Shown here in pieces: positions 1-64,000 of a stretch of DNA of 64,000 nucleotides (its first letter is position 1; each line of letters starts with the position of its first letter). The translations under genes were made by a program, and so were the position numbers. Location of the stretch: the IMG/VR virus record IMGVR_UViG_3300024322_000001, one strand, 5' to 3'. Origin of the DNA: a virus. Lineage: Duplodnaviria > Caudoviricetes. The notes below the pieces were generated by a model. The model saw only the letters and a program-made list of their open reading frames with translations, had not been told where the DNA came from and made no database searches.

Positions 1-406
1 TTTTGTTTCCATCTTTGAAATTTAATATAACTGGTATTTTTTGATCAGTTACTCTTCTTTCTGAAAAACTACAGGAGCTACAAACCTCTACCAACTTTCC
101 TTCACTTAGAAGTCTAGCTTTTATCTTTCTAGGATCGAAATGCTCTATTGGAACTCTACCTTCTAATACATCCATAAGAGGAATATTATCAATACCGGCT
201 ACAGCAAACTTTGGTATGCCTTCACCAGCTTGGTTCTTATGTACTTCGAGCAAAGTAATTCCATCATCATTCTTATACATCTTAGCATACTTCTTATAGT
301 GATTATAAGAAACGTGTAGATATCTGGCTGCTGCCATATTAGAACGAGTAACTTTTTGTGCTCGAAGTATATCCTCTTTAGTAAGTATTTTAGAAGGTCG
401 GGCCAT
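1..406 (-). CDS. HTH + HNH-like zinc-binding protein (runs off the left edge)
   Basis: Own translation from ATG at 406: MARPSKILTKEDILRAQKVTRSNMAAARYLHVSYNHYKKY...EVCSSCSFSERRVTDQKIPVILNFKDGNK. N-terminal HTH-like segment, CxxC, and an LxxxDGN motif resembling HNH LDHIDG. Not in the ORF track. Confidence 0.6.
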   Translation of the reverse strand, partial: MARPSKILTKEDILRAQKVTRSNMAAARYLHVSYNHYKKYAKMYKNDDGITLLEVHKNQAGEGIPKFAVAGIDNIPLMDVLEGRVPIEHFDPRKIKARLLSEGKLVEVCSSCSFSERRVTDQKIPVILNFKDGNK

Positions 407-749
407 CCGGGTCGTATTCGTCAGGTGCTAATGCATTATCTACAGCTTCTTTCATAGATTGAGAGACTGCCATCTCATCTTTCTCTAAATCTAGTAGCTC
501 AATAAGTGCTTGCTTATCACCTTTCAATTCAGCTTCTTTAGCAGCAATACTTCTGTACTGGTCTGCATCCATAATGATCAAGTCATTATAGGTATGATCT
601 CCTGAACCTTCTACTGTAGTAACTGCGACTTTCTTTTTAACATCAGAACAATCAACACAGTAGTTGTATCCGTACTTAGTTAATCTTAGTTCTGGAAAGT
701 CCGTACCACATTGAGGGCAAGGAATCATCTTTAGGTTTTGTGTATTCAT
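390..749 (-). CDS. C4 zinc-finger protein (TraR/DksA-finger-like)
   Basis: CPQCGTDFPELRL...CVDC matches the CxxCG..(I)P..RL..CxxC pattern; promoter motif upstream. Confidence 0.5.
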   Translation of the reverse strand: MNTQNLKMIPCPQCGTDFPELRLTKYGYNYCVDCSDVKKKVAVTTVEGSGDHTYNDLIIMDADQYRSIAAKEAELKGDKQALIELLDLEKDEMAVSQSMKEAVDNALAPDEYDPDGPTF

Positions 750-768
750 ATATAACTTATTTTAAGCT

Positions 769-800
769 TAAAGATACGAAAAAATATATTAAGAAGCAAC
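769..800 (-). promoter_or_regulatory. Bacteroidota sigma-A-type promoter (-33/-7)
   Basis: GTTG-N20-TATCTTTA on the minus strand. Confidence 0.75.
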
Positions 801-807
801 TTATTTG

Positions 808-1221
808 TTACTTATCTAATGTTTTTAATACATCCCAAACATCTTGAGCAGTTTCAAAATTTACTACTTTTTCTCCTTTGCTTTTTGTCTCAATTGTAAT
901 TGTACCATCCCAGTCTTTATCGGGTACTAATTGATATAGGTACATTTGTATTAAAGCAAGCTGTTCTTTAGAAAAGGTCATTTTGAATAGATCTTCTATA
1001 ATAGAGAAGAACTGGTCTTCGTAAGCAGTCATATCCATTCCTATTTCGTCTAGGAGAAAGTCTCTCCTATCTTCTATTTTCTTTAAGTTATTAATAACTC
1101 TTACAAATATCATTTTATTCATATGCTCACGAGATGGTTCCTTATATTTAATTCTAAAAGGAATAGGGTGTACAGAATGTAGAATTTGTCTTATTCTCTT
1201 TTTAGGGTCGGCGCTTGTCAT
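808..1221 (-). CDS. hypothetical phage protein
   Basis: 137-aa ORF in a co-directional, tightly packed gene run. Confidence 0.7.
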   Translation of the reverse strand: MTSADPKKRIRQILHSVHPIPFRIKYKEPSREHMNKMIFVRVINNLKKIEDRRDFLLDEIGMDMTAYEDQFFSIIEDLFKMTFSKEQLALIQMYLYQLVPDKDWDGTITIETKSKGEKVVNFETAQDVWDVLKTLDK

Positions 1222-1375
1222 ACTCTTCTACTTTAAACAATTTATTAAATTCTTCTAACGATAACTTTTTATGACGAGCAAAGGTTGTTTTTGCAATTGA
1301 TTTTGATGCAAATTTACCTTTGTTAATACTTTCTTTATTCTTATCTGTTCTGATGAAAAAGAAATACTCTGACAT
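1202..1375 (-). CDS. small hypothetical protein (57 aa)
   Basis: Own translation MSEYFFFIRTDKNKES...EEYDKRRP; fills the gap and has an A-rich leader. Confidence 0.6.
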   Translation of the reverse strand: MSEYFFFIRTDKNKESINKGKFASKSIAKTTFARHKKLSLEEFNKLFKVEEYDKRRP

Positions 1376-1400
1376 ATATGTTTTTAGTTTTAAAGTTAAT

Positions 1401-1757
1401 TTATTGTTTTTCTATAGACGGGTTCTGATTTGAAAGAGCTTTTCTAATAATTTTATCAAAGTATTCAATATAGATAAAAAAGCCTATGATAGTTTTATCC
1501 TTAAGGTTACGATCTCTTTCTACTCTAAGTTCGTATTTGCTTAATCCTGCTTCAAGTCTTTTTTCTAGCTCTATCGCTATATCGTTCTGTTCGGTTGTTG
1601 TAATTGAACCAAACTTAGTAGGAAGGAACTGTACCTTGACTCCTTTCTTCTGAGGATCTTCGTTTGTATCAATTTTTAAAACAAAAGTATGACCTGCAAA
1701 GTTTATTTTAGCAGCTTCGTTTAATATACTTTTAATAGCTTCTTCTAATTTCTTCAT
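1401..1757 (-). CDS. hypothetical protein, possibly virion-associated
   Basis: 118-aa ORF preceded by the TATTTAT motif; N-terminus MKKLEEAIKSILNEA. Confidence 0.6.
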   Translation of the reverse strand: MKKLEEAIKSILNEAAKINFAGHTFVLKIDTNEDPQKKGVKVQFLPTKFGSITTTEQNDIAIELEKRLEAGLSKYELRVERDRNLKDKTIIGFFIYIEYFDKIIRKALSNQNPSIEKQ

Positions 1758-1780
1758 TTGAATAGTGTTTTATATAAATA

Positions 1781-1960
1781 TCAACCAAATAGCATTTGTT
1801 TACTATTACTGGTGCCTTCGTTTAAAATTTGATGTCCAACGATTTTTCTATTCCTAGAATACTGTTCAATTGACCATTCTATGTTGTCTGATGTAAGGCT
1901 TACTTCTTCTTTTTGTCCGTCAAAATAAGTAAACTCAATTAAGTATGTTTTCTTCTTCAT
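1781..1960 (-). CDS. small hypothetical protein (59 aa)
   Basis: Own translation MKKKTYLIEFTYFDGQKEEVSLTSDNIEWSIEQYSRNR...QMLFG. Confidence 0.6.
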   Translation of the reverse strand: MKKKTYLIEFTYFDGQKEEVSLTSDNIEWSIEQYSRNRKIVGHQILNEGTSNSKQMLFG

Positions 1961-3074
1961 ATTTTATAATTTCTATTGTTAAGTTGCCTAAATTAAATTT
2001 ACCAGCTGTGGGTTTATTGTGATTTAAAATAGCACTCAATTGTCTAATATAAATATAATCCTGAGTTGTAAACGTTTCACCGTTTATTTCTATTAATATA
2101 TGATTATTTTTTGGATTATCCAACGGTTTAATACGATCATTTAGATTTAACACCGTTCTTTCTTGCTCTTCAGCAAGATATAGTTTATAATTTATATCAA
2201 CATAACATGTATCCGCCCAAGGTTCCAATTGAGTTAATAAATTATCGTTACAGTTTTTAATTATAAAGCCTTTATCGTACTTAGGATTAATAGTAGGATA
2301 CTGATATTCGTCGTTAAGTATCCAATCACCCCATTTTCTAATAAACTCTCTTTCGCATCTCGACATTATATCTCTATAGTCAGGATTTTCTATTCCTACT
2401 CCTTTATTCCATTTATGACCTCTACATGTCATATGGTAACAGAGGGCATCTCTAGATTGAACCATTTCATATCCATGATTTATCCACCTATTAAAAATAT
2501 CAGAATCTTCATAACCGTAGGGAGCAAACCTTTGATCGTGTCCACCAATTGATAAATGATCTTCCTTATACAGTATCCAGGGAGCAAAAATACCTCTTGA
2601 GGTACTGTCTTTCTCCTTTAGAGACTCTTCTCTAGTGAATGTTTCGAATGCATCCCACATAAATTTATGAGCATCATCTCCAAAATCTCTAACTATTTTT
2701 TCTTTTCCAGCTGGATGTATTGGAGGCTCTATTCTAGTAGCACACACTACTTTTCCTCTCTCTAAATGCTTTAACATATTTTCAAAATAGCCTGGACCTA
2801 TAATCATATCAGAATGAAGAATTGATACTACATCTGTCTTAGCTATTCTCATACCTTCATCATACCAGTATGTGTGTCCTTTTCTTTCTCTAGATATTAT
2901 TGCTTGTACATTATCGTCTTTTAATTCTTTCAGTAACCAATTAGCTGTACCATCTTCTGAAGCATCATCGATTATAAGTATATCTACATCCCCACCATAT
3001 CTTCTTAAGCTCTCGTAAGTGTTCTTAAGATGTGGTAGTGTATTATATGAGGGTATTATTACTGTATGTTTCAT
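1935..3074 (-). CDS. GT2 family glycosyltransferase
   Basis: VIIPSYN, IIDDASEDGT, HSD (DxD-like) and YEDSD motifs. Confidence 0.9.
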   Translation of the reverse strand: MKHTVIIPSYNTLPHLKNTYESLRRYGGDVDILIIDDASEDGTANWLLKELKDDNVQAIISRERKGHTYWYDEGMRIAKTDVVSILHSDMIIGPGYFENMLKHLERGKVVCATRIEPPIHPAGKEKIVRDFGDDAHKFMWDAFETFTREESLKEKDSTSRGIFAPWILYKEDHLSIGGHDQRFAPYGYEDSDIFNRWINHGYEMVQSRDALCYHMTCRGHKWNKGVGIENPDYRDIMSRCEREFIRKWGDWILNDEYQYPTINPKYDKGFIIKNCNDNLLTQLEPWADTCYVDINYKLYLAEEQERTVLNLNDRIKPLDNPKNNHILIEINGETFTTQDYIYIRQLSAILNHNKPTAGKFNLGNLTIEIIKYEEENILN

Positions 3075-3904
3075 CCTATACCTTTTATCATTCCATATTC
3101 ATCTTTAACAGGTAGTCCTCCCCACTTGTTAAAAAACTTCTGTGCATTAGCTTGCTCAGCTTTTCTTTGTCTTTCTGATGATTGATTATTATTCTCTTCT
3201 AATCTATGAGAACCTCTAGCACCAAAGTGCCAAACGATAGACTTAGTTGGCATGAGAAATTTACCTCCTTCATTTAACATACGAAGGAACAAATCATAAT
3301 CATCCCATGATGTAGGAGCAAATAGAGGATCGTTGCCTCCTATCTCATCCCACCAGCTCTTTTTAACTAGTCCGGAAACTCCTTCACCTTTAGGTATTTC
3401 AAAATCATTCTTTAATGCTATTAACTTAGCATACTCTAATAGCCCTTCTGGTTTAAAGTCTCCGTGGTAAGCTCCAAATGCATCTTTAGGTACAAAATGA
3501 GTACCTGGTCTATCTTGATCGTTAAACATATTAGGTTCTATTCTAAAAGAATTAACCCAAAGCTTATCATTGTTATATTTCTCGTGAACTTTCATCAGTT
3601 CTAAATCCCAATTAGGAGTAACATAGAAGTCTGAGTGTAGGAACATGATATACTCTGTCTTTACTTTCTCAGCACAAAAATTCATTCCTCCTCCTATACC
3701 TTTTGGTTTATCATTCTTATCTATGTAATATTCTAAGCTATACTGAGCAGCATTTTCTTCCAACCATTCATCAGTTCCATCATCACAGTTCTCTGCATGA
3801 ATAATAAAAGGTGCATTTTTCCAATAAGAATGCTGTCTTACTGATTGAATTGCTAATTCAAGATAAGGTAAATTATTATATGTACTAATGCAAAAGGTTA
3901 TCAT
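3071..3904 (-). CDS. GT2 family glycosyltransferase
   Basis: ISTYN, CDDGT, GMN, FLHSD and WDDYD motifs. Confidence 0.88.
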   Translation of the reverse strand: MITFCISTYNNLPYLELAIQSVRQHSYWKNAPFIIHAENCDDGTDEWLEENAAQYSLEYYIDKNDKPKGIGGGMNFCAEKVKTEYIMFLHSDFYVTPNWDLELMKVHEKYNNDKLWVNSFRIEPNMFNDQDRPGTHFVPKDAFGAYHGDFKPEGLLEYAKLIALKNDFEIPKGEGVSGLVKKSWWDEIGGNDPLFAPTSWDDYDLFLRMLNEGGKFLMPTKSIVWHFGARGSHRLEENNNQSSERQRKAEQANAQKFFNKWGGLPVKDEYGMIKGIG

Positions 3905-4791
3905 ACTTTTAAATTATATATAAATGAATTCATTGCATGCATACTTTCTGATGCATATTTTTTAAATACTTCATCATTTCTAGTAGCAAATGTTCCTGTT
4001 CTTTTGCTAGGATGTTTATAATTATGTCCTTTTAGTCTACTAACAACACAGACTTGAGGTATCTTTTTCTTCCTAATAAAATATTCAAAGCAAGTATCTT
4101 CTCTAACGAAATGCATTCCCGGAGCTATAAAAGGAGTTTCGAATCCTTTAGAGATGCAAACTGTACTGCCGTCTATTTTCCAAGGAACTTGTTCAAGAAT
4201 TATATCTCCTGATTCATCATTAAATTTATCTAATTGAGTTTGATTAATATAATCTTTATACTTATAAGGCTCTTCTAATAACTCTATACAATCCTCTTTA
4301 TGGTCTGGGGTACATTGACAAGGTTTAGAATAACCTCTAAGTCTTTCATGCGTAACTCCATCCCAGCTGTTATCCCACATTGGCCTTCCTGCAAAAGTAA
4401 GAACGTGTTGCTGTTCAATTTCAACTTTATCTAAAATAGCAAAAAAGTCTCTTGGTAGTATTGTATCTGTCTCACCCCAGACTGTGTATTTAGCTTCTGG
4501 ATCATAAACTTCTCTTCTCCAATCTGCTATATTGTAAAAAGGTTGATTATCAGTTTTAACAGTAACTGAAGTTCTAGGATCTTTAAACAGTGAATGATCT
4601 AAATGCTTAGAAAAGAAGTTATCTACTTTCATTCCTTCGTTAGGTTTCTCAACATATGTTTGCTTATTTAAACATATTTCAACCTTAACATCTGTTTCAG
4701 GAGAAGCTCTTAACGCTGCTAATACAGAATCCCAGCACTCTTGAATCATTGCTGTCTCATACCACATATGGTGTACTTGATATATTATCAT
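3901..4791 (-). CDS. probable GT-A fold glycosyltransferase
   Basis: WGETD (DxD-like) and REDT motifs; lies inside the glycan cluster. Confidence 0.5.
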   Translation of the reverse strand: MIIYQVHHMWYETAMIQECWDSVLAALRASPETDVKVEICLNKQTYVEKPNEGMKVDNFFSKHLDHSLFKDPRTSVTVKTDNQPFYNIADWRREVYDPEAKYTVWGETDTILPRDFFAILDKVEIEQQHVLTFAGRPMWDNSWDGVTHERLRGYSKPCQCTPDHKEDCIELLEEPYKYKDYINQTQLDKFNDESGDIILEQVPWKIDGSTVCISKGFETPFIAPGMHFVREDTCFEYFIRKKKIPQVCVVSRLKGHNYKHPSKRTGTFATRNDEVFKKYASESMHAMNSFIYNLKV

Positions 4792-5603
4792 GCCCAGTTA
4801 CTTTGTAAAGTTATACCTAAATAATTTTCTTTTATATTCTCCTCTAATCCTAATCCATTACCTTGCTCAAAATCATACATCTCTTTCCAATGATAGAATT
4901 TGAATATACCTGCTGTAGGGTATATGTCTATTGGTTTTGCTGCCATAAGATACTCTCCGTATGTAACAGCTTCTCTCATTGCTATATTATACTCTTGTTG
5001 CATTGCTAATTGAAAAGTTTCAAAGGTAAGATTATTTGGCTCTAAATAATTTTCTTCAAAATGTTTCCATACATCTACAGACCAGTGATATGGAGGAGGA
5101 CCGTAATCCCAAATTTTGTTATGTTGTTCTCCAAAAACACTTCTATATGCTTTTACTGCTTTAACGTATCCGTTTTCACTATAGTTTTTTCCGAATAGTA
5201 TTTTTTCATATTGCTGTACTTCTTTATTTTCATGAACTAAAGAATAGATAGTTCCGGAAGAATGAATAAAATCATTCATATAGAAATCTTTAATAAAGAA
5301 TTGATCTGAGTCGATACATATATAGTTATCAGTATGTACTGCTTTCCATACGTTTGATTTTACTATCTGCTGACTTCTCCAACCGTCCATTTGGTATTTG
5401 AATTGCCATATACTTTCATCAGTAATATATTCATAACCGTCTGTACCTAAAGTATCTCTAAGTAACTTATATTCAGATGACGGAGCAGAGATAAAAAAAG
5501 GAATGTTATCTCTATTATGCTTTTGTACAGACTCTAATAACCTTTTAGCCCTTTGAAAATCTCTTCCAAATGTTTTGCAATATAGTATTAATTTATAGCT
5601 CAT
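4788..5603 (-). CDS. DUF6492-like / GT-A fold protein
   Basis: GWRSQQIVK and YICIDSDQFFIKDF motifs. Confidence 0.6.
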   Translation of the reverse strand: MSYKLILYCKTFGRDFQRAKRLLESVQKHNRDNIPFFISAPSSEYKLLRDTLGTDGYEYITDESIWQFKYQMDGWRSQQIVKSNVWKAVHTDNYICIDSDQFFIKDFYMNDFIHSSGTIYSLVHENKEVQQYEKILFGKNYSENGYVKAVKAYRSVFGEQHNKIWDYGPPPYHWSVDVWKHFEENYLEPNNLTFETFQLAMQQEYNIAMREAVTYGEYLMAAKPIDIYPTAGIFKFYHWKEMYDFEQGNGLGLEENIKENYLGITLQSNWA

Positions 5604-6387
5604 CTAAAGTAATTCTTTCAAACCGATTATCGCCTGGGTTATTATCTGATAATATACGAATTTTTATTCCTTTATCCAAGAAATAATCATACATTTCTTT
5701 CGTACTATCTATCGTCTCTTTTAATTCTTCGTAGTCAGGACCTGCTCCTGCATGAGTTTTGTATAATGATTCTGCATGCTCTTTTACCCAATCCTCATCT
5801 CCTAACTTAAATCCTTTTTTCTTTTCAAATTTAGATAAATCTCCTATATCCCAACCTATCGTGACTATCTCTTTAGCTCCTAAATGCATAGCTAGTCCAA
5901 ATCCGGACTCATACATTATACCTGGACCCCATATTATCTTCCCTTCGCTGTATAATTCAAATTGGTCAAACCTTCTACTATATGCTGTTGTATTGTACAT
6001 ATCTACCCAAGGGGTAGAGTAACAAGGAACTAAAATATCAGCAGGAGATTTCCATTCATTTTTTATTCTATTAATTTCATAAGGCATATTCATAGCCGTT
6101 AGCTGCCAATGCACAATAGTGTCTTCTGAATAGTAATCGTATGGTTGATAGGAATAAGCAGACATCAGATGGAAGGATGCTACTTCTTTAACATAGTCGT
6201 AAGATTGCTTACATGCTAGCACAGTTTTACCTTCTAACTTGCTGAGGAGTTTTTCTCTATCATGAGTAGTTAGAGAAGGTCCGCAAGTGACTAAGTAAAC
6301 AGTTTCATCCTTACATACGTCTTTAAGTAACTTTATTCTTTCGTAACTATCGTTTGTAGATAATATTAAATTCTTAAAGCTTCTCAT
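5593..6387 (-). CDS. Maf/DUF115-like putative nonulosonic-acid transferase
   Basis: VYLVTCGPSL...LAMHLGAKEIVTIGWD pattern; adjacent to neuA. Confidence 0.6.
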   Translation of the reverse strand: MRSFKNLILSTNDSYERIKLLKDVCKDETVYLVTCGPSLTTHDREKLLSKLEGKTVLACKQSYDYVKEVASFHLMSAYSYQPYDYYSEDTIVHWQLTAMNMPYEINRIKNEWKSPADILVPCYSTPWVDMYNTTAYSRRFDQFELYSEGKIIWGPGIMYESGFGLAMHLGAKEIVTIGWDIGDLSKFEKKKGFKLGDEDWVKEHAESLYKTHAGAGPDYEELKETIDSTKEMYDYFLDKGIKIRILSDNNPGDNRFERITLDEL

Positions 6388-7060
6388 ATAACTTCTCTCC
6401 TAATTCAAATTGCCATTCATAATCTATATCAAATGCTTCAAGTTCAGGCATAGTAAATAATTTTATACCTCCAGGGGCTTGAAAATCTCCCATAAATTTA
6501 TCTTCCTTTATAAGATCCAATCTAGATGCATATAATACGTGAGCAGCTTCATATGTAGGCTCTACTGCTTTGGTATTCATTATAGTCTGATCTTCTGGCC
6601 AAGGAGTAACTAAAGCACCTCCTTTATTCCAATAGTAAGTTTTCTTTTCTATTACAGCAAATAAATTTTCTTCTACTTGATTTTTGAACTGATTATAAAA
6701 ATTTCCAATAGTTTCAGGTTTAAGTAAAGGATTACACCCTGAGATTAGAATTACGTATTTATAATTTTTAGGTAGCTTATCATGCCATTCATAAATCTTT
6801 TGTAAAGAGTTATCATTATTAGCTGATTCTTTACTCCTATAGAAAATATTTACTCCTTTATTTTCAGCAATACTTAATAGTTCGTCTTCGTATACTGAAG
6901 CCCATATATGTTCTTTGCTATGAGGGAATGCTGCGATTAGTTTATCTAATACAACATCAAATAAAGTAGTACCTGCAAAGTCTCTTACCATCTTTTGAGG
7001 GACTCTTTGACTGTTTAACCTCGCTTGTACTATTATAGCAATACTATCTGATTTTTTCAT
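6374..7060 (-). CDS. neuA: CMP-sialic acid/nonulosonate synthetase (acylneuraminate cytidylyltransferase)
   Basis: IVQARLNSQRVPQK, NPLL and FDIDYEWQF motifs. Confidence 0.85.
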   Translation of the reverse strand: MKKSDSIAIIVQARLNSQRVPQKMVRDFAGTTLFDVVLDKLIAAFPHSKEHIWASVYEDELLSIAENKGVNIFYRSKESANNDNSLQKIYEWHDKLPKNYKYVILISGCNPLLKPETIGNFYNQFKNQVEENLFAVIEKKTYYWNKGGALVTPWPEDQTIMNTKAVEPTYEAAHVLYASRLDLIKEDKFMGDFQAPGGIKLFTMPELEAFDIDYEWQFELGEKLYEKL

Positions 7061-7739
7061 ATATTTCTTTTCTTAGGGGAAAATACTTTTTTGAAGCTTC
7101 TGTTCCTAAATTATATTCTAAACCCTCTCCTAAATTTTGTAATCTATTTTCTGTATCTATTTTACCTAAAATTATATATGCTTCCATAAATACATTATAG
7201 TAATCTTTCTCCCAATCTCTTCTTGTGTCTGTATCTTTTAATCCTTTTGTTCCAGTAAAAGCATGTACGTTAGTAAAATCTTTATCAAAACCGTCATAGC
7301 CTACAAAGTATATATTCTTTGCTCCAGTAACTAATGCTAAGCACAGCAGTCTAAGTACTGCTCCTGATTTTTGTGCTAATGTATATTGTATTTGGCCTAT
7401 ATCGATATCCATCTTGTAAATATTATAGTTAACGGAATTAGCAAATTTTATATATTCATCAGTGTTTTGTTTACCCCTGTAGTGAGAAGACTCGTAGTAA
7501 GTAAACGGCTGTGTTTTATTCAAATACGAAATAAGTCTACTATCACTTATGTCTGTTGTATAAGATAATTGATATAAATCAACAGTCTGTGCTGAAACTC
7601 TTTTATTCCTATAAAAATCATTACAAGTCCAAATGTAAGTATCCGGGGTGATTATCCTCTCCCAATTGACTTCGTTAGTTGAAGTTCCTCCTCCTATAAC
7701 TAAAATATCTTTACCGTTATATTTTTTTTCAAAATCCAT
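7044..7739 (-). CDS. sialyltransferase-like protein (Cst/GT42-like)
   Basis: ILVIGGGTS, WTCNDFY and SG...LALVTGAKNIYFVGYDG motifs. Confidence 0.6.
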   Translation of the reverse strand: MDFEKKYNGKDILVIGGGTSTNEVNWERIITPDTYIWTCNDFYRNKRVSAQTVDLYQLSYTTDISDSRLISYLNKTQPFTYYESSHYRGKQNTDEYIKFANSVNYNIYKMDIDIGQIQYTLAQKSGAVLRLLCLALVTGAKNIYFVGYDGFDKDFTNVHAFTGTKGLKDTDTRRDWEKDYYNVFMEAYIILGKIDTENRLQNLGEGLEYNLGTEASKKYFPLRKEIYEKIR

Positions 7740-7742
7740 AGA

Positions 7743-8465
7743 TTAACTCTCTGTAGGAAGTTTCATTAACGTACTCCAAAATGTATGTTTTTCACCTTCA
7801 GGCCCTCTTACTTTTCCTCTATACCGGTTTTTAAATATGTAATGCCAGCCACTGTCATGCTTTTCAGAAATAGGTCCTACGAATTTAAATTTATTAAATA
7901 TTTTTGCCCATTCCTTTTTATATTTAATCTCATGTGCTAAATGTAAATTAACTTTATTATCATGTACTGAAGGTTCAAACCAAGGAGATAAGGAGAATAC
8001 AAAAATACCATCATCGTCAAGGTGCTTATATACGTTGTCAGCAAATTGATGTAACTCTTCTGGAGGTAAGTGTTCTATTACTTCCCAGGCCATTATAAGG
8101 TCAAACTTTTTAAGAGATTTGTTTTCTTCAATAGTGAAGGGTTTAGATATATCACAGGTAAAAAGTTTTTCAGAATATTTATCCCAATTGGGTCTGTTGT
8201 TTTTAATAGGCCAGTCACTCCCTTCTAACCCTACAGCATCTGCTCCTTTGACTATAAAGTCATCTACTAAAACTCCTGAAGCTGCTCCTAAGTCTAATAC
8301 TGAAATATCTTTTCGATTAAAATAATTTTGAACTTCAGCTACAAAAGGGTTTTTATTGTTTAGCCAATTATAATACGGACCACCTGCAACGTTTTTAGTA
8401 CCCTGAGGGTAGTGGTGATCAGGTGAATCTTTAGCTAGCTTATATTCTGATATTAACTCTATCAT
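7743..8465 (-). CDS. class I SAM-dependent methyltransferase
   Basis: VLDLGAASG and FDLIMAWEVIEHL motifs. Confidence 0.88.
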   Translation of the reverse strand: MIELISEYKLAKDSPDHHYPQGTKNVAGGPYYNWLNNKNPFVAEVQNYFNRKDISVLDLGAASGVLVDDFIVKGADAVGLEGSDWPIKNNRPNWDKYSEKLFTCDISKPFTIEENKSLKKFDLIMAWEVIEHLPPEELHQFADNVYKHLDDDGIFVFSLSPWFEPSVHDNKVNLHLAHEIKYKKEWAKIFNKFKFVGPISEKHDSGWHYIFKNRYRGKVRGPEGEKHTFWSTLMKLPTES

Positions 8466-8467
8466 GC

Positions 8468-9319
8468 CTACCCTCTTAATTTTTCTCTAACAGGTTTTTC
8501 TGATTCAGTTACTTGGATGCTTCCGTCTCCATAAGCTTGTTCTAGTTCCCGTATACCTGATATAAGTTTAAATAGTCCATGAGGAGTAACAGAAGCACTA
8601 TGGTCTGATCCTTCCATATTTCTATCAAGGGTAATATGTCTTTCAATTATTTCCGCTCCAAGAAGAACAGATGCAACTGTAGTACCTAGTAGCATTTCAT
8701 GACCTGAGTATCCGATTGAGAAGTCTGGGTATTTATCTTTTAACGTCTTTATAGCAGATAAGTTAAGTTCATCTACAGGGGCAGGATAAGTAGAATTGCA
8801 ATGCAAAAGTCCTATGGATTCTGTCTTGTTATAGAATGCCTTAGCAGTTCTAAGCGTATCTACTGCATGATCTATTTCTTCCTCAGTAGACATACCAGTT
8901 GAGAAAATAACCTTTGGAAATCTTTCAACACAAGCAGTAAGTAAATCATCATCTGTTAACGATGCAGAAGGAAGTTTAATAAAAGGTAAGTTATACTGCT
9001 CTAAAAATTCTACAGAGTCCATATCCCAAGGTGATGCAGACCATGCTATTCCTTGCTGCTTACAGTATCGATCAATTTCATCATACTCTTCTTTGCCGAA
9101 CTCAACTTTATACTTATACTCTAAGTATGTCATTTCTTCTCCTTGCCAACTTCTCGGCTTACTTTTCTGTGCTTCAGGTACACAGACGTCAGGATTTCTC
9201 TTTTGAAATTTAACTGCATCACAACCTGCTGCTGCTGCAATATCAATTAATCTTTTAGCTATAGATAAATCACCTTGATGATTAATACCTATTTCTGCAA
9301 TAACGTACGTTTTGTTCAT
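8468..9319 (-). CDS. neuB: N-acetylneuraminate/nonulosonate synthase (no C-terminal SAF domain)
   Basis: IAEIGINHQG, AVKFQKR, LHCNSTYP, GYSGHE and IERHITLDR...GSDH motifs. Confidence 0.93.
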   Translation of the reverse strand: MNKTYVIAEIGINHQGDLSIAKRLIDIAAAAGCDAVKFQKRNPDVCVPEAQKSKPRSWQGEEMTYLEYKYKVEFGKEEYDEIDRYCKQQGIAWSASPWDMDSVEFLEQYNLPFIKLPSASLTDDDLLTACVERFPKVIFSTGMSTEEEIDHAVDTLRTAKAFYNKTESIGLLHCNSTYPAPVDELNLSAIKTLKDKYPDFSIGYSGHEMLLGTTVASVLLGAEIIERHITLDRNMEGSDHSASVTPHGLFKLISGIRELEQAYGDGSIQVTESEKPVREKLRG

Positions 9320-9627
9320 AACTCTTCTATTCTTTTTGTTTTATCACATATGAGTAAATCATACGCAGGCTTATCACCTACGCTTAATTTATGGTGTTTA
9401 GCGCCCCATTGTTCTAATTGTCGTTTAGTTAGCTCTGTAAACTCTTCCCTTCTAGTCTTATTGATAGATGCTCTAGCAGTATAGTACACAATAGTATTAC
9501 CTTCATCGTAGAGTTTATTTATCTTCTCAATATTAATTTTAATAGGACGAGCTCTATAGTAGTTTGTTTTACTATCATCTATATGATAATCAGCAATCGT
9601 ATCATCAATATCAACGTATATAACCAT
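9316..9627 (-). CDS. small cap-less HAD-family phosphatase
   Basis: VDIDDTI, YTAR and KP...ICDK motifs. Confidence 0.8.
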   Translation of the reverse strand: MVIYVDIDDTIADYHIDDSKTNYYRARPIKINIEKINKLYDEGNTIVYYTARASINKTRREEFTELTKRQLEQWGAKHHKLSVGDKPAYDLLICDKTKRIEEL

Positions 9628-9630
9628 ATT

Positions 9631-9662
9631 ATAATATAAGAAAAACTATTTTAACTACCAAC
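9631..9662 (-). promoter_or_regulatory. Bacteroidota-type promoter for the HAD-neuB-neuA run
   Basis: GTTG-N20-TATATTAT. Confidence 0.7.
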
Positions 9663-10248
9663 TTATCTGTTGATGATCTTTTTTTACTTCTGTGTTTATT
9701 TCTAAGTATTGACGCTTCACTAGTACTCCTATATTTTTATTATACTTAAGTACGTATTCTTTTTTATAGGTGTCTAAAAATTTATCAATTGCTAGTTTCA
9801 CACCAGGGAATTCTGAGTATCCTGTAGCTATTATTACTCCTCCTATATTTAGTTTATTATGAAGAGTATTCAAACTAAATAGCGTGCTTGAATAGCTAAC
9901 TAAATCTGTATGTATTACTGCAATTTTTTCTTTAGAAGCATAAGGCTTAGCTAGAGTATCTTCTACATATCCTTTCACTAACTTAACTTCTTTCTTTATA
10001 GTGTGCCTGATATCCATTGCGGGCTGAATAGGTCTTTTGTGACCTCCTTTGACGAATGCATTTTCGTCTTCTTTACTGGGTTCATTATATCCTTCGAATG
10101 AATCATATAATCGAATATTCCTTTTGCATGTATCGTTATTATTCATAAAAGAAATAAATTCAGTTAAGTGCTTACCTTTTCCGAATCCTAATTCAATAAA
10201 TGAACCTTTTACATTGTCTGCTAATTTAATTGCTTCTAAGTACCTCAT
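9655..10248 (-). CDS. TylF/MycF-family O-methyltransferase
   Basis: GSFIELGFGKG, LYDSFEG, LVKGYVEDTL and GGVII motifs. Confidence 0.75.
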   Translation of the reverse strand: MRYLEAIKLADNVKGSFIELGFGKGKHLTEFISFMNNNDTCKRNIRLYDSFEGYNEPSKEDENAFVKGGHKRPIQPAMDIRHTIKKEVKLVKGYVEDTLAKPYASKEKIAVIHTDLVSYSSTLFSLNTLHNKLNIGGVIIATGYSEFPGVKLAIDKFLDTYKKEYVLKYNKNIGVLVKRQYLEINTEVKKDHQQISW

Positions 10249-10262
10249 AATAATAAATAGGT

Positions 10263-10421
10263 TTATCTAGGATTTGGTACCAACCTGAATGTACAACCTG
10301 GTCTTCCATTAATTATAGGCATTCCGAACTCATCGTACTCTATAGTTTTTACTTTAGTTCTTTTATTTTTAAATCGACCTACCATTATAGTATCGCCAAC
10401 TTTAACATCTATTTTTATCAT
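10263..10421 (-). CDS. small hypothetical protein (52 aa)
   Basis: Own translation MIKIDVKVGDTIMVGRFKNKRTKVKTIEYDEFGMPIINGRPGCTFRLVPNPR. Confidence 0.6.
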   Translation of the reverse strand: MIKIDVKVGDTIMVGRFKNKRTKVKTIEYDEFGMPIINGRPGCTFRLVPNPR

Positions 10422-11041
10422 AATGTATCGTAATAAGCATTTTGTTTTTCTTGTCTCTCTATTGTTTTAGGATGAACTAAAGCTAAATCGTGGGAAGCAG
10501 GAAGTGGGGCATATGTTTTAAAACCTTCTAATCTTTCATGTACCTTATTAACCCATTTGATTGGAGGAACATTTCTCCATATCCTCCATTGGTAATCAGG
10601 CCAGTTGACTCTTCCTTCATCATCAATATTCCATCTCCATTTAGTAATATGTTCTTGTGTAAGTCCTTCAACTGTATTAATCCTAGGGACTAAAAAGACA
10701 TGGTTAGTTGGATTCATTTCTATTATTCCTGGGAGGTTAGAGAGTAGAACCTCATTAGGTATTTCATCTGCATCTATCTGGAAGATATAATCACCTGTAC
10801 AGTAAGAGGTAAGTTTATTTTTCCAGTTAGCAAAATGCCCTTCAAACTCTCCACTATGCCATCTAAATTCTCCATTTACTGAATGAGAGCGTAAATATTC
10901 TTCTACTGGTTTAGTACCTCCTTTACTGTCATATAATATAACAATCTCGTCCTCGAAACGTTTATATTCTAATAAAAAAGATACTAGACGTTGAATTTCT
11001 ACTATCTCGTTACAAACTGTTATTGCGTAACTAATTTTCAT
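10418..11041 (-). CDS. GT2 family glycosyltransferase
   Basis: YIFQIDADE, PDYQWR and VHERL motifs. Confidence 0.85.
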   Translation of the reverse strand: MKISYAITVCNEIVEIQRLVSFLLEYKRFEDEIVILYDSKGGTKPVEEYLRSHSVNGEFRWHSGEFEGHFANWKNKLTSYCTGDYIFQIDADEIPNEVLLSNLPGIIEMNPTNHVFLVPRINTVEGLTQEHITKWRWNIDDEGRVNWPDYQWRIWRNVPPIKWVNKVHERLEGFKTYAPLPASHDLALVHPKTIERQEKQNAYYDTL

Positions 11042-11883
11042 AGACTTAAAATATATTCTCTTAACCTATCTTTAGGAAACCATCCTAAACGATCTAATGC
11101 GTCGTTGTTTTCCCTTAATGTAATTCTATAATTACCGGATTGATCAGGTATAAACTTTGATTTAATGTCTGGATATCTTTCTTTAAACATTTCATAAACT
11201 TCATTAATAGAGTAATTTAGACCTGTTCCTAACTCCCAAGCGTCTTCATGAACTTCGTTTTTAAAACCTATACGGTATAAAGCTTCTACAATATTATCTA
11301 CGTGAGTGAAATCTCTTCTTTGTTCACCATCACCTACTATAGTAATCTTTTCTCCTTCTCTAACCTGTCTTCTCCATATACCTATTACTGCAGCCCAATC
11401 TCCATCCACGATTTCATTTGGACCGTAAACGTTATAGAATCTGGCAATTTCGATATCCATCCCGTATGTTTTCTTATACATTTTACATACCTCTTCTCCC
11501 ATGTACTTACAGCTAGCATAAGGTGATTGATATGGATCATGCCATTTAGAAGAAGATCCAGCATATACTACCTTTGCATTAGTCCTTCTTGCTAGTTCTA
11601 AAACCTGTTGAGTACCTAAAGTATTTACTCTATATGTTTCATTTGGATTATTAAAAGAAGGTTGTATTCTAGAAAGAGCGGCTAGATGAAATATTTTATC
11701 GTACTTACCTAACCTATTAGCAGTTTCGATATCTCCAATAATATAGTTACATTCACGATGTTCATTTTCTATGTTACCTGTAGAGTAATCATCTAACGAG
11801 TCTACATCATGCCCTTCTTCTAGAAGTTTCTTAATTAAATTACTCCCAATAAATCCTGCTCCGCCTGTAACTAATATTTTCAT
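11038..11883 (-). CDS. NAD-dependent nucleotide-sugar epimerase/dehydratase
   Basis: VTGGAGFIGS, YxxxK (YASCK), RFYNVYGP and RDFTHV motifs. Confidence 0.92.
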   Translation of the reverse strand: MKILVTGGAGFIGSNLIKKLLEEGHDVDSLDDYSTGNIENEHRECNYIIGDIETANRLGKYDKIFHLAALSRIQPSFNNPNETYRVNTLGTQQVLELARRTNAKVVYAGSSSKWHDPYQSPYASCKYMGEEVCKMYKKTYGMDIEIARFYNVYGPNEIVDGDWAAVIGIWRRQVREGEKITIVGDGEQRRDFTHVDNIVEALYRIGFKNEVHEDAWELGTGLNYSINEVYEMFKERYPDIKSKFIPDQSGNYRITLRENNDALDRLGWFPKDRLREYILSL

Positions 11884-11888
11884 GTTTT

Positions 11889-12359
11889 TTATTCTTGTGG
11901 TAGGCTAAAAAATCCAATCGATTCTAAAGCGTCCATAAAATCATCTTTATTATAAATTCTTTTATTTTTCATATCCATTCGAATAGTTTGATCAGCTGGA
12001 AAGTTAGAAGTTTTTCTATCTTCTTCGGTTATATTAACAGAATCAACTGCTGTCCAACTCCAGTTGTCTTTATCCGTACCGTCTATAAATACCATTCCTT
12101 TTGTAGGTAATGTTATTGTTGCTGGAAGCCATACTCTACCGTTTTTATCTTCATGCATTAGGTCTCTGTATAATTCCGGAGAAGATTCTATCGCATTATT
12201 AACTGCTGCACTTCCTTTTGTCATTACAGTAGAGGTTGTAAATCCACTGCCAAAGCAAAGCCATGTTGTTATCGTATCATTTGTGTTTCCGTCTACAATA
12301 GTTCGTTGGTAACATGCATTACTTCCGAATGGTCCTTCTACTAATTGATCTTTATCCAT
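11889..12359 (-). CDS. hypothetical protein
   Basis: 156-aa ORF within the operon. Confidence 0.7.
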   Translation of the reverse strand: MDKDQLVEGPFGSNACYQRTIVDGNTNDTITTWLCFGSGFTTSTVMTKGSAAVNNAIESSPELYRDLMHEDKNGRVWLPATITLPTKGMVFIDGTDKDNWSWTAVDSVNITEEDRKTSNFPADQTIRMDMKNKRIYNKDDFMDALESIGFFSLPQE

Positions 12360-13644
12360 CTATCTTTTGTAATTTAGGTAATTCTAATTTAGGTAATGTT
12401 AACTCTATTCTTTCAGGAGCCTTAATTGAATGTCCCTCTAAAAGTCTTTGAAGCTCTTTTACCATGTGGGTATAGGTAAAATTGTCTAGAGTATTTCGTC
12501 TCAGTTTTTTACTATTTTGAAGTTTAATCTTATACTTTTTAAAAGTTTCTTTATATGCTCTACTAACTTCTAAATCGTTAGGAGTAAACCAACTTGACTC
12601 AGGTAATATTATCTTCTCTACTGCTGCTGATGGGTGTACCTTATCTAAGCTACCGCCAACTAATGTAGTAAGTTCAGGTTTTAAAAAGTCTGTATGTCCT
12701 GACCATCCGGATGCTATAATTGGTTTACCTGTTGTAGTAAATTCAAGAAGAGGTCTGCCAAATCCTTCTCCTTTGGTATGGCTAACCATTACCTTTACTT
12801 TAGAATGGTTATACAATTCATTCATTTGATCATCAGATATTTCACCGTGTATCAAGTATATATTAGGTAACCTACCTTTTACAGTTTTTCTAATTTTATC
12901 TATTCTATCCAGTACTCTTTCTCTATCCATTATTGAGGTAGTAGACGTATGGCATTTTAAAATTAGTGCAGGAGGGTTTTGTTTATTTTTAAAATGCTCT
13001 AAGAAAGATTTAATAGTATAGGCTACATTTTTTCTATCGTGCCCAAAGTCACCTTGCATCCAATGCCCTACGAATAGGTAACAGAAACTCTCTTTGATTT
13101 CTGCTAGTTGTTCACTAAGTTCAGTCTTAGTTACAGATTTAGTACTGTATTGTTCTATATCTACTCCTTCGAAGAGGACTTCTATAGGAGTTTCAGCCTT
13201 TACGACCTTAACTACTTGGTTAGTATTCTTATCTCTACCTTCAAAAGATGAATTTAAAATTACATCCTTAGAGTGTTGAGATGAAGTAAGAATCAAATTC
13301 ATTCTATTTACTCCCTCTACCCATGTGTGATGCATTAGGTTAGTTTCTACTGTTGCAGTAACTCCTATATTAAAGTTACCTACCGGTTGAAATTCATTCG
13401 GTATAGTAATTTGTATCCATACATCTGGCTTAGCATTTAAACCTGGTATAATTCTACTATACAAGTCATCTTCCTTGTGGTCTTGAAGATATCCAAATCT
13501 GGTATTACCCCAGCGTTGAGATAATATTTTTACGTCCCATTCTGGTTTAGACTCTATTAGTGCTTTGACGAAGTCTCTACTTCTTGCTCCATAACCTGAG
13601 TAGGTATCTGCTGGGCAACTAACTACACAATTTAATTTACTCAT
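12352..13644 (-). CDS. GT4 (GT-B) glycosyltransferase
   Basis: SGYG, RKN and GEGFGRPLLEF...PIIASGWSGH motifs. Confidence 0.88.
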   Translation of the reverse strand: MSKLNCVVSCPADTYSGYGARSRDFVKALIESKPEWDVKILSQRWGNTRFGYLQDHKEDDLYSRIIPGLNAKPDVWIQITIPNEFQPVGNFNIGVTATVETNLMHHTWVEGVNRMNLILTSSQHSKDVILNSSFEGRDKNTNQVVKVVKAETPIEVLFEGVDIEQYSTKSVTKTELSEQLAEIKESFCYLFVGHWMQGDFGHDRKNVAYTIKSFLEHFKNKQNPPALILKCHTSTTSIMDRERVLDRIDKIRKTVKGRLPNIYLIHGEISDDQMNELYNHSKVKVMVSHTKGEGFGRPLLEFTTTGKPIIASGWSGHTDFLKPELTTLVGGSLDKVHPSAAVEKIILPESSWFTPNDLEVSRAYKETFKKYKIKLQNSKKLRRNTLDNFTYTHMVKELQRLLEGHSIKAPERIELTLPKLELPKLQKIDG

Positions 13645-13645
13645 C

Positions 13646-15085
13646 TTAATATCCTGTTAATTTATGTTCAATATATTTACTTGGTCTTTCATCTATATGA
13701 ATAAACTCAAAAGCTGGTCTAGGAGTGAATGTATCTATAGTTTCATCTACGTATTTAATAATAGAGTTACTCATATGTTCACCTGTAAAGCTTGCTTCCT
13801 TAGATGTAGCCCATACTCTTCCTTTTTCTCCTCTAGCAATTCTTTCCTCTCTAGGTATTTCATATACCTTAACTAGAGCATCTGCTACGTCTTCCGGTGA
13901 TACTCTATCGTCAAATATGTAAGGAGTAGGTACTGAACCTGCTAAAGATATATTGCTTGGGAATACCGGCATAGCCCAGTCCCCACATTTTTTATAGGTA
14001 CCTCTATGGTTTGATGGAAAATCAGGTGATAAATCTAGCCAATCGCCGTTCTCATCTTCAAATCTCATTTGATCTTGCATTCCTCCGGTTACTGCCCCTA
14101 TTATCATTGTACCTGTTACTAAAGATTCAGTTAAAGATAACCCCCATCCTTCGTTAGATGAGATTAACATAGTAACGTCTGCTAAGTTATATAGCCCGTT
14201 CATCTGTGCAGGTGTAAGCTTTGTAGTTGAGAACAGAACATTAACATAAGAGGGATCACATAATGCTTCTTTTACTGCTCTTAAGTCCGTTCCGTGTTGA
14301 TCTGCTACTGCAGTGTGCATAACCAGCACACATTTAGAAGCTGCTTCTTTACCAATTTTATCACAGAACATTCTATACGATAAGATTACATCTCCTGGTC
14401 TCTTTCTTTGTATATTTCTAGAATTAAAGAACACTACATATTCATAATCTTGACCCATCAGTACCTCTTCCTTAAATTTTATATAGTCTTTACTATTTTT
14501 GTCTAAAGGTTTAAATTGATCAGTATTAATTCCATGAGGAACGTAAGCAGAAAGTTTATCTTTATAATCGTCTTGAAGTACAATTTCATTAATAACTTTT
14601 GTTTGTTTTGAAATTGCTAATAGTGCATCTACTGAATTGTAGTACTGTTTGTTGTACATAGGAGCTGGATAATCATCCCAAATGTTTAACCAAACGATTG
14701 GTATTTGGCTTCTGATTTCTCTTTCTATTTCGAATAACCAGGTCCAGTATCTAGGGTCTGTAAATATAAAAATAGCGTCAGGCTTTTCATCTTTAATAAT
14801 CTGTCTAACTGTTTTAACATCTCCATAACCGTTATTTGGTCTTAGCCTAACGTCACTATCTTCTATGCCGATTTGCTTATTAACATCACTAGAAATATTT
14901 AATACTTTTCCTGTGTCTCCATGTTTAACTGCTGCTGCTAATTGAAACCAATTAAAATGGTGAGCTGATCCAATAACAAATTCTCGTGCCATTGTTGCGA
15001 TTCCTGAATGCATTCTGATATCATCACATAACAGAAGAACTTTCTTACGATCTTCTTTTGGTATATAACCTAACTTATTTGTCAT
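13646..15085 (-). CDS. GT4 (GT-B) glycosyltransferase
   Basis: VPHGI, RNIQRK and NEGWGLSLTES motifs. Confidence 0.88.
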   Translation of the reverse strand: MTNKLGYIPKEDRKKVLLLCDDIRMHSGIATMAREFVIGSAHHFNWFQLAAAVKHGDTGKVLNISSDVNKQIGIEDSDVRLRPNNGYGDVKTVRQIIKDEKPDAIFIFTDPRYWTWLFEIEREIRSQIPIVWLNIWDDYPAPMYNKQYYNSVDALLAISKQTKVINEIVLQDDYKDKLSAYVPHGINTDQFKPLDKNSKDYIKFKEEVLMGQDYEYVVFFNSRNIQRKRPGDVILSYRMFCDKIGKEAASKCVLVMHTAVADQHGTDLRAVKEALCDPSYVNVLFSTTKLTPAQMNGLYNLADVTMLISSNEGWGLSLTESLVTGTMIIGAVTGGMQDQMRFEDENGDWLDLSPDFPSNHRGTYKKCGDWAMPVFPSNISLAGSVPTPYIFDDRVSPEDVADALVKVYEIPREERIARGEKGRVWATSKEASFTGEHMSNSIIKYVDETIDTFTPRPAFEFIHIDERPSKYIEHKLTGY

Positions 15086-15275
15086 CTACTTTTTTTATTA
15101 TAATATTATTTTGTTTATGTATTTGCTCTCTAAAGTCTTTATCAGTAAGATAAAGAAAAATTGCCCGATCGGCAAGCTTTTTGAAAGAAAAATTATGCCG
15201 TAAGCAGCTCATTTTAAACTCATCAAAGAGGGGTTGAGTAATTTTGACTGATGTCAATTTTTCATTTTTTCTCAT
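15075..15275 (-). CDS. ribbon-helix-helix-like DNA-binding protein
   Basis: KLTSVKI strand followed by two helices ending RAIFLYL. Confidence 0.5.
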   Translation of the reverse strand: MRKNEKLTSVKITQPLFDEFKMSCLRHNFSFKKLADRAIFLYLTDKDFREQIHKQNNIIIKKVDDK

Positions 15276-15323
15276 AACTTAATTTATATATTTATATACT
15301 TATATATTATAAATAGCTTATGT

Positions 15324-16292
15324 TCACAAAACAGCATCTGGGCATATTCTCATCTTTTTAAAAGCACAGAACATACAGGAACTTTTAGAAGGAGTCGTTG
15401 GATATTCTTTATCAATATACTCTCCATTTGTATCAACTGCATTTTCTACAAAATGCTCCATTAAATTTACTGCTTGTTTTACCTTTCTAGTTCCTGCTGT
15501 TGGTCTAAATTCTTGAACTCTTCTCTGCATTGATGCAAATTCAGCTTCTACAGGAACTCTTCTTTTTACTATAAAGTATTCTACCTCAATTTTTTCAATA
15601 GGAATATTAAATTGCTCACTAAAAAACTTTTTATAAAGTAAAATTTGAGAAATTCTCTTATCGTCTTTTTTTGCATAGGCATTCCATCCTGATGTTGAAG
15701 TTTTGATATCTACAATTTTCCACATATCAACCCTATCATCGTAAAATATTAAGTCAACAAATCCTTTAAACATAACTCCAGGACGTAACTCCTGGTATAG
15801 TAACGTCTCTACTCCTGCTAAATGAACACCTTTAGTACCGAAGTAAGCTCTACGTTTACTCTTTATAAATTTCAATATATGTTTTCCGTCAATCCAGAAT
15901 AAATTTAACTCTTCTGGTGTAGAGAAATTTTCGTGTCCATTCTGTGCTCTTGTAGCTTTATAAGCTTTTATCATATTATCATAAAGTAACTTATCTAAAT
16001 CCATTTCGTTAGCAGTTTTTACTTTATCATGATATAGAACCTCTAAGTAAGTCTGTAATGTTTCATGAAAGGCAGTACCGAATACTGCATGAATAGAAGC
16101 TTGGTAGGGTGCTAGCTTTTTAACATAAGTTAAATACCATTGCTTTTGACAGCTAGCAAAAGAAGAAAGTTGAGAATAAGAAATATGTTTATTACTCCTT
16201 GGTGATTGCTTCAATTTACTTTCCCAAACCTCTTTCACTAAAGGGTTAGCCTTCTTTTTAACCCCTTCAGGGTAAATCTTTTTTGCTGGCAT
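15324..16292 (-). CDS. PD-(D/E)XK nuclease (RecB/Cas4-like exonuclease)
   Basis: ISYSQ...C, GTAFHE, GFVDLI, IVDIKTS, QILLY and C-terminal CxxC...C motifs. Confidence 0.88.
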   Translation of the reverse strand: MPAKKIYPEGVKKKANPLVKEVWESKLKQSPRSNKHISYSQLSSFASCQKQWYLTYVKKLAPYQASIHAVFGTAFHETLQTYLEVLYHDKVKTANEMDLDKLLYDNMIKAYKATRAQNGHENFSTPEELNLFWIDGKHILKFIKSKRRAYFGTKGVHLAGVETLLYQELRPGVMFKGFVDLIFYDDRVDMWKIVDIKTSTSGWNAYAKKDDKRISQILLYKKFFSEQFNIPIEKIEVEYFIVKRRVPVEAEFASMQRRVQEFRPTAGTRKVKQAVNLMEHFVENAVDTNGEYIDKEYPTTPSKSSCMFCAFKKMRICPDAVL

Positions 16293-16664
16293 CTAATCGT
16301 TTTTCCACATACCTCTCTTAACTAACTGAGCAATAATTCCGTAGTTAGTAATATCCTGAAAGGTATCTATTATAGTTTCATTTTGAGCTTTTCGTCCAGA
16401 TATAATCATATTCTTCCATCGATTTATTTTATCTGATATTCTATACCAAAGCCCGGTCATGGCAAATTCTACCTCATCAGCTGTATCTAAATTAGTTCCT
16501 GCTGTTACATTATGCATTCCGTAATCTAAATGTTTCCTAGCAAAGAGTTCAAATTGCTCTTCTACAATTTCTCTATAACCATTATAGATTGTAGGATACT
16601 CATCTTTTAAAATTTCTCTTGCTGATGGAGGATTCTTAGCATTCATTATTTCTCTGTCGCTCAT
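16293..16664 (-). CDS. DUF1599 / nucleotide-modification-associated domain 1 protein
   Basis: KHLDYG...RISDKINR...ETIIDTFQDITNYGII motifs. Confidence 0.75.
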   Translation of the reverse strand: MSDREIMNAKNPPSAREILKDEYPTIYNGYREIVEEQFELFARKHLDYGMHNVTAGTNLDTADEVEFAMTGLWYRISDKINRWKNMIISGRKAQNETIIDTFQDITNYGIIAQLVKRGMWKND

Positions 16665-16909
16665 GTTGTAGATGTATTTTCAGTGATTAGATCCTTTGTA
16701 TAACTTGTAGAGAAGTATTTCTCTATTGTTGTTAATCTATCATCTGCGTCTACTAACATAGCAAGAGCTTCTTCAGCATTTTTATAGAAATCTAAAGTAG
16801 AATGATCTCCAATACCTACTGCTTTGTTGTTTAATAAATCTAAGGAAAGCAAAGCTTTTGCTTTATCTGCTTCAGCGGTCTTGCGAAGCATAGTAACTAA
16901 TTTACTCAT
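16661..16909 (-). CDS. hypothetical phage protein
   Basis: 82-aa ORF with a VGIGDHS motif; promoter motif at 16942-16973. Confidence 0.65.
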   Translation of the reverse strand: MSKLVTMLRKTAEADKAKALLSLDLLNNKAVGIGDHSTLDFYKNAEEALAMLVDADDRLTTIEKYFSTSYTKDLITENTSTT

Positions 16910-16996
16910 ATGACTAATTTTATTATAACTTATTATTTATATAAAGATACGAAATATTATTTGATTAACCAACAGATACTATATGAAATTTATATC

Positions 16997-18142
16997 CTAG
17001 AGGTACCTTATAGTTAAATCATCTTTAGGAACTTTTTTTGTACTACCATCACTAAACAGCACCCTATGATTTGTTGGTCCTTTTTGTAATATACGAACTG
17101 GGTTTACTACGCCATCGTAGTGTTCACCTTCGTTGCCGTTTTGACCAATGATTTCCATCCTCTTCTCATCGTCTTCATTATATGAATCAAGCGGTTTTGG
17201 TTTTACTATTTCAGCATCTACTTCTATATCATTAATCGTATATTGAGAATCAGGTTCAACCTTATTATCATCATACGGAACATCATCCCAAAGGTCAGGT
17301 TCAATATCATCTTCATATTCATTATAAAGATTCTTTCTGTTTGCCTGATCGAATGCAAAGTTTGCTGCAACGACTAAAGATATAGCTAAAGGGTCAAATA
17401 CGAATATTATTATAAGTAAAAGAACATTTATAATTTTATCCATAGGGTAGCCTGTAAGTCCGGAAAGGTACTGAAGTGGGCCTAATTCTCCTGCTACTTC
17501 AAAATTATTATCTAATTCTAATATCTTTAATTGAAACTTCTGTAAGCTATCTGCTGCTACTGTCCTTTTAGCTTGAACAGCTTTCCTATTTTCTTCTTCA
17601 GATGCAATACGATTTTGTGCAAGTCTAAGCTCTGCAGTCGATATTGTGGTTCTAACGCCTCCAACCACCGAGGTGTCTCGTATCTGGATTTGTTGAGACC
17701 TAGCATTGGAAAGAGTGCTAATGTTATTAGAAATTCTTTCAAGTTCTTGATCGTACCTAAGAACATCTTTTTCATAGAAATTTTTCTTTTGTTCTAAAAA
17801 TGAAGTTTCATTTTCCTTAATAGTTAGTTGACGATAAGTATCTTGATAAGCAGCACTTAAAAATCCGTATATACCCATACTAGTAATAATTACTAATATT
17901 ACAGCAGCTACTGTAAGATACGTTCTGAGGTATTTATTTATGGTATCCCAATAGCGGTATAAGAGTGAAGCTATAACTAACTTTGCTACTTCTAATGATC
18001 CGGCCATAATTATAACCTCAAAAGAAGCACCAGCAAAAAGTTTGCTAAGACCGCTAACAGAATAGAAAGCGGCCGAAGCAGATACTGACAGGGCAGAAAT
18101 CGCTATTAAAGCTGGGAGTATATTCCTCTTAATACTTTTCAT
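16997..18142 (-). CDS. multi-pass membrane protein with coiled coil
   Basis: Three N-terminal hydrophobic segments, a long coiled coil, a further TM segment (IIIFVFDPLA) and an acidic tail. Confidence 0.7.
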   Translation of the reverse strand: MKSIKRNILPALIAISALSVSASAAFYSVSGLSKLFAGASFEVIIMAGSLEVAKLVIASLLYRYWDTINKYLRTYLTVAAVILVIITSMGIYGFLSAAYQDTYRQLTIKENETSFLEQKKNFYEKDVLRYDQELERISNNISTLSNARSQQIQIRDTSVVGGVRTTISTAELRLAQNRIASEEENRKAVQAKRTVAADSLQKFQLKILELDNNFEVAGELGPLQYLSGLTGYPMDKIINVLLLIIIFVFDPLAISLVVAANFAFDQANRKNLYNEYEDDIEPDLWDDVPYDDNKVEPDSQYTINDIEVDAEIVKPKPLDSYNEDDEKRMEIIGQNGNEGEHYDGVVNPVRILQKGPTNHRVLFSDGSTKKVPKDDLTIRYL

Positions 18143-18570
18143 TACTTTATAATTAGTATACCTATTGCTGCTGCACCTATATATGTACCTATTTTATAAA
18201 GCTTTGTTTTATTTTTTTGCTTTCTAAGTGCTGTTTCTAACTCTAAGGAAAGTTCTTCTTGTTTATTAAATTTAGATTTCTCTTGTATTAATAAGCTATC
18301 GTAGTTAGCTATTTGTAATTCTAAATTTGTAACTAAAGTTGTTTGAGTAGTTAGTTTGTTATTAGTTTCCGATAACAGATTCTGTACAGTCTTAAGTTCA
18401 GTACTAAGTCCGTCTCCTTTAATTAAATCCTTTATTACTAATCTCGCTACAGGCTTAGTTAATTGTATCTTTGTGCTGTCCTTTGATTTCGAGGTATCGC
18501 TCTGCGAAAAAACGCTCAAGTTCATCATCACCAAAGCTATCAACAGCATCAATTTTCTGTTTAGTCTCAT
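18142..18570 (-). CDS. exported coiled-coil protein with C-terminal hydrophobic anchor (spanin-like)
   Basis: Signal peptide ending VFS-Q, coiled coil, C-terminal YIGAAAIGILII. Start placed at MRLNRK (uncertain). Overlaps the upstream gene. Confidence 0.5.
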   Translation of the reverse strand: MRLNRKLMLLIALVMMNLSVFSQSDTSKSKDSTKIQLTKPVARLVIKDLIKGDGLSTELKTVQNLLSETNNKLTTQTTLVTNLELQIANYDSLLIQEKSKFNKQEELSLELETALRKQKNKTKLYKIGTYIGAAAIGILIIK

Positions 18571-18829
18571 ATTGTATGTAGTCAATTTTAGCATTTAAGT
18601 TATCAATTTTAACATCGTACTCAGATAGTTTTGTATTAAGTGAATCAGCTTCTACTTTTAAAGTATTATTCTGACTACTGATAGAATCTATCTTCTGTTG
18701 CAAAAGGTTGATTTCTGTTTTATAGGAATCTATATCAACAGATATATCTCCTTTTCCAAAAATAACGTAACCTACTCCAAGTCCTAAAATAGCCCAAAAC
18801 AGGTACGTTTGTAAGTGCTTCGTCTTCAT
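18455..18829 (-). CDS. i-spanin-like membrane-anchored coiled-coil protein
   Basis: Single N-terminal TM segment plus coiled coil; lies downstream of the putative endolysin. Confidence 0.5.
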   Translation of the reverse strand: MKTKHLQTYLFWAILGLGVGYVIFGKGDISVDIDSYKTEINLLQQKIDSISSQNNTLKVEADSLNTKLSEYDVKIDNLNAKIDYIQYETKQKIDAVDSFGDDELERFFAERYLEIKGQHKDTIN

Positions 18830-18856
18830 ATAACTAATATAAGAAAAAAAAAGTTC

Positions 18857-19468
18857 TTAGGCAACTATATCGTCACTTTCTAATAAAGTGTATGTAAATG
18901 AGTTACCCCAAACTTCTCTTGCTGTTTGACAAATATCTAAAAATTGATGCCAATCATCATTGTCTGCTATTACTTGGCAACCTGCAGACCATTTGTCTAC
19001 TCTTATTGATTTACCGCCTGATCTTCCTGTAGCTCTATGAATATTAATTCCAAATAATCCTTCATCTACATTTTCTTCTAATAGATCATATTTTCCATCT
19101 CTATTATTATCTCTGTAAACTTTGACTAATTCTTTTTGCCCTAAAGCTAAATATTTACCAGCATGTAATCTTAATTTATGAGAACCTCTATATTGACCAG
19201 GTTTTAATATTGCTACTCCTTTTTCATTCATTAAGTTTTGCTCCCAATGTGAACCGGGATCTGTGGTAGCTTGATAGCAGTGAAATTTCCATTCACCATC
19301 CTCTTTGTAAGAAATAGTAATACAATCATCAAAAGCATTAGTTACTCTGCCTTTAGTTTTTGAATTTCTAACTCCAATAATGTTTACGTCCCAATCGCCT
19401 CCAGTAAAGTACTTATATCCTTTACTTTCCATAGCGGTTTGGATCTGTTCTCTAGTATAACAACTCAT
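18857..19468 (-). CDS. putative endolysin / L,D-transpeptidase (YkuD)-like peptidoglycan enzyme
   Basis: GINIHRA...WSAGCQV resembles the HxxxSxGC catalytic motif; lies between holin-like and spanin-like genes. Confidence 0.6.
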   Translation of the reverse strand: MSCYTREQIQTAMESKGYKYFTGGDWDVNIIGVRNSKTKGRVTNAFDDCITISYKEDGEWKFHCYQATTDPGSHWEQNLMNEKGVAILKPGQYRGSHKLRLHAGKYLALGQKELVKVYRDNNRDGKYDLLEENVDEGLFGINIHRATGRSGGKSIRVDKWSAGCQVIADNDDWHQFLDICQTAREVWGNSFTYTLLESDDIVA

Positions 19469-19491
19469 ATATTTTTACTTTTAATCTTTTT

Positions 19492-19755
19492 TTATTTTCT
19501 GTTGCCGAATATTTTTCCAACTTCAGCTATACCAAATGAACCTAATACCACTAAAACAAAAGAGTCGTATATAAATTCATTAATAACTAAATCTTTGCCG
19601 AAATATCCAGTTGCTAAATCTACGAATGCAAATAATATCATTACAATAAAAGCAATAAAACCAACTACTGTTTTTTCATTGATATTATTATCATCATCAA
19701 ATAAGTTCTTTAAAGCCATCCAATTACGTTTTATAAAATTAAACATAGATAACAA
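19492..19755 (-). CDS. holin-like two-TM protein (true start probably MALKNL)
   Basis: Two TM segments, basic C-terminus, directly upstream of the putative endolysin. Confidence 0.55.
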   Translation of the reverse strand: MLSMFNFIKRNWMALKNLFDDDNNINEKTVVGFIAFIVMILFAFVDLATGYFGKDLVINEFIYDSFVLVVLGSFGIAEVGKIFGNRK

Positions 19756-19789
19756 TTTTTAGTGAAACAATTCTTTTATATAAATAGCT

Positions 19790-20119
19790 CTAAAAAGCAC
19801 TCATGATAAGTTCGTCAATATAATCCTGAAGTTCTTCTCTGGTTGCCTCCATTTTAAAGCTAATATCTGCTTGGTATCTTTCGACTTCTTCTCCATCTTG
19901 GAAGATAATAATGGTAGGGACTACAACTACTTTAAATTCTTGAGCTTTTTTAGGATCAGCTCCAATATCAAATTTATCTATTTCACAATCTGATAGTTTT
20001 TCTACCCATGTTACTTCATTGGCAGCATTCCAACCTGCGTTAAAATACTTAACTTCTATTTGACTATATAAAGTCATAGTAGAAAATAGTAACATAGGTA
20101 ATATTAATAACTTTTTCAT
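19790..20119 (-). CDS. exported thioredoxin-fold protein lacking CxxC
   Basis: Signal peptide (YS-Q); FNAGWNAAN in place of WCxxC; VVPTIIIFQDGEEV cis-Pro region. Confidence 0.7.
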   Translation of the reverse strand: MKKLLILPMLLFSTMTLYSQIEVKYFNAGWNAANEVTWVEKLSDCEIDKFDIGADPKKAQEFKVVVVPTIIIFQDGEEVERYQADISFKMEATREELQDYIDELIMSAF

Positions 20120-20126
20120 AATAAGT

Positions 20127-20411
20127 TTATCTTAGTTTATCAATCTTCTCTTCCATCCGAATCATTCTATCCTTTAATTCTTTAACATCATCTTGAGTAG
20201 TCATGATTGTTTGACGTATTAATTGATCTTTCATGTCGTATTCCATTCTAGTAACATCTGGTGGTGGTGCTATAGGAAGTTCTTTTGCCTCTTCAATATC
20301 TGCTTGAAGTGCAAACCACATACCTACTACTGTAGCTATACCGAATGCAATACCTATTAATGTCTGTATACTTATTTGAAAACTAGTGTTTTCGCTTAAC
20401 TCTTTTGCCAT
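20127..20411 (-). CDS. single-TM coiled-coil protein
   Basis: One TM segment and a C-terminal coiled coil. Confidence 0.65.
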   Translation of the reverse strand: MAKELSENTSFQISIQTLIGIAFGIATVVGMWFALQADIEEAKELPIAPPPDVTRMEYDMKDQLIRQTIMTTQDDVKELKDRMIRMEEKIDKLR

Positions 20412-20413
20412 TT

Positions 20414-21475
20414 TTAAAAAATTATATAATTAACTCCCATTGAAAAATTATGCCAATTTCTATTCCAATATTGATTATATGTTCCTTCTGCAAATAACCC
20501 TAATGATTTGGTTAATTTATATCCAAATATTAATCCTCCGGAATAATCGGTCCATTGACCTCCATTAAAATTATGATACGAAAATTCATCTGCCCCTTTT
20601 ATATGTATAGGCATTACATTACCCCAAGCATGTAGCCAGAAGTTTTTAGTGTACTTATAATAATCGAAACCAAATATGGCAGAATATTCTAATCTTAAAG
20701 GAGCTTGGTCTTCTTTTTTCTCTACGTAATCAACTAATACTTGTGGAATAATTACTTCTTCCCATACTTCAGTACTTGTTGCTACTACTGCACCTTGGGG
20801 GTTAAGGTATTCTATATCTCCCCCTCCATTAAAGTTTACATTGTAACCTTCTTGTAAAGCTAAATAAGTATAATGTAAGTTACCGTTACTTAACATCCAT
20901 TCCTGTAAAGGATCATATCCATATGGTTTAGATAGTCTTTGTGCAATACCTACGTTAATAGAAAATTCTTTAGTTATATTATGCTTATATCTTTGAGAAG
21001 CTTGAAAATATTCTATATCAATAAAGCCTCCTACAAGGTACTCTACTTTAGCTACCCAATCATCAGCTACATATCTTAAAAAGTGATGCTGGTCTAAATA
21101 TGTTTCTCCTTGTATTCTTCTATAATCAGCTTCAAATAAGAATTCAAATCCTTTTATTTTACCTAATGTTGCGTTATCTGAATAGGATTCTTCTGTACCG
21201 TTATAAAATACATTAGCTCTATTTTCATATTGAAATCTAGCTATTTTTCTTATACCTAAAGAAAGTGAATAATCAAATGGAGTCTCAACAACATCTTGGA
21301 TTAGTGTACCGGTATTAACTGAAAATTGATTCTTGTCTGCTAAAGATGTTCCTCCATTCACAGCAGCAAATATTGTAGCAAACTTAAAAGTTTTCTTTAG
21401 ATCTTTTTTAAACTTAGATTCTTGACTAAAACCTAAAAGTGGGATTACTAAAAATAGTATTAATAATTTCTTCAT
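20414..21475 (-). CDS. putative outer-membrane beta-barrel protein
   Basis: Signal peptide (FS-Q), alternating aromatic beta-strands, C-terminal beta-signal-like FSMGVNYIIF. Confidence 0.65.
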   Translation of the reverse strand: MKKLLILFLVIPLLGFSQESKFKKDLKKTFKFATIFAAVNGGTSLADKNQFSVNTGTLIQDVVETPFDYSLSLGIRKIARFQYENRANVFYNGTEESYSDNATLGKIKGFEFLFEADYRRIQGETYLDQHHFLRYVADDWVAKVEYLVGGFIDIEYFQASQRYKHNITKEFSINVGIAQRLSKPYGYDPLQEWMLSNGNLHYTYLALQEGYNVNFNGGGDIEYLNPQGAVVATSTEVWEEVIIPQVLVDYVEKKEDQAPLRLEYSAIFGFDYYKYTKNFWLHAWGNVMPIHIKGADEFSYHNFNGGQWTDYSGGLIFGYKLTKSLGLFAEGTYNQYWNRNWHNFSMGVNYIIF

Positions 21476-21476
21476 T

Positions 21477-24400
21477 TTATTCTATAATTATTCTTTTATT
21501 AAATAACTTACCTTCGTGACTAATTGTTAAGAAGTATACTCCTGATTCTACGTTAGATAAATCTACTTGTTTTTTATCTGAAGATTGAATTATAATCTTA
21601 CCTAATAAATCACGTACTGAGTAAGTAATGTCTAGATTAGTTGCGATATTAATTATACCGTCTGTAGGGTTTGGATAAACAATTATACTTACATTATCTA
21701 ATCCTCTAGAGAACATACCGTCTATATCCATTCCTTCTGGCCATCCGTTTTCACAGTAATTGTAAGTTTCCTGACAAATTGGATCCCATTCATTTTCACA
21801 GCAATAATTATCTACGTCAATTACCCAAGCATAACATTGGTTATTTAACCAATATGGTTCACCTGGTCCTGTTATACAACCTGCATCATATAAACAAGCA
21901 TCAGGATCAGCTACATTAGCTTCTGGGTTATAGTTATAAGATTCAGGATCCATACATCCTACTACTGCTGTAATACATGTACCGTTATCTACATTAGCTT
22001 CAGGATCAAAATTAATTGAGTTAGGGTCCATACAGCCGTATACTTTTTCTATACAACTAAAGTCTTCTGTATTAGCATCTGGATTATAATTTAGTGCATC
22101 TGGATCTGTACAACCCTCTACAATTGGAATACAGCTACCGTCGTCAACAGTTGCTAGTGCATTGTAGTTAAATGAGTTAGGATCCATACAACCATATAAA
22201 AGAGGGATACAGCTACCATCATCGGTATTAGCATCTGGATTATAATTTAATGCTGTGTTATCTGTACAGCCTAATACTACTGGGATACAAGATCCATCAT
22301 CAACAGTTGCTAAAGCATTATAGTTAAATGAATCTGGGTCCATACACCCATATAGAATTGGGATACAACTACCGTCATCAGTATTCGCATCTGGGTTGTA
22401 ATTTAATGAAGTATTGTCTGTACATCCTTCTACTACAGGAATACAAGAACCATCGTCTACGGTTGCAAGTGGATTGTAGTTAAATGAAGTTTCATCCATA
22501 CATCCATAAAGAATAGGAATACAAGAACCATCATCTGTATTTGCATCTGGATTGTAATTTAATGAAGTATTATCTGTACAACCTAATATTACAGGTACAC
22601 AAGAACCATCATCTGTGTTAGCTAATGGATTATAATTAAATGCATCTGGGTCTGTACAGCCAGCTAAGATAGGAATACATGAACCGTCTTCTGTGTTAGC
22701 ATTAGGATCATAGTTTAATGCTGTATTATCTGTACATCCGTATATAATAGGTACACAAGTCCCATTATCCGTATTAGCATCTGGATTATAGTTAAATGCA
22801 TCTGGATCTGTACAGCCAAAGACTACTGGTTCACAAGTTCCATTGTCTGTATTAGCATCTGGATTATAGTTAAATGAATCTGGGTCCATACAACCATATA
22901 TTATAGGTACGCAGCTTCCATCATCTACATTTGCATTAGGATCGTAATTAAATGAATCTGGATCCATACATCCTTCTACTATCGGAATACAACTTCCATC
23001 ATCTGTATTAGCATCTGGGTTATAATTAATTGAATTTTCATCCATACATCCCTCTACAACTGCAATACATGAACCATCATCTACATTAGCATTCTCATTA
23101 TAATTGAATGAAGTTTCATCCATACAACCTTCTATAACTGGGATACAATCACCTTCTGTGTTAGCATCTGGATTATAGTTAAATGAATCTGGGTCCATAC
23201 ATCCTACTACTACTTCAACACAAGAGCCATCATCTACTGTAGCATCTGGATTGTAGTTAAATGCTAATGGGTTCATACATCCTTCTACTATAGGGATACA
23301 AGAACCATCGTCAGTATTTACATCAACTAAAGGATCTCCAGTTAATTCTATATAATTTAATGAATTTTCATCCATACACCCTTCTATAATTGGAATACAA
23401 GTATCTCCAAAAGTTGGAGTAGTGGCTTCTAATACGAAAGGATATGGTATTGCTTGCCAATATCCTACATCTATAATTTTATCTCCTAAAGGACCTGTTA
23501 GAGTGTACCCTATTTGAGCTAATGTTTGATTAGAATTAGGAGTAGTAAATAAGAAAGCTTCAATAGGTTCATAAATGTTCAACTGTACTTCAAAAGAAAT
23601 ACTCTCACCATCGTTAGCACCTATTTGATATTGAGGAGATACCCAATTACCTTGAGTTAAACCTAACCAAGTACCGTTCCAACCATCCGAAGCTCCATCA
23701 AATATCTCTAATGTATATGTACCTTGCATTACTTCACTAGTATTAGCATCTGGGTTGTAGTTGAATGCATCTTGATCAGTACATCCTTCTATTCTAGGAG
23801 GACCACAACTTCCATCATCTACTGTAGCTAGTGGGTTATAGGTTGTTGAAAATGGATTCATACAGCCTTCTACTTCACTTTCACTTTCACAAGTAACAGG
23901 AGTAAATTGAGGGGTAGTAACTAAATAACCAAAATTTGAATTAGGGAAATTTTCTGATAAATCATATAAAATAGTTCCATCACAGGCTATAACTTGTATA
24001 TTTCCATCTACAGTTCCTCCAGATGTAGTACCAGCTAAACCATCTCCATAACTATCTTCAATAACTAAGTCTAATGTGCTATTTTGATCAACACATACAT
24101 AAGTAGTAAGAGGTACTCCAGGAGGAGCTGAGTTATATGAACCTTGAGGTGCACTTGCATAAGTAACATCTACTCCGTTATTATCTCCATATAAAATCCA
24201 ACTAGATTCTCCCGGCCAGTTATCTCCGGTATAAACTATTTGCAATAAAGTCTGCCCTTCTTCACATTGTGGTATTACTGAACAAGAACCATCATCTATA
24301 GTAGCCCAGGGGTTGTAATTTTGCGATGTTGGGTCCATACATCCTAAAACTGCTCCACAGGGTAAACATGATTCCCAACAAACCAGAGGAAGAGAAATAC

Positions 24401-25196
24401 TGTCCCCAATAGTAACATCTAAAATTCTATTTATAAAACCATTTCCATCAGGTATAAAACATGCTGAAGTTTCTGTCACACCCGCTGGTAATTCTGAGTC
24501 TGCCCAGTTATCTAACATAAATTTCCATAAATAAGTACCTTCGGGAAGTTCTATTCCTAATTCCCATATACCATCACCATCTTCATCTTCCATTGGATAT
24601 TGATCAGTCCAATTACTAAATTCTCCCGTTACATAAGGCTGGGTATATTCATCAGGATATTCATTCATATCCAATTTAAATTCAACTAGAGTTGTTTCTT
24701 CTTCACATGGTGCATTACCACATACATTAACACAATGGGTTAATTTATATTCTCCTGAAGGATTTACATAAGTGCCATTTGCTATTAATTCTTCGGGTAC
24801 TGTTACTTTTCTTAAACTATTAGGTCCTCCTGGAGCACCTCCTGTAGCTACATCAAATAAACAGTCAGATGCATCAGGACCTCCTTCCCATCCTGTCCAG
24901 GGTAGTCCATTATCACCAAAAGATGTTATCTTAAATCTATAAAATACCTCTACATTTTCATCTGTTGGGTGTCCTATATTAATATTTTTTCTGTAAATTC
25001 CGTTTCCTCCAACATCTTCCATTGGTATATCAGTCCATCCAGTAACGCTAGTTTGAATATAAACTTGCATTTGATCTGGGTTAGGAGTATTAGCTATAAT
25101 TTCATTAACATCTAATCTAAAGGTTACGGGTGCTGTTTCTTGGGCTATGCTTAAAAAAGGGAATACTAGACATAACCAGAATAGTAATTTTTTCAT
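21477..25196 (-). CDS. T9SS type-A cargo protein with CBM-like Ig domains and Cys-rich repeats
   Basis: Signal peptide (IA-Q); two starch-binding/CBM48-like domains (VTGEFSNW...MEDEDGDGIW...YLWKF); 22 GC(M/T)D..NYNP.A..DDGSC repeats; C-terminal VYPNPT...DLLGK...GVYFL..KRIIIE sorting domain. Confidence 0.85.
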   Translation of the reverse strand: MKKLLFWLCLVFPFLSIAQETAPVTFRLDVNEIIANTPNPDQMQVYIQTSVTGWTDIPMEDVGGNGIYRKNINIGHPTDENVEVFYRFKITSFGDNGLPWTGWEGGPDASDCLFDVATGGAPGGPNSLRKVTVPEELIANGTYVNPSGEYKLTHCVNVCGNAPCEEETTLVEFKLDMNEYPDEYTQPYVTGEFSNWTDQYPMEDEDGDGIWELGIELPEGTYLWKFMLDNWADSELPAGVTETSACFIPDGNGFINRILDVTIGDSISLPLVCWESCLPCGAVLGCMDPTSQNYNPWATIDDGSCSVIPQCEEGQTLLQIVYTGDNWPGESSWILYGDNNGVDVTYASAPQGSYNSAPPGVPLTTYVCVDQNSTLDLVIEDSYGDGLAGTTSGGTVDGNIQVIACDGTILYDLSENFPNSNFGYLVTTPQFTPVTCESESEVEGCMNPFSTTYNPLATVDDGSCGPPRIEGCTDQDAFNYNPDANTSEVMQGTYTLEIFDGASDGWNGTWLGLTQGNWVSPQYQIGANDGESISFEVQLNIYEPIEAFLFTTPNSNQTLAQIGYTLTGPLGDKIIDVGYWQAIPYPFVLEATTPTFGDTCIPIIEGCMDENSLNYIELTGDPLVDVNTDDGSCIPIVEGCMNPLAFNYNPDATVDDGSCVEVVVGCMDPDSFNYNPDANTEGDCIPVIEGCMDETSFNYNENANVDDGSCIAVVEGCMDENSINYNPDANTDDGSCIPIVEGCMDPDSFNYDPNANVDDGSCVPIIYGCMDPDSFNYNPDANTDNGTCEPVVFGCTDPDAFNYNPDANTDNGTCVPIIYGCTDNTALNYDPNANTEDGSCIPILAGCTDPDAFNYNPLANTDDGSCVPVILGCTDNTSLNYNPDANTDDGSCIPILYGCMDETSFNYNPLATVDDGSCIPVVEGCTDNTSLNYNPDANTDDGSCIPILYGCMDPDSFNYNALATVDDGSCIPVVLGCTDNTALNYNPDANTDDGSCIPLLYGCMDPNSFNYNALATVDDGSCIPIVEGCTDPDALNYNPDANTEDFSCIEKVYGCMDPNSINFDPEANVDNGTCITAVVGCMDPESYNYNPEANVADPDACLYDAGCITGPGEPYWLNNQCYAWVIDVDNYCCENEWDPICQETYNYCENGWPEGMDIDGMFSRGLDNVSIIVYPNPTDGIINIATNLDITYSVRDLLGKIIIQSSDKKQVDLSNVESGVYFLTISHEGKLFNKRIIIE
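21882..23381 (-). repeat. tandem ~78-bp coding repeats (19 consecutive copies)
   Basis: Units such as GCMDPDSFNYNPDANTDDGSCIPIVE counted in the translation. Confidence 0.9.
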
Positions 25197-25263
25197 TATA
25201 AATTTTATTGTTTAGCTTATTATAATCTTTATAATAAATAGTTAATTTTAGGTAAACATACAA

Positions 25264-25297
25264 TAAAAAAAAAGGGGCCAAAAAAGGCCCCTCTTTC
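25264..25297 (-). terminator. intrinsic terminator
   Basis: GGGGCC-loop-GGCCCC hairpin followed by a long U run on the minus strand. Confidence 0.85.
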
Positions 25298-25308
25298 TAC
25301 TTAATTAT

Positions 25309-25545
25309 TTACCCTTTCTTCTTCAAGATATGGTAAAGGACAAAGGCACCCACTAATCCGAGTAAACCTTCAGCGCTCAATGAGCCCAAAATCGCCATTA
25401 TATTATCAACTACTGATATTTCTGGCCAGAATGGTATAGCAACACCTTTGAATAGTACTTCGAATACTACCCCTAAGGCAATTAAAGATACACCTACTTC
25501 TGTGATTTTGTTGACCCAAGAGCCAACTTTGTTTAATAAATCCAT
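25309..25545 (-). CDS. small membrane protein (78 aa, MDLLNKVG...)
   Basis: Two hydrophobic segments. Start moved to ATG 25545 because the longer ORF runs through the promoter motif. Own transcription unit. Confidence 0.7.
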   Translation of the reverse strand: MDLLNKVGSWVNKITEVGVSLIALGVVFEVLFKGVAIPFWPEISVVDNIMAILGSLSAEGLLGLVGAFVLYHILKKKG

Positions 25546-25618
25546 GTGATTGTTTTTAGTTAGACAAAGTGTAACTGTCCGACTTGTTTGAAAAGGAATT
25601 CCATGTATATAAATAGGC

Positions 25619-25650
25619 AAAAAAAAAAGAAGCCCTTAGGCTCCTTCTTC
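25619..25650 (-). terminator. intrinsic terminator
   Basis: Minus-strand hairpin GGAGCC-TAAG-GGCTTC followed by poly-U. Confidence 0.75.
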
Positions 25651-25693
25651 TTAATGTTATTCGTAGATTTCTTTTTGAAGTCCTGAATAAATT

Positions 25694-25918
25694 CTATTCC
25701 TCCAAGTTCTTAATTTCTTTTGGTAAGAATTCTGAGTTAACATGTCCGCATTTTTTGCAGGAAAAGATTGGGATTGGGATGTAGGTTGTTTGTCCTGTTC
25801 CTGTGAGCAATCCTGATGCTTTCCGCAAGTGCACTCCTTCTTCAAAGAATGTATGTCCGCATTCTTCACATAAAACAGCTTTTGTTTGATCCAGTGATAC
25901 ATTCGGTCTTGGCTGCAT
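25694..25918 (-). CDS. zinc-ribbon protein
   Basis: CEECG...CKKCG motifs. Confidence 0.7.
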   Translation of the reverse strand: MQPRPNVSLDQTKAVLCEECGHTFFEEGVHLRKASGLLTGTGQTTYIPIPIFSCKKCGHVNSEFLPKEIKNLEE

Positions 25919-26322
25919 TATTTAGATTGATGAATTAGGTATACCTTATTAATAATGTTACTTTTAGTTAAACTTGAATCTAACTTAGTACCAAGATCAT
26001 TTTCGGCGTGATCTAAGAGTTGCTTCTTAGTCATTGCTCTTAGCTTAGATTTAGTTACTTTACCTTTCAAGGCATCGGCAACATCTTTTGCTTCATTAAC
26101 AACATCTTTTAACTCTGCTTTAACTGCTTTTGCTCGTTTTTTAACTTTTTTTGCAGTTTCTTTAACATCTTCAGCGAATTCTTTAACATCTTCAACAGCG
26201 TCTTCTACTGCATCAGGTACGTAATCTCCATCTGAATCTTTGATTTTACCTTTTTTAATTAGGTAAATAATAACACCAACGGCTACTGCTGCGAGTGCTA
26301 AAATAACTAGGATTGTTTTCAT
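25918..26322 (-). CDS. membrane-anchored protein with Rho-N/HeH-like C-terminal domain
   Basis: N-terminal TM segment, DSDGDYVPD, and LRAMTKKQL...LTKSNII. Confidence 0.55.
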   Translation of the reverse strand: MKTILVILALAAVAVGVIIYLIKKGKIKDSDGDYVPDAVEDAVEDVKEFAEDVKETAKKVKKRAKAVKAELKDVVNEAKDVADALKGKVTKSKLRAMTKKQLLDHAENDLGTKLDSSLTKSNIINKVYLIHQSK

Positions 26323-26382
26323 AAACTAATTTTAATTAATAATTGTAATTGTAATTGATATATATCTATATATATAAATAGG

Positions 26383-26907
26383 TCAAAATTTAGGAACACG
26401 CTTAGGTTTAATAGCCCATTTTCCATATTTTTCTTCCATTTCAAAATAAAAGTCTAAAATAGTACCTTTAGTCTTTTCAACTTCAGTATCATACTCTTCT
26501 CGACTCATCTTAAACTCTTTAAGAAACTCATTTCTTAAGTCGTCTAATTTTCTAAATTCTTCTTTTTCGTGGTCTTCAACTAATCTTTTCTTTCTAGCTC
26601 TATCTATAGAGGAATTAGTATGATACAGGCTATGATCTACTTCGCCACGAGGAGTAGTTGCTGCTTGCCATTTTTCGTTCATAGTATGGTAGCATAATTC
26701 AACTTCAAGTAAATAAGGTCCCTGATCAAAGTCTCCATTAGCAATTCTATCTCTTAATGGATGTCTAGTTGTAAGAGGTTTATTCTTAGGAGTATAACTT
26801 CTCCACCACATAAATCTATCGTACGGTTTTTTGAAGTACCTATCGCTAAGTTTCTTCTCTATCCACTTTTTAGACCATCTAGGTTTGAACGGTAAACTTT
26901 CTGTCAT
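26383..26907 (-). CDS. hypothetical phage protein
   Basis: 174-aa ORF with promoter motif at 26912-26943. Confidence 0.7.
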   Translation of the reverse strand: MTESLPFKPRWSKKWIEKKLSDRYFKKPYDRFMWWRSYTPKNKPLTTRHPLRDRIANGDFDQGPYLLEVELCYHTMNEKWQAATTPRGEVDHSLYHTNSSIDRARKKRLVEDHEKEEFRKLDDLRNEFLKEFKMSREEYDTEVEKTKGTILDFYFEMEEKYGKWAIKPKRVPKF

Positions 26908-26934
26908 AATATTAATATAAGAACTTTATTGCAA

Positions 26935-27114
26935 TTAACCAAACATTATCTTATTAAAAGCAAATTTAATTACTTCTTCATCATACTCTGTAAGTAATCT
27001 GTAAGCTTGTTGTTTTTGCTCTTCTGATAATTTATTTGATTTTCTAACCGGCTCGTTTTGATCAATCAATCCGTCTTCTACCATTTCATGGTATTTTGTA
27101 ATAGAATCACTCAT
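26935..27114 (-). CDS. small hypothetical protein (59 aa)
   Basis: Own translation MSDSITKYHEMVEDGLIDQ...NKIMFG. Confidence 0.6.
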   Translation of the reverse strand: MSDSITKYHEMVEDGLIDQNEPVRKSNKLSEEQKQQAYRLLTEYDEEVIKFAFNKIMFG

Positions 27115-27119
27115 AACTT

Positions 27120-27269
27120 TTATTTTTGTGTTTGATTTTTCTTCGGTACTTCTTCTTGTTTCGGACCGGAGTCGGAATCTTTAACGCTTCCAGCCACTCC
27201 TGGTATGTCAGTACTACCTCCTCCAATTTTTTCTTTTTCATTCCACTCTTCATTAAAGTACTTAAACAT
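27120..27269 (-). CDS. small hypothetical protein (49 aa, MFKYFNEE...)
   Basis: ATG just downstream of the promoter motif at 27275-27306. Confidence 0.45.
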   Translation of the reverse strand: MFKYFNEEWNEKEKIGGGSTDIPGVAGSVKDSDSGPKQEEVPKKNQTQK

Positions 27270-27338
27270 ATATCTAAATATAAGAAAAATTAATTTAAAA
27301 AGCAAATATTTATTAGTATATTCTCAAATATTCTCTCC

Positions 27339-27695
27339 ATGGTACGTACACTTATTCTACTTGTTCTTTTAACTACTATCCCTGCTAGTGCACAACTTTT
27401 GACAGAACCGGATAAAAAAATGCACTTCGCCGCAGGCGCATTCACATCTGCACTTGGATATGCTGTTGCATATGAATTTACTAAAGACAAAGACAAAGCT
27501 GTTTTATATGGTATTGGTACTGCCGTTTTAATAGGTACTTTAAAAGAAATGAGTGATAGTACTCAATCCGGTAATTACTTTGACGGTAGAGATCTCCTTG
27601 CAACTACGTATGGAGGAATATCGGTAGGTATTACCATTGATTTAATCCGGCAACGTAAGCAAACAAAATTTACCGTACTAGGTATTAAATTTTAA
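27339..27695 (+). CDS. YfiM/VanZ-like membrane protein
   Basis: Signal peptide (SA-Q); DKKMHF...GTLKE..D...FDGRDLLAT..GG; the only credible plus-strand gene. Confidence 0.7.
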   Translation: MVRTLILLVLLTTIPASAQLLTEPDKKMHFAAGAFTSALGYAVAYEFTKDKDKAVLYGIGTAVLIGTLKEMSDSTQSGNYFDGRDLLATTYGGISVGITIDLIRQRKQTKFTVLGIKF

Positions 27696-27764
27696 TCTTA
27701 AACTTCGCTTTCCGGAAGGATCCCCTATACACACTATTTCTCACTTTTGCAACTATTTGCCAAT

Positions 27765-27792
27765 AAAAACCCCTCCGTTTCCGGAAGGGCTT
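27765..27792 (-). terminator. intrinsic terminator of the groES-groEL-histone-like transcript
   Basis: GCCCUUCCG-GAAA-CGGAGGGGU followed by UUUU on the minus strand. Confidence 0.8.
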
Positions 27793-27872
27793 CGGTCTAG
27801 AGCGGTTAACTCTAGAGAGGTACTTAGTAGAATTCGCGCGTGGCGACTTCGTCGGTTAGAGAGAAATGCCCC

Positions 27873-28178
27873 CTACCCTTTTACTGCATCCATATTCGCT
27901 TTTTTGTAAGGAGTAATTAATTTCTTAATCTCACCTGCTGCTTTTCTAGCTCTTGCTTGAGAAGCTTTAGTCGTTCCTTCGTTATTCTCACTTAAGATAC
28001 TAAACTGCTCTGCGATTTGTTCAAATAATTCTTGTTTTGCACTCATAATAATTCTATTTTTGTTTAATTTAATTTTAGGGTATCTGAATTCGGTCCTTAT
28101 AAGTCTATTTCCCTTATATGTCCATTTATCATAAAGACCGTACTCGTTTAAAAATTCTCTTACTTTAATTTCTGACAT
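27873..28178 (-). CDS. histone H1-like (Hc1-type) nucleoid protein; likely start MSAKQ at 28046
   Basis: TKASQARARKAAGEIKKLITPYKK resembles the Bacteroidota Hc1-family KAAGTRARK signature. Confidence 0.65.
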   Translation of the reverse strand: MSEIKVREFLNEYGLYDKWTYKGNRLIRTEFRYPKIKLNKNRIIMSAKQELFEQIAEQFSILSENNEGTTKASQARARKAAGEIKKLITPYKKANMDAVKG

Positions 28179-29815
28179 TACATTCCCATCATTGACATTG
28201 GATCTACTCCTCCTTCGGGTTTGTCTTCTTTTATATTAGAAACTACTGCTTCTGTAAGCAGCATTGTACCAGATACTGATGCTGCATTTTCTAATGCTAA
28301 CCTAGTAACTTTGGTTGGATCAATAATTCCTTCGTTAAACATATTAACTATGCTTTCAGTTCTAGGATTATAACCGGACCAGTATTCCCCAGTTTCTTTA
28401 ATTGACTGTTCTAAGGTACCTATAAACTCTTGGTCAAATCCAGCGTTTTCTAATATTTTATAAAACGGTCTTTCAATAGCACTAATAACTATATCGTAAC
28501 CTGTTTGTAGTTCTTGATCTATATTACCGATCTTAGAAGCTAAAGCTAAAGCTGCATTTAATAATGCTATTCCTCCTCCAGGAAGAATTCCTTCTTCTAA
28601 CGCTGCTTTTGTAGCATGAAGAGCATCATCAACTCTATCTTTCTTTTCTTTCATTTCTACTTCAGTAAATCCTCCTACATGTACCATCGCTACTCCTCCT
28701 AGGAATTTAGCTAATCGGTCTTGTAAAGTTTCTTTTTCATAAGGTGAAGTAGTTTCTTCTATTAAGTTTTTAATATCGTCTACTCTATTATTGATAGCTT
28801 CTTCATCTCCTGCAGCATCTATAATAGTAGTTGTATCTTTGGTAACTGTTACTTTTGCAGCTTTACCTAACCATTCGATATTAAACTTATCTAATCTCAT
28901 TCCTTTTTCTTGAGAAACAACTTGACCTCCTGTAAGTGTAGCAATATCGTCTAACATTGCTTTTTTTCTATCACCAAAGTCTGGTGCTTTCACACATGCA
29001 ACAGGAAGAATACCTCTCATCTTATTAACTACCATAGTAGACAACGCCTCTCCGTCGATATCATCAGCAATAACTAATAGTGACTTGCCTGCAGAAGAAA
29101 CTGCTTCTAATATAGGAAGTAGCTCTTTAACTGTGTTTAATCTTTTATCCGTAATTAAAATAAACGGATTTTGAAGAACAGCTGTCATTGTGGCGTTATC
29201 AGTAACGAAGTATGGAGACTTATAACCTCTGCTGAATTGCATACCTTCAACAGTTTCCAAATATGTTTCTCCAGTTTTAGATTCTTCGACTGTAACAACA
29301 CCATCTGTCCCAACTTTATCCATGGCAGTAGAAATCAACTCACCAATTTCCGTATCGTTATTAGCTGAAATCGTTGCGACTTGTGTAAGCTGTTCTTCAT
29401 CCGTTATATCTTTACTTTTCTCTACTATATAATCAACAGCATCTTTAACTGCTCTATCGATACCTCTTTTAATATCTACTGCATTAGAACCTTTTTTAAT
29501 CCTTTCTAATCCTTCTGATAAAATAGATTGAGCTAATAGTGTAGATGTGGTAGTACCATCCCCTGCTTGTTCGGCAGTTTTAATAGCTGCTTGTTTAACA
29601 ATTTGAGCTCCAATATTTTCTACTCTATCTTCTAACTCAATTGATTTTGCTACTGTTACACCATCTTTAGTCGAAACAGGATTTCCCATTGACTGTTCAA
29701 TTATAACATTTCTTCCTGATGGTCCTAAAGTTGCAGTTACAGCATCTGCTAATTTACTTACTCCTAATGCTAGTTCATTCCTAGCTTCTTTTGAAAATAC
29801 AATTTTTTTACTCAT
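28178..29815 (-). CDS. groEL: chaperonin GroEL
   Basis: [24 protein letters not shown] and GIIDPTKV motifs. Confidence 0.98.
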
Positions 29816-30116
29816 TCTCTGATTTTTTTACAACTGCTAATACTTCTCTGTCTTGTGCTATATAGTACTCTTCTCCTTCGAAATCTATCCTTAGGGTACC
29901 AATTTTAGGTACAAGTACAATATCTCCTTTTTTATGATGAACGGGAATAAATTGTCCGAACTCAGACATTCTACCTTTACCGGCAGCAATAACTTCTCCC
30001 ATTTCGGGCTTTTCTTTTCCCATATCAGGAATAACTATATTCCCGTATGTTTGTTCTCCTTCATCTATTGGCTTAATCAATAGCCGATCGTTAGATGGTA
30101 ATAAACTTTTTGACAT
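29808..30116 (-). CDS. groES: co-chaperonin GroES
   Basis: PSNDRLLIK, IVIPD..KEKP and GEVIAAGKG motifs. Confidence 0.95.
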   Translation of the reverse strand: MSKSLLPSNDRLLIKPIDEGEQTYGNIVIPDMGKEKPEMGEVIAAGKGRMSEFGQFIPVHHKKGDIVLVPKIGTLRIDFEGEEYYIAQDREVLAVVKKSENE

Positions 30117-30142
30117 ATAAACTTTTTTATTTAGTATTAATT

Positions 30143-30174
30143 ATAATATACGATTAAATAATCGAAAATCCAAC
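30143..30174 (-). promoter_or_regulatory. Bacteroidota-type promoter for groES-groEL
   Basis: GTTG-N20-TATATTAT. Confidence 0.7.
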
Positions 30175-30190
30175 CCCAGAGCAGAAAGAT

Positions 30191-30601
30191 TTAGCTAATT
30201 TTTAAAGTTTTTGGCTCTAAACCTTTAGCATAAGGTATAACAATTTGTAATAGTCCATTTTTAAAGTCAGCTGTTGCCTTACTTAAGTTAAACTTACTAT
30301 CAATTTTCCAACCTAAGTTGAATGATCGTTTGGCAATACCCTTATGGATATAGACATCGTCTAATTCAGCTTTTGGTCTTTCGTAATTTACTCTGATTAT
30401 ATTACCCTCGATAAGAATTTCGATATCTTCTTTAGAAATACCAGTGCAGGCAATATCAATGCCTAAACCATTGTCTCTTTCGTAAATATCTAAAGGGTGG
30501 GGTAATTTGGATTCTGCAAGAGGCTTATATGCTCCTGCTTCTTGGAAAAAATTCCTTACTAAAATGTCGAACGGATTTCGTTCTAAAAATAATGTACTCA
30601 T
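30191..30601 (-). CDS. Hsp20/alpha-crystallin small heat-shock protein
   Basis: YIHKGIAKRSF...ADFKNGLLQI motifs. Confidence 0.92.
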   Translation of the reverse strand: MSTLFLERNPFDILVRNFFQEAGAYKPLAESKLPHPLDIYERDNGLGIDIACTGISKEDIEILIEGNIIRVNYERPKAELDDVYIHKGIAKRSFNLGWKIDSKFNLSKATADFKNGLLQIVIPYAKGLEPKTLKIS

Positions 30602-30699
30602 ATCATTTGAATTTATGATGCCCTAAGGTCATCGGTTATTAAAAAATTAAAAACGCTCTGGGGTCGTTTTTCTTTATTATAAATATGTTAAAAATAACT

Positions 30700-31086
30700 T
30701 TACTGGTACTCATCGTAAGATTTCTCTTCTACTAATTCTGAACCTGTTATTGTATTAATAATTTTTTTGACTTCACTTCTTCTATCGTTAGTAACATAAA
30801 CTGATCTAGCTAACTGTATAAACTCGTTACCGAAGTCTTTACGTTTTTCACAATCCCTTATCCAATCTTCTATATCCCAAAGTTGCCCATTTATGTTAGA
30901 AAGTTCTAAATAGTGGTTTTGGAGATCACCTTCATAATTTTCGAATAACTCTTTAGCTAGTGGATTAAGTGTATCGAACTCTTTTTGTACATTAGCTAAT
31001 TTTTCTTTATCTTCAATTTTATTTAACTTAATTTCTAATATAGAAAGTTTATCTAGTAACTCTCCGTTTGATACTTCTACTTGCAT
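30700..31086 (-). CDS. DUF6165-like protein
   Basis: VSNGELLDKLSILEIK...LWDIEDWIR...ARSVYVTNDRR...EEKSY. Confidence 0.7.
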   Translation of the reverse strand: MQVEVSNGELLDKLSILEIKLNKIEDKEKLANVQKEFDTLNPLAKELFENYEGDLQNHYLELSNINGQLWDIEDWIRDCEKRKDFGNEFIQLARSVYVTNDRRSEVKKIINTITGSELVEEKSYDEYQ

Positions 31087-31502
31087 AGTGACTCAGTTAT
31101 TAATTGTTTATACTTAGATGATGACCAGTCGTGGTTTCTTTCTATCCAATGTACTGGAATACCTAATTCCTTACCTGTGTATTCCCTCCCTGTGTAATCG
31201 TCTCCTAAAAATCTAACGTCTGGGTCTATACTTTTTAAAAGGAAGTGTAATTCTTCTTCTGTTGTATACGTTAATATAGTAGGAAAAGAATAATAAAACA
31301 TTTGACTTAAAATTTCTCTCCTTTCCTGTACTGAAAGAACAGGTTTATACTTTTCCGGACGTTCAATGGTTGGATCTTCATGCAGTAAAATAAATAAATC
31401 CGAACAATTTTTACTTATTTCTTTAAACATCCTGACATACCCAGGGTGAATTACATCAAAACACCCTGCTATTACTCCTATTTTAAAATCGTTTTCTTCC
31501 AT
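31077..31502 (-). CDS. cytidylyltransferase-like (TagD/HIGH-family) nucleotidyltransferase
   Basis: AGCFDVIHPGY, GDDY and SSS motifs. Confidence 0.8.
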   Translation of the reverse strand: MEENDFKIGVIAGCFDVIHPGYVRMFKEISKNCSDLFILLHEDPTIERPEKYKPVLSVQERREILSQMFYYSFPTILTYTTEEELHFLLKSIDPDVRFLGDDYTGREYTGKELGIPVHWIERNHDWSSSKYKQLITESLCK

Positions 31503-31503
31503 A

Positions 31504-33915
31504 TTAATGTCCTTCTTTCCAGTTGTCTGCTATTTCAGGAGGAGCTTTAAGAGTTACTCCAGGTAACTTAGTAGTATTCTCCATTATTTCCTGTACTACA
31601 GGTGCAAATATTGCTGCTTGATCTTCTTTAACGTTTATAATTAATTGATCATGTACCTGTGCCTGCACACAAGCATCAATACCCATCTCCTTAGCTTTTC
31701 GATTTATTACTAAAGCTGCTCTATTCACTACAGCTGCTGCTAAAGACTGTAATTGAAAATTAAGACAGTTATTTAACCCATTACGGTAATCTCTATAAGC
31801 TTGAGTAACCTGGTCTCTAGGTGATATCGTTTTTACTATTTCACCGTTCTTCTTTACGTATTTAGGAGATAGCTGAGTCTCGAGCTGCTTTCTAAATCTC
31901 CAATCCATCATTCTGTCTCCTACTTTTTCAAAGAGATTTTTAACTTTAGGTAAATGCCTTACTCTACCTACGTAGTTTTTTATGTAACCGTAATCTTTTA
32001 CTTGACGTCTAGATTCTTCTCGCCACTCTTTAAGTTGAGGAAAACCATCTAAGTAACCTTTTACAAGACTTTCAGCAGTTTTTTGATCAACACCTAAGGT
32101 CATTTTTAATGCATAAGCTTCCATACCGTATGCAATTCCTAACGAATAAGCTTTAGCCTTATTACGTGCTGGTGCATCTAATTTCTTGAGGTAGTTATCT
32201 GCTTTTTTATCTGCGGATACTCCATTCGGAAATCTGCTTTTTTGATCCTCTAATTTTTCAGTCTTTATAGCAACAGTGGAATAGAAGTCCCAACCTTTAT
32301 TAAAGATTTCTTGCAAAGCAACATCTCCAGTTACAGATGCAAAGCAATGAGGCTCCAAAGATTCGTAATCAGCATCGATTACTTTCCTACCTTTTCCTGC
32401 AGTTAAGAAAGCACGTACTATATTTACGTACTTCATAATAACTGGAGCATCTTCTCCATCTTCTAGAGGTTTAGGTAGTTGCTGAGCATCTGAACCGTAT
32501 CTGCCTGATACTGTACCGTTCTGCTTAAAGTAGAAGTAGTATCTACCGTCCTCATGACGGTCTCTAAATCTATCTACATAGGTAGATTTAATCTTTAAAA
32601 GTTTATTGTAGATACGTAAATTCTCAGCCCAAGGATACTCTTTTGCTAAGGTTTTTACCATATCCATATCAAACTTAGCTCTACCAGATTTAGTATTAGC
32701 ACCTGCTACTTTAGGTTCAATTCCCATATAACCGAAGACTATTTCACCCAAGTGTTTCTTAGACTGAATGTTAATATAATCTCCATCATTAGACTCTTTC
32801 CACATTGACATAGAAATACGTGCTTTTTCAACATCCTCTAGAAGGGATTCGTCTCCGGTTATCAGGAATTGCTTGACTGCTTCCTCTTTTTCATTAGAAG
32901 GTTCATACGCTTCAATGTTCTTTTGAGTAAGGGAGTACTTACCTGTCTTTTCACTTTTCGGTAGTGCAATAGAATATCGCTGGATTAGGTTTTGAGCCCA
33001 GTTACCTTTGTGAGATACTGGATAGTTAGTCATAGCTGTAGCAACTATCCACTCCTTTACTTCAGGAATAGCAATCAGAGATTTCATTACAATCTCTTTA
33101 TTCTTTTTCTGATCTTCTACTATTTCATTATGGATCTTTTCTAGTAGTTCCATATCTAAATCAACTCCGTATGCTTCCATAGGAACTGTTACTTCTCTGT
33201 ATATAGGCATTACCTCTTCTTCAAAAAAGAAATCCCATAATCCTTCATCTTTTAGTTTACCTAAGTATAGATTACATATACGTAAAGTTAAATCGGTATC
33301 TGCAGATGCATACTTAGATAGTATTTCTAAATCTGCTTTATATATCTGAAAGCTATCCTTGGTAACTGATCCTCCGTTACTTTTAATACTCTCTTTAAGT
33401 TCTATTTGCTCTTCGTTAGCTGCTTTTTCTACATCTAAACCTAAAGCTTCTTGATTCATTATAGCAATAGATTTTAATCCAAAAGGATTACCAAACCCAA
33501 ATGCTCCTTCTTCGTATACCGTATGAACTAGTAAACCTGTATCCACCCATACCGAAGGAAGTAAGTCTACATCAAAGTAATTCTTAATAAACTGAACGTC
33601 AAAGGAAGCATTATGAAATACTAATTTCTTTCCTATAAGAAGTTTAAGTAAGTTTTTAGATATAACCTCTGTCGATTGATCGTTAATCTCTTGAAGTACT
33701 AATTCATCTCTTTCGTAATCAAATACTAAAGTAGGTAGGTAGAAACCTATACCTTCATCTCCGGATACAGACCAACCAATTATTTTATCTTTACGAGGAT
33801 TCAATCCAGTAGTTTCAGTATCGACTGCAATTACATCTGAATCTAAGATATGCTGATGGAGTAGCATTAAAGTTTCCTCATCTTGAACCGTATAATACTT
33901 TTTTTCTAATTTCAT
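31504..33915 (-). CDS. polA: family A DNA polymerase with 3'-5' exonuclease
   Basis: Exo motifs VDTETTG, FHNASFD, YASAD; Pol motifs GTVSGR, DADYESLE, RNKAKAYSLGIAYG, QVHDQ. Confidence 0.93.
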   Translation of the reverse strand: MKLEKKYYTVQDEETLMLLHQHILDSDVIAVDTETTGLNPRKDKIIGWSVSGDEGIGFYLPTLVFDYERDELVLQEINDQSTEVISKNLLKLLIGKKLVFHNASFDVQFIKNYFDVDLLPSVWVDTGLLVHTVYEEGAFGFGNPFGLKSIAIMNQEALGLDVEKAANEEQIELKESIKSNGGSVTKDSFQIYKADLEILSKYASADTDLTLRICNLYLGKLKDEGLWDFFFEEEVMPIYREVTVPMEAYGVDLDMELLEKIHNEIVEDQKKNKEIVMKSLIAIPEVKEWIVATAMTNYPVSHKGNWAQNLIQRYSIALPKSEKTGKYSLTQKNIEAYEPSNEKEEAVKQFLITGDESLLEDVEKARISMSMWKESNDGDYINIQSKKHLGEIVFGYMGIEPKVAGANTKSGRAKFDMDMVKTLAKEYPWAENLRIYNKLLKIKSTYVDRFRDRHEDGRYYFYFKQNGTVSGRYGSDAQQLPKPLEDGEDAPVIMKYVNIVRAFLTAGKGRKVIDADYESLEPHCFASVTGDVALQEIFNKGWDFYSTVAIKTEKLEDQKSRFPNGVSADKKADNYLKKLDAPARNKAKAYSLGIAYGMEAYALKMTLGVDQKTAESLVKGYLDGFPQLKEWREESRRQVKDYGYIKNYVGRVRHLPKVKNLFEKVGDRMMDWRFRKQLETQLSPKYVKKNGEIVKTISPRDQVTQAYRDYRNGLNNCLNFQLQSLAAAVVNRAALVINRKAKEMGIDACVQAQVHDQLIINVKEDQAAIFAPVVQEIMENTTKLPGVTLKAPPEIADNWKEGH

Positions 33916-33918
33916 ATA

Positions 33919-34215
33919 TTACTCAAATTTCATTCTAAATACGTTAATTGACATTCCTGATTCTTCTAGAGCTTCGTTAGTTGCCTTTACCATATTGTCT
34001 CCATATGTGTAAATTCCTTCTTCTCCTCCAGTTAGAACTCCTATGACTTCTCTCTCTTTGAACCCGATAGCACTTATAGTTCTTCCAAACTCTTCTGCAA
34101 TCAATGCTCGAACTGTTTTGATATCTTTAGTTTTTAGTAACGTAAAATACCGTTTAAAATAGAGGCGGCATTCTTCTAACGGCCACTCTTGATAATGATT
34201 TACTGCTTTTGACAT
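33919..34215 (-). CDS. hypothetical protein (possible HTH)
   Basis: IAEEFGRTISAI motif; promoter motif at 34231-34262. Confidence 0.55.
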   Translation of the reverse strand: MSKAVNHYQEWPLEECRLYFKRYFTLLKTKDIKTVRALIAEEFGRTISAIGFKEREVIGVLTGGEEGIYTYGDNMVKATNEALEESGMSINVFRMKFE

Positions 34216-34241
34216 AACCTTTGTTTTATATTAATATACGA

Positions 34242-34829
34242 TTAATTTTCTTTTCTACCAAACATAAACGTGTTTATATTCTTTAATTCTGCTTCAATAT
34301 GATTTATTCCTGCTTTTCCACAACCAGATAAAGGGATTACGGTTAAATGTACTCTACCGCTATACCATTTTGAAAGTTTTAAACAAGTATTCTGGGCTTC
34401 AATTCCTAAAGTATTAGTAGATTTATATACATTTCTACCAATCAAATGTTGACCTATTCTCTGCTGTCCGTTACCTAATTTAGAACCAATATACATTACA
34501 TCGGCTACTGAATGGTTAATTCTTAAACCAGGAGTAGTACCAAATCCTTTTTTAATTACAGAATGATTTTCAATATCTTCTCTTGTAAGTTTATCTGCTG
34601 CTTCAAAGATATAAACAATAGGAGTTTTAGTACCTACCTTTTCTTCAAATCTATTATAAAATTTTATAAATTTTTCTGGGTTATCAGCTAGTTCTTTTGG
34701 ACTGATATACCTCCAATGTATGGGGTCGTATTTTAGACTTTCGCTATAAAGTCTAGATGCACGTTTCTTATCTTCATAAGCATTTTTTGCTTGTGCATCT
34801 GCTACTTCAATTGATAATTCTTTAATCAT
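34242..34829 (-). CDS. GIY-YIG-like nuclease
   Basis: IVYIF...MYIGS...RIGQH...IEAEL motifs; promoter motif at 34860-34891. Confidence 0.5.
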   Translation of the reverse strand: MIKELSIEVADAQAKNAYEDKKRASRLYSESLKYDPIHWRYISPKELADNPEKFIKFYNRFEEKVGTKTPIVYIFEAADKLTREDIENHSVIKKGFGTTPGLRINHSVADVMYIGSKLGNGQQRIGQHLIGRNVYKSTNTLGIEAQNTCLKLSKWYSGRVHLTVIPLSGCGKAGINHIEAELKNINTFMFGRKEN

Positions 34830-34874
34830 ATAACCTTTATTTTCCCAATTATTTATATCTAAATATAAGAAATA

Positions 34875-35045
34875 TTATGCAGAAAACCAACTAATTAGTA
34901 TGTTAATTACTATAAAAAGGTTAGTTAAGACTGCTTGAATAACTATAAATGTTCTAAACCAAGCAATCTTATCCGCCTCTTTATTATCTCCTACTTTCTC
35001 TCCTAACGCTTTTGCCCAAAGTCGCCACCATTTAGTATTCGCCAT
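34875..35045 (-). CDS. small membrane protein (56 aa)
   Basis: Own translation MANTKWWRLWAKALGEKVGDNKEADKIAWFRTFIVIQAVLTNLFIVINILISWFSA. Confidence 0.7.
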   Translation of the reverse strand: MANTKWWRLWAKALGEKVGDNKEADKIAWFRTFIVIQAVLTNLFIVINILISWFSA

Positions 35046-35304
35046 ATAAATCGAACTTCATGGGTTCTTCAGGTTCTACCTCTATTTCGTGCTTCTTAAC
35101 AGCATATAACTTTCCAGCCAAGGGAGCTAATCTGTATTCTCCTTTAAATTTAGTTTTTCTCATATACATTGTTAATGCCATTACTAAACCTTCTATAGTA
35201 GAGCCTTCATCGATAACTAGTTCCCAATTGTCTCCCGGTGGTACCCTCAAGGCAATGAGTTCGTTTTCTTCTTCTATTAATGTTTCAATTGCTTCTTTTG
35301 CCAT
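35032..35304 (-). CDS. hypothetical protein
   Basis: 90-aa ORF within the operon. Confidence 0.65.
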   Translation of the reverse strand: MAKEAIETLIEEENELIALRVPPGDNWELVIDEGSTIEGLVMALTMYMRKTKFKGEYRLAPLAGKLYAVKKHEIEVEPEEPMKFDLYGEY

Positions 35305-35494
35305 TAAAATATTCTTTTAAAAATTCTTCTCTATACAACATTACTTTACCTTTATAAGCTTTATTGCTTACGAACCTAGTATTTACAGGTTCTTTTGCTG
35401 ATTTAGCAGCTTTATAAACTTCTTCTCCAAGCTTTATACCTGCTGCATATCCTAAATGATCGTATAAGGATACTGAAGCTTGTTCTTTTATCAT
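35285..35494 (-). CDS. hypothetical protein
   Basis: 69-aa ORF coupled to queF (SLYDHLG...YKGKVMLY). Confidence 0.65.
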   Translation of the reverse strand: MIKEQASVSLYDHLGYAAGIKLGEEVYKAAKSAKEPVNTRFVSNKAYKGKVMLYREEFLKEYFNGKRSN

Positions 35495-36405
35495 TACTGT
35501 CTAAGAGTTTTAGAAATTCTAAAATCTGTGTCTGTAAAGAAATCTGGTATAAATCTCGAATGGGTAGCTCTAATAGGATTAATATCTAAACCACCTCTTC
35601 TAGTATATAGACAAGCAACCATTAAATCATCAGGTTTATACGCATCCATTAAATGCTTAAATACCATTTCACATATTTCCTCATGAAAATGGCTTACCGT
35701 TCTATGAGATACAATATACTTAGCTAACGAAGCTACATCAGGTACATCTCTACCGTTAATTCTTATAAATACATCTCCCCAATCTGGTTGATTAGTAACC
35801 CTACAGTTAGATCTAAGTAAATTTGATTTTAACTTAACCTCGATAGGATCGTCTGAGTTATCTTCAACTGTTAGTTGATCTGAATCTGATTTAAATGCGG
35901 TAAAGTCTATTTCATCTAAATCTACTATATCACCTAAATCTGTATATCCTTCAAAAGATAATTCTTTGCCATCATCTAAATCAGTGTAAAAACTCACAGT
36001 AGTATTAGTTTCAAGTAACTTATCTAAATCAGCTTTTACCCTTCCCTCAATCTCTAAAATACATTCTACAGCTGTATCTCCTAATCTAGTCATATTAAAA
36101 GAATTTAAATATAGCTTAATAGATTTAGATTCCACGTGATATTCAGAATCTGAAGGGCATACTATTTTTAACATACCTGCTACAGGTAATCCTTTACTAG
36201 TAATAGCCGAAACTTCGTAACAGTTCCAGGTATCTACTCCAACAAAGTCTTTATCTGTCAAACCGTAACCTTCTCTATTTAAGTATCGAGGTACTTTAAC
36301 TAATAATTCTGGAGCGTAGGTATCTTTATACCCGTCTCCTCCTACTTTTCCTAAATGTTTAGACGCTATGTCTACTACTTCTTGATAATTTTTAACTTCT
36401 GCCAT
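35494..36405 (-). CDS. queF: NADPH-dependent preQ0 reductase (bimodular QueF)
   Basis: ESKSIKLYLNSF, LRSNCRVTNQPDWG, FHEEICE and YTRRGGLDINP motifs. Confidence 0.93.
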   Translation of the reverse strand: MAEVKNYQEVVDIASKHLGKVGGDGYKDTYAPELLVKVPRYLNREGYGLTDKDFVGVDTWNCYEVSAITSKGLPVAGMLKIVCPSDSEYHVESKSIKLYLNSFNMTRLGDTAVECILEIEGRVKADLDKLLETNTTVSFYTDLDDGKELSFEGYTDLGDIVDLDEIDFTAFKSDSDQLTVEDNSDDPIEVKLKSNLLRSNCRVTNQPDWGDVFIRINGRDVPDVASLAKYIVSHRTVSHFHEEICEMVFKHLMDAYKPDDLMVACLYTRRGGLDINPIRATHSRFIPDFFTDTDFRISKTLRQ

Positions 36406-36410
36406 TTTTT

Positions 36411-37016
36411 TTATTCTTTAATATAATCAATCCAATTAGTTCCTTTTGTATCTCTATTAGGAAATACAAATTTTCGTTTAATATCGCCAATAGTAATAGT
36501 CTTAATAAAACTAGAAGGTACCGTAGCACCAGTTCTTAATACTTCTGACTCGTCTGTAAATACTAACTCCACTCTTACATGTATATCAGTATTAAAAAAT
36601 TTAGCTGCATCTCTTTCAAATGCTTCTAATCTACTCCACTGTCCCCTATTTAACCCTTCGTGCTGTAATGCAGAATTAAAGTAAGAAAACGTGCTTCGTA
36701 AGGATTCTTCAGTACAGCTAAAAGAAGCTGCAGGAGCAAGGTGTCCTTTATCCCAAATATTGTTTTTATAGTCCTCATTATCGGATGTATCATAACCTTC
36801 CGGAATCCAAAAATCCATTCCATGTCTAGATTCCTTACCGTTAGGGCAAGTTATAGTATACTCCACCCATAATGGCTGTTGTAGTTTTTGATCGTACTCT
36901 ACTTTAAATGTTTCAGTTTCTACTATCTGTGCATTTAACGTTGATGTTACAAATATTGTTATAAAAAATATTATTGCAAATAATAATAATTTTTCTGAAG
37001 ATTCTAATTTATTCAT
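36411..37016 (-). CDS. exported DNA/RNA non-specific endonuclease (NucA/Serratia type)
   Basis: Signal peptide (NA-Q); WDKGHLAPAA and N..LQ...LNRGQW..LE motifs. Confidence 0.88.
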   Translation of the reverse strand: MNKLESSEKLLLFAIIFFITIFVTSTLNAQIVETETFKVEYDQKLQQPLWVEYTITCPNGKESRHGMDFWIPEGYDTSDNEDYKNNIWDKGHLAPAASFSCTEESLRSTFSYFNSALQHEGLNRGQWSRLEAFERDAAKFFNTDIHVRVELVFTDESEVLRTGATVPSSFIKTITIGDIKRKFVFPNRDTKGTNWIDYIKE

Positions 37017-37531
37017 TTTATAAATTCCATTATTTGTTCTACTCTTTGCATAGGAGAACCAGTTATAGTGAGATAAGGCTGACGTACACCTTCTAACACT
37101 GCTTGAAACTCATCATCTACTTCTTTTCTCCATTCTTCACTTATACTTCTTACTCCATCATCTACAGAATCAAATTCAATAGGAAAGTAAATATAATGAG
37201 TATATTCATTTTTTACCCTATTCCAAGTATCTTCTATATAGCTGTAAGTATGTGAAGTTACTCCTTTCATAAACTTAGTATAAACTACCACATCCATATA
37301 ACATCTATCTAATACTAAGTTATAAGGTTGAAGTAAAGCTTCTAAATGAAAGCTACTAATAGCTAACTGAGTAGCACAAGTACCTTCTTCGTTGATAGGA
37401 AATCCATAACTACCAACAGTTCTAGTAGATTCGTTTACGAATTCATATTTAGGTAATTTATTTTTAAGTAGTTCATAAACAGTAGTCTTACCTGTACTAC
37501 TTGCTCCTACTAATGCTATTCTTGTTATCAT
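37013..37531 (-). CDS. P-loop nucleotide kinase (AAA_28/NadR-like)
   Basis: GASSTGKTT, LDRCYMD and DDGVR motifs. Confidence 0.8.
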   Translation of the reverse strand: MITRIALVGASSTGKTTVYELLKNKLPKYEFVNESTRTVGSYGFPINEEGTCATQLAISSFHLEALLQPYNLVLDRCYMDVVVYTKFMKGVTSHTYSYIEDTWNRVKNEYTHYIYFPIEFDSVDDGVRSISEEWRKEVDDEFQAVLEGVRQPYLTITGSPMQRVEQIMEFIK

Positions 37532-37676
37532 AAAACCTATTTAATGTATTATACATACCTGCTATTCCAAAGTCAGCACCATATTTTTTATTTTGATCTA
37601 AAAAAAACATCATTAATCTTTGAAATGAATTACCTTCACTTTTTCTTACTAAATAAAATTCTTTATCTATATTCAT
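37497..37676 (-). CDS. small hypothetical protein (59 aa)
   Basis: Own translation MNIDKEFYLVRKSEGNSFQRLMMFFLD...; fills the gap. Confidence 0.5.
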   Translation of the reverse strand: MNIDKEFYLVRKSEGNSFQRLMMFFLDQNKKYGADFGIAGMYNTLNRFYDNKNSISRSK

Positions 37677-37679
37677 TTT

Positions 37680-38222
37680 CTATAAAATTTGTCTCAAAAA
37701 ATTGCACCACATATACAAGCTTCTATCTCTTAATATACGAAATAAATCATCTAATTCCAACTGAAAAGTATTAAATTTTTCTTCAGCAATAATTCTTCCT
37801 TCATCAACCTCAGCTACTACTTTATGCAATACTGCACCTGCTGTAGGATATTTACCTTCTTTAATACCTTCGAAAGCTCTTACTTGAGGATCTTTACCTT
37901 TCAGTTCTGGATATTCAGTTATGAGCCCTGGATGCCCATTATAGATAAGGTATTTTCTACATATAGAAGGAGGCATAACTCTTAACCACCCGTGTAAAGT
38001 AACTAAAGCATTATCTTCTAACACTACATCATAATCCTCTACTGATGGTTTATTCGGCAGGAAAATAATATCCATATCGAGTAATTCATCATTTATTTTT
38101 CTTAAATGCTCAGGTCTTTGATTAGTAATTATTTTATCAGGCCATCTACCAAATGCCTTTGCTATATCTACTATTTCAGTCCCTGTCTGACTAAAGAATG
38201 CTATCCAAAGTTTGTCTCCCAT
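37680..38222 (-). CDS. dpdN: PurN-like formyltransferase, probable preQ1 formyltransferase
   Basis: NGHPGLI..YPELKG, AGAVLHKV and VDEGRII motifs; overlaps the dpdA-like gene. Confidence 0.75.
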   Translation of the reverse strand: MGDKLWIAFFSQTGTEIVDIAKAFGRWPDKIITNQRPEHLRKINDELLDMDIIFLPNKPSVEDYDVVLEDNALVTLHGWLRVMPPSICRKYLIYNGHPGLITEYPELKGKDPQVRAFEGIKEGKYPTAGAVLHKVVAEVDEGRIIAEEKFNTFQLELDDLFRILRDRSLYMWCNFLRQIL

Positions 38223-39018
38223 TTGTAAACCATCTAAATTTTTGTATATTATTTTTAATTGTACCTAATTGCTCTATTGATATATCAGAGTTAATAAGTT
38301 CATGTAATTTTTGTCTCTCTTTAGACCATAATCCGTCTGATCTATATGTTATATTTTTAATACCGTGAACTACAGGATTTGAAGTATCTAAAGAGTATAT
38401 CCAGTCGTAATCAGAGTGCTTATAAAAACTAAATTCTTGAGGAAGCCCACAGCCGAGGAGATGATGAGGTTTAGTTTGATTAATTACTCCATCTCTAAGT
38501 AAGTCTCCTAGTAGCTTAACACGTCCTAGCATCCAACTAACATACTTGTTAGCATGAGGAACTGACTGTGTGTAGTACGAGTAATCAAAAGAAATAGCTA
38601 TCATATCTACATCTGCTGATTTATTCATATAGTTGTAGCAATCTACAATTTCATCATAGGATTTACCTTGTACTACACCTATTTTACCGCTTCCCTTATA
38701 TCCATACCCTTTATTAATCCAATCCTCCATCTGATCGCATGTTTTTTGAGCATCTTCCAAAGCATCTGGAACTATATACCAGGAAGGTTTAAGTTCGTTA
38801 ACCCATCTATTAAATTTATCTGCATCGAAAGCTTCTTCTAATTCAAAAATAGAATTATCTAAAATAACCTCTCTACCTTTACTTACTGCTTTTTTAAATT
38901 GAGCCAAGTATTCTTCATCTTCTTCAAATAAATGTACTAAAGCGTAATCGTAGTCTGTATACTTTTGAACTTCATCAAAAATACTTTTAGGACTTTCGTG
39001 TGCAATTTTTATATTCAT
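38191..39018 (-). CDS. dpdA: TGT-fold 7-deazaguanine transglycosylase (DpdA-like)
   Basis: ILDNSIFE, IVPD, GVVQG, HHLLG and SLDTSNP motifs; lies within the que gene cluster. Confidence 0.78.
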   Translation of the reverse strand: MNIKIAHESPKSIFDEVQKYTDYDYALVHLFEEDEEYLAQFKKAVSKGREVILDNSIFELEEAFDADKFNRWVNELKPSWYIVPDALEDAQKTCDQMEDWINKGYGYKGSGKIGVVQGKSYDEIVDCYNYMNKSADVDMIAISFDYSYYTQSVPHANKYVSWMLGRVKLLGDLLRDGVINQTKPHHLLGCGLPQEFSFYKHSDYDWIYSLDTSNPVVHGIKNITYRSDGLWSKERQKLHELINSDISIEQLGTIKNNIQKFRWFTNGRQTLDSIL

Positions 39019-39036
39019 ATAACTTATTTTTGATTT

Positions 39037-39237
39037 TTACTCTTTACCTTCCTTAAACGTATCGTCTAAAATATTTGAAATATATCTTACATAGCCGTCT
39101 AATTTATTCATTTCCGTATTAAGTTTTTTATCATACGTGAATACTTCTTTGACAGCCTGTTGAGCAATTTCTAGCGGCACATATTCTTTTCCGTCTACTG
39201 TTATAATGTAATCCTCTAAATTAGTACCCTTACTCAT
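39037..39237 (-). CDS. hypothetical protein
   Basis: 66-aa ORF within the operon. Confidence 0.6.
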   Translation of the reverse strand: MSKGTNLEDYIITVDGKEYVPLEIAQQAVKEVFTYDKKLNTEMNKLDGYVRYISNILDDTFKEGKE

Positions 39238-39733
39238 TGAAAAACTTTTTTAAATTAGGTCTAAAGTAATTAACTGATTTCATTACTTTTCTATCTCTTG
39301 TTCTGTATACAATATACAAGTCTTCTACTTTTTCATAATGACATTCTTCATTATAAGCTTTAGACCTGACGGCGACAGTTTCTTTTGCTTCTTCTTCAGT
39401 TTTACAAGCTTTAGACATATTAGAAGCCTGTACCTCTTGATATGCTGGCCATATCTTATCCTTAAGGCCGTGTAACATAGTACCGTTCCCAAGGGAAACA
39501 TAAGCAATGTCGCACAAAGCGTCCAAAACTTCAACGATGTCTCCGTTCTCACACGCTTCTCTATATTCTTCAAGCTCTTCGAGTATAAAGTCATATACGA
39601 ACTGCCACTCTTTCTTCTCTGGTATAGTCGGTTCATAGTTATTTGGTTTGCCAAATGTGGCATTAAATTCTTCTACTTCAGAAACAAATGGTACGTAATC
39701 TGTTTCTCGGAATAATGATAGTTGTTTACCCAT
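39230..39733 (-). CDS. MazG-like nucleoside-triphosphate pyrophosphohydrolase
   Basis: ILEELEEY...EVLDALCDIAYV...VQASNMSK...KVMK motifs. Confidence 0.85.
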   Translation of the reverse strand: MGKQLSLFRETDYVPFVSEVEEFNATFGKPNNYEPTIPEKKEWQFVYDFILEELEEYREACENGDIVEVLDALCDIAYVSLGNGTMLHGLKDKIWPAYQEVQASNMSKACKTEEEAKETVAVRSKAYNEECHYEKVEDLYIVYRTRDRKVMKSVNYFRPNLKKFFNE

Positions 39734-40169
39734 TTTTACTCATTTTTTTCCACCAATCTGTTTTATTGATGAGTTGTTTTTCTTTTCTGTCTACTAAATC
39801 GTCTAAATGATCGTATATACCACGATCCCAATCGTCTTGATATCTAATGATATCATCTTCTCCGAAATAATCTCCGGTTTGCACTTCTATAAATTGTACT
39901 GGTTTATCAGTTTTATTCCAAGCTCTATGTTTACTGCAGCAAGGTATGGTTATAGATTCACCAGGATTATCTAGAGAGTATTCATCACCATCTCTAATGA
40001 CAGTTAACTCTCCACTTACTAGAGTCCATTGCTCTTGTCTCTTCTCATGAGACTGATAGGATAATCTCTTACCTGGAGCTACGGTGATTAGTTTAACTTT
40101 AGTAAAGTCAGTATCTAATAGTACATCGTAGCAACCCCAAGGTCTTTCATCGTGTTCTAATGATTGCAT
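39726..40169 (-). CDS. cupin, type II mannose-6-phosphate isomerase C-terminal-like
   Basis: ERPWG, RLSYQSH.KR.EQW and IEVQTGDYFGEDDIIR motifs. Confidence 0.85.
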   Translation of the reverse strand: MQSLEHDERPWGCYDVLLDTDFTKVKLITVAPGKRLSYQSHEKRQEQWTLVSGELTVIRDGDEYSLDNPGESITIPCCSKHRAWNKTDKPVQFIEVQTGDYFGEDDIIRYQDDWDRGIYDHLDDLVDRKEKQLINKTDWWKKMSKNG

Positions 40170-40870
40170 TTCTCTGCTAATTCTATATTCTTATAAAACT
40201 CAGCTTTAGCTGATGGTTCATCTAAAAAGGCTCCAGTTAGTTTAGCTGTTTGCATTGATGCTCCTCCATGCTTAACTCCTCTACAGGAAACACAAGCGTG
40301 AGTTGCATTAACTTGAACTGCTACTCCTAAATTGCCTTCACATATCTTATCTACTGCATTATGTATAGCTACAGTTAACTGCTCTTGAATAGCTCCTCTT
40401 CTACCGAATTGTTCTACTATTCTATTTAGTTTAGATAGTCCTACTACCTTACCATCTTCTGAAGCTATATAAGCAATACTTACTGTGCCTCTAATAGCTT
40501 GATGATGATGCGAACACATAGACGTTACTGGTATGTTACTCTCTTGTACGATACCGTCATACCCGTCTGAAGGAAAAGCTGTAATCTTATCTAAAGGGCT
40601 ATATCTTCCAGCCCATAAATCGTTAACATATGCTTTAGCTACCCTAAATGGTGTATCTGCAGAGTTAGGATCTGCTGCATAATCACATCCTAAAGCGGTA
40701 AGGAACTCTGCATAAGCCTTTGCTGCTCTTTCTATAATTACTTGTTTTTCATGATCAGTAAGTCTTGCTTCTGGTCCTTCCAGCTTTTGTTTTTCTGCTA
40801 ATTGAGTTGAAATACCGTTAGCGAAACCGGCTTTTACTAATTCTGTTCCTTTTATAAACTTTTTTGGCAT
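40157..40870 (-). CDS. folE: GTP cyclohydrolase I
   Basis: DTPFRVAK, SMCSHH, GLSKLNR, IQEQLT and HACVSCRGV motifs. Confidence 0.96.
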   Translation of the reverse strand: MPKKFIKGTELVKAGFANGISTQLAEKQKLEGPEARLTDHEKQVIIERAAKAYAEFLTALGCDYAADPNSADTPFRVAKAYVNDLWAGRYSPLDKITAFPSDGYDGIVQESNIPVTSMCSHHHQAIRGTVSIAYIASEDGKVVGLSKLNRIVEQFGRRGAIQEQLTVAIHNAVDKICEGNLGVAVQVNATHACVSCRGVKHGGASMQTAKLTGAFLDEPSAKAEFYKNIELAEKCNH

Positions 40871-40878
40871 AATATAAT

Positions 40879-40910
40879 TTATGTTTTTATTGAGGTTCTA
40901 CGACTCATTA
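40879..40910 (-). ncRNA. candidate preQ1-I-like riboswitch aptamer (folE leader)
   Basis: UGAG-UCGUAGAAC-CUCA-AUAAAAA-C-AUA between the promoter and the folE ATG. Confidence 0.65.
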
Positions 40911-40917
40911 CTATAAC

Positions 40918-40949
40918 TTAATATAAGAACTTTTATTCATTAATCCAAA
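40918..40949 (-). promoter_or_regulatory. Bacteroidota-type promoter for the folE-dpdA-dpdN-queF run
   Basis: TTTG-N20-TATATTAA. Confidence 0.72.
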
Positions 40950-41359
40950 TAATCTTGAATTGTTTTTGAATCTTTTTTCTCCCATGGGTACACGATCCAA
41001 TCAGTAGTTTCTAACCAATTGCAGTAGAAGTCTGGTTTTGTTACTGTAGTGTTTCTTACGTCTAATGTAGCTGTTGTGTATCCCTGTTTCTTAAAGTGTT
41101 TGAGGGTCTGTCCAGAGTCGGATATATCATCCACTATTAATATTTTTTTCTTATCTATATTAAGGTTAAACTCCTCTAACTTTTCTAGATGGTCTATAGT
41201 TATGTGCTTTATCCCCAGTTTATGAGACATAATGACTGCTACTACTAAACCTCCTCTCGGTATACCTACTACGTAATCTACATTTTTAATTTTATTTGCT
41301 AATTTTTCTACCTGGTGGTCTATATCGTTCCAGGTAACGAATACTTTTTTTGGAGTCAT
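40940..41359 (-). CDS. type I phosphoribosyltransferase (Gpt-like)
   Basis: GIPRGGL, ILIVDDISDSGQTL and WIVYPWE motifs. Confidence 0.9.
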   Translation of the reverse strand: MTPKKVFVTWNDIDHQVEKLANKIKNVDYVVGIPRGGLVVAVIMSHKLGIKHITIDHLEKLEEFNLNIDKKKILIVDDISDSGQTLKHFKKQGYTTATLDVRNTTVTKPDFYCNWLETTDWIVYPWEKKDSKTIQDYLD

Positions 41360-41362
41360 ATC

Positions 41363-41665
41363 TTACTTTAATATTAACGTTGATAAATGTACTATGTTAT
41401 ACTTAATTGCATAGTCAACAACTTCTTGTCCTGTTTCTTCACTTACGATTCTTATATCTTTGAAGTCAAGACCTTCTTCGTTAACATATTCTACTAATTC
41501 CCTAACAGTACAGCTATGATTTTCCAAGTTCATCAAATCTAAGGTCTGTATGGAGTCCATTGTAATTAATTCTAAGGTATTCCCAGATAGTTTATAATCC
41601 CAAATAGGACTATTTAAAAAGTACACCTTACGGTCTAAATCTTCTAAAATATTACTATAATTCAT
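41363..41665 (-). CDS. hypothetical protein
   Basis: 100-aa ORF within the operon. Confidence 0.6.
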   Translation of the reverse strand: MNYSNILEDLDRKVYFLNSPIWDYKLSGNTLELITMDSIQTLDLMNLENHSCTVRELVEYVNEEGLDFKDIRIVSEETGQEVVDYAIKYNIVHLSTLILK

Positions 41666-41789
41666 TTATAAAAATTTTTAGTTTATCTATTAATACTAGT
41701 ACATCGTCTGGTTCCATAGTAATAGCACAGCATGTATTAATATTTTCTTCTACTTCTTCTAATATCTCTAAAGCTTCGTCTTTAGTCAT
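41655..41789 (-). CDS. small hypothetical protein (44 aa)
   Basis: Own translation MTKDEALEILEEVEENINTCCAITMEPDDVLVLIDKLKIFINEL; coupled to the queE stop. Confidence 0.55.
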   Translation of the reverse strand: MTKDEALEILEEVEENINTCCAITMEPDDVLVLIDKLKIFINEL

Positions 41790-42577
41790 TATACTTCACG
41801 TTGATCTTCAAAAGCAATGATATGCGGTCTCCAAGTCATTCTATAACCATTATCTCTAACCCAATCAAATAATACCGGATAAGATTTAAATAATGCTTCC
41901 CTTGAATCTCCTGCAGGCATAAACCATACCTTACTTTTAGGTATTTTTAACCTGTAAATACAGGTCATTATTTCCTCTAAAGCTTTTTCATCTTTACCAT
42001 CCCATACAGGTTTTAAATGATAGTCAGAGTGGTAATTGATACTTTCTTCTATAGCATCATAATTAAGTCTAAACTTATTATGCTGCTTTATCATTCTTTC
42101 GTCAGTAATCCCTCCTTGAGGAGTCTCTACGCCAATGACTGGAACAGAATTAGAAAACTTAGGGCTAATAGATAGCAGATTAATAGGGTAATCTGTGGGT
42201 AGAAAGTGACTACCTTCAGTTTCGATAGTAATAAATATATTATTCTCATTTGCAAAGTGTGTTAATTCGTTTACCAAAGCTGGATGCATTGTAGGAGAAC
42301 CTCCTGTTAGCATCATTTCTTTAATATGGGGGTTATCTTTATACTTTTGTATAATATCGTTAAAATTAAATTGACCTTTTTCTGGATGGATTGAAGTATA
42401 CCAGCTATCACACCAGCCTCCTTCTCCAAAGTAACATCTATGGGTACAGCCAGTAGTTCTAATTACTATAGTTGGGTACCCTGCTCTTGAACCTTCTGAC
42501 TGTACTGCAGTATAAACTTCTACAATCGGTAAGTTCTTTTCGTAATCTTCTATTCTTTTTAATTGTTTATGCGACAT
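41789..42577 (-). CDS. queE: 7-carboxy-7-deazaguanine synthase (radical SAM)
   Basis: VQSEG, RTTGCTHRC...WCDS, LTGG, IETEGS and SISPK motifs. Confidence 0.9.
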   Translation of the reverse strand: MSHKQLKRIEDYEKNLPIVEVYTAVQSEGSRAGYPTIVIRTTGCTHRCYFGEGGWCDSWYTSIHPEKGQFNFNDIIQKYKDNPHIKEMMLTGGSPTMHPALVNELTHFANENNIFITIETEGSHFLPTDYPINLLSISPKFSNSVPVIGVETPQGGITDERMIKQHNKFRLNYDAIEESINYHSDYHLKPVWDGKDEKALEEIMTCIYRLKIPKSKVWFMPAGDSREALFKSYPVLFDWVRDNGYRMTWRPHIIAFEDQREV

Positions 42578-43031
42578 AATAAGCTGCGTTTTTTCCGTGT
42601 TCCATAAATTTTACTTTCGTCACCTTAACTCTACCTTCTGTTTCTTCTTCTACAAAATCATTTAATTTATTAAAAATATATTCTGCAAATTTTTCTGCTC
42701 CGGTAGCAGGTATAACTCTGATTTGTGCTACTTCTGATAATCCCATATGTAGAAATTTATCTAAATAGGGGTCGTCCTGAGCAACTATGAAGGTATGGTC
42801 GAACATATAATCCATCCATTGCTTAGGAGATAAGCCATCTATTTTAGTCTTAGCTCTTTTCATACCTCCGAAGTCCCATACCCAGTTTCTGTAGTCTAAT
42901 TCTCCTTCAAAATATACTTTAAATGCTACTCCGTAGCCGTGAACAAACCTACAATGTGTATCTTCTGCTTTCCATTGACGGAACACAGTAGAGAACCCGT
43001 CGAATACTTTACTTGATTGAAATTTTCCCAT
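42567..43031 (-). CDS. queD: 6-carboxy-5,6,7,8-tetrahydropterin synthase
   Basis: HCRFVHGY, WDFG, FDH and GAE motifs. Confidence 0.9.
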   Translation of the reverse strand: MGKFQSSKVFDGFSTVFRQWKAEDTHCRFVHGYGVAFKVYFEGELDYRNWVWDFGGMKRAKTKIDGLSPKQWMDYMFDHTFIVAQDDPYLDKFLHMGLSEVAQIRVIPATGAEKFAEYIFNKLNDFVEEETEGRVKVTKVKFMEHGKNAAYYVA

Positions 43032-43040
43032 ATCTTTAAT

Positions 43041-43274
43041 TTAAACTAATTCTTCCCCTATTCCAACTATTTCTGCTAAAAATAGACCTATAAAGCCTAA
43101 TTCAAACATACCAAAGAAGCCAAAAGCACATGCTCCTAGCCTAATAGCTGATTTTAAAAATGAAATTCTTTGGTGAAGTTTCGGATCAGGTATTTTCTGT
43201 CCGTCGATCTCAATAGAACCTTTTTGTTTTTTAAACTCCGTATCTTTATACAGAGTATTTGCTTTTTTACTCAT
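43041..43274 (-). CDS. small membrane protein, first gene of the queD-queE operon
   Basis: Hydrophobic C-terminal half ending LAEIVGIGEELV. Confidence 0.7.
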   Translation of the reverse strand: MSKKANTLYKDTEFKKQKGSIEIDGQKIPDPKLHQRISFLKSAIRLGACAFGFFGMFELGFIGLFLAEIVGIGEELV

Positions 43275-43276
43275 AT

Positions 43277-43308
43277 TGGTGTTTTTAAAGTGGTGCTACG
43301 ACACTATA
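43277..43308 (-). ncRNA. candidate preQ1-I-like riboswitch aptamer (queD-queE operon leader)
   Basis: AGUG-UCGUAGCAC-CACU-UUAAAAA-C-ACC; same architecture as the folE leader. Confidence 0.6.
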
Positions 43309-43322
43309 GTCTTATATTACTT

Positions 43323-43354
43323 ATAATATAATAAAAAAAGGGATAGTAAGCAAC
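43323..43354 (-). promoter_or_regulatory. Bacteroidota-type promoter for the queD-queE-PRTase run
   Basis: GTTG-N20-TATATTAT. Confidence 0.7.
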
Positions 43355-43363
43355 TATCCCCTT
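43333..43363 (-). terminator. intrinsic terminator after the fibre-like genes (overlaps the next promoter)
   Basis: GGGATAGT-loop-ACTATCCC followed by a U run. Confidence 0.8.
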
Positions 43364-43382
43364 AGTTTTTTTTAAATTATTT

Positions 43383-45131
43383 TTATGCTAGTAATGCTAA
43401 TAAAGAACCTGTAAAGTCATTGTAGTTTGTTGACCCTGTTAATGCAGCTCTTAATTTTGCTTTGCTAACATAATTTAATTCAATAGAAGCTGATGGTACA
43501 AATGTGTAAGCATCCTGCTCTAAATCGTGAATATCGTTATGATTTTCTGTCCACGATTGTGCTATAGAAGCAGACAGCATTGTAAATGAACCTGTAATGT
43601 CAGCTTTTAAAGCGTATGAACTTGTTGCTGCTAATAGTCCTAGTTGCGAACCAGATAATGCAGCTATATCGTCATTGTTGTTACTTACATCGGTTTGTAG
43701 AATTGCTATGTCATCTACATTGGCAGTAGTCACGACTGCAAAAGATGCTGAAACTGCATCTAGCTGTGCATCAGTAGCATACTCACTATCTATAGAGGAA
43801 CTAAAACTTTCTAAGCTTATAATTCTAGCATCTAAAGAAGCTGTAGCTGTATATAATTCATCTTCAGAAGCATATATATTATCAAATGAAGAACTAAAGT
43901 TTAATAGATGTGCTGTTTCTAAAGCAAGTGATGAAGACACACTATCTAGTTGTGCGTCTGTAGCATAATAGTTGTCTAAAGAAGAACTAAAGTGATCTAA
44001 TCTAGCTATAGATTCCGAGACATTGCTATATCCTGCTATCGATAATTGACCAGATTCTGCTTTAATATTTCTAATTGTGACAATGTCATTATCTGCTGAT
44101 ATTTTGCCAGTGGTATTTATATCATCAGAAGCATATATAGTACCGGTTACCGCGATTCCATTAGTAGTAGTTGAGAATTTTTTAGCATTATCATAATAAA
44201 GCTCAATAGGACCATCTTTTGTAAACTTAGCAAAAGTTTCTCCCAATTGTCCTGATTTGATTTCAACTTCATTATCTGAAACTATTAATAGATCTCCAGA
44301 TCCTTTTTCCTGTATATGTGAATTTCCAGCTACATCTGAGAATATATCTAGTTTGCTATCTATTGCAATTTTTCTACCTGCTGTGGCAAGTATTATATCT
44401 CCATTGGATACTGTTACTGTACCTTCTTGATCAAGAGTACCAATTCTAGTATAGTCTCCTTTTTGACCAGTATCTCCATTGTGATCTATATCACCAAGTA
44501 AAAAAGTACTACCTGTAATTGATAAATCTCCTTTAAATTTACTATCTGCATTTACATAGAAAGGATAGTCAGCTTCTTCTTTTAGATTTGCTCCTAATTT
44601 AAATCTACTTGAAGAAGGATGGTTAATCTGTATTCCTGCATATCTGGTAGGAATACCAGATTCTACTTTATAGTAGTCTTCTAATTTAATATGTTCTCCA
44701 TTACCACCAGCTACTCCATCTCTTCCTGCTTCAGAGATACTAAATTTATTATTATAAAAAGTAGTATAGTTTACGTTTGAAGACGTAGTTTCTGCTGCTA
44801 ATTGAAGACCGTGTAAACCTTCTGTATCAGTCGGTAGTACCTCTAACAATCCTCCTCCGTTAACTCCCTTTTGAAGATTTATATCGTCTCCTAGAGTTAT
44901 AGATTTATTAGAATCTAATCCTCCACTAACAAATACTGAACCTGTGAAGTTATGTAGATCATCTGCAGAATCTCCAAACAGAGTAGAACCTGATCTGTAG
45001 ATGATTGATGTTTGTACTTTTTCCGTTATAAATTGTTCTGCAGTTACATCTCCTGTAACTATCAGACTGCCGGATAGACTTACTATCTGTCCGCTTATCG
45101 GTTTAATGCTATTTACTCTAATTCTACTCAT
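43383..45131 (-). CDS. tail-fibre-like virion protein
   Basis: SGS/TGS-rich beta repeats, SIIYRSGSTLFGDSADDLHNFTGS motif, C-terminal coiled-coil repeats (YATDAQLD); TATTTAT upstream. Confidence 0.6.
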   Translation of the reverse strand: MSRIRVNSIKPISGQIVSLSGSLIVTGDVTAEQFITEKVQTSIIYRSGSTLFGDSADDLHNFTGSVFVSGGLDSNKSITLGDDINLQKGVNGGGLLEVLPTDTEGLHGLQLAAETTSSNVNYTTFYNNKFSISEAGRDGVAGGNGEHIKLEDYYKVESGIPTRYAGIQINHPSSSRFKLGANLKEEADYPFYVNADSKFKGDLSITGSTFLLGDIDHNGDTGQKGDYTRIGTLDQEGTVTVSNGDIILATAGRKIAIDSKLDIFSDVAGNSHIQEKGSGDLLIVSDNEVEIKSGQLGETFAKFTKDGPIELYYDNAKKFSTTTNGIAVTGTIYASDDINTTGKISADNDIVTIRNIKAESGQLSIAGYSNVSESIARLDHFSSSLDNYYATDAQLDSVSSSLALETAHLLNFSSSFDNIYASEDELYTATASLDARIISLESFSSSIDSEYATDAQLDAVSASFAVVTTANVDDIAILQTDVSNNNDDIAALSGSQLGLLAATSSYALKADITGSFTMLSASIAQSWTENHNDIHDLEQDAYTFVPSASIELNYVSKAKLRAALTGSTNYNDFTGSLLALLA

Positions 45132-45149
45132 CTTATATAAATATGTCTA

Positions 45150-46589
45150 TTAATCTGTTAATGCGTATTTTACTACGTAAACATCAGAATTTTGTGATAT
45201 AAATAATTCTCCGTTTACTTCTGTATCGTGAAACAATCTCATATTGTAGTTAGGCGGTACTACTGTTGATGGTATAGCTTTAGGAGACATGAAATAATTC
45301 GAATCAACCGAATTAGCTGTTAGTCTATGCTGCACTGTAGAACTTCCGTTAACTACTGTGTTACCATTTGTTGTTAATGAACCAGTAACGTTTAAGCTAC
45401 CTGTTATACTATGTTTGTCATCTAATGTATCTCCGAACTGTGTCGAACCTGATTGGTATATTACTGAAGAAGATACTATTGATGTATTAAACTGGTTTGC
45501 AGTAAGTGTTCCGTCAATAGTAACGTCACCTGTGACGTCTATATTACCTACTTGATTGGTATCTCCTGTCAGGTCATATGTACCAGTTTGGATAAAATTA
45601 CCTTCCTGTACTATACTCCCGGAAATAGCTATATCTGTACTGCCTGTAATATTTACTGCTCCAGTTAATGTAGTATCTCCTAATAAGGTAAAATCTCCTG
45701 CCTGTGAAGTGCTTCCTGTTCGGATTAATACTCCGTTTTGAATTATACTACCTGAAATATGTATGTCTGTACTTCCTGTAATTGCAACTTCTCCTGATAA
45801 TGTTGTTACACCAGTAGAGGTTAAAGAACCTGAGCTTATTAAACTTCCTGTTATGCTCGATTTACCTATTAGTGATGAATCTCCTGAAGTTTCACTATTT
45901 CCTACACGTTTTAAGGTTCCTGTTTGTCTTAGTCCACCCTGTATGTCAAAATCACCTATATTATTGAACCGTCCAGTGTGATCTGTACGTCCTGTTTTTG
46001 CAGTATCTCCTACTTGAGTAAACTTACCTGTTTGTTCGGTATCACCTGTATGTTTATATAATCCTATATGAGAATTAATCCCAGTATGTGTAAAATCACC
46101 TTCAAGATCATAATCTCCTTTTTGATCCGAATCTCCTAGTAGTTCTATACTTCCGGTTTGTTCAATGTTTCCAATTAAACTGTAATTACCTGTTTGATCA
46201 ATATCCCCGCTAAGGTTTATGCTACCAATTTGTGTAGTATCCCCAACTTGAAAGGTACTTCCTGTAATAGTTAAATTTCCTACTAAGTTTTCACTGCCGG
46301 AAATTAAAAGGCTACCTGTAAATGTATGGTTATCATCTTGAGTATCACCGTACTTAGTAGAGCCGGATTCATATATAATAGAAGAAGTAACCTGTGTTGC
46401 TATAAATCTTCTTGCAGTTACAGGTCCATCTACATTTAGGCTTCCTGTAACTTCAAGCACGCCACTGACGGTAAGATCGGCCATTGAGCCTGATAGGATT
46501 CTTCCGTATCCGTCTTGTAGTATTCCTTTATCAACTTGAACTATCCGTTGATAAGTTTTATTAATCTTATTGCTGGTAAAATCTGCCAT
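45150..46589 (-). CDS. tail-fibre-like beta-helix repeat protein
   Basis: Six-residue xxTG/xxGD repeats and two copies of SS(I/V)IY(E/Q)SGST.(Y/F)GDT.DD.H..TGSL. Confidence 0.6.
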   Translation of the reverse strand: MADFTSNKINKTYQRIVQVDKGILQDGYGRILSGSMADLTVSGVLEVTGSLNVDGPVTARRFIATQVTSSIIYESGSTKYGDTQDDNHTFTGSLLISGSENLVGNLTITGSTFQVGDTTQIGSINLSGDIDQTGNYSLIGNIEQTGSIELLGDSDQKGDYDLEGDFTHTGINSHIGLYKHTGDTEQTGKFTQVGDTAKTGRTDHTGRFNNIGDFDIQGGLRQTGTLKRVGNSETSGDSSLIGKSSITGSLISSGSLTSTGVTTLSGEVAITGSTDIHISGSIIQNGVLIRTGSTSQAGDFTLLGDTTLTGAVNITGSTDIAISGSIVQEGNFIQTGTYDLTGDTNQVGNIDVTGDVTIDGTLTANQFNTSIVSSSVIYQSGSTQFGDTLDDKHSITGSLNVTGSLTTNGNTVVNGSSTVQHRLTANSVDSNYFMSPKAIPSTVVPPNYNMRLFHDTEVNGELFISQNSDVYVVKYALTD

Positions 46590-46660
46590 GTATACACTTA
46601 TATTGTATAAATAGCTGAATAATCTGATTTAGTAGTGATTTATTAATCAGTAAAATTTAG

Positions 46661-46734
46661 TGGAGAATATCGGAGTCGAACCGATGACCTCCTGCGTGCA
46701 AGGCAGGCGCTCTAGCCAGCTGAGCTAATCCCCC
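46661..46734 (-). tRNA. tRNA-Ala(UGC)
   Basis: GGGGGATTAGCTCAGCTGGCTAGAGCGCCTGCCTTGCACGCAGGAGGTCATCGGTTCGACTCCGATATTCTCCA: full cloverleaf with G3:U70; CCA is not encoded. Confidence 0.97.
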
Positions 46735-46740
46735 TACCTG

Positions 46741-46884
46741 TTAAATAGTTCGGTTTCTTCTTGCACCGTCCCAGTACACTTTTCTTGACTTGCCTAACAT
46801 AGCATATCTACTTACTCTCTGATTAACTTTTGCTCTTTCAGAGTTTAGTTGGGTGTTTCCATTGTTTGAATCTTGTGATTGCAT
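46741..46884 (-). CDS. small basic hypothetical protein (47 aa)
   Basis: Own translation MQSQDSNNGNTQLNSERAKVNQRVSRYAMLGKSRKVYWDGARRNRTI. Confidence 0.5.
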   Translation of the reverse strand: MQSQDSNNGNTQLNSERAKVNQRVSRYAMLGKSRKVYWDGARRNRTI

Positions 46885-46910
46885 TACTGACTTATTGGTT
46901 AAACATTAAT

Positions 46911-47699
46911 TTATACATAGTCAGCAAGTACTTTTTCAACATGAGTTTTTGCTACTTCGTAATCAACCACTCCAGTTTCATCCTCATACTGTACAGGATC
47001 TTTTCTCCCCAAAGCAATAAAAGCCTCAATCCTCTCAACACTAGAAGCAGACTTATAATCGGAATTTCCACTAGGATAGGGTTTGTACGATGTATTAGTT
47101 CTCTTATAAACTTCATCAAAATCAATACCTAAAATTTCACATAATTTTTCTCCATCTTGTAGAATACCAAATTTATCAGTATCTAAATAAGGTGTAAAGT
47201 AACCTACTCTATCTGCATCCCAGTTTCCAATTCTAAAAGCTGCATCATCTGCATCTCTAAATTCTTGTCTACAATCAGGATAAACTGCATGATCACCAGC
47301 ATGAATACCTAAAGCAATATCACAAACGTCTTCTGTTCTATTTGCTACAGATAATGCAACTGCTTGAGTAATTGAAGCAAACATTTTGTTTCTATTAGGA
47401 ACAACTGTTTCTTTCATATTATCTTGCTCATAATGTCCTTCTGGTACATCATCCCCACCTGTAACTAAAGCTGAGTCTAATAAATCTACTAGACCATCAA
47501 GTTTAATTTGACGATAATTTATTTTGTGTCCTTTACTTGCAAGGTAATCAATTAATGATTGAGCTCTCTCTAGCTCTACTCTGTGTTTTTGACCGTAATC
47601 AAATGAGATACCAGTTACGGTATCATACTTCTCGATAGCTCTTAACAATAGGGTGCTACTATCCATTCCACCACTTAAACTTACTACACAATGTGCCAT
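46911..47699 (-). CDS. queC: 7-cyano-7-deazaguanine synthase
   Basis: SLSGGMDS, FDYGQKH, VVPNRN and YPDCR motifs. Confidence 0.95.
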   Translation of the reverse strand: MAHCVVSLSGGMDSSTLLLRAIEKYDTVTGISFDYGQKHRVELERAQSLIDYLASKGHKINYRQIKLDGLVDLLDSALVTGGDDVPEGHYEQDNMKETVVPNRNKMFASITQAVALSVANRTEDVCDIALGIHAGDHAVYPDCRQEFRDADDAAFRIGNWDADRVGYFTPYLDTDKFGILQDGEKLCEILGIDFDEVYKRTNTSYKPYPSGNSDYKSASSVERIEAFIALGRKDPVQYEDETGVVDYEVAKTHVEKVLADYV

Positions 47700-47752
47700 A
47701 ATTTACTTATTTAATTTTTGCCAGGTATTTTGCGTATAGGCTAACGCTTTTA

Positions 47753-48049
47753 TTATTCCATTATTGAAGTTATCTTTGTCTGAATAGTTTTAAACTCCTC
47801 AACATATTCTTTAATAGAGTTATATTCCTTACTTTTGTTTAGCAGTTCTTCTGCTGCTTTTTTTAGAGCATTAGTAAAATTAGACGGGTAACAAATAGTT
47901 TTAATATACTCTGTGTCGTTATCCCCTTTAATTACTCTTTCAAATAAGGTGTATCCGCCTGTGTTAGAACGTGAAATAAAAAAAGGTTCTAGTGCTGGAT
48001 CGGTAATGACCGTATCCGAGCTTGGAATTGAATCTGGTTTTCTTAACAT
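47753..48049 (-). CDS. hypothetical phage protein
   Basis: 98-aa ORF within the operon. Confidence 0.65.
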   Translation of the reverse strand: MLRKPDSIPSSDTVITDPALEPFFISRSNTGGYTLFERVIKGDNDTEYIKTICYPSNFTNALKKAAEELLNKSKEYNSIKEYVEEFKTIQTKITSIME

Positions 48050-48053
48050 AACT

Positions 48054-48311
48054 TTAATTTAGTATTAATTCTTTTAATTTATCTTCTTTTACTAGTCCAA
48101 CTTCTTTGAGTACATTATCACCTTTTACTACAACGGTAGTAGGTATTGACTGTATTCTGTATTTAGCTGCTAGTCCTTGGGTATCGTTGTCAATATTTAC
48201 TTCTATAAATTCAACTTCCTTACTTAATTCTTCAGATACCTTATCCCAGGTTTTACCGTATATTTTGCATGGACCGCACCAGGTAGCGTAAAACTTAATA
48301 GCTTTTGTCAT
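48054..48311 (-). CDS. trxA: thioredoxin
   Basis: WCGPC and IQSIPT motifs. Confidence 0.92.
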   Translation of the reverse strand: MTKAIKFYATWCGPCKIYGKTWDKVSEELSKEVEFIEVNIDNDTQGLAAKYRIQSIPTTVVVKGDNVLKEVGLVKEDKLKELILN

Positions 48312-48442
48312 CTTACTCCTTTAGATTTATAGTGTTTAGCTTTAGAAAATTTGGTTTGTTTCTTACTGTTAGATTTTTGATTCAACGTACCTAACCATTC
48401 CATAATTTGAATATAACGTTGCTTATTAGATGTTTTGGACAT
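48308..48442 (-). CDS. small basic hypothetical protein (44 aa)
   Basis: Own translation MSKTSNKQRYIQIMEWLGTL...; promoter motif at 48458-48489. Confidence 0.5.
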   Translation of the reverse strand: MSKTSNKQRYIQIMEWLGTLNQKSNSKKQTKFSKAKHYKSKGVR

Positions 48443-48506
48443 ATCTTATTCTTTATTATAATATACGAATAATAAATGTTATTTCCAACTATACACTAAT
48501 TTTTTT

Positions 48507-51500
48507 CTAAGTAGGATCAAAGAATTGTCCTCCTTGTCCGCTTCCGCTTGGATGGTAGAAACCAACTACAGGCTTAACCCATGCTATTGTATCGCTATGA
48601 TGAGCTACAATTTCTCCTCCTACTTCACTTACAGTCCATACTCCTGGATTATTTACAGGGTCAAATTCTAGTCCGTTATACTCTCCTGCAAAACTATAGT
48701 ATATTTGCCATCCATCCGATGGATCCACAGTGTGAGGTGGAGTACCAGTAGATTCGTTCCAAATTGCAACTCCAAATATCATGTCTAAACTAGAGGTTGT
48801 TTCTACAACATAGGATAGAGTAACTGCCAAGTATTCAACTTCATTTGCATCAAAACTATATACACTCGGTGGGTTACTATCTATATCGGTACCGTAATTA
48901 ACTTCGTATGCTAGATCTACTGTGCTTGCTCCTCCTGCTAAATTACCATTAGAACCAATAAGTTTAGAACCTGATAAGCATTGCCAGTTATAGTATCCGT
49001 CAAAATATCCAGAATCCTCATTTTTAATATTATCTGTACCCTGTTGTCTGTTTACCTGTATTGGATCTACTGACCAATTTTCATTTGCACCACTATCTGG
49101 CTCATAAAGACCTGTTCCTGATATTGAATCTTTTGAGACTGAATCATTTGAATCACTTGATATTGCTGCCATATCGAAGTCTAATCTCAAATTATAAAGA
49201 CTATAAGAAAAATCTCTTGTTGCAGGTACTACGTTTACTGTTCTTACAACTTCGGTTGCTGCATTACCTTCTGAGTCAGATACGTTATATTTGACTGTGT
49301 AGGTTCCTGTAGTGGCTGTGTTAACACTGGTCGTTGTAGTTATATTTCCGGTAATATCACCATCGTAGTTATCACTTGCTGTGGCACCTGCATCTGAATA
49401 TGTAGTCCCTTGTGCTACATCTATAGGTGAATTACCTAACATAGTAATAACAGGGGCAGTCGTATCTATAATATACACGTTAGTAGTTTTCTCTACTGCT
49501 GAATTTCCTGATGAGTCGTCAACATTATACCTAACCGTATAGGTACCGATCACTGCTGTATTCACTGGGTTAGTGAGTACTATGTCTGCTGTTATATCGC
49601 CTTCTTCTGTATCTGATGCTGAAACACCTGCTAATGCTTCTACTCTACCAAATGTACCTCCAACTTCTACTGTATAGTCTACTTTATTTCCACTTATGAT
49701 TGGGATGTTATTAGCAACTACGTTTACTGTTCTTGTTACTTCTGTAGCTGAATTACCAGATGCATCATCAACATTATACCTTACTGTGTAAGTACCTAAA
49801 TTAGATGTATTTACTGGATTTGTTGTTATTATATCTGAAGTGATATTTCCTTCATATGCATCTTGTGCTGTTGCACCTGCATCAGTGTAGGTCTGTCCTT
49901 GGTATACTTGAATAGATGAAGTACCTTGTAAAGTTATCACCGGTGGTGATGTATCAACTACGTTTACTGTTCGGGTTGCTTGTGCTGTATTGCCTGCAGA
50001 ATCACTTACATCGTAGACAACTGTGTATGAACCTGATACTTGATCATTAACATTATTTGTAACAGCTATAGAAGTAGTAAGATTCCCATCAACTGTATCA
50101 CTTGCTGTTGCACCTGCATCGGTGTAGGTATATTTAACTTCATGTGTATGTGGATTATTGCCTGTTATCGTAATAGTAGGTGCATCTGCATCTACATTTG
50201 TTATATAAACAGTAGCATTACCGTAGGGCGAACTCCCTTGGAAAAAGTAAGTATTACCAGAGCTATCGTAAGGGCTTGAAAAGGCAGACCCAGTAAATAC
50301 TCCGTACATGTCCCATCCTCCTGCTAAGTTTACTCTAATACTTTCAGTAGGTTCAGCTAATGCATCTGTAAGTATTGAAGCTGATACTGAACCTGTATTG
50401 TTATACATTGTAAATCTATCACTGGACATAGTAAAGTCTGTATTCAAAGAAGCAGTAGTTCCAATAGTGTTGATATCGTACATAACTTCTGTTCCATCTG
50501 CTACATTTTGACTTAATAATGTCCATGTAACAGTGCCTCCTTCATTCACAGTCGTCTTATCAGGTGTTAATGATAGGTATGATCTAGAAGTATCTTCAAT
50601 TCTTAAATTTTTAATGATTGAACCGAATGGGTTCTTAGAAACACTAGTTGCAAGTAGATTACCTGCACTGTCATAGTACGGAAATGCAGTTTGAACTGTT
50701 TCTCCATAATCTGTAAGTTGTAAGTAAACCTGTTCTAGTATTGTTTCGCCTTTTTGGTCTTCGATAGCTGTCACAGTAATTGAACCAGTGTTGTTCATCA
50801 TTACAAACTCTGTATTCGATAGTGTATAATCCTCGTTTATTATTGCATCTTGGTTTGATGACGTATAAAACGATACTTTAGTACCGTCATCTATGTATTC
50901 AGAATATAGTACAAAAGAACCAGTAGCAAATTGACCGGATTCTACTATCGAACCTGAGTAAACAACTTGCGGTGGAAAAAACCCAATTGCTTCAAATTTA
51001 ATATATGAACCAGAATTAGGGTAAGTAACTTCTACATCAACAACTCCTGTACCTACATTGCCGTATTGGTCTGTAAAAGTAATATCCGAAGTATATGTAT
51101 TACCAGAACCGGATGTAGTAGTTGACATGTCTAGTCCTAAAGTTAAATTACCTGAATTGTCTACAACTACTGCTGGATTAGAAGATGTATAGGATTGTAC
51201 AGCCTGACCTCCTATGTTAGGAGAATAAATTACATCTAATGAAGCTGATACTCCTGATCCGAATCCTTTTGTTGCTTCGTATCCTAGGCCTGTTAGTCCT
51301 GTTTCGACTACAAAGACACTATTATTTCTTAGTATACCTGTAGAGGAACCTTGCAAACTAAATGAATGGTCTGCTGTTCCAAAAGCATGATTATCTGCAA
51401 TACTTGCAGTAAACTCATAATCTAATGATGTAAGATTTTGATTAGCTTGAATATAGTAGACTCCTCCGTCTCTTACTGCATTTAATTCTCCTGATGGATC

Positions 51501-53852
51501 GATAAATGTAAAAGAATCGTAATTTATTGGGTCTCCTTCTGTATCACTTATAGAAGCAGTTACTAATGTTGCACCAGAAACAGCTAAGTTACTAAATAGG
51601 TTTACTGTATGGTTGTTATAGGTGATAGTAGGTGGATAATTTTGTGCAAATCCTACATTTATAGTATGTGTTTCTTCATTTTTACTAAACCCATGTTCAT
51701 CTTCAATTCCTATATCAAAAGAATAAGCACTAGCTGATAGAGGGTTTAGTGCGTAAATATAGTAAACATCTCCCGCTTTTACATAATCTAATTGCCCTGA
51801 TGTATCGGTAAATGTAAATGAACCGTGATCTATACTATCTCCTTCTATATCGTTAAATGAAGCTGTAACTAATCTAGCATTTGCTATTGCATAATTCGTA
51901 TCAAAAGATGAAACGTGATTATCAAATATTATATCCGGTGCAGTATTTTCTGTAATCTGCAATGTAAAGTCTAAAGAAGAAGTATTCCCGAACGTATTTG
52001 TTGCAACTACCTTACTAGCTATAGTCTGTGGGTGAGAAAAGCTTGATCCTGAGATATCAGATCCAAGTGTTACATACCCTGAAGAGTCTATTTCTAATTT
52101 AGAAGTCGGTGTAACTGACCATGTAGTAGGTGTTTGATCTGATTCGAATTTTACTCTAGTACCTGAATATCCGTTAGAACTTAGGTATATTGAATCGTTT
52201 TCTACTGCTGATTCAATTACATATGCGAAAGAAGATGTACCCAAACCTGTAATTGTAGCGGGGCTTGTATCTGCTGTTACGTTAATTACTATATTTATAA
52301 CGTGTGTTCGTCCTATCGAACTAGTTCCCGTAACTGTGGCATAAAATTTGTCTCCTGCCACAAATGATCCGTCAATGTCTTGGTTTACTGTTAGGGTTCC
52401 TGAAGAGTCTATTGAAAGAGCGTTGTATGGAGTTGAAGTAACAGACCATGTAACTGGTAAGTTAGCAGTGAATGTTGCTAAGGAACCTGTTACCCCGCTA
52501 GGATCATCATAAACTGAATCTCCTAAGAGTGCTGTTTCAACTACATATACATTATTATCTCCATCTCCTGATACGTATACAGTTTGTCCGTCTTGTACTA
52601 CCGGAATAGTGATTAACGCAGTTGATGTACCCTCGTTATAATCATCATCAGCTGTTACCTGATAAGTATATGAATCTATTATTCTATGATTGAGGTAAGA
52701 TCCAGATTTTTTAGTAATCTGTCCTGTAGAAGATATATTAAATGCATCCGCTGTTGGATCGTTAAACCCTGTTCCTGCAAAAGATCCTGTTGATAAGCTT
52801 TTGCCGCTATAGCTAATAGAGTGTAGTGAAATATTAATAAACGAAATTGCATCAGAGTCTGGGTCTGAGCTTATAATTTGTCCTACTATTGCTCCGTCAG
52901 CACTATTTTCACCAAAATTAGACATTGCTTGGTCGAGTACTGTTGGTTGTAAATTATCTATTACATCTATTCTTACTGGAAGTAGTGTTGTATCGGTTCC
53001 GTCACTAACACTAATAGACATACTATATGCTGTTTTGCTTTCGTAATCTAGTGAGGAAGTAACTTGCTGGAAAGTTATATGGTCAGAATTTTCAGTAAAA
53101 GAAAAGTGATTATCTGGGTCAGGGTTTAGAGATACTGTTAGGTCGTCACCATCTAGATCTGAGAAGTAGAATTTAGCTATTTCTTCCGGACCTCTATTTT
53201 CATTTCTGGCTCTAGTAAATTGAATTACAGTAGAACCGTCAGGTGCTCCTAACTTAAAAAGAGGTTCATTATTAACATACTTAACGAACCAATTAGTTGA
53301 ATATGCCGTTGTACCGTCTATACTTCCAGATGCTACGGTTACTGTAGTATTCGTGGATAGTGCTGGGCCTGTTCTGTTAACATTATCGAACCAGCCTTCA
53401 AACACATAAGGAGGTGTAGGTGTAGCAGTTAATGTAAAAGTATTGTTTATTGCATGGTTATTTGTAAAGTTACTTGAAGTAATGTCATTATCACTTGTAA
53501 CACTTCCTGAAAATTGTCCGTCATAATCTACTTTTCCAAACCTACCAGGCTGTATAGAGTATAAAATATCATTATCTGTAAATTCTCCTGAAATACTCCC
53601 AGAACCAATATTAGTACATACCTTACATTCTGCACCTTCGCAGTCATCTTCGGGTAAATTTACTACTATAAACTGATCTACTGAATCTTGAACTTGAAAT
53701 TCGATTCCTTGGGCCAGATCGGCGCCAGTAAAAATTCCACTTGACGATACCGGTGTTGTTAACAGGTTGCCGTCAACTTTAGTAGTATGGTATATTTTAC
53801 ATATACGAATATCCGAAGATATCGACCGATTTTTTATTCTAACTGTCTTCAT
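48507..53852 (-). CDS. large Ig-like/cadherin-repeat protein (putative virion adhesin or fibre)
   Basis: Cadherin-like LDYE and DPDSD motifs, Calx-beta-like segments, four DUF5011-like YTDAGATA.D..DG...Y.V.Y.VSD..GN.A....R.VNV repeats; no signal peptide; TATTTAT upstream. Confidence 0.75.
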   Translation of the reverse strand: MKTVRIKNRSISSDIRICKIYHTTKVDGNLLTTPVSSSGIFTGADLAQGIEFQVQDSVDQFIVVNLPEDDCEGAECKVCTNIGSGSISGEFTDNDILYSIQPGRFGKVDYDGQFSGSVTSDNDITSSNFTNNHAINNTFTLTATPTPPYVFEGWFDNVNRTGPALSTNTTVTVASGSIDGTTAYSTNWFVKYVNNEPLFKLGAPDGSTVIQFTRARNENRGPEEIAKFYFSDLDGDDLTVSLNPDPDNHFSFTENSDHITFQQVTSSLDYESKTAYSMSISVSDGTDTTLLPVRIDVIDNLQPTVLDQAMSNFGENSADGAIVGQIISSDPDSDAISFINISLHSISYSGKSLSTGSFAGTGFNDPTADAFNISSTGQITKKSGSYLNHRIIDSYTYQVTADDDYNEGTSTALITIPVVQDGQTVYVSGDGDNNVYVVETALLGDSVYDDPSGVTGSLATFTANLPVTWSVTSTPYNALSIDSSGTLTVNQDIDGSFVAGDKFYATVTGTSSIGRTHVINIVINVTADTSPATITGLGTSSFAYVIESAVENDSIYLSSNGYSGTRVKFESDQTPTTWSVTPTSKLEIDSSGYVTLGSDISGSSFSHPQTIASKVVATNTFGNTSSLDFTLQITENTAPDIIFDNHVSSFDTNYAIANARLVTASFNDIEGDSIDHGSFTFTDTSGQLDYVKAGDVYYIYALNPLSASAYSFDIGIEDEHGFSKNEETHTINVGFAQNYPPTITYNNHTVNLFSNLAVSGATLVTASISDTEGDPINYDSFTFIDPSGELNAVRDGGVYYIQANQNLTSLDYEFTASIADNHAFGTADHSFSLQGSSTGILRNNSVFVVETGLTGLGYEATKGFGSGVSASLDVIYSPNIGGQAVQSYTSSNPAVVVDNSGNLTLGLDMSTTTSGSGNTYTSDITFTDQYGNVGTGVVDVEVTYPNSGSYIKFEAIGFFPPQVVYSGSIVESGQFATGSFVLYSEYIDDGTKVSFYTSSNQDAIINEDYTLSNTEFVMMNNTGSITVTAIEDQKGETILEQVYLQLTDYGETVQTAFPYYDSAGNLLATSVSKNPFGSIIKNLRIEDTSRSYLSLTPDKTTVNEGGTVTWTLLSQNVADGTEVMYDINTIGTTASLNTDFTMSSDRFTMYNNTGSVSASILTDALAEPTESIRVNLAGGWDMYGVFTGSAFSSPYDSSGNTYFFQGSSPYGNATVYITNVDADAPTITITGNNPHTHEVKYTYTDAGATASDTVDGNLTTSIAVTNNVNDQVSGSYTVVYDVSDSAGNTAQATRTVNVVDTSPPVITLQGTSSIQVYQGQTYTDAGATAQDAYEGNITSDIITTNPVNTSNLGTYTVRYNVDDASGNSATEVTRTVNVVANNIPIISGNKVDYTVEVGGTFGRVEALAGVSASDTEEGDITADIVLTNPVNTAVIGTYTVRYNVDDSSGNSAVEKTTNVYIIDTTAPVITMLGNSPIDVAQGTTYSDAGATASDNYDGDITGNITTTTSVNTATTGTYTVKYNVSDSEGNAATEVVRTVNVVPATRDFSYSLYNLRLDFDMAAISSDSNDSVSKDSISGTGLYEPDSGANENWSVDPIQVNRQQGTDNIKNEDSGYFDGYYNWQCLSGSKLIGSNGNLAGGASTVDLAYEVNYGTDIDSNPPSVYSFDANEVEYLAVTLSYVVETTSSLDMIFGVAIWNESTGTPPHTVDPSDGWQIYYSFAGEYNGLEFDPVNNPGVWTVSEVGGEIVAHHSDTIAWVKPVVGFYHPSGSGQGGQFFDPT

Positions 53853-53896
53853 TTAATATAAATAGTTATCTATAACTTTTAACGTTCTACCGGTGT

Positions 53897-55609
53897 TTAG
53901 CCATCACAGGATAAGCAATCCTCAGATGTCCTAGAACCTATATCTCCATTAATTACCGAATCGGTTCGCAAGTAATAGAGTGTTTTTACACCGAATCTCC
54001 ATGCTGCTTGGTGTACTTCATTAATAAACTTTGGGCTATCTGTTGGATCAAATGCTAAATTTAATGACTGTGTTTGGTCAATGTATTTCTGCCTTGCTCC
54101 TGCTTGTTCAACTAAAGCCAATTGATTTATTTCTGCAAATGTAAGGAATATAGGTTTATCTTCTGCAGGCATTATGTCTTCGGGTAAATTTGCTATAGAA
54201 CCTCTATCTCTCATAATCTGGTCCCATACTTCATCAGTATTTGATCCTGTTTCGTCTAAATAACTCTCTAACGCAGGGTTTTTTCTTATAAAAGTTCCTT
54301 TTGCAGAGTTAAATGTATATATGTTAGCCGGTACTGGTTCGATTCCTGCGGATACCCCTCCTGATATCGTACTATTGGATACTGTTGGGGCGATAGCAAG
54401 TAAATGACTGTTTCTCATGCCTGTTCCTTTACACCATAGCGGCTCACCGTATTCATCTGCTAATTTACGTGATGCATTTTCTGCTTTTTGTTTTATATCG
54501 GAGAATATCTGGTGAGTAAATGAGGTTGCAGCAATAGAATTAAAAGGAACTCTTTCGTTCTGTAAAAATGTATGCCATCCTAGTACTCCTAACCCGATTG
54601 CTCTTCCTTTTTTTGCTGATCTATGAGATCTGATTAAAGAATCCCTTCCAGATGTTTTTGCTAAAAACTCTTCTAGTACTCCGTCCAGAAAATAAATGGC
54701 TGTTTCTACTAAATCTGTATTTTTCCATTCATGCCATTTAGTTAAGTTTACAGAAGATAGACAACATATGAAAGAATGTTCTTCATCTGTGTGAAGCGTA
54801 ATTTCTGAGCATATATTAGTCATCGTAACGTCTAAGTTATTCTTTTTATATGCAGGAGGATTAGCATTATTGACAGTATCCTTGAACATAAGGTATGGTT
54901 CTCCTGTTTCAACTCTAGATTTAAGTATTTTCACCCATAGTTCCATAGCCTCAGGGTCTCTATGCTCTAATTTTTGCATAAAGGCATCATCCACTACAAC
55001 ACATTGATGTAAGTTAAGACACTGTCTATTAGGATCTCCTTTAGGTCTTCTTATCTCTAAATATTCCGAAATATCTGGATGATTTATATCTAAATTAACA
55101 GAAGCTGCTCCTCTCCTCACAGCTCCTTGGTTAGTAGCTATAATAGTAGAATCATAAATCTTAGCCCAAGGAACAATACCCTCTGACTGACCTACTTCAT
55201 TACCGATTTTTTCTCCTCTACCTCTAACCTTAGATAGACCAATACCTACACCACCGCCTAAGGATGTCAATCTCATTAATTCAGCATTAGTTAATCCAAT
55301 ACCGCGTATCGAGTCGGGTGTATCGATACCAAAACATGAAATTGGCAATCCTTTGTCAGTGCCGGTATTTGAAAGTACCGGTGAGGCTAAGTTCAACCAT
55401 CCTTTCCACATATACCTAAAGAATTTATTCTCTAGATCTGGACGGTCTAATCTTTTTGCTATAGTAGAAGCTACTCTTCTATATGCAGATTTTACGTTTT
55501 CTCCTTGTCCTAAGTATCCTTTAGATATTGTTGCTATTGATACTTCATTCATCCATTCTGGGTAATCTTTTCCGGCTACCCATTCAGTTGTGTCCACTAT
55601 TAAACTCAT
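53897..55609 (-). CDS. nrdA: class I ribonucleotide reductase alpha subunit (no ATP cone)
   Basis: ISCF, NQGAVRRGA, TNICSEI, APTVSNS, KTLYY and C-terminal CLSCDG motifs. Confidence 0.95.
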   Translation of the reverse strand: MSLIVDTTEWVAGKDYPEWMNEVSIATISKGYLGQGENVKSAYRRVASTIAKRLDRPDLENKFFRYMWKGWLNLASPVLSNTGTDKGLPISCFGIDTPDSIRGIGLTNAELMRLTSLGGGVGIGLSKVRGRGEKIGNEVGQSEGIVPWAKIYDSTIIATNQGAVRRGAASVNLDINHPDISEYLEIRRPKGDPNRQCLNLHQCVVVDDAFMQKLEHRDPEAMELWVKILKSRVETGEPYLMFKDTVNNANPPAYKKNNLDVTMTNICSEITLHTDEEHSFICCLSSVNLTKWHEWKNTDLVETAIYFLDGVLEEFLAKTSGRDSLIRSHRSAKKGRAIGLGVLGWHTFLQNERVPFNSIAATSFTHQIFSDIKQKAENASRKLADEYGEPLWCKGTGMRNSHLLAIAPTVSNSTISGGVSAGIEPVPANIYTFNSAKGTFIRKNPALESYLDETGSNTDEVWDQIMRDRGSIANLPEDIMPAEDKPIFLTFAEINQLALVEQAGARQKYIDQTQSLNLAFDPTDSPKFINEVHQAAWRFGVKTLYYLRTDSVINGDIGSRTSEDCLSCDG

Positions 55610-55620
55610 ATACCTTTATT

Positions 55621-56598
55621 TTAAAATGCTGTTGACCAATCTAAGTGCCCTTTAGCATAATTCGTAACTCTATTAGCGAAAAAGTCTGTTTGCTGTTTTC
55701 CTGCAATTACAGCGTCAAACCATTTCATTGTCTTTAATGCGCCTTTATCGATATCTTCTGCAGGGATTATAGGCTTTAATCCTAAATCGGCCATTTTTGT
55801 GTTTACTCTATGCTTAATGAAGTTTTTTAATTCTTCCTTACTTAAGTTATCTAGATCTCCCATTTCAAAAATCTTATCTATAAAATCAAACTCTAATTTT
55901 ACAGCACCATATGCAGCTTCTTCAATATCTTTTATAAGCTCCGGTGTCTTAAATTCTGGATGTTCTTTCATAAGAGTTCTAAATAACCAGCATCCTGCTT
56001 CTGAATGCAGTGATTCATCTCTTACAGACCATTCTACTATCTGTCCTACACCTTTAAGAAGGTTTCTCATTTTAAAAGACAGTAACACAGCAAAGGAACT
56101 AAACAAGTTAACTCCTTCTGTGAAAGCAGAAAATATAGCGAGAGAGACAGCTCTTTGATGCCAGTTAGGGGTACCGTCGTGATTGTCTCTAACTTCCATT
56201 AACGATTCTATCTTAGCCATCGTAGCTTCATCTTCTAAAAATTCAGCAAAGTTATCTAATCCTAATTGTTCGTTAAGAAGTGAATAAGCTTCAGCATGAA
56301 TAGTTTCTGAAGAGCCTAGTGTAGTACCCATCATAATAACTTCTGGTTTTCTAAACCATTTAGTAACTAATGTTGACCAGTAGTCGTTTACGATCGTTTC
56401 TGTCTGTGCAAATCCTTTTAGAATTCCTCCTACTACATTTTTTTCATGTGGCTTAAGGTTACTAGCCCAATCTGTAACGTCTTGTGCCATTGGTACTTCA
56501 GTATGTAACCAATGTGCTTGTTGTTGCTTTAACCAAAAATCATATGCTTTTGGATATTCAAATGGCTTGTAAACGATGCGTTCTTTTAAAAGGCTCAT
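55621..56598 (-). CDS. nrdB: class I ribonucleotide reductase beta subunit
   Basis: ETIHAEAY, EGVNLFSSF, RDESLH and DFF.NRVTNY motifs. Confidence 0.95.
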   Translation of the reverse strand: MSLLKERIVYKPFEYPKAYDFWLKQQQAHWLHTEVPMAQDVTDWASNLKPHEKNVVGGILKGFAQTETIVNDYWSTLVTKWFRKPEVIMMGTTLGSSETIHAEAYSLLNEQLGLDNFAEFLEDEATMAKIESLMEVRDNHDGTPNWHQRAVSLAIFSAFTEGVNLFSSFAVLLSFKMRNLLKGVGQIVEWSVRDESLHSEAGCWLFRTLMKEHPEFKTPELIKDIEEAAYGAVKLEFDFIDKIFEMGDLDNLSKEELKNFIKHRVNTKMADLGLKPIIPAEDIDKGALKTMKWFDAVIAGKQQTDFFANRVTNYAKGHLDWSTAF

Positions 56599-56630
56599 AT
56601 ATCTTTATATATTTTTTTATTAATTAGACA

Positions 56631-56669
56631 GAAAAGTCCTCGAGATTTACTATCTAGTTCCTCGAGGAC
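56631..56669 (-). terminator. hairpin/terminator between the helicase gene and nrdB
   Basis: GTCCTCGAG-N16-CTCGAGGAC followed by UUUUC. Confidence 0.55.
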
Positions 56670-56712
56670 GCTTAGATAAATAGCATATATATTTTGGTTT
56701 TTACCAAACTAT

Positions 56713-58062
56713 TTACAACTTTTTATCAAAAATTTGCGACATAGTTTCGCGTGACAAAGTAAAGTTAGGAGCATCGTTGTCCTTTATAAGATCCTCAGGA
56801 TTTGCCTTTCCTTCAAATTCTATATGACCGTTGTTTGTATCCATTTTTAAATTATATGTCATTCCATCCTGACCGTATCTGTTTTTCATAACATGCCATC
56901 TTCCGGTCCCTAGTACTTTATCTTCTTTCATTCTTGACAATGAAAAACACATATCTGCTACCATCATTTTATCGTAACTACCTGCTGCTTTGTCTCCTTC
57001 AATAACCGAATCTTTAGCACCCATTCTATTAACTTGGGAAGGAGTAATGACTGGAATTTTAAATTCTTTAGCTAATCCTTTAGTCGCTATAAATACATCA
57101 TCTATCTCGTCTTTTCGTTCTGAGAATTTACCTTTAGAGGGTGCTCGTAAGTAATCAACGTAATCTATAACTACTAGGTCTGGTTTATGATCCATATCAA
57201 TACACTTCTGTATATGTGATTTTATAGTATTGACTGTAGCACCTTTAGGAGCATATTCCTTAACAATCAACTTACCTTTTAATCCATCTACATATGATTG
57301 TACATCTTTACGGTGGTTATTTACTTCATCGATAGAGTACCCTGTAAAGTAGCAATCAAATCGCTTACCTACATAGTCCTCTCCTAGTTCCAAAGTATAG
57401 TAGTTAACTTTATAACCCATCTTAACTGCATGTGCTGCCATTGCTACACAAGTCCAACTCTTTCCACCACCAGGGTTACCGAATACGATAGCTAAATCTC
57501 CTGGTCCAAATCCTCCTTGAATACCTTCATTGAGAACAGGCCAAGGAGTTGGTATTGTAGGACGGTAATCAACCCTATATCGACTTTCTATGTCTACATT
57601 ATATTCATGTCCTATATTCTTATCCATACCAGCTCTCATAGCTTTTTCAACCATATTTCTTATTCCGTCAAAATCTCCTTGTTTAAGAAGGTCTGCGGAA
57701 CTTAAAATGGCTTGTTTCATTTCCTGGTTCTTACAAAAAGTTGTAAACTCTTCCTGTACGTAATCTAAATCATCTTGAGATGCTTGATATGAATTTCGTA
57801 ATTCTTCTTTAAGTGCTACTTGGAGTACTTCGTTTTCTAACTTCTGAAGCTCTACTTTAAGAACGTCCATAGTAACGGTAGTGTGGTACTTATCAAAATA
57901 AGATATAATTTCATTTACAATCCATTTATGAGTATCAGCGTCAAAGTAATCTTCACTTAATACATCTCGTACATTTAGTAGAAACTTTTTATCTGTAAGT
58001 AATGAACCTAACACTTTAAGTTGGAACCCCTTCCCGTATTGCTGTAGCGATTTTAATGTCAT
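56713..58062 (-). CDS. DnaB/gp41-like replicative helicase
   Basis: GNPGGGKS, TLE, VIDYVD, SQVNR and KNRYG motifs; promoter motif at 58078-58109. Confidence 0.92.
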   Translation of the reverse strand: MTLKSLQQYGKGFQLKVLGSLLTDKKFLLNVRDVLSEDYFDADTHKWIVNEIISYFDKYHTTVTMDVLKVELQKLENEVLQVALKEELRNSYQASQDDLDYVQEEFTTFCKNQEMKQAILSSADLLKQGDFDGIRNMVEKAMRAGMDKNIGHEYNVDIESRYRVDYRPTIPTPWPVLNEGIQGGFGPGDLAIVFGNPGGGKSWTCVAMAAHAVKMGYKVNYYTLELGEDYVGKRFDCYFTGYSIDEVNNHRKDVQSYVDGLKGKLIVKEYAPKGATVNTIKSHIQKCIDMDHKPDLVVIDYVDYLRAPSKGKFSERKDEIDDVFIATKGLAKEFKIPVITPSQVNRMGAKDSVIEGDKAAGSYDKMMVADMCFSLSRMKEDKVLGTGRWHVMKNRYGQDGMTYNLKMDTNNGHIEFEGKANPEDLIKDNDAPNFTLSRETMSQIFDKKL

Positions 58063-58131
58063 ATTGTAACCTTTTATTTAATATAGTTAATTATAAGTTA
58101 ATAACCAACTAGATGAATACATTTTTTTTTA

Positions 58132-59163
58132 CTATTTTTTTACTGTTGTAAGCCCTCTAAAGTTTTCTAACCAGCCTTCAGTATTCTTTGTAATGCCCTC
58201 TATTTTATCTAATCCTAACAAATGTAAGAACCCGCCAGTCTGTATACCGGGGATAGGTGCTTTTATAGTTTCATTAACTACTTCTTTTTCTTTATCGTCT
58301 AAATCAGAAATACTTAAATCCATTAGTGTATAATTAGTCTCTACTCTATCCCACTCTGTTAAGATTTTAGGAAATATCTTCTTTACTTTCTTTTCATCTA
58401 GCTTGGAAGCACATGTATCATATACATACTGCAGGTTAGATTTAGGATTAGTTAGAAGTTCAGGGAATTCGGAAACTATTGTTTTTATACCTAAACCTTT
58501 CACCCCCGGTAAATTATCTGAGTTATCTCCTAGTAGTGCTTTTACTACATTATAATTTTCTGGAAGAACTTTTAATTCCTCGAATATATTATCTTGAGTA
58601 AATGTTTTTTTCTTAACTGGAGCATATACCTCTATAGTATCGTCTATTAACTGTAGGAAATCCTTATCTGAAGATATGATAGTACATTTTTTAACCGAAG
58701 ATATAGAAGCTTTTTGAGCTATATATGCTATAATATCATCAGCTTCTAATTTCTCTAACCCTATTTGGTGTACTGGTAAGCATTCAAGATAGTCCTGTAC
58801 TCTGTACAATTGACCGATAAGGGCTTCTGTTTCTTCCTCTTTGGTATCGTATAATCCCCAATGTGTAATTCTTGAGGTCGCACGTTGTGCTTTATAGTTA
58901 GGATCAATATTTTTACGATTTGCAGATCCTCCCTTACCGTCCCATACTACTATAACTCTTGTTGGATCAAAAATTCTAGTCACATACCCTAACGATCTTA
59001 AAAACCCAACCAGGCCACCGATGTGGTGGCCGTCGGGGTTCATCGCTTTGAGTAATGAAAATGATCTAATGAGCATATTCATAGCATCAACAATCAGTAT
59101 GTGATCGTTTAGCGATCGGGGTGGGGTCTGTTTTAAATTATTTAGAATGTCATCGTACGCCAT
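58132..59163 (-). CDS. 5'-3' exonuclease / flap endonuclease
   Basis: IVDAMN, YKAQR, LEADD, SSDKDF and GDNSDNLPGVKGLG motifs. Confidence 0.93.
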   Translation of the reverse strand: MAYDDILNNLKQTPPRSLNDHILIVDAMNMLIRSFSLLKAMNPDGHHIGGLVGFLRSLGYVTRIFDPTRVIVVWDGKGGSANRKNIDPNYKAQRATSRITHWGLYDTKEEETEALIGQLYRVQDYLECLPVHQIGLEKLEADDIIAYIAQKASISSVKKCTIISSDKDFLQLIDDTIEVYAPVKKKTFTQDNIFEELKVLPENYNVVKALLGDNSDNLPGVKGLGIKTIVSEFPELLTNPKSNLQYVYDTCASKLDEKKVKKIFPKILTEWDRVETNYTLMDLSISDLDDKEKEVVNETIKAPIPGIQTGGFLHLLGLDKIEGITKNTEGWLENFRGLTTVKK

Positions 59164-60236
59164 TAATCTAGTAAGTTTGGAGTTATAGGTGTTTCTTCTA
59201 AATCTCCTTCTTCAATAAGATCAAAGTCTATAGAACCGACTAACTTCAGCCAATGTTCTTTATGAGCATCTCTATATTTATCAATTGCTTTCTTATCATC
59301 TTCTATAAAGCCGTGTTGAGTCATTACAATTCTACCTCTAGATTGAACTCCTCCGATATGATTCTTCTCTACTTGAACGTTAGTACGTTTAGCAAATTCA
59401 ACTTGCATACCATTTTTTATAGCCTTAATCTTAGAAGTACCAGGATTAGTGATATTACCAAATGTAATAACTAACGTAGCATCATACCACATAGACATAC
59501 CTCCTTTATTCTGTAATTTCGGTTGTCCCATTGGATGTTCTGGTTTCATAGTCCAGACTTTATTAATAGCAACTAAAGTGTTGGTATAAGCGGCATTCTC
59601 TTTTCTCGATAATAAAATTTTCTGATTAAGGTTATTACCGAACTGAGTAGACATAGCACCTGCATTCCATTCGTTATTGTTCTTGTTAGAACGTACTGAA
59701 AGGTCGCATGGTACTGAGCCTATACTATCCCAGAAGAAACACATATCGTAAGGTAGATTACCTTTTGCTTGTTCATCCATTAGGTCTGCAATATAAACTG
59801 CTACATCTTCAATAGTATTGAGTTGACCTCTATCGGCATATAAGAAATGTCCTTCGTAATCGGTAACATTACCCTTGTCATCAGTAGTTTCTTCAAATTG
59901 AAGACCCATTTCCTTGGCATGATCCCATGACCATTTCATCTCAGTAATAATAAAGACAGGTAGTATGCCCATTTTTTGAGCATTAACTGCTGCTTCTATT
60001 AGAGCTGTTGTTTTACCGGTATCACTATGTCCTCGTAATAACGTAATATGACCAGTGGGGATGCCAGGTAGTGAGGTAATGTCCTGGAAAGCTTTAGATA
60101 AAGGAATCCATCCTTGTTCTTTAAACTTTACCGAAGCATTAGAAAAACCTTTCTTCTTTTTAAAATTCCCTAAATTAAACGACTTCTGAACTGCAGCAGT
60201 CGCTCTTGCTTGTACTTCTTCTTTTTTCTTTGCCAT
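59163..60236 (-). CDS. RecA/UvsX-like recombinase
   Basis: GIPTGHIT..RGHSDTGKT, FWDSIG, INK and GG motifs. Confidence 0.85.
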   Translation of the reverse strand: MAKKKEEVQARATAAVQKSFNLGNFKKKKGFSNASVKFKEQGWIPLSKAFQDITSLPGIPTGHITLLRGHSDTGKTTALIEAAVNAQKMGILPVFIITEMKWSWDHAKEMGLQFEETTDDKGNVTDYEGHFLYADRGQLNTIEDVAVYIADLMDEQAKGNLPYDMCFFWDSIGSVPCDLSVRSNKNNNEWNAGAMSTQFGNNLNQKILLSRKENAAYTNTLVAINKVWTMKPEHPMGQPKLQNKGGMSMWYDATLVITFGNITNPGTSKIKAIKNGMQVEFAKRTNVQVEKNHIGGVQSRGRIVMTQHGFIEDDKKAIDKYRDAHKEHWLKLVGSIDFDLIEEGDLEETPITPNLLD

Positions 60237-61036
60237 TATTCATTAAATAAGTCATCAAATTTACTAACTGTGTCTTTGTTGCCAGCCGTAGCTGTTTCCA
60301 AAGTAAAGTCTGTTTTTTGTTGACCTAAGCTTTCTGGCAGTTTATCATCTGTTTTAGTCGCAGGAGTACTTTCTTCTGCTGAACCTGGGTTAAGATAATT
60401 TTGAAGTTGTTTTTTAATAAACTCATAATCATACTGAGTATGTACTTCTGTAGGATTAGGTTGAGTTTTTAACCAAGTATCTACTTGATCATTATTATCC
60501 GATAGTGGAGTTTGTTTAGGTTTAATTCTAACCGAAGTTTCGGGGTAAGGGTTACCCTGTACTTGTTCTACAACTAAATCCCATCCGTTTATTACATCTG
60601 TAATGTCTCCTATATCTTCATCGGCAATTAGAGCAAGGAGTGCTCTATAAATCGTTACTCCGAATCCCCAAATACGTACACCTTTTTCTTCTTCTCCTCT
60701 TACTACAACAGGAGCAAAGATTCGTGTTTTAGGGTTAATTTTACCTGCTAGAGACCAATTGTCTTTATCAGATGTTTTTTTAAGCTCTTTTACAAATTCT
60801 TCAATAGGGTCTTGCTTACCAAAATTAGATAAAGCTACCATAGGGTACTTTCCAATACCGTAGTGGAACTTTAACTCTTTGAAAGGCATAGCAGGGTCGA
60901 AAGCAGATGGTACTAACCGTACTGTCTGTTTTCCTAATTCAGGTTTCCAAAAGATTTTTGAGTAGTCTGTTTTTTCTCTCTCCTGACCATTAGAGTTTAA
61001 GGCGTCTAGTTTAGCCTTGATAGCGTTAATATCCAT
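60236..61036 (-). CDS. single-stranded DNA-binding protein (gp32-like)
   Basis: FWKP...VRLVP...DPI...GDITD..NGWD motifs and acidic tail FDDLFNE; promoter motif at 61074-61105. Confidence 0.75.
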   Translation of the reverse strand: MDINAIKAKLDALNSNGQEREKTDYSKIFWKPELGKQTVRLVPSAFDPAMPFKELKFHYGIGKYPMVALSNFGKQDPIEEFVKELKKTSDKDNWSLAGKINPKTRIFAPVVVRGEEEKGVRIWGFGVTIYRALLALIADEDIGDITDVINGWDLVVEQVQGNPYPETSVRIKPKQTPLSDNNDQVDTWLKTQPNPTEVHTQYDYEFIKKQLQNYLNPGSAEESTPATKTDDKLPESLGQQKTDFTLETATAGNKDTVSKFDDLFNE

Positions 61037-61092
61037 ATTGTAACATTTTTAATTTAAAACATTTATTATTAATACAATATACGAACTATAAT

Positions 61093-61548
61093 TTAGTTTT
61101 CCAACTCTATTATACGAAAAAGTTTTGTATTAATTCTTTTTAATTCTGATCCTTTAGTAAGTAGTACGCAGTTGCGGTAATCTGACCAGTTGATTCTGTA
61201 TGAAGTGTCTAATCTTCCGCCATTCAATTCTTTTATAAGAGTATTCAGTGCGTTGATTGTATACAGAGTATTGGATTCTTTCTTTCTATGAACTAAAATT
61301 GTATTATCTATAAAGTTAGATATATTTGCAAAATCTACATTATATGTACATATGTATTCATCTTGGCTTTTTGAATAAAGCACAAAAATCTTATTGTACA
61401 TAATCGAGTACTTCTCTTTTATAACCTGTAATGTAGGTTCTAAAGTTTCTTCAGTGGTAAAAGTGCAAAATAATTTATTGCTCATATCTTCGTTAATCCA
61501 TAATGGTTCGATATCATAATCAAACCGACTTTCTATAACATTTGTCAT
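61093..61548 (-). CDS. conserved hypothetical phage protein
   Basis: 151-aa ORF (NKLFCTF...HRKKESNTLYTINALN). Confidence 0.7.
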   Translation of the reverse strand: MTNVIESRFDYDIEPLWINEDMSNKLFCTFTTEETLEPTLQVIKEKYSIMYNKIFVLYSKSQDEYICTYNVDFANISNFIDNTILVHRKKESNTLYTINALNTLIKELNGGRLDTSYRINWSDYRNCVLLTKGSELKRINTKLFRIIELEN

Positions 61549-61570
61549 TTTATATAAATATAAGTTATTA

Positions 61571-62896
61571 TCATAAACTTAAATCTTTACTGTACTTAAA
61601 AGATACTGGGTATTTGCCACCTTCTTCCATTATAGATTTAATGTTTTCTAGTGTATCCTTACCGTCCTCTTTGTCAAAATCCATAATAATAGAATCGTAC
61701 GTGTATAGACTTATAGTTGTTTTTTTAGTCTGTAAATATTTTAGTAATTTTTTTAATACTACTATGTTTCTAGAAGTTTCTAATGATTGCATTACATAAT
61801 TCATTAACTTCTGTGGGTTCATTGCTTTTAAAGATGCTGTGAAAGGTTTTCCACTAATTGGTGCCAGGACTTCTCCGTCATCTTTGTATCGTTTCCATAA
61901 CTCTTTGATATAATCATCAATTCTTGTAAAGATTTCAAGGAAAGAGTACTTTTCTGGGATTTTTCCATAAATTGCGTGAAAGTTAATTTGTTTTGCTTCT
62001 TTGTATTCGTCATCTGTAATTTCTTTTTTGTTAAAGTATAATCTTGCTAGCTGTTTATGAGCCGAGTCTGATGTTAGTGCATATTCTATTTGCTCTGCTA
62101 GTAACCTTAAGTGGTATCCGTCAAAGTCAAATTCTACAAAATAATCGTTAGCTGGGGTAAAACATTTTCTATGTTCTTCCGTGTGAGGTATAGCTGCAAA
62201 GTTAACACTATTAAATGAATTAGTCGGTCTTGAGGTTGTATTGTATAAATTATATTGAGTTAAAACTTTATTGTCTAATGTATTATATAGCGTATTTTTT
62301 GGTTTAAATATAGAATTAAAAGCATCGTATTTAATACCTACCCCTGATTGTTCTAATAAAAAGAATACGTTAGTAGCAGTTTTATTATAAAAATCAAATC
62401 CATTTGGTATCTCATAATCTATTACTTCTTTTATTGAGCTGTAGATATTCTCTGATACTTCGTATAGTTTACTTAGAGGTATTATTTGATTTATATTTGC
62501 AATATCGTTATACCTACTGTAAAAAGGGTTAATTAATTTATTCAATCTACTATATTCTAATTTGTCATATTTACTCATTGAATATAGAAGTGAAAGGTCT
62601 ATTGCACCCTGTAGATTAAAGTGGTATAGAAGTTCTTTTTTATTTAATGTATACAGTTTCTCTGTAGAAGATAATATACTGTAGACACGTTCTTTATCAA
62701 CATTGATACCTTCATCATGGTTAATTGGAATTATATAGCCTTTATCTGAATGTAGTAATTTTATGTATACTGCTACAGTTGAAGTAAGTTTTGGGTGGTA
62801 GTTGAAATTAGTGGGTATTATATCTACATAGCATCCTAACCTAATTAACTTCTCTATAGCATCTAAGCTATTATTTTTTTCTATTATATAAAACAC
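61571..62896 (-). CDS. second, minimal family A DNA polymerase-like protein
   Basis: TTSRP, motif A EFDFDGYHLRLL, motif B AKQINFHAIYG, NYVMQS and motif C YTYDS; promoter motif at 62921-62951. Confidence 0.75.
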   Translation of the reverse strand: MFYIIEKNNSLDAIEKLIRLGCYVDIIPTNFNYHPKLTSTVAVYIKLLHSDKGYIIPINHDEGINVDKERVYSILSSTEKLYTLNKKELLYHFNLQGAIDLSLLYSMSKYDKLEYSRLNKLINPFYSRYNDIANINQIIPLSKLYEVSENIYSSIKEVIDYEIPNGFDFYNKTATNVFFLLEQSGVGIKYDAFNSIFKPKNTLYNTLDNKVLTQYNLYNTTSRPTNSFNSVNFAAIPHTEEHRKCFTPANDYFVEFDFDGYHLRLLAEQIEYALTSDSAHKQLARLYFNKKEITDDEYKEAKQINFHAIYGKIPEKYSFLEIFTRIDDYIKELWKRYKDDGEVLAPISGKPFTASLKAMNPQKLMNYVMQSLETSRNIVVLKKLLKYLQTKKTTISLYTYDSIIMDFDKEDGKDTLENIKSIMEEGGKYPVSFKYSKDLSL

Positions 62897-62939
62897 TTAA
62901 CTGTAACCTTTTAGTTAAATATAATATAAGAAAAATATT

Positions 62940-63473
62940 TTAAACTACAAACTCATCTAAAGCAAATAAGTATTCTTCTATTCCTTTGAATGCTTTTTTA
63001 TGTTTATTTATAGTTTCTCTGTTTCTAGTAGCGGCTCCTTTATACAGATAGTTGTTATAGAGTGTATCTTCAACAGGACCTTCTATCCACCATTCCAATT
63101 CCAACCCCATATACGAAGGGTACTTTTTTAAATTGTTAAATTCTTTACGGTTTAGCTCTATAATCTTACCAGAGCGTTTATCTCTTGAGAAATACCTTTT
63201 AAATTTTTTACTTTCGTAATCTTTTTCAGTAGGTATTACTAAACTAGGTTGTGGTTTTAATTCTCTACTACTTTCTTTTTCTTTCTTCAGTAGTACACTT
63301 TCAAAAATTAATTGACGTCCTGCTTCTTTAGGGAACCTTCCTTCATATAATTCATCCTTATATGTAACAAAGTACTTTCCTTTATAAATTTCTTTAGTAT
63401 CAAGCACAAGCACTTTTTTCGCTCCATCGGCGGCTGTAAAAGGTCCTTTATATTTTGATTTAGGTAAATACAT
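62940..63473 (-). CDS. hypothetical phage protein
   Basis: 177-aa ORF following the baseplate-like gene. Confidence 0.65.
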   Translation of the reverse strand: MYLPKSKYKGPFTAADGAKKVLVLDTKEIYKGKYFVTYKDELYEGRFPKEAGRQLIFESVLLKKEKESSRELKPQPSLVIPTEKDYESKKFKRYFSRDKRSGKIIELNRKEFNNLKKYPSYMGLELEWWIEGPVEDTLYNNYLYKGAATRNRETINKHKKAFKGIEEYLFALDEFVV

Positions 63474-63476
63474 TTT

Positions 63477-64000
63477 TTATTCTTGTGATAGTATTATTGC
63501 GTTAGCTTCTATAGTCGTGTACCACACGTTATTTGATATTTGGTGGGAAACATTGCTTATTTGAAATCCAACTTTTATTTTATCGGAGTAAGCAGAAGGT
63601 AATATTTGATCAGGTAATGTAAAATACTGAAGAGATTTCAAACCTCCAATTCCTATCATAGTCAAAGATACTTTAGCACCGATATGGCCCCTTTTAGGTT
63701 TAGTCTCCTTTAAGGTATCGTTTAACGCTTTCCTAATAATTGAAGTACCGTTTGCGTATGCTTCTGTAACCTTGGTTTCATCATATTTAAACTTAGAATA
63801 TAACTCCTTAAACGCACCTTCCACTGTTGCTTTTGTCTCAGCTTCTGCTTTCGCTCTTTTTTGAGCATACTCAGTTATTTCTTCTCCTTTCTCATCTTCA
63901 AATCTAGATGATACTCCTTTATTAAATGCAGCTAAACCTGTTGAAGCCATCTTTCCTGCAGATGCCCCTGATATGATTGCTTGGCTTGTTATTAAGTTAA
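63477..64000 (-). CDS. C-terminal part of a baseplate-hub/tail-associated protein (partial)
   Basis: Frame stays open to the window edge; C-terminal SLTMIGIGGL...FQISNVSHQI....WYTTIEA resembles hub/late-control-D proteins. Confidence 0.55.
   Translation of the reverse strand, partial: NLITSQAIISGASAGKMASTGLAAFNKGVSSRFEDEKGEEITEYAQKRAKAEAETKATVEGAFKELYSKFKYDETKVTEAYANGTSIIRKALNDTLKETKPKRGHIGAKVSLTMIGIGGLKSLQYFTLPDQILPSAYSDKIKVGFQISNVSHQISNNVWYTTIEANAIILSQE

Follow-up and report, generated by a model that had tools for sequence, protein, structure and literature searches.

Comparative genomics strengthens the idea that a P-loop kinase, a MazG-type dNTP pyrophosphatase and a Gpt-like phosphoribosyltransferase (PRTase) may be functionally part of the DpdA3-type 7-deazaguanine systems, and we give roughly even credence to the more specific proposal that all three are working parts of such a system acting on the nucleotide pool before replication. 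Their association with DpdA3 is not due to chance, considering its conservation in 28 to 37 of 38 related loci, its recurrence in unrelated DpdA3 lineages and its near-absence from DpdA1 controls. The recurrence of this gene combination in phages that are not related to one another suggests that synthesis of the modified base takes place at the level of free nucleotides, before replication, and not by exchange within completed DNA. A sequence-only reading had proposed this route because the three genes are interleaved with folE, dpdA, dpdN and queF, with nrdAB and trxA nearby; we have verified these gene identities and places, and the route itself finds partial support in the genes, their interleaving, the comparative link to DpdA3 and the precedent of the Z-genome phages.

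The window (the whole 64,000-nucleotide stretch of DNA analyzed here) comes from a marine phage that is an uncultured relative of Flavobacterium phage immuto. Its cluster lies entirely on the minus strand, with the PRTase, MazG and kinase genes interspersed with those for FolE, a DpdA3-type transglycosylase, DpdN and QueF; QueE, QueD, QueC, thioredoxin (Trx), NrdAB and PolA are encoded nearby:

31504..33915, minus: PolA, family A DNA polymerase with 3'-5' exonuclease (PF00476, E 2.7e-53; PF01612, E 8.4e-11)
35494..36405, minus: QueF, preQ0 reductase yielding the preQ1 base (PF14819, E 2e-27; PF14489, E 1e-17)
36411..37016, minus: DNA/RNA non-specific endonuclease (PF01223, E 4.3e-27)
37013..37531, minus: AAA_28 P-loop nucleoside/nucleotide kinase, 172 aa (PF13521, E 1.5e-17)
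37680..38222, minus: DpdN-like formyltransferase (PF00551, E 2.3e-5)
38191..39018, minus: DpdA3-type transglycosylase, a minimal TGT-fold TIM barrel, 275 aa
39037..39237, minus: 66-aa ORF in the gap between MazG and DpdA3
39230..39733, minus: MazG/PRA-PH-type all-alpha nucleoside triphosphate pyrophosphohydrolase, 167 aa (PF01503, E 1.3e-11)
39726..40169, minus: cupin protein, mannose-6-P isomerase C-terminal type (PF01050, E 2.7e-27)
40157..40870, minus: FolE, GTP cyclohydrolase I (PF01227, E 1.2e-41)
40940..41359, minus: PRTase, a Gpt-like 6-oxopurine phosphoribosyltransferase, 139 aa (PF00156, E 5.6e-11)
41789..42577, minus: QueE (Radical SAM match; 83% identity to immuto QueE)
42567..43031, minus: QueD (PF01242, E 1.5e-14)
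46911..47699, minus: QueC (PF06508, E 3e-37)
48054..48311, minus: thioredoxin (PF00085, E 3.5e-17)
53897..55609, minus: NrdA, class I ribonucleotide reductase (PF02867, E 8e-101)
55621..56598, minus: NrdB, class I ribonucleotide reductase (PF00268, E 7.5e-65)

The PRTase gene is the final one of the queD-queE group and adjoins folE, whose product takes the first step from GTP to the 7-deazaguanines. The 66-aa ORF gave no match in Pfam and PHROG searches; immuto has a hypothetical gene at the equivalent position. Fusions of DpdN to DpdA3 occur in P0159 and P0213. The cupin gene is accessory, being found in only 7 of the 38 related loci. The endonuclease gene, present in 19 of them, encodes a hydrophobic signal or anchor at the N-terminus; as the protein is probably exported, we have left it out of the intracellular route.

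Relatives were counted among 38 IMG/VR loci flanked by 6 kb or more on each side. FolE, DpdN and QueF are encoded in all 38, the kinase in 37, MazG in 30 and the PRTase in 28, and the core order is FolE-DpdA3-DpdN-kinase-QueF. As a control, 17 DpdA1 (9g-type) loci yielded no kinase, one MazG and one PRTase. A Pfam tally of the 107 ORFs of seven diverse DpdA1 loci found AAA_28 in one member, and the 25 families listed included no Pribosyltran or PRA-PH; the lone AAA_28 match was accompanied by an NMN-transporter match. Eleven divergent DpdA3 loci gave AAA_28 (6), Pribosyltran (4), dUTPase (4), DCD (3) and PRA-PH (2). None of the kinase, MazG and PRTase is universal across the DpdA3 loci. At 51-59% DpdA3 identity, MazG and the PRTase are mostly absent within 8 kb and the kinase is absent in seven loci; there is likewise no kinase at L149-L151, and CP220 has neither a PF00156 PRTase nor a homolog of the window's MazG.

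The window kinase (Walker A motif GASSTGKT) is a homolog of CP220 gp057. Its AF2 model (pLDDT 90.8), compared with VIA, matched the NadR ribosylnicotinamide kinase (Z 17.8), human deoxyguanosine kinase (15.9), dNK (15.2) and TMPK (14.8); the modeled fold resembles those of small-molecule nucleoside and dNMP kinases. The model shows no resemblance to a ParB-like DNA helper of the DpdB kind. Six phage lineages have a P-loop kinase inside or next to their DpdA3(-like) clusters, and these represent four Pfam families plus one unclassified Walker-A protein. AAA_28 kinases are found in the window, in immuto and in CP220, there immediately after DpdA3 (gp056-gp057); an AAA_18 kinase adjoins DpdA3(-like) in phiST and Chryseobacterium phage MA9V-3, a Walker-A protein adjoins the cluster of Bacillus phage BSTP12, and a T4 gp1-type DNMK sits within that of Brevundimonas phage MaInes. 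The DpdA3, kinase and QueF genes overlap by 11-23 nt in a 40%-identity subgroup. A GNAT-like domain (a match below the Pfam threshold) is fused to the kinase at L066, a locus without DpdN, and this would tie amine acylation to a small-molecule kinase, a point that we count for the pool route. Homologs of the AAA_28 kinase are likewise present in 89 records of Streptomyces phages, and no deazaguanine genes were seen in those. CP220 gp055 (HD plus P-loop) resembles the polynucleotide kinase Pnkp1 and for that reason may be unrelated.

The MazG protein matches phrog_671 ("nucleotide pyrophosphohydrolase", E 8e-30) and is 80% identical to the immuto NTP pyrophosphohydrolase; its sequence found no match among solved structures. 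The closest solved relatives of the PRTase are the P. horikoshii purine PRTase (1vdm, E 1.2e-14), Sulfolobus GpT-1/2 and E. coli XGPRT (E 3e-6). Its PRPP motif reads DDISDSGQT, and all 52 PRTase homologs keep the catalytic DDxxD[ST]GxT motif unchanged; by established HGPRT chemistry, the third Asp corresponds to the residue acting at N7, an atom absent from 7-deaza bases. In the window, immuto, MaInes and L151, the gene has folE as a neighbor. Of the two roles originally suggested for this enzyme, loading of the deazaguanine base and salvage of released guanine, the latter is better supported by the invariant motif and the folE adjacency, since the retention of canonical purine chemistry favors salvage. 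Of 50,697 phage records, just 11 contain a PRTase homolog, and all of these are DpdA3(-like) phages with que genes, from three lineages; the PRTase is far more divergent than the neighboring genes (35-44% versus 70-95% identity).

The window DpdA3 is 75% identical to immuto DpdA and 42% to CP220 gp056. Its AF2 model (pLDDT 96.3) matched TGT in Foldseek (E 1e-8) and, with VIA, both ArcTGT (Z 18.1) and bDpdA (7ui4, Z 16.9); D54, D85 and D211 are invariant. The protein has 275 residues versus 413 in bDpdA chain 7ui4_A, and the alignment covers the barrel core only; insertions Ins1 and Ins8 provide bDpdA with its DNA-binding surface (PMC10164549). No second TGT-type gene was found in the genomes of the window phage, immuto, CP220, phiST and MaInes. 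DpdA3 phages replace 100% of their G, the ADG nucleoside has been detected in CP220-infected cells, and attempts to obtain DpdA3 activity in the E. coli DNA-insertion assay failed (PMC10516641). The characterized TGT-family enzymes act on polynucleotides, with the exception of Cap10 (in its solved complex the modification is on protein), and this speaks against a pool route.

A nucleotide-level route is plausible in view of the tested Z-genome precedent (PMC12884076), and for Campylobacter phages a proposal invoking a modified dGTP pool dates from 2019 (cited in PMC6884629). The route would begin with an established pathway, the genes of which were verified in the window. MazG would then convert dGTP to dGMP, depriving the polymerase of dGTP and providing an acceptor on which, as dGMP or deoxyguanosine, DpdA3 would exchange guanine for the deazaguanine base; if true, this would be an activity new to the TGT fold. 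DpdN would formylate the aminomethyl group either on the base or on the nucleotide, the AAA_28 kinase would rephosphorylate the modified (deoxy)nucleoside or nucleotide, and a host NDP kinase would finish the triphosphate from which the phage PolA would build fully substituted DNA. The PRTase would not load the deaza-base, but would return the guanine released one-for-one to FolE via GMP and GTP. For this route we count the conservation among relatives, the recurrence of kinase families, the restriction of the PRTase, the DpdA1 controls, the kinase fold, the DpdA3 architecture, the complete replacement of G, the failed DNA-insertion assay, the ADG nucleoside of CP220-infected cells and the Z-genome precedent; against it, the non-universality of the accessory genes, the Streptomyces-phage kinases and the published post-replicative proposal.

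That proposal, from the sole paper on DpdA3 (Hutinet et al., 2023; PMC10516641), argues from the finding that all deazaguanine phages encode a DpdA, and we regard it as a real though rather doubtful possibility. DpdA3 would swap G for deazaguanine in finished DNA and the accessory enzymes would handle the consequences, the PRTase and kinase recycling the abundant released guanine to GMP, GDP and GTP for FolE, and MazG balancing or cleaning the pool. The TGT/DpdA fold and three catalytic aspartates retained in DpdA3, its position as sole TGT-type gene in the genomes named above, the canonical purine motif of a PRTase placed beside folE and the non-universal accessory genes all agree with this. 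However, it is the kinase, not the PRTase, that is most tightly linked to DpdA3, being adjacent or overlapping even where the PRTase is missing (CP220, L137-L146), and a dGTP-to-dGMP pyrophosphatase would have no obvious job. Moreover, DpdA3 lacks the ~140 residues of insertions behind the DNA-binding surface of bDpdA and was unsuccessful in the E. coli assay (PMC10516641), and the DpdA1 phages release guanine and carry que genes yet do without the accessory genes, albeit at a lower modification level.

Very unlikely, in our estimation, is a ribonucleotide route in which the PRTase condenses PRPP with preQ1 (or some other deazaguanine), the kinase takes the product to the diphosphate and NrdAB reduces it, the resulting dNTP pool supplying the DNA and DpdA3 having a minor role such as correcting residual G. 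The PRTase, kinase and NrdAB/Trx are all in the window, the PRTase is confined to DpdA3(-like) deazaguanine phages, and in the biosynthesis of toyocamycin and tubercidin it is purine-type PRTases that couple deazaguanines to PRPP. Nevertheless, CP220 replaces all of its G without a PRTase, many DpdA3 loci likewise lack one, and the universal component is DpdA3; the invariant third Asp corresponds to the residue that works at N7, which 7-deaza bases are missing, and the PRTase has diverged much more than its neighbors. The least probable reading is that there is no specific link, these being ordinary nucleotide-metabolism or auxiliary genes (an NAD-salvage ribosylnicotinamide kinase, a house-cleaning MazG) in an early/DNA-metabolism region. 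Many phages without deazaguanine genes do have AAA_28 kinases and MazG proteins, in structure the kinase best matches the NadR ribosylnicotinamide kinase domain, and an NMN-transporter match accompanied the AAA_28 match of the DpdA1 tally. But different-family kinases stand beside DpdA3 at the same position in six lineages, some loci have overlapping genes, the kinase is missing from just one of the 38 related loci, the PRTase homologs all belong to DpdA3(-like) phages and the DpdA1 controls are without these genes.

The pool route that we prefer resembles the experimentally established T4 hydroxymethylcytosine triad of gp56 dCTPase, gp42 dCMP hydroxymethylase and gp1 dNMP kinase: like T4, it would combine a pyrophosphatase for the canonical dNTP with an enzyme producing the modified dNMP and with a phage-encoded dNMP kinase, the kinase in the DpdA3-like cluster of MaInes being itself gp1-type. 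T4, however, uses pyrimidine C5 chemistry on the intact nucleotide, whereas base exchange is proposed here, and its route is established, ours proposed. Immuto, with fdPreQ1 in place of all G in its DNA, shares the gene set and order of the window, including kinase, MazG and PRTase (DpdA3 75%, MazG 80%, kinase 65%, DpdN 54% identity); the published account leaves the kinase and PRTase unmentioned and assumes post-replicative insertion (PMC10516641). The window differs in its extra, probably exported nuclease, its cupin gene and a PRTase that has diverged much further (43%). The bacterial DpdA/DpdB and phage DpdA1/DpdA2 systems (7ui4; 9g) share the TGT barrel, the three catalytic Asp and the que-gene base supply, but bDpdA is ~140 residues longer, including the DNA-binding insertions, and requires the ParB-like ATPase DpdB; DpdA1 and DpdA2 modify 0.1-30% of G, and DpdA1 loci lack the kinase, MazG and PRTase. 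The Z-genome enzymes differ in that DmtZ has an NDT and DpdA3 a TGT fold, the base is 2-aminoadenine rather than 7-deazaguanine, host kinases serve there and a phage-encoded kinase here, and activities tested there are inferred here. Yet in DutZ plus DmtZ, for which dNTP-to-dNMP hydrolysis followed by base exchange on dNMP has been tested, as in MazZ/DatZ plus PurZ, a pyrophosphatase makes the dNMP and removes the canonical dNTP; with DutZ plus DmtZ, deoxyribose phosphate moves from the dNMP to the modified base and the polymerase uses the modified dNTP, just as we propose for DpdA3 (PMC12884076).

The 116-kb IMG/VR viral contig from which the window derives is ~70% complete; the window itself has a GC content of ~33% and carries nearly all of its genes on the minus strand. 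Pfam, PHROG and PDB-sequence searches identified the genes of the deazaguanine cluster and its surroundings as follows:

31504-33915 (-), PolA
35494-36405 (-), QueF
36411-37016 (-), Endonuclease_NS gene
37013-37531 (-), AAA_28 P-loop kinase
37680-38222 (-), DpdN-like formyltransferase
38191-39018 (-), DpdA3-type protein of 275 residues
between the DpdA3-type gene and MazG, a 66-codon ORF
39230-39733 (-), MazG/PRA-PH pyrophosphatase
39726-40169 (-), cupin
40157-40870 (-), FolE
40940-41359 (-), Gpt-like PRTase
41789-43031 (-), QueE and QueD
46911-47699 (-), QueC
48054-48311 (-), thioredoxin
53897-56598 (-), NrdA and NrdB

The interleaving of PRTase, kinase and MazG with folE, dpdA, dpdN and queF, which had been noticed from the sequence alone, is thus borne out gene by gene, as is the proximity of nrdAB and trxA. 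The gene order is the one found in the immuto genome, including genes annotated there as 'thymidylate kinase', 'nucleoside triphosphate pyrophosphohydrolase' and 'phosphoribosyltransferase', and the window cluster belongs to the known immuto-type DpdA3/fdPreQ1 system, as a new member from an uncultured phage.

Several other features of this region deserve mention. The endonuclease of 36411-37016 is found in just half of the loci related to this one, at a variable position, and its hydrophobic, signal- or anchor-like N-terminus (LLLFAIIFFITIFVTSTLNAQ) suggests that it is probably exported. Between dpdN and the kinase, a gap of 148 nt (37532-37679) holds an ORF of ~55 codons that extends into the kinase start; the immuto cluster also contains a small hypothetical gene of its own, but between dpdN and dpdA. 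From queD to queC (43383-46589) there are two large ORFs of 582 and 479 aa without a Pfam match, which have repeated segments in common (48-55% identity over stretches of 55-70 residues); the 479-aa ORF is separated from queC by a tRNA gene (46661-46734, minus strand, Rfam 66.8 bits). No preQ1 riboswitch was matched by Rfam at E <= 1 in 34000-49000. Some 28 kb from the main PolA there is another ORF resembling a family-A polymerase, which is shorter (61571-62896, 441 aa, PF00476 E 4.8e-11).

Two routes have been proposed by which phages replace 100% of their guanine with 7-deazaguanines. In immuto DNA, fdPreQ1 stands in place of every G, while dDG in phiST and dADG in CP220 both account for 100% of G, and all three phages encode DpdA3 (PMC10516641). 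With a DpdA now identified in every deazaguanine phage, the authors of that study proposed post-replicative modification for all of them. A machinery supplying modified dGTP to the polymerase had been proposed in 2019 for Campylobacter phages, as cited in PMC6884629; that proposal was set aside in 2023, upon the discovery of DpdA3. In the same 2023 work DpdA3 could not be made to work in an E. coli assay, the ADG nucleoside was detected in CP220-infected cells, and neither a kinase nor a phosphoribosyltransferase is mentioned (PMC10516641). We found no later open paper settling the question of the DpdA3 substrate.

The DpdA3 of the window is 75% identical to immuto DpdA over 97% of its length, and 41.5-41.9% identical to CP220 gp056 and its relatives over 94%. 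Its AF2 model (pLDDT 96.3) is a plain eight-stranded TIM barrel; like all structural statements on the cluster proteins made here, this comes from a predicted model. Foldseek related it to the Z. mobilis TGT (E 1e-8), and VIA to the archaeosine TGT, ArcTGT (Z 18.1, rmsd 3.5 over 240 residues), and to the bacterial DNA preQ0 insertase bDpdA (7ui4; Z 16.9, rmsd 3.4, 235 of 413 residues aligned); further matches were to bacterial TGT (Z 16.1) and the TGT-family protein Cap10 (Z 14.4). Against the sequences of solved structures, the DpdA3 profile reached bDpdA at E 1.3 only. All of 65 diverse members of the family share three aspartates, D54 (LDNS), D85 (PDV) and D211 (DTSNP), and no cysteine is conserved across them. 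By motif order rather than residue-level superposition, these aspartates appear to match Asp95, Asp130 and Asp256 of bDpdA, whose aspartates act as general acid/base, base-binding residue and nucleophile (PMC10164549).

The bDpdA enzyme forms its DNA-binding crescent from the insertions Ins1 and Ins8 and requires the ATPase partner DpdB (PMC10164549). DpdA3 has 275 residues against 413 in 7ui4, and its model, free of long insertions, would leave no room for anything like Ins1 or Ins8; no ParB-like (DpdB-type) gene was matched among the cluster proteins scanned. These two features fit a non-DNA substrate for DpdA3, although a fit is not a proof. The cluster contains a single NTPase, of nucleoside/NMP-kinase fold, and the genomes of the window phage, immuto, CP220, phiST and the Brevundimonas phage MaInes encode neither a canonical TGT (PF01702) nor an NDK. 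The isoelectric point was rejected as a proxy for DNA binding; that of DpdA3 (5.2, family median 5.4) is close to the 5.6 of the 9g DpdA1.

The DpdA3 family is large (4,684 clusters at 90% identity and 1,519 at 50%, E <= 1e-3) and mostly unnamed. Many of the closest relatives of the window protein come from ocean surveys, including Tara samples, and in the sea the family probably bears on the resistance of phages to restriction. Natural fusions of DpdA3 to DpdN (P0159 and P0213, 447 aa) and to QueF (P0272, P0273 and P0275, 531-568 aa) were seen; of two further members, P0274 and P0128, one is broken by an intein/LAGLIDADG element and another has a NUMOD3 homing-endonuclease tail. Among the fused forms examined, the partners were DpdN, QueF, inteins or homing endonucleases, and unknown domains, and none was the kinase. 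The C-terminal domain of P0220 had looked by eye like a GNAT; this candidate was dropped, the domain having no Pfam match and no similarity to the kinase-fused domain of locus L066 described below. For the query P0263, no related loci were found in viral contigs.

To view the cluster more broadly, we compared it with 80 loci from IMG/VR that encode a DpdA3 of 51-89% identity to that of the window, 38 of them with at least 6 kb on both sides. In these 38, DpdN, QueF and FolE are universal (38/38 each), the kinase is present in 37, MazG/PRA-PH in 30 and the PRTase in 28, and the core order is FolE-DpdA3-DpdN-kinase-QueF. In the subgroup with ~40%-identical DpdA3, ten loci have overlapping DpdA3, kinase and QueF without DpdN, and in one the kinase overlaps the DpdA3 start; three loci have the PRTase (two also MazG), and all three are without the kinase. 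Similar neighborhoods recur in isolated phages. In CP220, gp056 (DpdA3) is directly followed by gp057, which is homologous to the kinase of the window; in phiST, an AAA_18 P-loop gene adjoins DpdA3, with MazG two genes off and a PRTase elsewhere in the genome; in the Chryseobacterium phage MA9V-3, an AAA_18 gene lies 3 nt upstream of a DpdA3-like gene (L118:8980-9774); and in the Bacillus phage BSTP12, a Walker-A protein overlaps one (L117:4896-5684, annotated NadR). The Brevundimonas phage MaInes has, in one block, QueE, a DpdA3-like gene, PolA, NrdBA, a T4 gp1-type dNMP kinase, FolE and XPRT; the DpdA3-like gene, next to QueE, encodes the unannotated 266-aa 'hypothetical protein' MAINES_00850 (L115:673-1473, vB_BpoS-MaInes), which hhalign relates distantly to DpdA3 (probability 96.8%, E 3e-10). 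With FolE, XPRT, the dNMP kinase and NrdAB in the same block, MaInes (and StAshley) probably has hitherto unreported 7-deazaguanine DNA. In MA9V-3, BSTP12 and the Weizmannia phage Youna2, genes with weak similarity to DpdA3 (24-28% identity) are accompanied by que genes and a P-loop gene, and GenBank annotations of the Bacillus phage copies conflict (NadR, polynucleotide kinase, integrase).

The P-loop kinases near DpdA3 belong to four Pfam families (AAA_28, AAA_18, AAA_33 and DNMK), the pattern expected if it is the function and not the gene that is required. As controls, 17 DpdA1 loci, in which 9g-like phages dominate, were scanned with family HMMs built from the immuto clade; FolE, QueE, QueD and QueC were present in 15-17 of them, the kinase in none, and MazG and the PRTase in one each. 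A Pfam tally of the 107 ORFs of seven diverse DpdA1 loci contained AAA_28 once, with neither PRTase nor PRA-PH among the 25 families listed, and that of 11 divergent DpdA3 loci gave AAA_28 6, Pribosyltran 4, dUTPase 4, DCD 3 and PRA-PH 2. By tblastn, the PRTase occurs in 11 of 50,697 phage records (immuto, 4; the phiST group, 5; two Brevundimonas phages), all of them DpdA3 or DpdA3-like deazaguanine phages. None of the three accessory genes is universal among DpdA3 loci, MazG for instance being absent from some clades, and AAA_28 kinases also occur in many phages in which no deazaguanine genes were seen. A small-molecule kinase, often with a dNTP pyrophosphatase and a probable guanine-salvage PRTase, travels with DpdA3 across unrelated lineages and not with the low-efficiency DpdA1. 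That these genes keep company by pure coincidence is very improbable in view of the DpdA1 controls.

The kinase of the window (AAA_28, 64.7 bits, cut-off 27) has invariant G9, G14, K15 and T16 (Walker A), D75 and R76 (DR motif) and R128 (the LID arginine). A search of solved-structure sequences gave nothing significant, but the model (pLDDT 90.8) has fold matches at Z 14-18: the NadR ribosylnicotinamide kinase domain comes first (17.8 and 16.0), and human deoxyguanosine kinase follows at 15.9, Drosophila dNK at 15.2 and thymidylate kinases at 14.8. On these matches it is predicted to be a small-molecule nucleoside or nucleotide kinase, and they suit nucleoside and monophosphate substrates alike. 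A predicted complex of DpdA3 with the kinase scored 0.19, which speaks neither for nor against an interaction. In one related locus (L066:6123-7079, IMGVR_UViG_3300024264_002661), an AAA_28 kinase is fused at its C-terminus to a domain of ~150 aa; this domain matches GNAT below threshold (Acetyltransf_10, E 5e-4), and its nearest named Atlas clusters are all GNATs. This locus is without DpdN and may represent an acylated (e.g. acetyl) dPreQ1 variant of the system. Should the domain stand in for DpdN, its presence on a small-molecule kinase would speak for acylation of the amine on the free nucleoside or nucleotide, which we take as a lead. The CP220 gene gp055 (HD plus P-loop), considered as a dGTP hydrolase-kinase, was not counted, since over its P-loop half it is similar to the polynucleotide kinase Pnkp1.

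MazG (PF01503, 45.2 bits, cut-off 21.3) contains the acidic metal-binding stretch EELEE...E..D..D, and a solved-structure sequence search with it yielded nothing significant. The PRTase has a PF00156 type I domain, closest to archaeal and bacterial 6-oxopurine PRTases (1vdm, GpT-1/2, E. coli XGPRT). Its PRPP-binding motif DDxxD[ST]GxT is kept in all 52 PRTase homologues of DpdA3 loci; the third Asp is, by established HGPRT chemistry, the residue acting at N7, an atom that 7-deaza bases do not have. The retention of this Asp, together with the position of the PRTase beside folE in several lineages, favors a role in which released guanine is taken to GMP, GTP and on to FolE. The sequence-only reading had offered the PRTase both as a possible loader of the deazaguanine base and as a salvage enzyme; the second role is the one now favored, and the first is disfavored. 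The PRTase of 40940-41359 is only 35-44% identical in most relatives (L008-L035), with a few at 69-71%, whereas its neighbors are at 70-95%, which points either to fast evolution or to replacement by a second PRTase lineage.

These observations may be assembled into a nucleotide-pool scheme with a role for every gene. The que enzymes would convert GTP to preQ1, MazG would hydrolyze dGTP to dGMP, and DpdA3 would exchange the guanine of dGMP (or dG) for the deaza base; DpdN would formylate this product and the kinase rephosphorylate it, whereupon host NDK and phage PolA would complete the path into DNA, the PRTase meanwhile returning released guanine to the GTP pool. We consider this the most likely mechanism, its chances as a whole being about even. 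Its central element, that DpdA3 is a TGT-fold transglycosylase of dGMP or dG and not a DNA-modifying enzyme, achieving full substitution through the dNTP pool with a dGTP pyrophosphatase and a kinase, is plausible, if slightly short of even. The principal rival, post-replicative insertion with the PRTase and kinase serving salvage, explains the PRTase well, but it accounts less well for the tight kinase-DpdA3 link where there is no PRTase, and it leaves MazG no obvious role; we think it rather unlikely. A ribonucleotide route driven by the PRTase is improbable, as this gene is absent from CP220 and many other loci. The pool route suggested at the outset was reasonable and is now better supported; the route itself is one that we infer.

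If DpdA3 does act on nucleotides, the TGT fold would gain a new activity, and 7-deaza-dGTP analogues would become accessible by a practical enzymatic route. Base exchange on dNMPs would then have been invented twice in phages, independently. In the Z-genome phages, DutZ converts dATP and dGTP to their monophosphates and DmtZ takes the deoxyribose phosphate of dAMP and transfers it to the Z base, a tested parallel (PMC12884076) to the scheme proposed here.

Follow-up and report, generated by a model that had tools for sequence, protein, structure and literature searches.

Ligand recognition by class I preQ1 riboswitches relies on a specificity C located just 5' of the P1 3' strand, on the A before that C in type II aptamers, and on the first L1 uridine, the last L3 adenine and the G-C floor of P1 (PMC11625349). 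Phages are reported to contain riboswitches only rarely (McCown et al. 2017, PMC5473149), with c-di-GMP-I aptamers of C. difficile prophages and glutamine aptamers of cyanophages as known cases (PMC5473149). In Flavobacterium phage immuto, a dedicated gene set replaces all G in DNA with formyl-preQ1 (PMC10516641). The immuto study covers enzymes and DNA chemistry; it describes no regulation of phage 7-deazaguanine DNA modification, and the words riboswitch, regulation and promoter do not occur in its text (PMC10516641). Furthermore, the literature we searched contained no paper linking riboswitches with DpdA or phage 7-deazaguanine clusters, in agreement with a first-pass annotation of the locus that knew of no described riboswitch control of phage DNA hypermodification.

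The window, meaning the whole 64,000-nucleotide stretch of DNA analyzed here, belongs to an uncultured phage related to immuto; nucleotide identity is 74% over the region from the phosphoribosyltransferase gene (PRTase) to folE. It encodes queC, queD, queE, PRTase, folE, cupin, MazG-like, dpdA, formyltransferase, AAA ATPase, nuclease and queF proteins. Gene content and order are shared with immuto for queD, queE, PRTase, folE, mazG-like, dpdA, formyltransferase, ATPase and queF. The PRTase stop codon (40942-40940) lies upstream of folE, which heads the string folE-cupin-mazG-dpdA-formyltransferase-ATPase-nuclease-queF. Two small elements resembling preQ1-I aptamers are present, one in the folE leader (copy 1) and one in the leader of the queD-queE operon (copy 2), whereas immuto has one copy, before folE (Table 1). 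The immuto folE element (32363-32392) is identical except for the outer stem pair, where G-C replaces U-A in a compensatory manner; the flanks diverge and carry indels. The immuto queD unit (L001:540-600) displays a TATATTA box 5 nt 5' of the ATG and no aptamer, and its mRNA may possibly be leaderless.

Table 1. Positions of the two aptamer copies and of the genes and signals around them
Feature	Position	Strand	Details
Aptamer copy 1, folE leader	40907..40880	minus	Sequence reading, pattern counts, model R1
Copy 1 P1	40907-40904 paired with 40894-40891		4 bp
Copy 1 loop	40903-40895		UCGUAGAAC, 9 nt
Copy 1 L3, A-rich tail	40890-40884		AUAAAAA, 7 nt
Copy 1 P2 3' strand	C40883, A40882, U40881, A40880		C40883 is the tail C
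Aptamer copy 2	43305..43278	minus	AGUG-UCGUAGCAC-CACU-UUAAAAAC-ACC
Copy 2 P1	43305-43302 paired with 43292-43289		AGUG with CACU
Copy 2 loop	43301-43293		UCGUAGCAC
Copy 2 L3	43288-43282
Copy 2 tail	C43281, A43280, C43279, C43278
folE (GTP cyclohydrolase I)	40157..40870	minus	Pfam GTP_cyclohydroI, E = 1e-41
folE start codon	40868..40870	minus	No preceding Shine-Dalgarno sequence
Promoter, folE unit, Bacteroidota-type	40918..40948	minus	TTG (40948-40946), 20 nt, TATATTAA (40925-40918)
Promoter, queD unit	43323..43353	minus	TTG (43353-43351), 20 nt, TATATTAT (43330-43323)
Intrinsic terminator of upstream tail-fibre-like gene	43337..43363	minus
Operon under copy 2	41789..43274	minus	77-aa membrane protein, queD, queE
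77-aa predicted membrane protein	43274-43041	minus	First gene of copy 2 operon
queD	43031-42567	minus
queE	42577-41789	minus

The minus strand of 40910..40879 reads UAA-UGAG-UCGUAGAAC-CUCA-AUAAAAAC-AUAA, letter for letter the motif (UGAG-UCGUAGAAC-CUCA-AUAAAAAC-AUA) that the first-pass annotation had placed in the folE leader. Other features it had named also held: the 4-bp P1 and 9-nt loop are present, the G-C closing pair and terminal loop C are present and invariant across copies, the promoter assigned to 40918-40949 is read as TTG-N20-box, and the second of its two copies was located in the queD-queE leader. The proposed A-rich initiation region without a Shine-Dalgarno sequence held as regards the missing sequence; its masking remains inferred. 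The folE-unit promoter ends 10 nt from P1, the tail C of copy 1 is separated from the folE AUG at 40870 by 12 nt, and copy 2 lies 6 nt upstream of the AUG at 43274. A TTG plus a TATATT-like box is kept 5' of most homologous aptamer copies, the queD-unit promoter pattern being likewise shared, and is also kept in relatives that have no aptamer. Because the intrinsic terminator of the upstream tail-fibre-like gene precedes copy 2, this copy opens a new transcript. Neither phage leader contains a Shine-Dalgarno sequence or a terminator as expression platform.

The element shares with preQ1-I type II aptamers (T. tengcongensis [Tte], B. subtilis queC; RF00522) an H-type pseudoknot design (inferred for the element), a P1 hairpin closed by G-C, a loop that starts with UC and ends with AC, an A-rich L3 and a tail C positioned to pair with a loop G. 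Linkage to preQ0/preQ1 synthesis genes is also common to both, and the Tte switch controls translation, as is inferred here. In contrast to type II, the element has a P1 of 4 rather than 5 bp, an L2 of 3 rather than 4-6 nt, an L3 of 7 rather than 8-9 nt and a whole aptamer of ~28 rather than 33-34 nt. Compared directly with the Tte aptamer (sequence from PMC10639078), its loop, UCGUAG-AAC, differs from UCGCAGUAAC by one substitution and one deletion, its P1 is one pair shorter and its L3 is two bases shorter. The RF00522 consensus tail, AUAAAAAACUAAGGA, holds a Shine-Dalgarno sequence (CUAAGG), whereas the tail of the element and the phage leaders have none.

Both copies stand above chance. 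The full descriptor of 4-bp stem, loop and tail matches the 116-kb virus record at two sites and has no match in any of 300 dinucleotide shuffles, and the loop-plus-tail pattern with ≤1 mismatch gives two matches against 0.01 expected. The copy 1 25-mer occurs a single time in the window, with 0 occurrences expected. Model R1 scores copy 1 at 44.5 bits and copy 2 at 48.6 bits, and its next best match reaches only 12.7 bits. By descriptor and model R1, no further copy was found before queC, before queF or elsewhere in the window. Thermodynamic folding as the sole criterion fails to pick out the P1 hairpin, which at -1.5 kcal/mol (z = -0.75) is no more stable than shuffles.

Fetched IMG/VR phage loci yielded 196 descriptor matches, of which 187, representing 77 distinct sequences, are que-linked. 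All 187 lie 2-13 nt 5' of the start codon of folE, folE2 or a queD/queE operon, measured from tail C to AUG, with 6 nt the most frequent spacing in queD-type copies. The remaining matches sit mostly at truncated locus ends; two have off-consensus loops and were set aside as looking like chance. To avoid ascertainment bias for P1, IMG/VR was also scanned with the stem left free, which returned 127 matches, 94 with a fully complementary stem and 33 unpaired. Where the flank was long enough, all fully paired matches lie ahead of folE or a queD/queE operon, versus 0/33 of the unpaired. When a stem-plus-loop pattern without tail was used, que linkage was observed only where the A-rich tail was also present.

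Loci were additionally retrieved by FolE protein, a search blind to the RNA, and the 80 closest were taken. Loop and tail are present in 53/80, and the stem forms 4/4 pairs in 52 of these 53. The other 27/80 keep the promoter with only a short leader and no aptamer; therefore, the aptamer behaves as a modular insert. It is also dispensable, being absent from these 27 related folE leaders and from the immuto queD leader; nor does it accompany the related folE, queD and queE genes of Cellulophaga phages phiST and phi13:1. Two contigs have the element in front of a gene for a FolE2-type cyclohydrolase (PF02649), non-homologous to FolE, and some copies directly precede queD, queE or a small membrane gene heading queD-queE. 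Orientation is always sense to the downstream gene. The phage sequences are related, and counts therefore exceed the number of independent events. Both aptamer copies, with phage-like queD, queE, PRTase and folE, also occur on contig NYWG01000135.1 (5.9 kb), filed as a Verrucomicrobiales MAG. Identity is 85-89% for its QueE and FolE, and the contig is probably a piece of phage DNA that was binned with bacterial contigs.

Comparison of the 77 sequences supports the stem at the level of base pairing. P1 pair 1 is AU, UA, GC or CG, pair 2 is GC, AU or CG, and pair 3 is UA or AU; thus, covariation is seen at three of the four pairs, and a G-C closes the stem in 77/77. The first loop U (U5) is invariant, as is the AC at the loop end in all que-linked copies, including those obtained with loop-free patterns. 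L3 contains 4-8 A and is followed by C and then A, the latter (A26) being invariant although earlier search patterns did not demand it. Natural loop variants are UCACAG, UCGGAG, UCGAAG and UUGAAG. All class I preQ1-contact positions listed in PMC11625349 are represented in the element by invariant bases.

Evidence for the pseudoknot is less uniform. The first-pass annotation had paired a loop G with the tail C (G10-C25); both bases are invariant, and because they never vary, covariation cannot test the pair. A second pseudoknot pair, N8:N28, which corresponds to C9-G33 of T. tengcongensis, forms (U-A, U.G, C-G or G-C) in 37/43 queD-type copies. The shuffle mean is 30.6, 0/2000 shuffles reach 37, and this is the sole working register. 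In folE-type copies the pair forms in 17/30, which is not above chance. Thus, N8:N28 has covariation support in queD-type copies only. P2 pair counts were anchored on the tail C, as the MAFFT alignment left the A-tract ungapped and blurred them.

A bacterial genome scan revealed that about 27 Thalassospira genomes carry the core CCUG-UCGUAGCAC-CAGG-UUAAAAACA ahead of queC-queD-queE; four Vibrio and two Marinomonas genomes have it as well, followed there by an intrinsic terminator and then by queD-queE. Loop UCGUAGCAC and tail UUAAAAACA(C) of these unannotated leader elements are identical to those of window copy 2, and P1 is again 4 bp (CCUG/CAGG). The bacterial platforms are a terminator or a purine-rich (GAAAGA) leader, perhaps a ribosome-binding site, whereas phage copies have no terminator and no Shine-Dalgarno sequence. 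One aptamer joined to several expression platforms, and to different genes of one pathway, is a typical riboswitch signature. Each of three bacterial genomes searched whole has one copy, and among genomes of the Vibrio order that were searched, the starting genome was the sole match. A sample of 151 Bacteroidia genomes yielded no convincing copy: RF00522 returned nothing, and the single match to model R1 (31.7 bits) was rejected, as it has no loop AG and falls within a 766-aa ORF encoded on the other strand. Vibrio and Marinomonas loci (e.g. L383:3325-3410; also L370, L378 and L390-L392) carry a conserved box, GUGCUGCAUUGUUA, after the terminator. Its start is complementary to the aptamer loop GUAGCAC and perhaps reflects a second, translational layer of control.

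The Rfam search proposed as a check of the original annotation gave no match to the PreQ1 family at the motif. RF00522 showed no match at E ≤ 10 on segments of 47-221 nt, even when phage and bacterial copies were given in segments of only 47-56 nt, none over the whole window and none at the motif site in a genome search. At gathering and E-value thresholds, no Rfam riboswitch family was detected on either window copy. The element scores below about 9 bits against a gathering threshold of 39 bits for RF00522, and B. subtilis, the positive control, was detected. We therefore file the phage and bacterial copies as a compact variant, not as a catalogued member. A lack of conservation upstream of que genes in related phages, one part of the annotation's refuting condition, is not the case, as the 187 que-linked instances show. 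Its central claim of a preQ1-I-like riboswitch is supported by covariation, invariant contacts, que linkage and bacterial platforms, with binding and OFF direction still inferred. The sole Rfam PreQ1 match in the genome (17.3 bits, 43356-43391, minus strand) is not the element; it is an A-run plus CUAAGG that overlaps the terminator, 50 nt from copy 2.

We conclude that the element is likely a compact preQ1-I riboswitch variant, probably acting as a translational OFF switch. Motif, conservation, stem covariation, gene linkage, bacterial relatives and promoter are demonstrated; ligand, pseudoknot docking and OFF direction are inferred, without ligand, structure or expression data. In the proposed model, nearly the entire mRNA 5' leader consists of the element, a miniature preQ1 aptamer of class I (type II-like), the TTG-N20-TATATT phage promoter starting the transcript a few bases 5' of a weak 4-bp P1. 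An accumulating free 7-deazaguanine base, most likely preQ1 and next preQ0, would pair with the last loop C and stack on the invariant P1-closing G-C, with the first loop U and the last tail A reading it. Docking of the A-tract along P1 and pairing of the tail C-A-N-N with the loop (G10-C25, N8-N28) would then complete an H-type pseudoknot, predicted to extend from about -37 to -10 in folE and from about -31 to -4 in the queD operon. Because P1 alone is weak, it would be ligand-driven docking of A-tract and tail that structures the A-rich initiation region. These messages lack a Shine-Dalgarno sequence and depend on an open A-rich leader, so this fold should block 30S binding and turn translation off. 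Together, the two switches would throttle GTP cyclohydrolase I and QueD/QueE as feedback on a pathway that in the related phage immuto replaces all G in the DNA.

Several alternatives were weighed against this model. The same fold could serve as a riboswitch for a ligand other than preQ1, such as preQ0, formyl-preQ1 base, CDG, guanine or a pterin intermediate between FolE and QueD. In favor of this possibility, the phages make formyl-preQ1 DNA and encode QueF plus a formyltransferase (PMC10516641), and the shorter L2/L3 loops and 4-bp P1 could reshape the pocket. Every class I preQ1-contacting position is nonetheless kept, and loop and tail are identical to those of bacterial queC-queD-queE (tRNA queuosine) copies, where formyl-preQ1 is not expected. 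An intermediate lying between the two controlled steps also fits poorly, as both phage copies have one core and one wiring, an arrangement that favors end-product repression. We regard a non-preQ1 ligand as unlikely. Also improbable is a preQ1-type switch that turns translation on upon binding, for example by freeing an inhibitory pairing. A competing GUGU/GCAC mini-hairpin and a GAC/GUC pairing are indeed predicted in copy 2. However, a tail C within 2-13 nt of the AUG leaves no room for a separate expression platform, folding indicates no conserved alternative pairing with the start region in either copy, and a product that activates the first enzymes of its pathway would be unusual logic.

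A leader hairpin bound by protein or ribosome, acting as a translational operator or stability element and sensing no small molecule, is harder still to sustain. In its favor, the element is very small, binding data are lacking, and the queD operon opens with a gene for a conserved small protein. Against it, the same core exists in Proteobacteria that lack the phage proteins and there has a terminator-type platform, the positions that never vary coincide exactly with the class I ligand contacts, and the element tracks an enzymatic step across the change from folE to non-homologous folE2. Finally, the element could act at the DNA level as part of a promoter, or the hairpin could have arisen by chance in an AT-rich leader, consistent with the adjoining conserved promoter and with an A-rich tail that matches leader composition. 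This reading can be practically dismissed: compensatory stem changes are unexpected of a promoter, no shuffle matches the descriptor, relatives keep the promoter without the element, and orientation is always sense.

A bolder version of the preferred riboswitch reading can be put as one joint claim, which we consider modestly favored by the evidence. The element would be a fourth, miniature preQ1-I type (~28 nt, 4-bp P1) and the smallest natural riboswitch aptamer, folding an A-rich initiation region that has no Shine-Dalgarno sequence. It would be used by many Flavobacteriia phages, often in pairs, to govern replacement of guanine by formyl-preQ1, and would be the first known regulator of phage DNA hypermodification. 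Like known phage riboswitches, the element would be a metabolite-sensing RNA in a phage genome, sensing being inferred. Those are isolated members of standard families, whereas the element is a widespread, paired variant placed on the phage's own DNA-modification pathway. It was found in well over a hundred of the fetched phage loci, often with two copies in one genome, versus a handful of known phage riboswitches (PMC5473149), and if the claim is correct it provides a counter-example to the view that phages rarely use them. Feedback on GTP cyclohydrolase I would explain how all G can be converted without a blind drain of GTP. Riboswitches in mRNAs lacking a Shine-Dalgarno sequence were considered an open challenge in a 2024 review (PMC11625349), and these leaders offer a natural, minimal test case in Bacteroidota-type translation. 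A 28-nt aptamer, if confirmed, would also set a new lower size limit and might find use as a compact control part. Phage immuto on Flavobacterium sp. LMO8 provides a cultured test system.

Additional features of the locus were observed. Many queD-type copies have a semi-conserved GAC(A/U)AU 3-8 nt 5' of P1 (window 43313-43306, for example) that can pair with GUC at the P1-loop junction and is perhaps start-site context or a weak anti-aptamer. The 77-aa membrane protein belongs to no Pfam family, carries the conserved motif PDPKLHQxISFxKSGIR and is the leading gene in most riboswitch-led queD-queE operons of related phages. A tRNA-Ala (TGC) gene is located at 46660-46734 on the minus strand, between tail-fibre-like genes and queC. 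The minus-strand cluster at 36411-41359 encodes a secreted-type non-specific endonuclease and, adjoining dpdA, an HPRT-like phosphoribosyltransferase, a MazG-like pyrophosphohydrolase and an AAA_28/thymidylate-kinase-like ATPase. This content raises the possibility that part of the base replacement proceeds via nucleotides.

Follow-up and report, generated by a model that had tools for sequence, protein, structure and literature searches.

The question raised by this locus is whether a short hairpin with an adenine-rich tail, found a few nucleotides ahead of a que operon in a phage genome, is a ligand-sensing RNA and, if so, of which kind. The stretch of DNA analysed (the window) is 64 kb long and belongs to a 116-kb contig. 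On its minus strand the hairpin and tail extend from 43305 to 43278 (28 bases) and end 3 nt 5' of the AUG at 43274; they consist of a 4-bp stem (P1), a 9-nt loop UCGUAGNAC, a 7-nt A-rich stretch (L3) and CA (Table 1). The first-pass annotation had described AGUG, loop, CACU and tail just ahead of the ATG at 43274, and the minus-strand sequence bears this out. The loop UCGUAGCAC can be divided into L1 (U, C), a P2 5' strand (GUAG) and L2 (CAC), with C43293 as the putative specificity cytosine. The adenines of L3 lie at -8 to -12 from the start codon, and the tail of this copy gives A at -6 and -3. The hairpin alone is unstable (-2 to -3 kcal/mol, z about 0) and thermodynamically unremarkable; since its energy is not distinctive, the case for a structure rests on comparative evidence.

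Table 1. Features of the que-operon leader, its operon and related elements; positions refer to the window unless another locus is named.
Feature	Position	Strand	Basis
Terminator-like hairpin and T-run, end of upstream 582-aa gene	43337..43363	-	terminator scan, sequence
Promoter-like box ATTATATTA, 18 nt 5' of P1	43324..43332	-	recurrence; promoter function putative
P1 5' strand AGUG (G43302, putative pocket-floor G)	43302..43305	-	covariation
Loop UCGUAGCAC	43293..43301	-	near-invariant columns in alignments
P1 3' strand CACU	43289..43292	-	covariation
L3 UUAAAAA, A-rich tail	43282..43288	-	five A invariant
P2 3' strand candidate CACC	43278..43281	-	C and A invariant
C43281, A43280, CC, AAU, then AUG	AUG 43274-43272	-	sequence reading
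First gene, conserved 77-aa protein, hydrophobic C-terminal half ending EELV	43041..43274	-	
Remainder of operon	40940..43031	-	Pfam, PHROGs
QueD	42567-43031	-	Pfam, PHROGs
QueE	41789-42577	-	Pfam, PHROGs
100-aa ORF	41363-41665	-	
PRTase	40940-41359	-	Pfam, PHROGs
Sister copy UGAG / UCGUAGAAC / CUCA / AUAAAAA / CAUA	40880..40907	-	folE leader
Recurrent box	61564, 40927, 34870, 34240, 30152, 26922, 18844, 9641 and others	-	
Bacterial examples of the element	L287:1032-1061; L299:4371-4400		

The upstream terminator and the promoter-like box make the que operon a separate transcription unit, with the element at its very start. The box is a version of a recurrent phage element, (T)CTTATATTA / CGTATATTA, and its position 12-20 nt ahead of the hairpin is conserved in relatives. 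The same recurrent box precedes many minus-strand genes of the window, often at 13-16 nt from the AUG, which suggests a phage or host promoter element giving near-leaderless mRNAs; the two riboswitch-type leaders resemble this box-plus-AUG arrangement with about 40 nt inserted. A sigma-70 promoter scan was uninformative, the host being a member of the Bacteroidota.

The element had been placed at the head of a queD-queE-PRTase operon. The operon stood, but its first gene is not queD: the conserved 77-aa ORF comes before it. The product of this ORF matched no Pfam family above cut-off and no PHROG family. Its homologues are 62-107 aa long (e.g. L006:818-1060, L041:403-726), variable in the N-terminal part and strongly conserved in the C-terminal half, with P-D-P-K-L-H-Q, S-F-I-K-S-x-I-R, a hydrophobic stretch and a terminal E-x-V-G-I-x-E-E-L-V. 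In some phages the small ORF is missing and the element lies directly 5' of queD or queE.

Six seawater metatranscriptome runs contain 66-92% of the sampled words from 40100-43400. Both leaders are covered in four of these runs (assembled contigs, which are blind to RNA ends and may include DNA carry-over), one contig ending at 43304. This end adjoins the first base of P1; we draw nothing from it.

The window holds a sister copy of the element in the folE leader, where the stretch through the C at 40883 lies 12 nt ahead of the folE AUG at 40870. The loops of the two copies are identical at 8/9 positions and the tail spacing is equal (7 nt, then C), both as had been reported. Three of the four P1 pairs had also been said to differ; the actual number is two, both strand flips, at pair 1 (U-A to A-U) and pair 3 (A-U to U-A), pairs 2 and 4 being G-C in both copies. 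The sequence GTCGTAGMACC occurs exactly twice in the 64-kb window and twice in the whole 116-kb contig, in agreement with the earlier observation that, in this genome, the motif stands only ahead of preQ-pathway operons. A covariance model built from relatives scored the two copies at 54.6 and 49.8 bits, the next best hit in the 64 kb reaching 14.8 bits.

The surrounding genes point to the synthesis of a modified DNA base. The folE unit continues at 37680-40169 (minus strand) with a cupin or mannose-6-P-isomerase-like gene, a MazG-like pyrophosphatase, a 66-aa ORF, DpdA and a 180-aa ORF, the last of these in the position of the formyltransferase of Flavobacterium phage immuto. QueC (46911-47699) and a bimodular QueF (about 35560-36480, minus strand) are also encoded in the window. 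The closest cultured relatives are Flavobacterium phage vB_FspM_immuto, whose FolE is 78% identical and whose DpdA is 75% identical to that of the window, and Cellulophaga phages; a megablast search of GenBank phages found no match to the region, and relatives were reached through their proteins. The DNA of immuto is fully substituted with fdPreQ1, all G being replaced (PMC10516641), and the DNA of the present phage is predicted to carry a preQ1-derived base. The folE copy of the element is present in immuto.

Both queC and queF are preceded by other sequence than the element. The queC leader (47700-47750, minus strand) has a GC-rich 4-bp hairpin, GCGU/ACGC, followed by an A-rich linker and a GGC with which the GCC of its loop could pair; the preQ1-I pocket bases are missing from it. 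The structure is not conserved in the relative L022, where the promoter box is followed directly by queC. A tRNA gene (46661-46734, minus strand, 66.8 bits) lies directly downstream of queC and was the only hit of Rfam at gathering thresholds over the whole window.

For a comparative analysis, 80 distinct instances of the element were gathered from related marine phage contigs and from bacteria; the covariance model was built from 58 distinct instances, and covariation was tested on 60 distinct instances of 30 nt. Three of the four P1 pairs covary. Pair 1 was AU in 31, CG in 16, UA in 7 and GC in 6 instances; pair 2 was GC in 44 and CG in 16; pair 3 was UA in 50 and AU in 10; the closing pair 4 was G-C in 60/60. 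The variable positions thus show four, two and two Watson-Crick types. The covariation score of P1 was 0.498, compared with 0.112 in shuffled alignments (0/500) and at most 0.18 in slid registers. When the loop and tail were matched with no pairing filter, 60/83 distinct matches paired at all four positions and the other 23 at 1-3 positions; chance alone, with the G-C fixed, would give full pairing in about 5%. One natural exception, L027, has A.A as its outer P1 pair. The reading of the element as a functional, aptamer-like RNA serving a two-operon preQ regulon is supported by this covariation and by the gene association in relatives described below, and comparison among relatives is far stronger evidence for structure than the two in-genome copies alone, on which that reading had been built.

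The invariant columns are the floor G-C pair, the U and C of L1, the A-G of the P2 strand, the final loop C, five adenines of L3 and the C and A that follow; within the loop, little or no variation is seen at the U, C, A, G and final C (alignments A1 and A4). The length of L3 is 7 nt in 68/80 distinct instances (85%), with a range of 5-9. The base before the specificity C is A in 79/80 distinct instances and C in one, and AC at this place is the type II signature.

For P2, the ceiling pair between the loop G and the C after the A-run is invariant in sequence. The second pair, equivalent to C9-G33 of the Tte aptamer, is standard in 72% of instances (UA 30, UG 8, CG 5, other 17), against roughly 66% estimated from the column compositions, and is U.C in the que-operon copy. 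Where loop position 4 is C, as in seven variants, the opposite base is always G, although these variants possibly represent one clade; where it is U, the opposite base is A or G in 71%. Pairing in P2 beyond the invariant G-C is thus suggested rather than proven by these weak preferences. An alternative register with a bulged A, in which GU pairs with the AC of the tail, fits the GU loops about equally well and was rejected because it fails for 7/7 of the AC-loop variants. The que-operon copy had been credited with the weaker P2: this holds in the Tte register, where U.C compares with U-A in the folE copy, and fails in the alternative register.

The gene association was analyzed in 160 related IMG/VR loci retrieved by FolE and QueD homologues. 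All of the 103 matches with at least 31 bits were found on the gene strand, before folE or before the small ORF, queD or queE, and everything else scored 21 bits or less. A gene-blind scan of IMG/VR with the loop and tail pattern, with no stem requirement, gave at least 85 matches. Among the matches listed, 42 pair at 4/4 positions and 43 are unpaired, the latter looking like chance occurrences in unrelated sequence. Among the 42 paired matches listed, 37 are genuine, with a proper tail and an AUG within reach, and five have no motif tail or no AUG. Homology confirmed that 35 of the 37 genuine matches listed precede FolE, small ORF-QueD-QueE, QueD alone or QueE alone; the remaining two (L180:14307 and L219) lie at locus ends, and the first codons in L180 resemble the start of FolE. 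A look-alike with the P1 UGGG/CCCA in other viral contigs (L222, L229) was discarded, being located inside a coding region. An occurrence before unrelated genes, which the first-pass annotation had named as evidence against its own reading, was not seen in the gene-blind pattern scans.

The folE copy is absent from 27/80 related folE loci (L029, L031, L035-L037, L061, L065, L074 and others), in which the promoter box is kept next to the AUG; several of these loci retain the queD-operon copy. The element is thus dispensable, and it behaves as an insertable module that is gained or lost. Both phage-type copies, in phage gene order, were also found in a 5.9-kb contig of a 'Verrucomicrobiales' MAG (L320, NYWG01000135.1), which is probably of phage origin and was binned with the MAG.

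A scan of 185,579 bacterial and archaeal genomes with the loop and tail pattern returned 70 stretches (loci L287-L356). About 50 of them have the identical loop UCGUAGCAC and tail together with a P1 of CCUG/CAGG; the remaining 20 or so are unpaired and lie in unrelated sequence. Thalassospira and several other taxa carry the bacterial element ahead of queC; Vibrio, Marinomonas and Thaumasiovibrio carry it ahead of queD. Downstream of the element, the queD versions have a conserved GUGCUGC, complementary to GUAGCAC of the aptamer, and after it a hairpin that covers the ribosome-binding site, an arrangement typical of a classical anti-aptamer/sequestering platform. The bacterial copies were not recovered by model R1 at E up to 0.001, probably owing to phage-specific flanking columns, and were compared by pattern. 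No Rfam 15 family matched them; these elements are unannotated by Rfam, and published preQ1-I alignments may include them.

The conserved positions were compared with those of the preQ1-I type II aptamers of Thermoanaerobacter tengcongensis (Tte) and Bacillus subtilis (Bsu), the sequences of which are printed in PMC10639078 with a P1 of 5 bp. In the Tte aptamer, C15 pairs with preQ1 and U6 and A29 read its other edge; the pocket floor is G5-C16, with O6 of G5 touching the aminomethyl group, and the ceiling is C7.G11-C30; P2 contains the non-canonical pairs G8.A31 and A10.A32 and the canonical C9-G33 (PMC7641330, PMC11625349). An AC directly ahead of the P1 3' strand marks type II aptamers (PMC11625349). 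The phage loop U-C-G-U-A-G-N-A-C maps to Tte U6, C7, G8, C9, A10, G11, A13, A14 and C15, and the phage tail A-C-A-N-N to A29, C30, A31, A32 and G33, so that A43280 is the predicted equivalent of Tte A31. The invariant and near-invariant columns are exactly the Tte floor pair, U6, C7, A10, G11, A14, C15, the L3 adenines, C30 and A31, and variation among the known aptamers falls in the same columns that vary here. All the bases by which the smallest preQ1 riboswitch known contacts its ligand are thus present in the element.

The traits by which preQ1-I aptamers are recognised were found as follows. P1 covaries and has the G of its closing G-C pair on the 5' strand, with 4 bp compared with the 5 described. 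An invariant C, the specificity position, lies directly 5' of the P1 3' strand as part of an AC. The first base of L1 is U and the last base of L3 is A, both invariant, and L3 is A-rich and of constrained length, its docking in the P1 minor groove being putative. The element stands in the leaders of queuosine-precursor genes: folE, small ORF-queD-queE, queD and queE in phages, queC and queD in bacteria. Between the aptamer and the AUG, neither a Shine-Dalgarno sequence buried in P2 nor a terminator platform was seen.

The Rfam PreQ1 model (RF00522, gathering threshold 39 bits) matched neither copy at E up to 10, in 76-nt searches or over the whole contig, and gave no match on the Thalassospira relative. 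A weak PreQ1 match of 17.3 bits at 43356-43391 falls on the terminator and an A-run, off the motif. A DUF805 RNA match (RF03081, 17.4 bits against a gathering threshold of 51.1) was attributed to chance: it spans GUG...CACU, the A-run with the next C and the start-codon region, skipping the loop, and by Pfam the downstream ORF is not DUF805. By the curated Rfam model the element is not a member of the family; by the published defining residues it is expected to work like preQ1-I. Streptococcus phage Dp-1, considered as a possible carrier of a preQ1 riboswitch, shows none in its annotation or in an Rfam scan of its que operon, and the literature covered, mostly open-access, held no report of a preQ1 riboswitch in phages.

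Taken with the gene context, the comparative data argue that the element is probably a cis-acting riboswitch of the preQ1-I kind, a shortened type II relative that would exert translational OFF control of the que operon and of folE. Transcription would begin, after the terminator of the preceding gene and the phage promoter box, a few nucleotides 5' of the hairpin, at a start that we infer rather than have mapped. The ligand would be the phage's own preQ1, with preQ0 as a possible alternative. The last loop C would read the Watson-Crick face of the ligand, and the first loop U and the last L3 A its other edge; C43281 would pair with G43296 of the loop to form the pocket ceiling; and, with the A-run docked in the P1 minor groove, the RNA would form an H-type pseudoknot whose 3' end lies 3-6 nt from the AUG.

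In all instances, 4-12 nt separate the aptamer from the AUG. Because this gap leaves no room for a terminator and the hosts are SD-less, control is probably translational. The hosts belong to the Flavobacteriia, which do not use Shine-Dalgarno pairing, and initiation in F. johnsoniae is favoured by A at -3, -6, -12 and -13 and by a weakly structured stretch from -20 to +20 (PMC6847099). Docking of the tail upon ligand binding would fold away the A-rich initiation region and reduce translation of small ORF-queD-queE-PRTase, and the sister copy would likewise lower that of folE. The tail of the phage element might then have a dual use, as a part of the aptamer and as a Shine-Dalgarno-independent ribosome-loading signal. 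Whenever the free base is made faster than DpdA inserts it into DNA, FolE, QueD and QueE would be throttled, and the net effect would be a feedback on the GTP-consuming early steps of DNA hypermodification.

The short, unstable stem, its position over the initiation region, an almost invariant loop like those of protein-binding hairpins and the conserved protein of unknown function encoded at the head of the operon would also suit a translational operator, bound through loop and A-rich tail by a phage or host protein that blocks initiation. This explanation is unlikely, for the same loop and tail precede queC and queD in Alpha- and Gammaproteobacteria that share no genes with the phages, and the proteobacterial copies are coupled to an anti-aptamer and sequestering-hairpin platform. 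Moreover, several phage loci keep the element directly before queD or queE with no small ORF, and the conserved positions match the ligand contacts of the solved preQ1 aptamer one for one (PMC7641330, PMC11625349). The element could also be pictured as acting at the level of DNA, as an inverted-repeat operator for a transcription factor or as part of a promoter, given that it is a short inverted repeat 12-20 bp downstream of a conserved promoter-like box; such an operator, independent of pairing, was the other outcome that the first-pass annotation had set against its reading. We consider this very improbable: the half-sites vary freely while their complementarity is kept, loop and tail lack symmetry and their conservation is confined to the sense strand, with all matches on the gene strand, the 4-bp repeat is too short for a dimeric operator, and loci that lack the element keep the box directly before the gene.

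A riboswitch of related build might instead respond to another 7-deazaguanine (such as preQ0, CDG or a formylated base), act as an ON switch or control RNA stability. The architecture is shorter than that of the characterised aptamers and escapes the Rfam model, the binding of preQ0 by known type II aptamers is just ~17-fold weaker (PMC11625349), and phage relatives encode further base-modifying enzymes (PMC10516641). Set against this, the floor G that contacts the aminomethyl group, the specificity C and the U and A readers are all invariant, the phage-encoded QueF implies that preQ1 is made, and the regulated genes are early biosynthetic steps, like those under bacterial OFF switches; a different ligand, direction or level of control is therefore quite unlikely.

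A preQ1-sensing OFF switch at these two operons would bear on how the pathway is controlled. Full replacement of G by a preQ1 derivative, as in immuto-like phages, draws heavily on the GTP pool, and the 2023 paper that defined the pathway (PMC10516641) contains neither the word 'riboswitch' nor 'regulat-' and leaves flux control undescribed. If the proposal is true, the flux could be controlled in a simple way, through an RNA that senses the ligand at both entry points of the pathway, and the element would be the first riboswitch shown to gate a phage DNA-hypermodification pathway. It would also be a natural case of translational riboswitch control with no Shine-Dalgarno sequence, SD-independent translational control having been named an open challenge in a recent review (PMC11625349), and the first riboswitch with an adenine-rich, 'Kozak-like' initiation region as its expression platform. 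Because the Rfam model detects neither the phage nor the bacterial versions, such elements are missed in annotation. With about 28 nt, the RNA is directly testable.

Among known systems the element is closest to the preQ1-I type II aptamers (Tte, Bsu; RF00522). Shared with these are a hairpin of ~30 nt with an A-rich tail, the U-C of L1, the A-G end of the P2 strand, AC before the P1 3' strand, a floor G-C with G on the 5' side, an A-run followed by C-A, and the queuosine-precursor genes; as in the Tte switch, which is translational, the start codon lies right next to the aptamer. The phage element differs in its dimensions, with a P1 of 4 bp rather than 5, an L2 of 3 nt rather than 4-6 and a shorter L3 of 7 nt, and also in having no SD in P2, in a host group that is SD-less, and in falling outside the Rfam model. 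The bacterial elements share with the phage copies the loop UCGUAGCAC, the 4-bp P1, the 7-nt L3, the CAC tail and the pathway; unlike the phage copies, they have the P1 CCUG/CAGG, occur in SD-using Proteobacteria and, in the queD versions, carry an expression platform of 50-90 nt. We tentatively suggest, as a possibility somewhat short of an even chance, that the two groups form an uncatalogued preQ1-I subtype (4-bp P1, 3-nt L2, 7-nt L3) common to marine Proteobacteria and to phages of Flavobacteriia, with a tail put to dual use in the phages. The comparison supports a new setting for what would be a preQ1-I variant, in phages, SD-less hosts and DNA-modification genes: unlike the known type II switches, it is found in phage genomes, in two copies per genome, and serves the making of a DNA base rather than a tRNA base.
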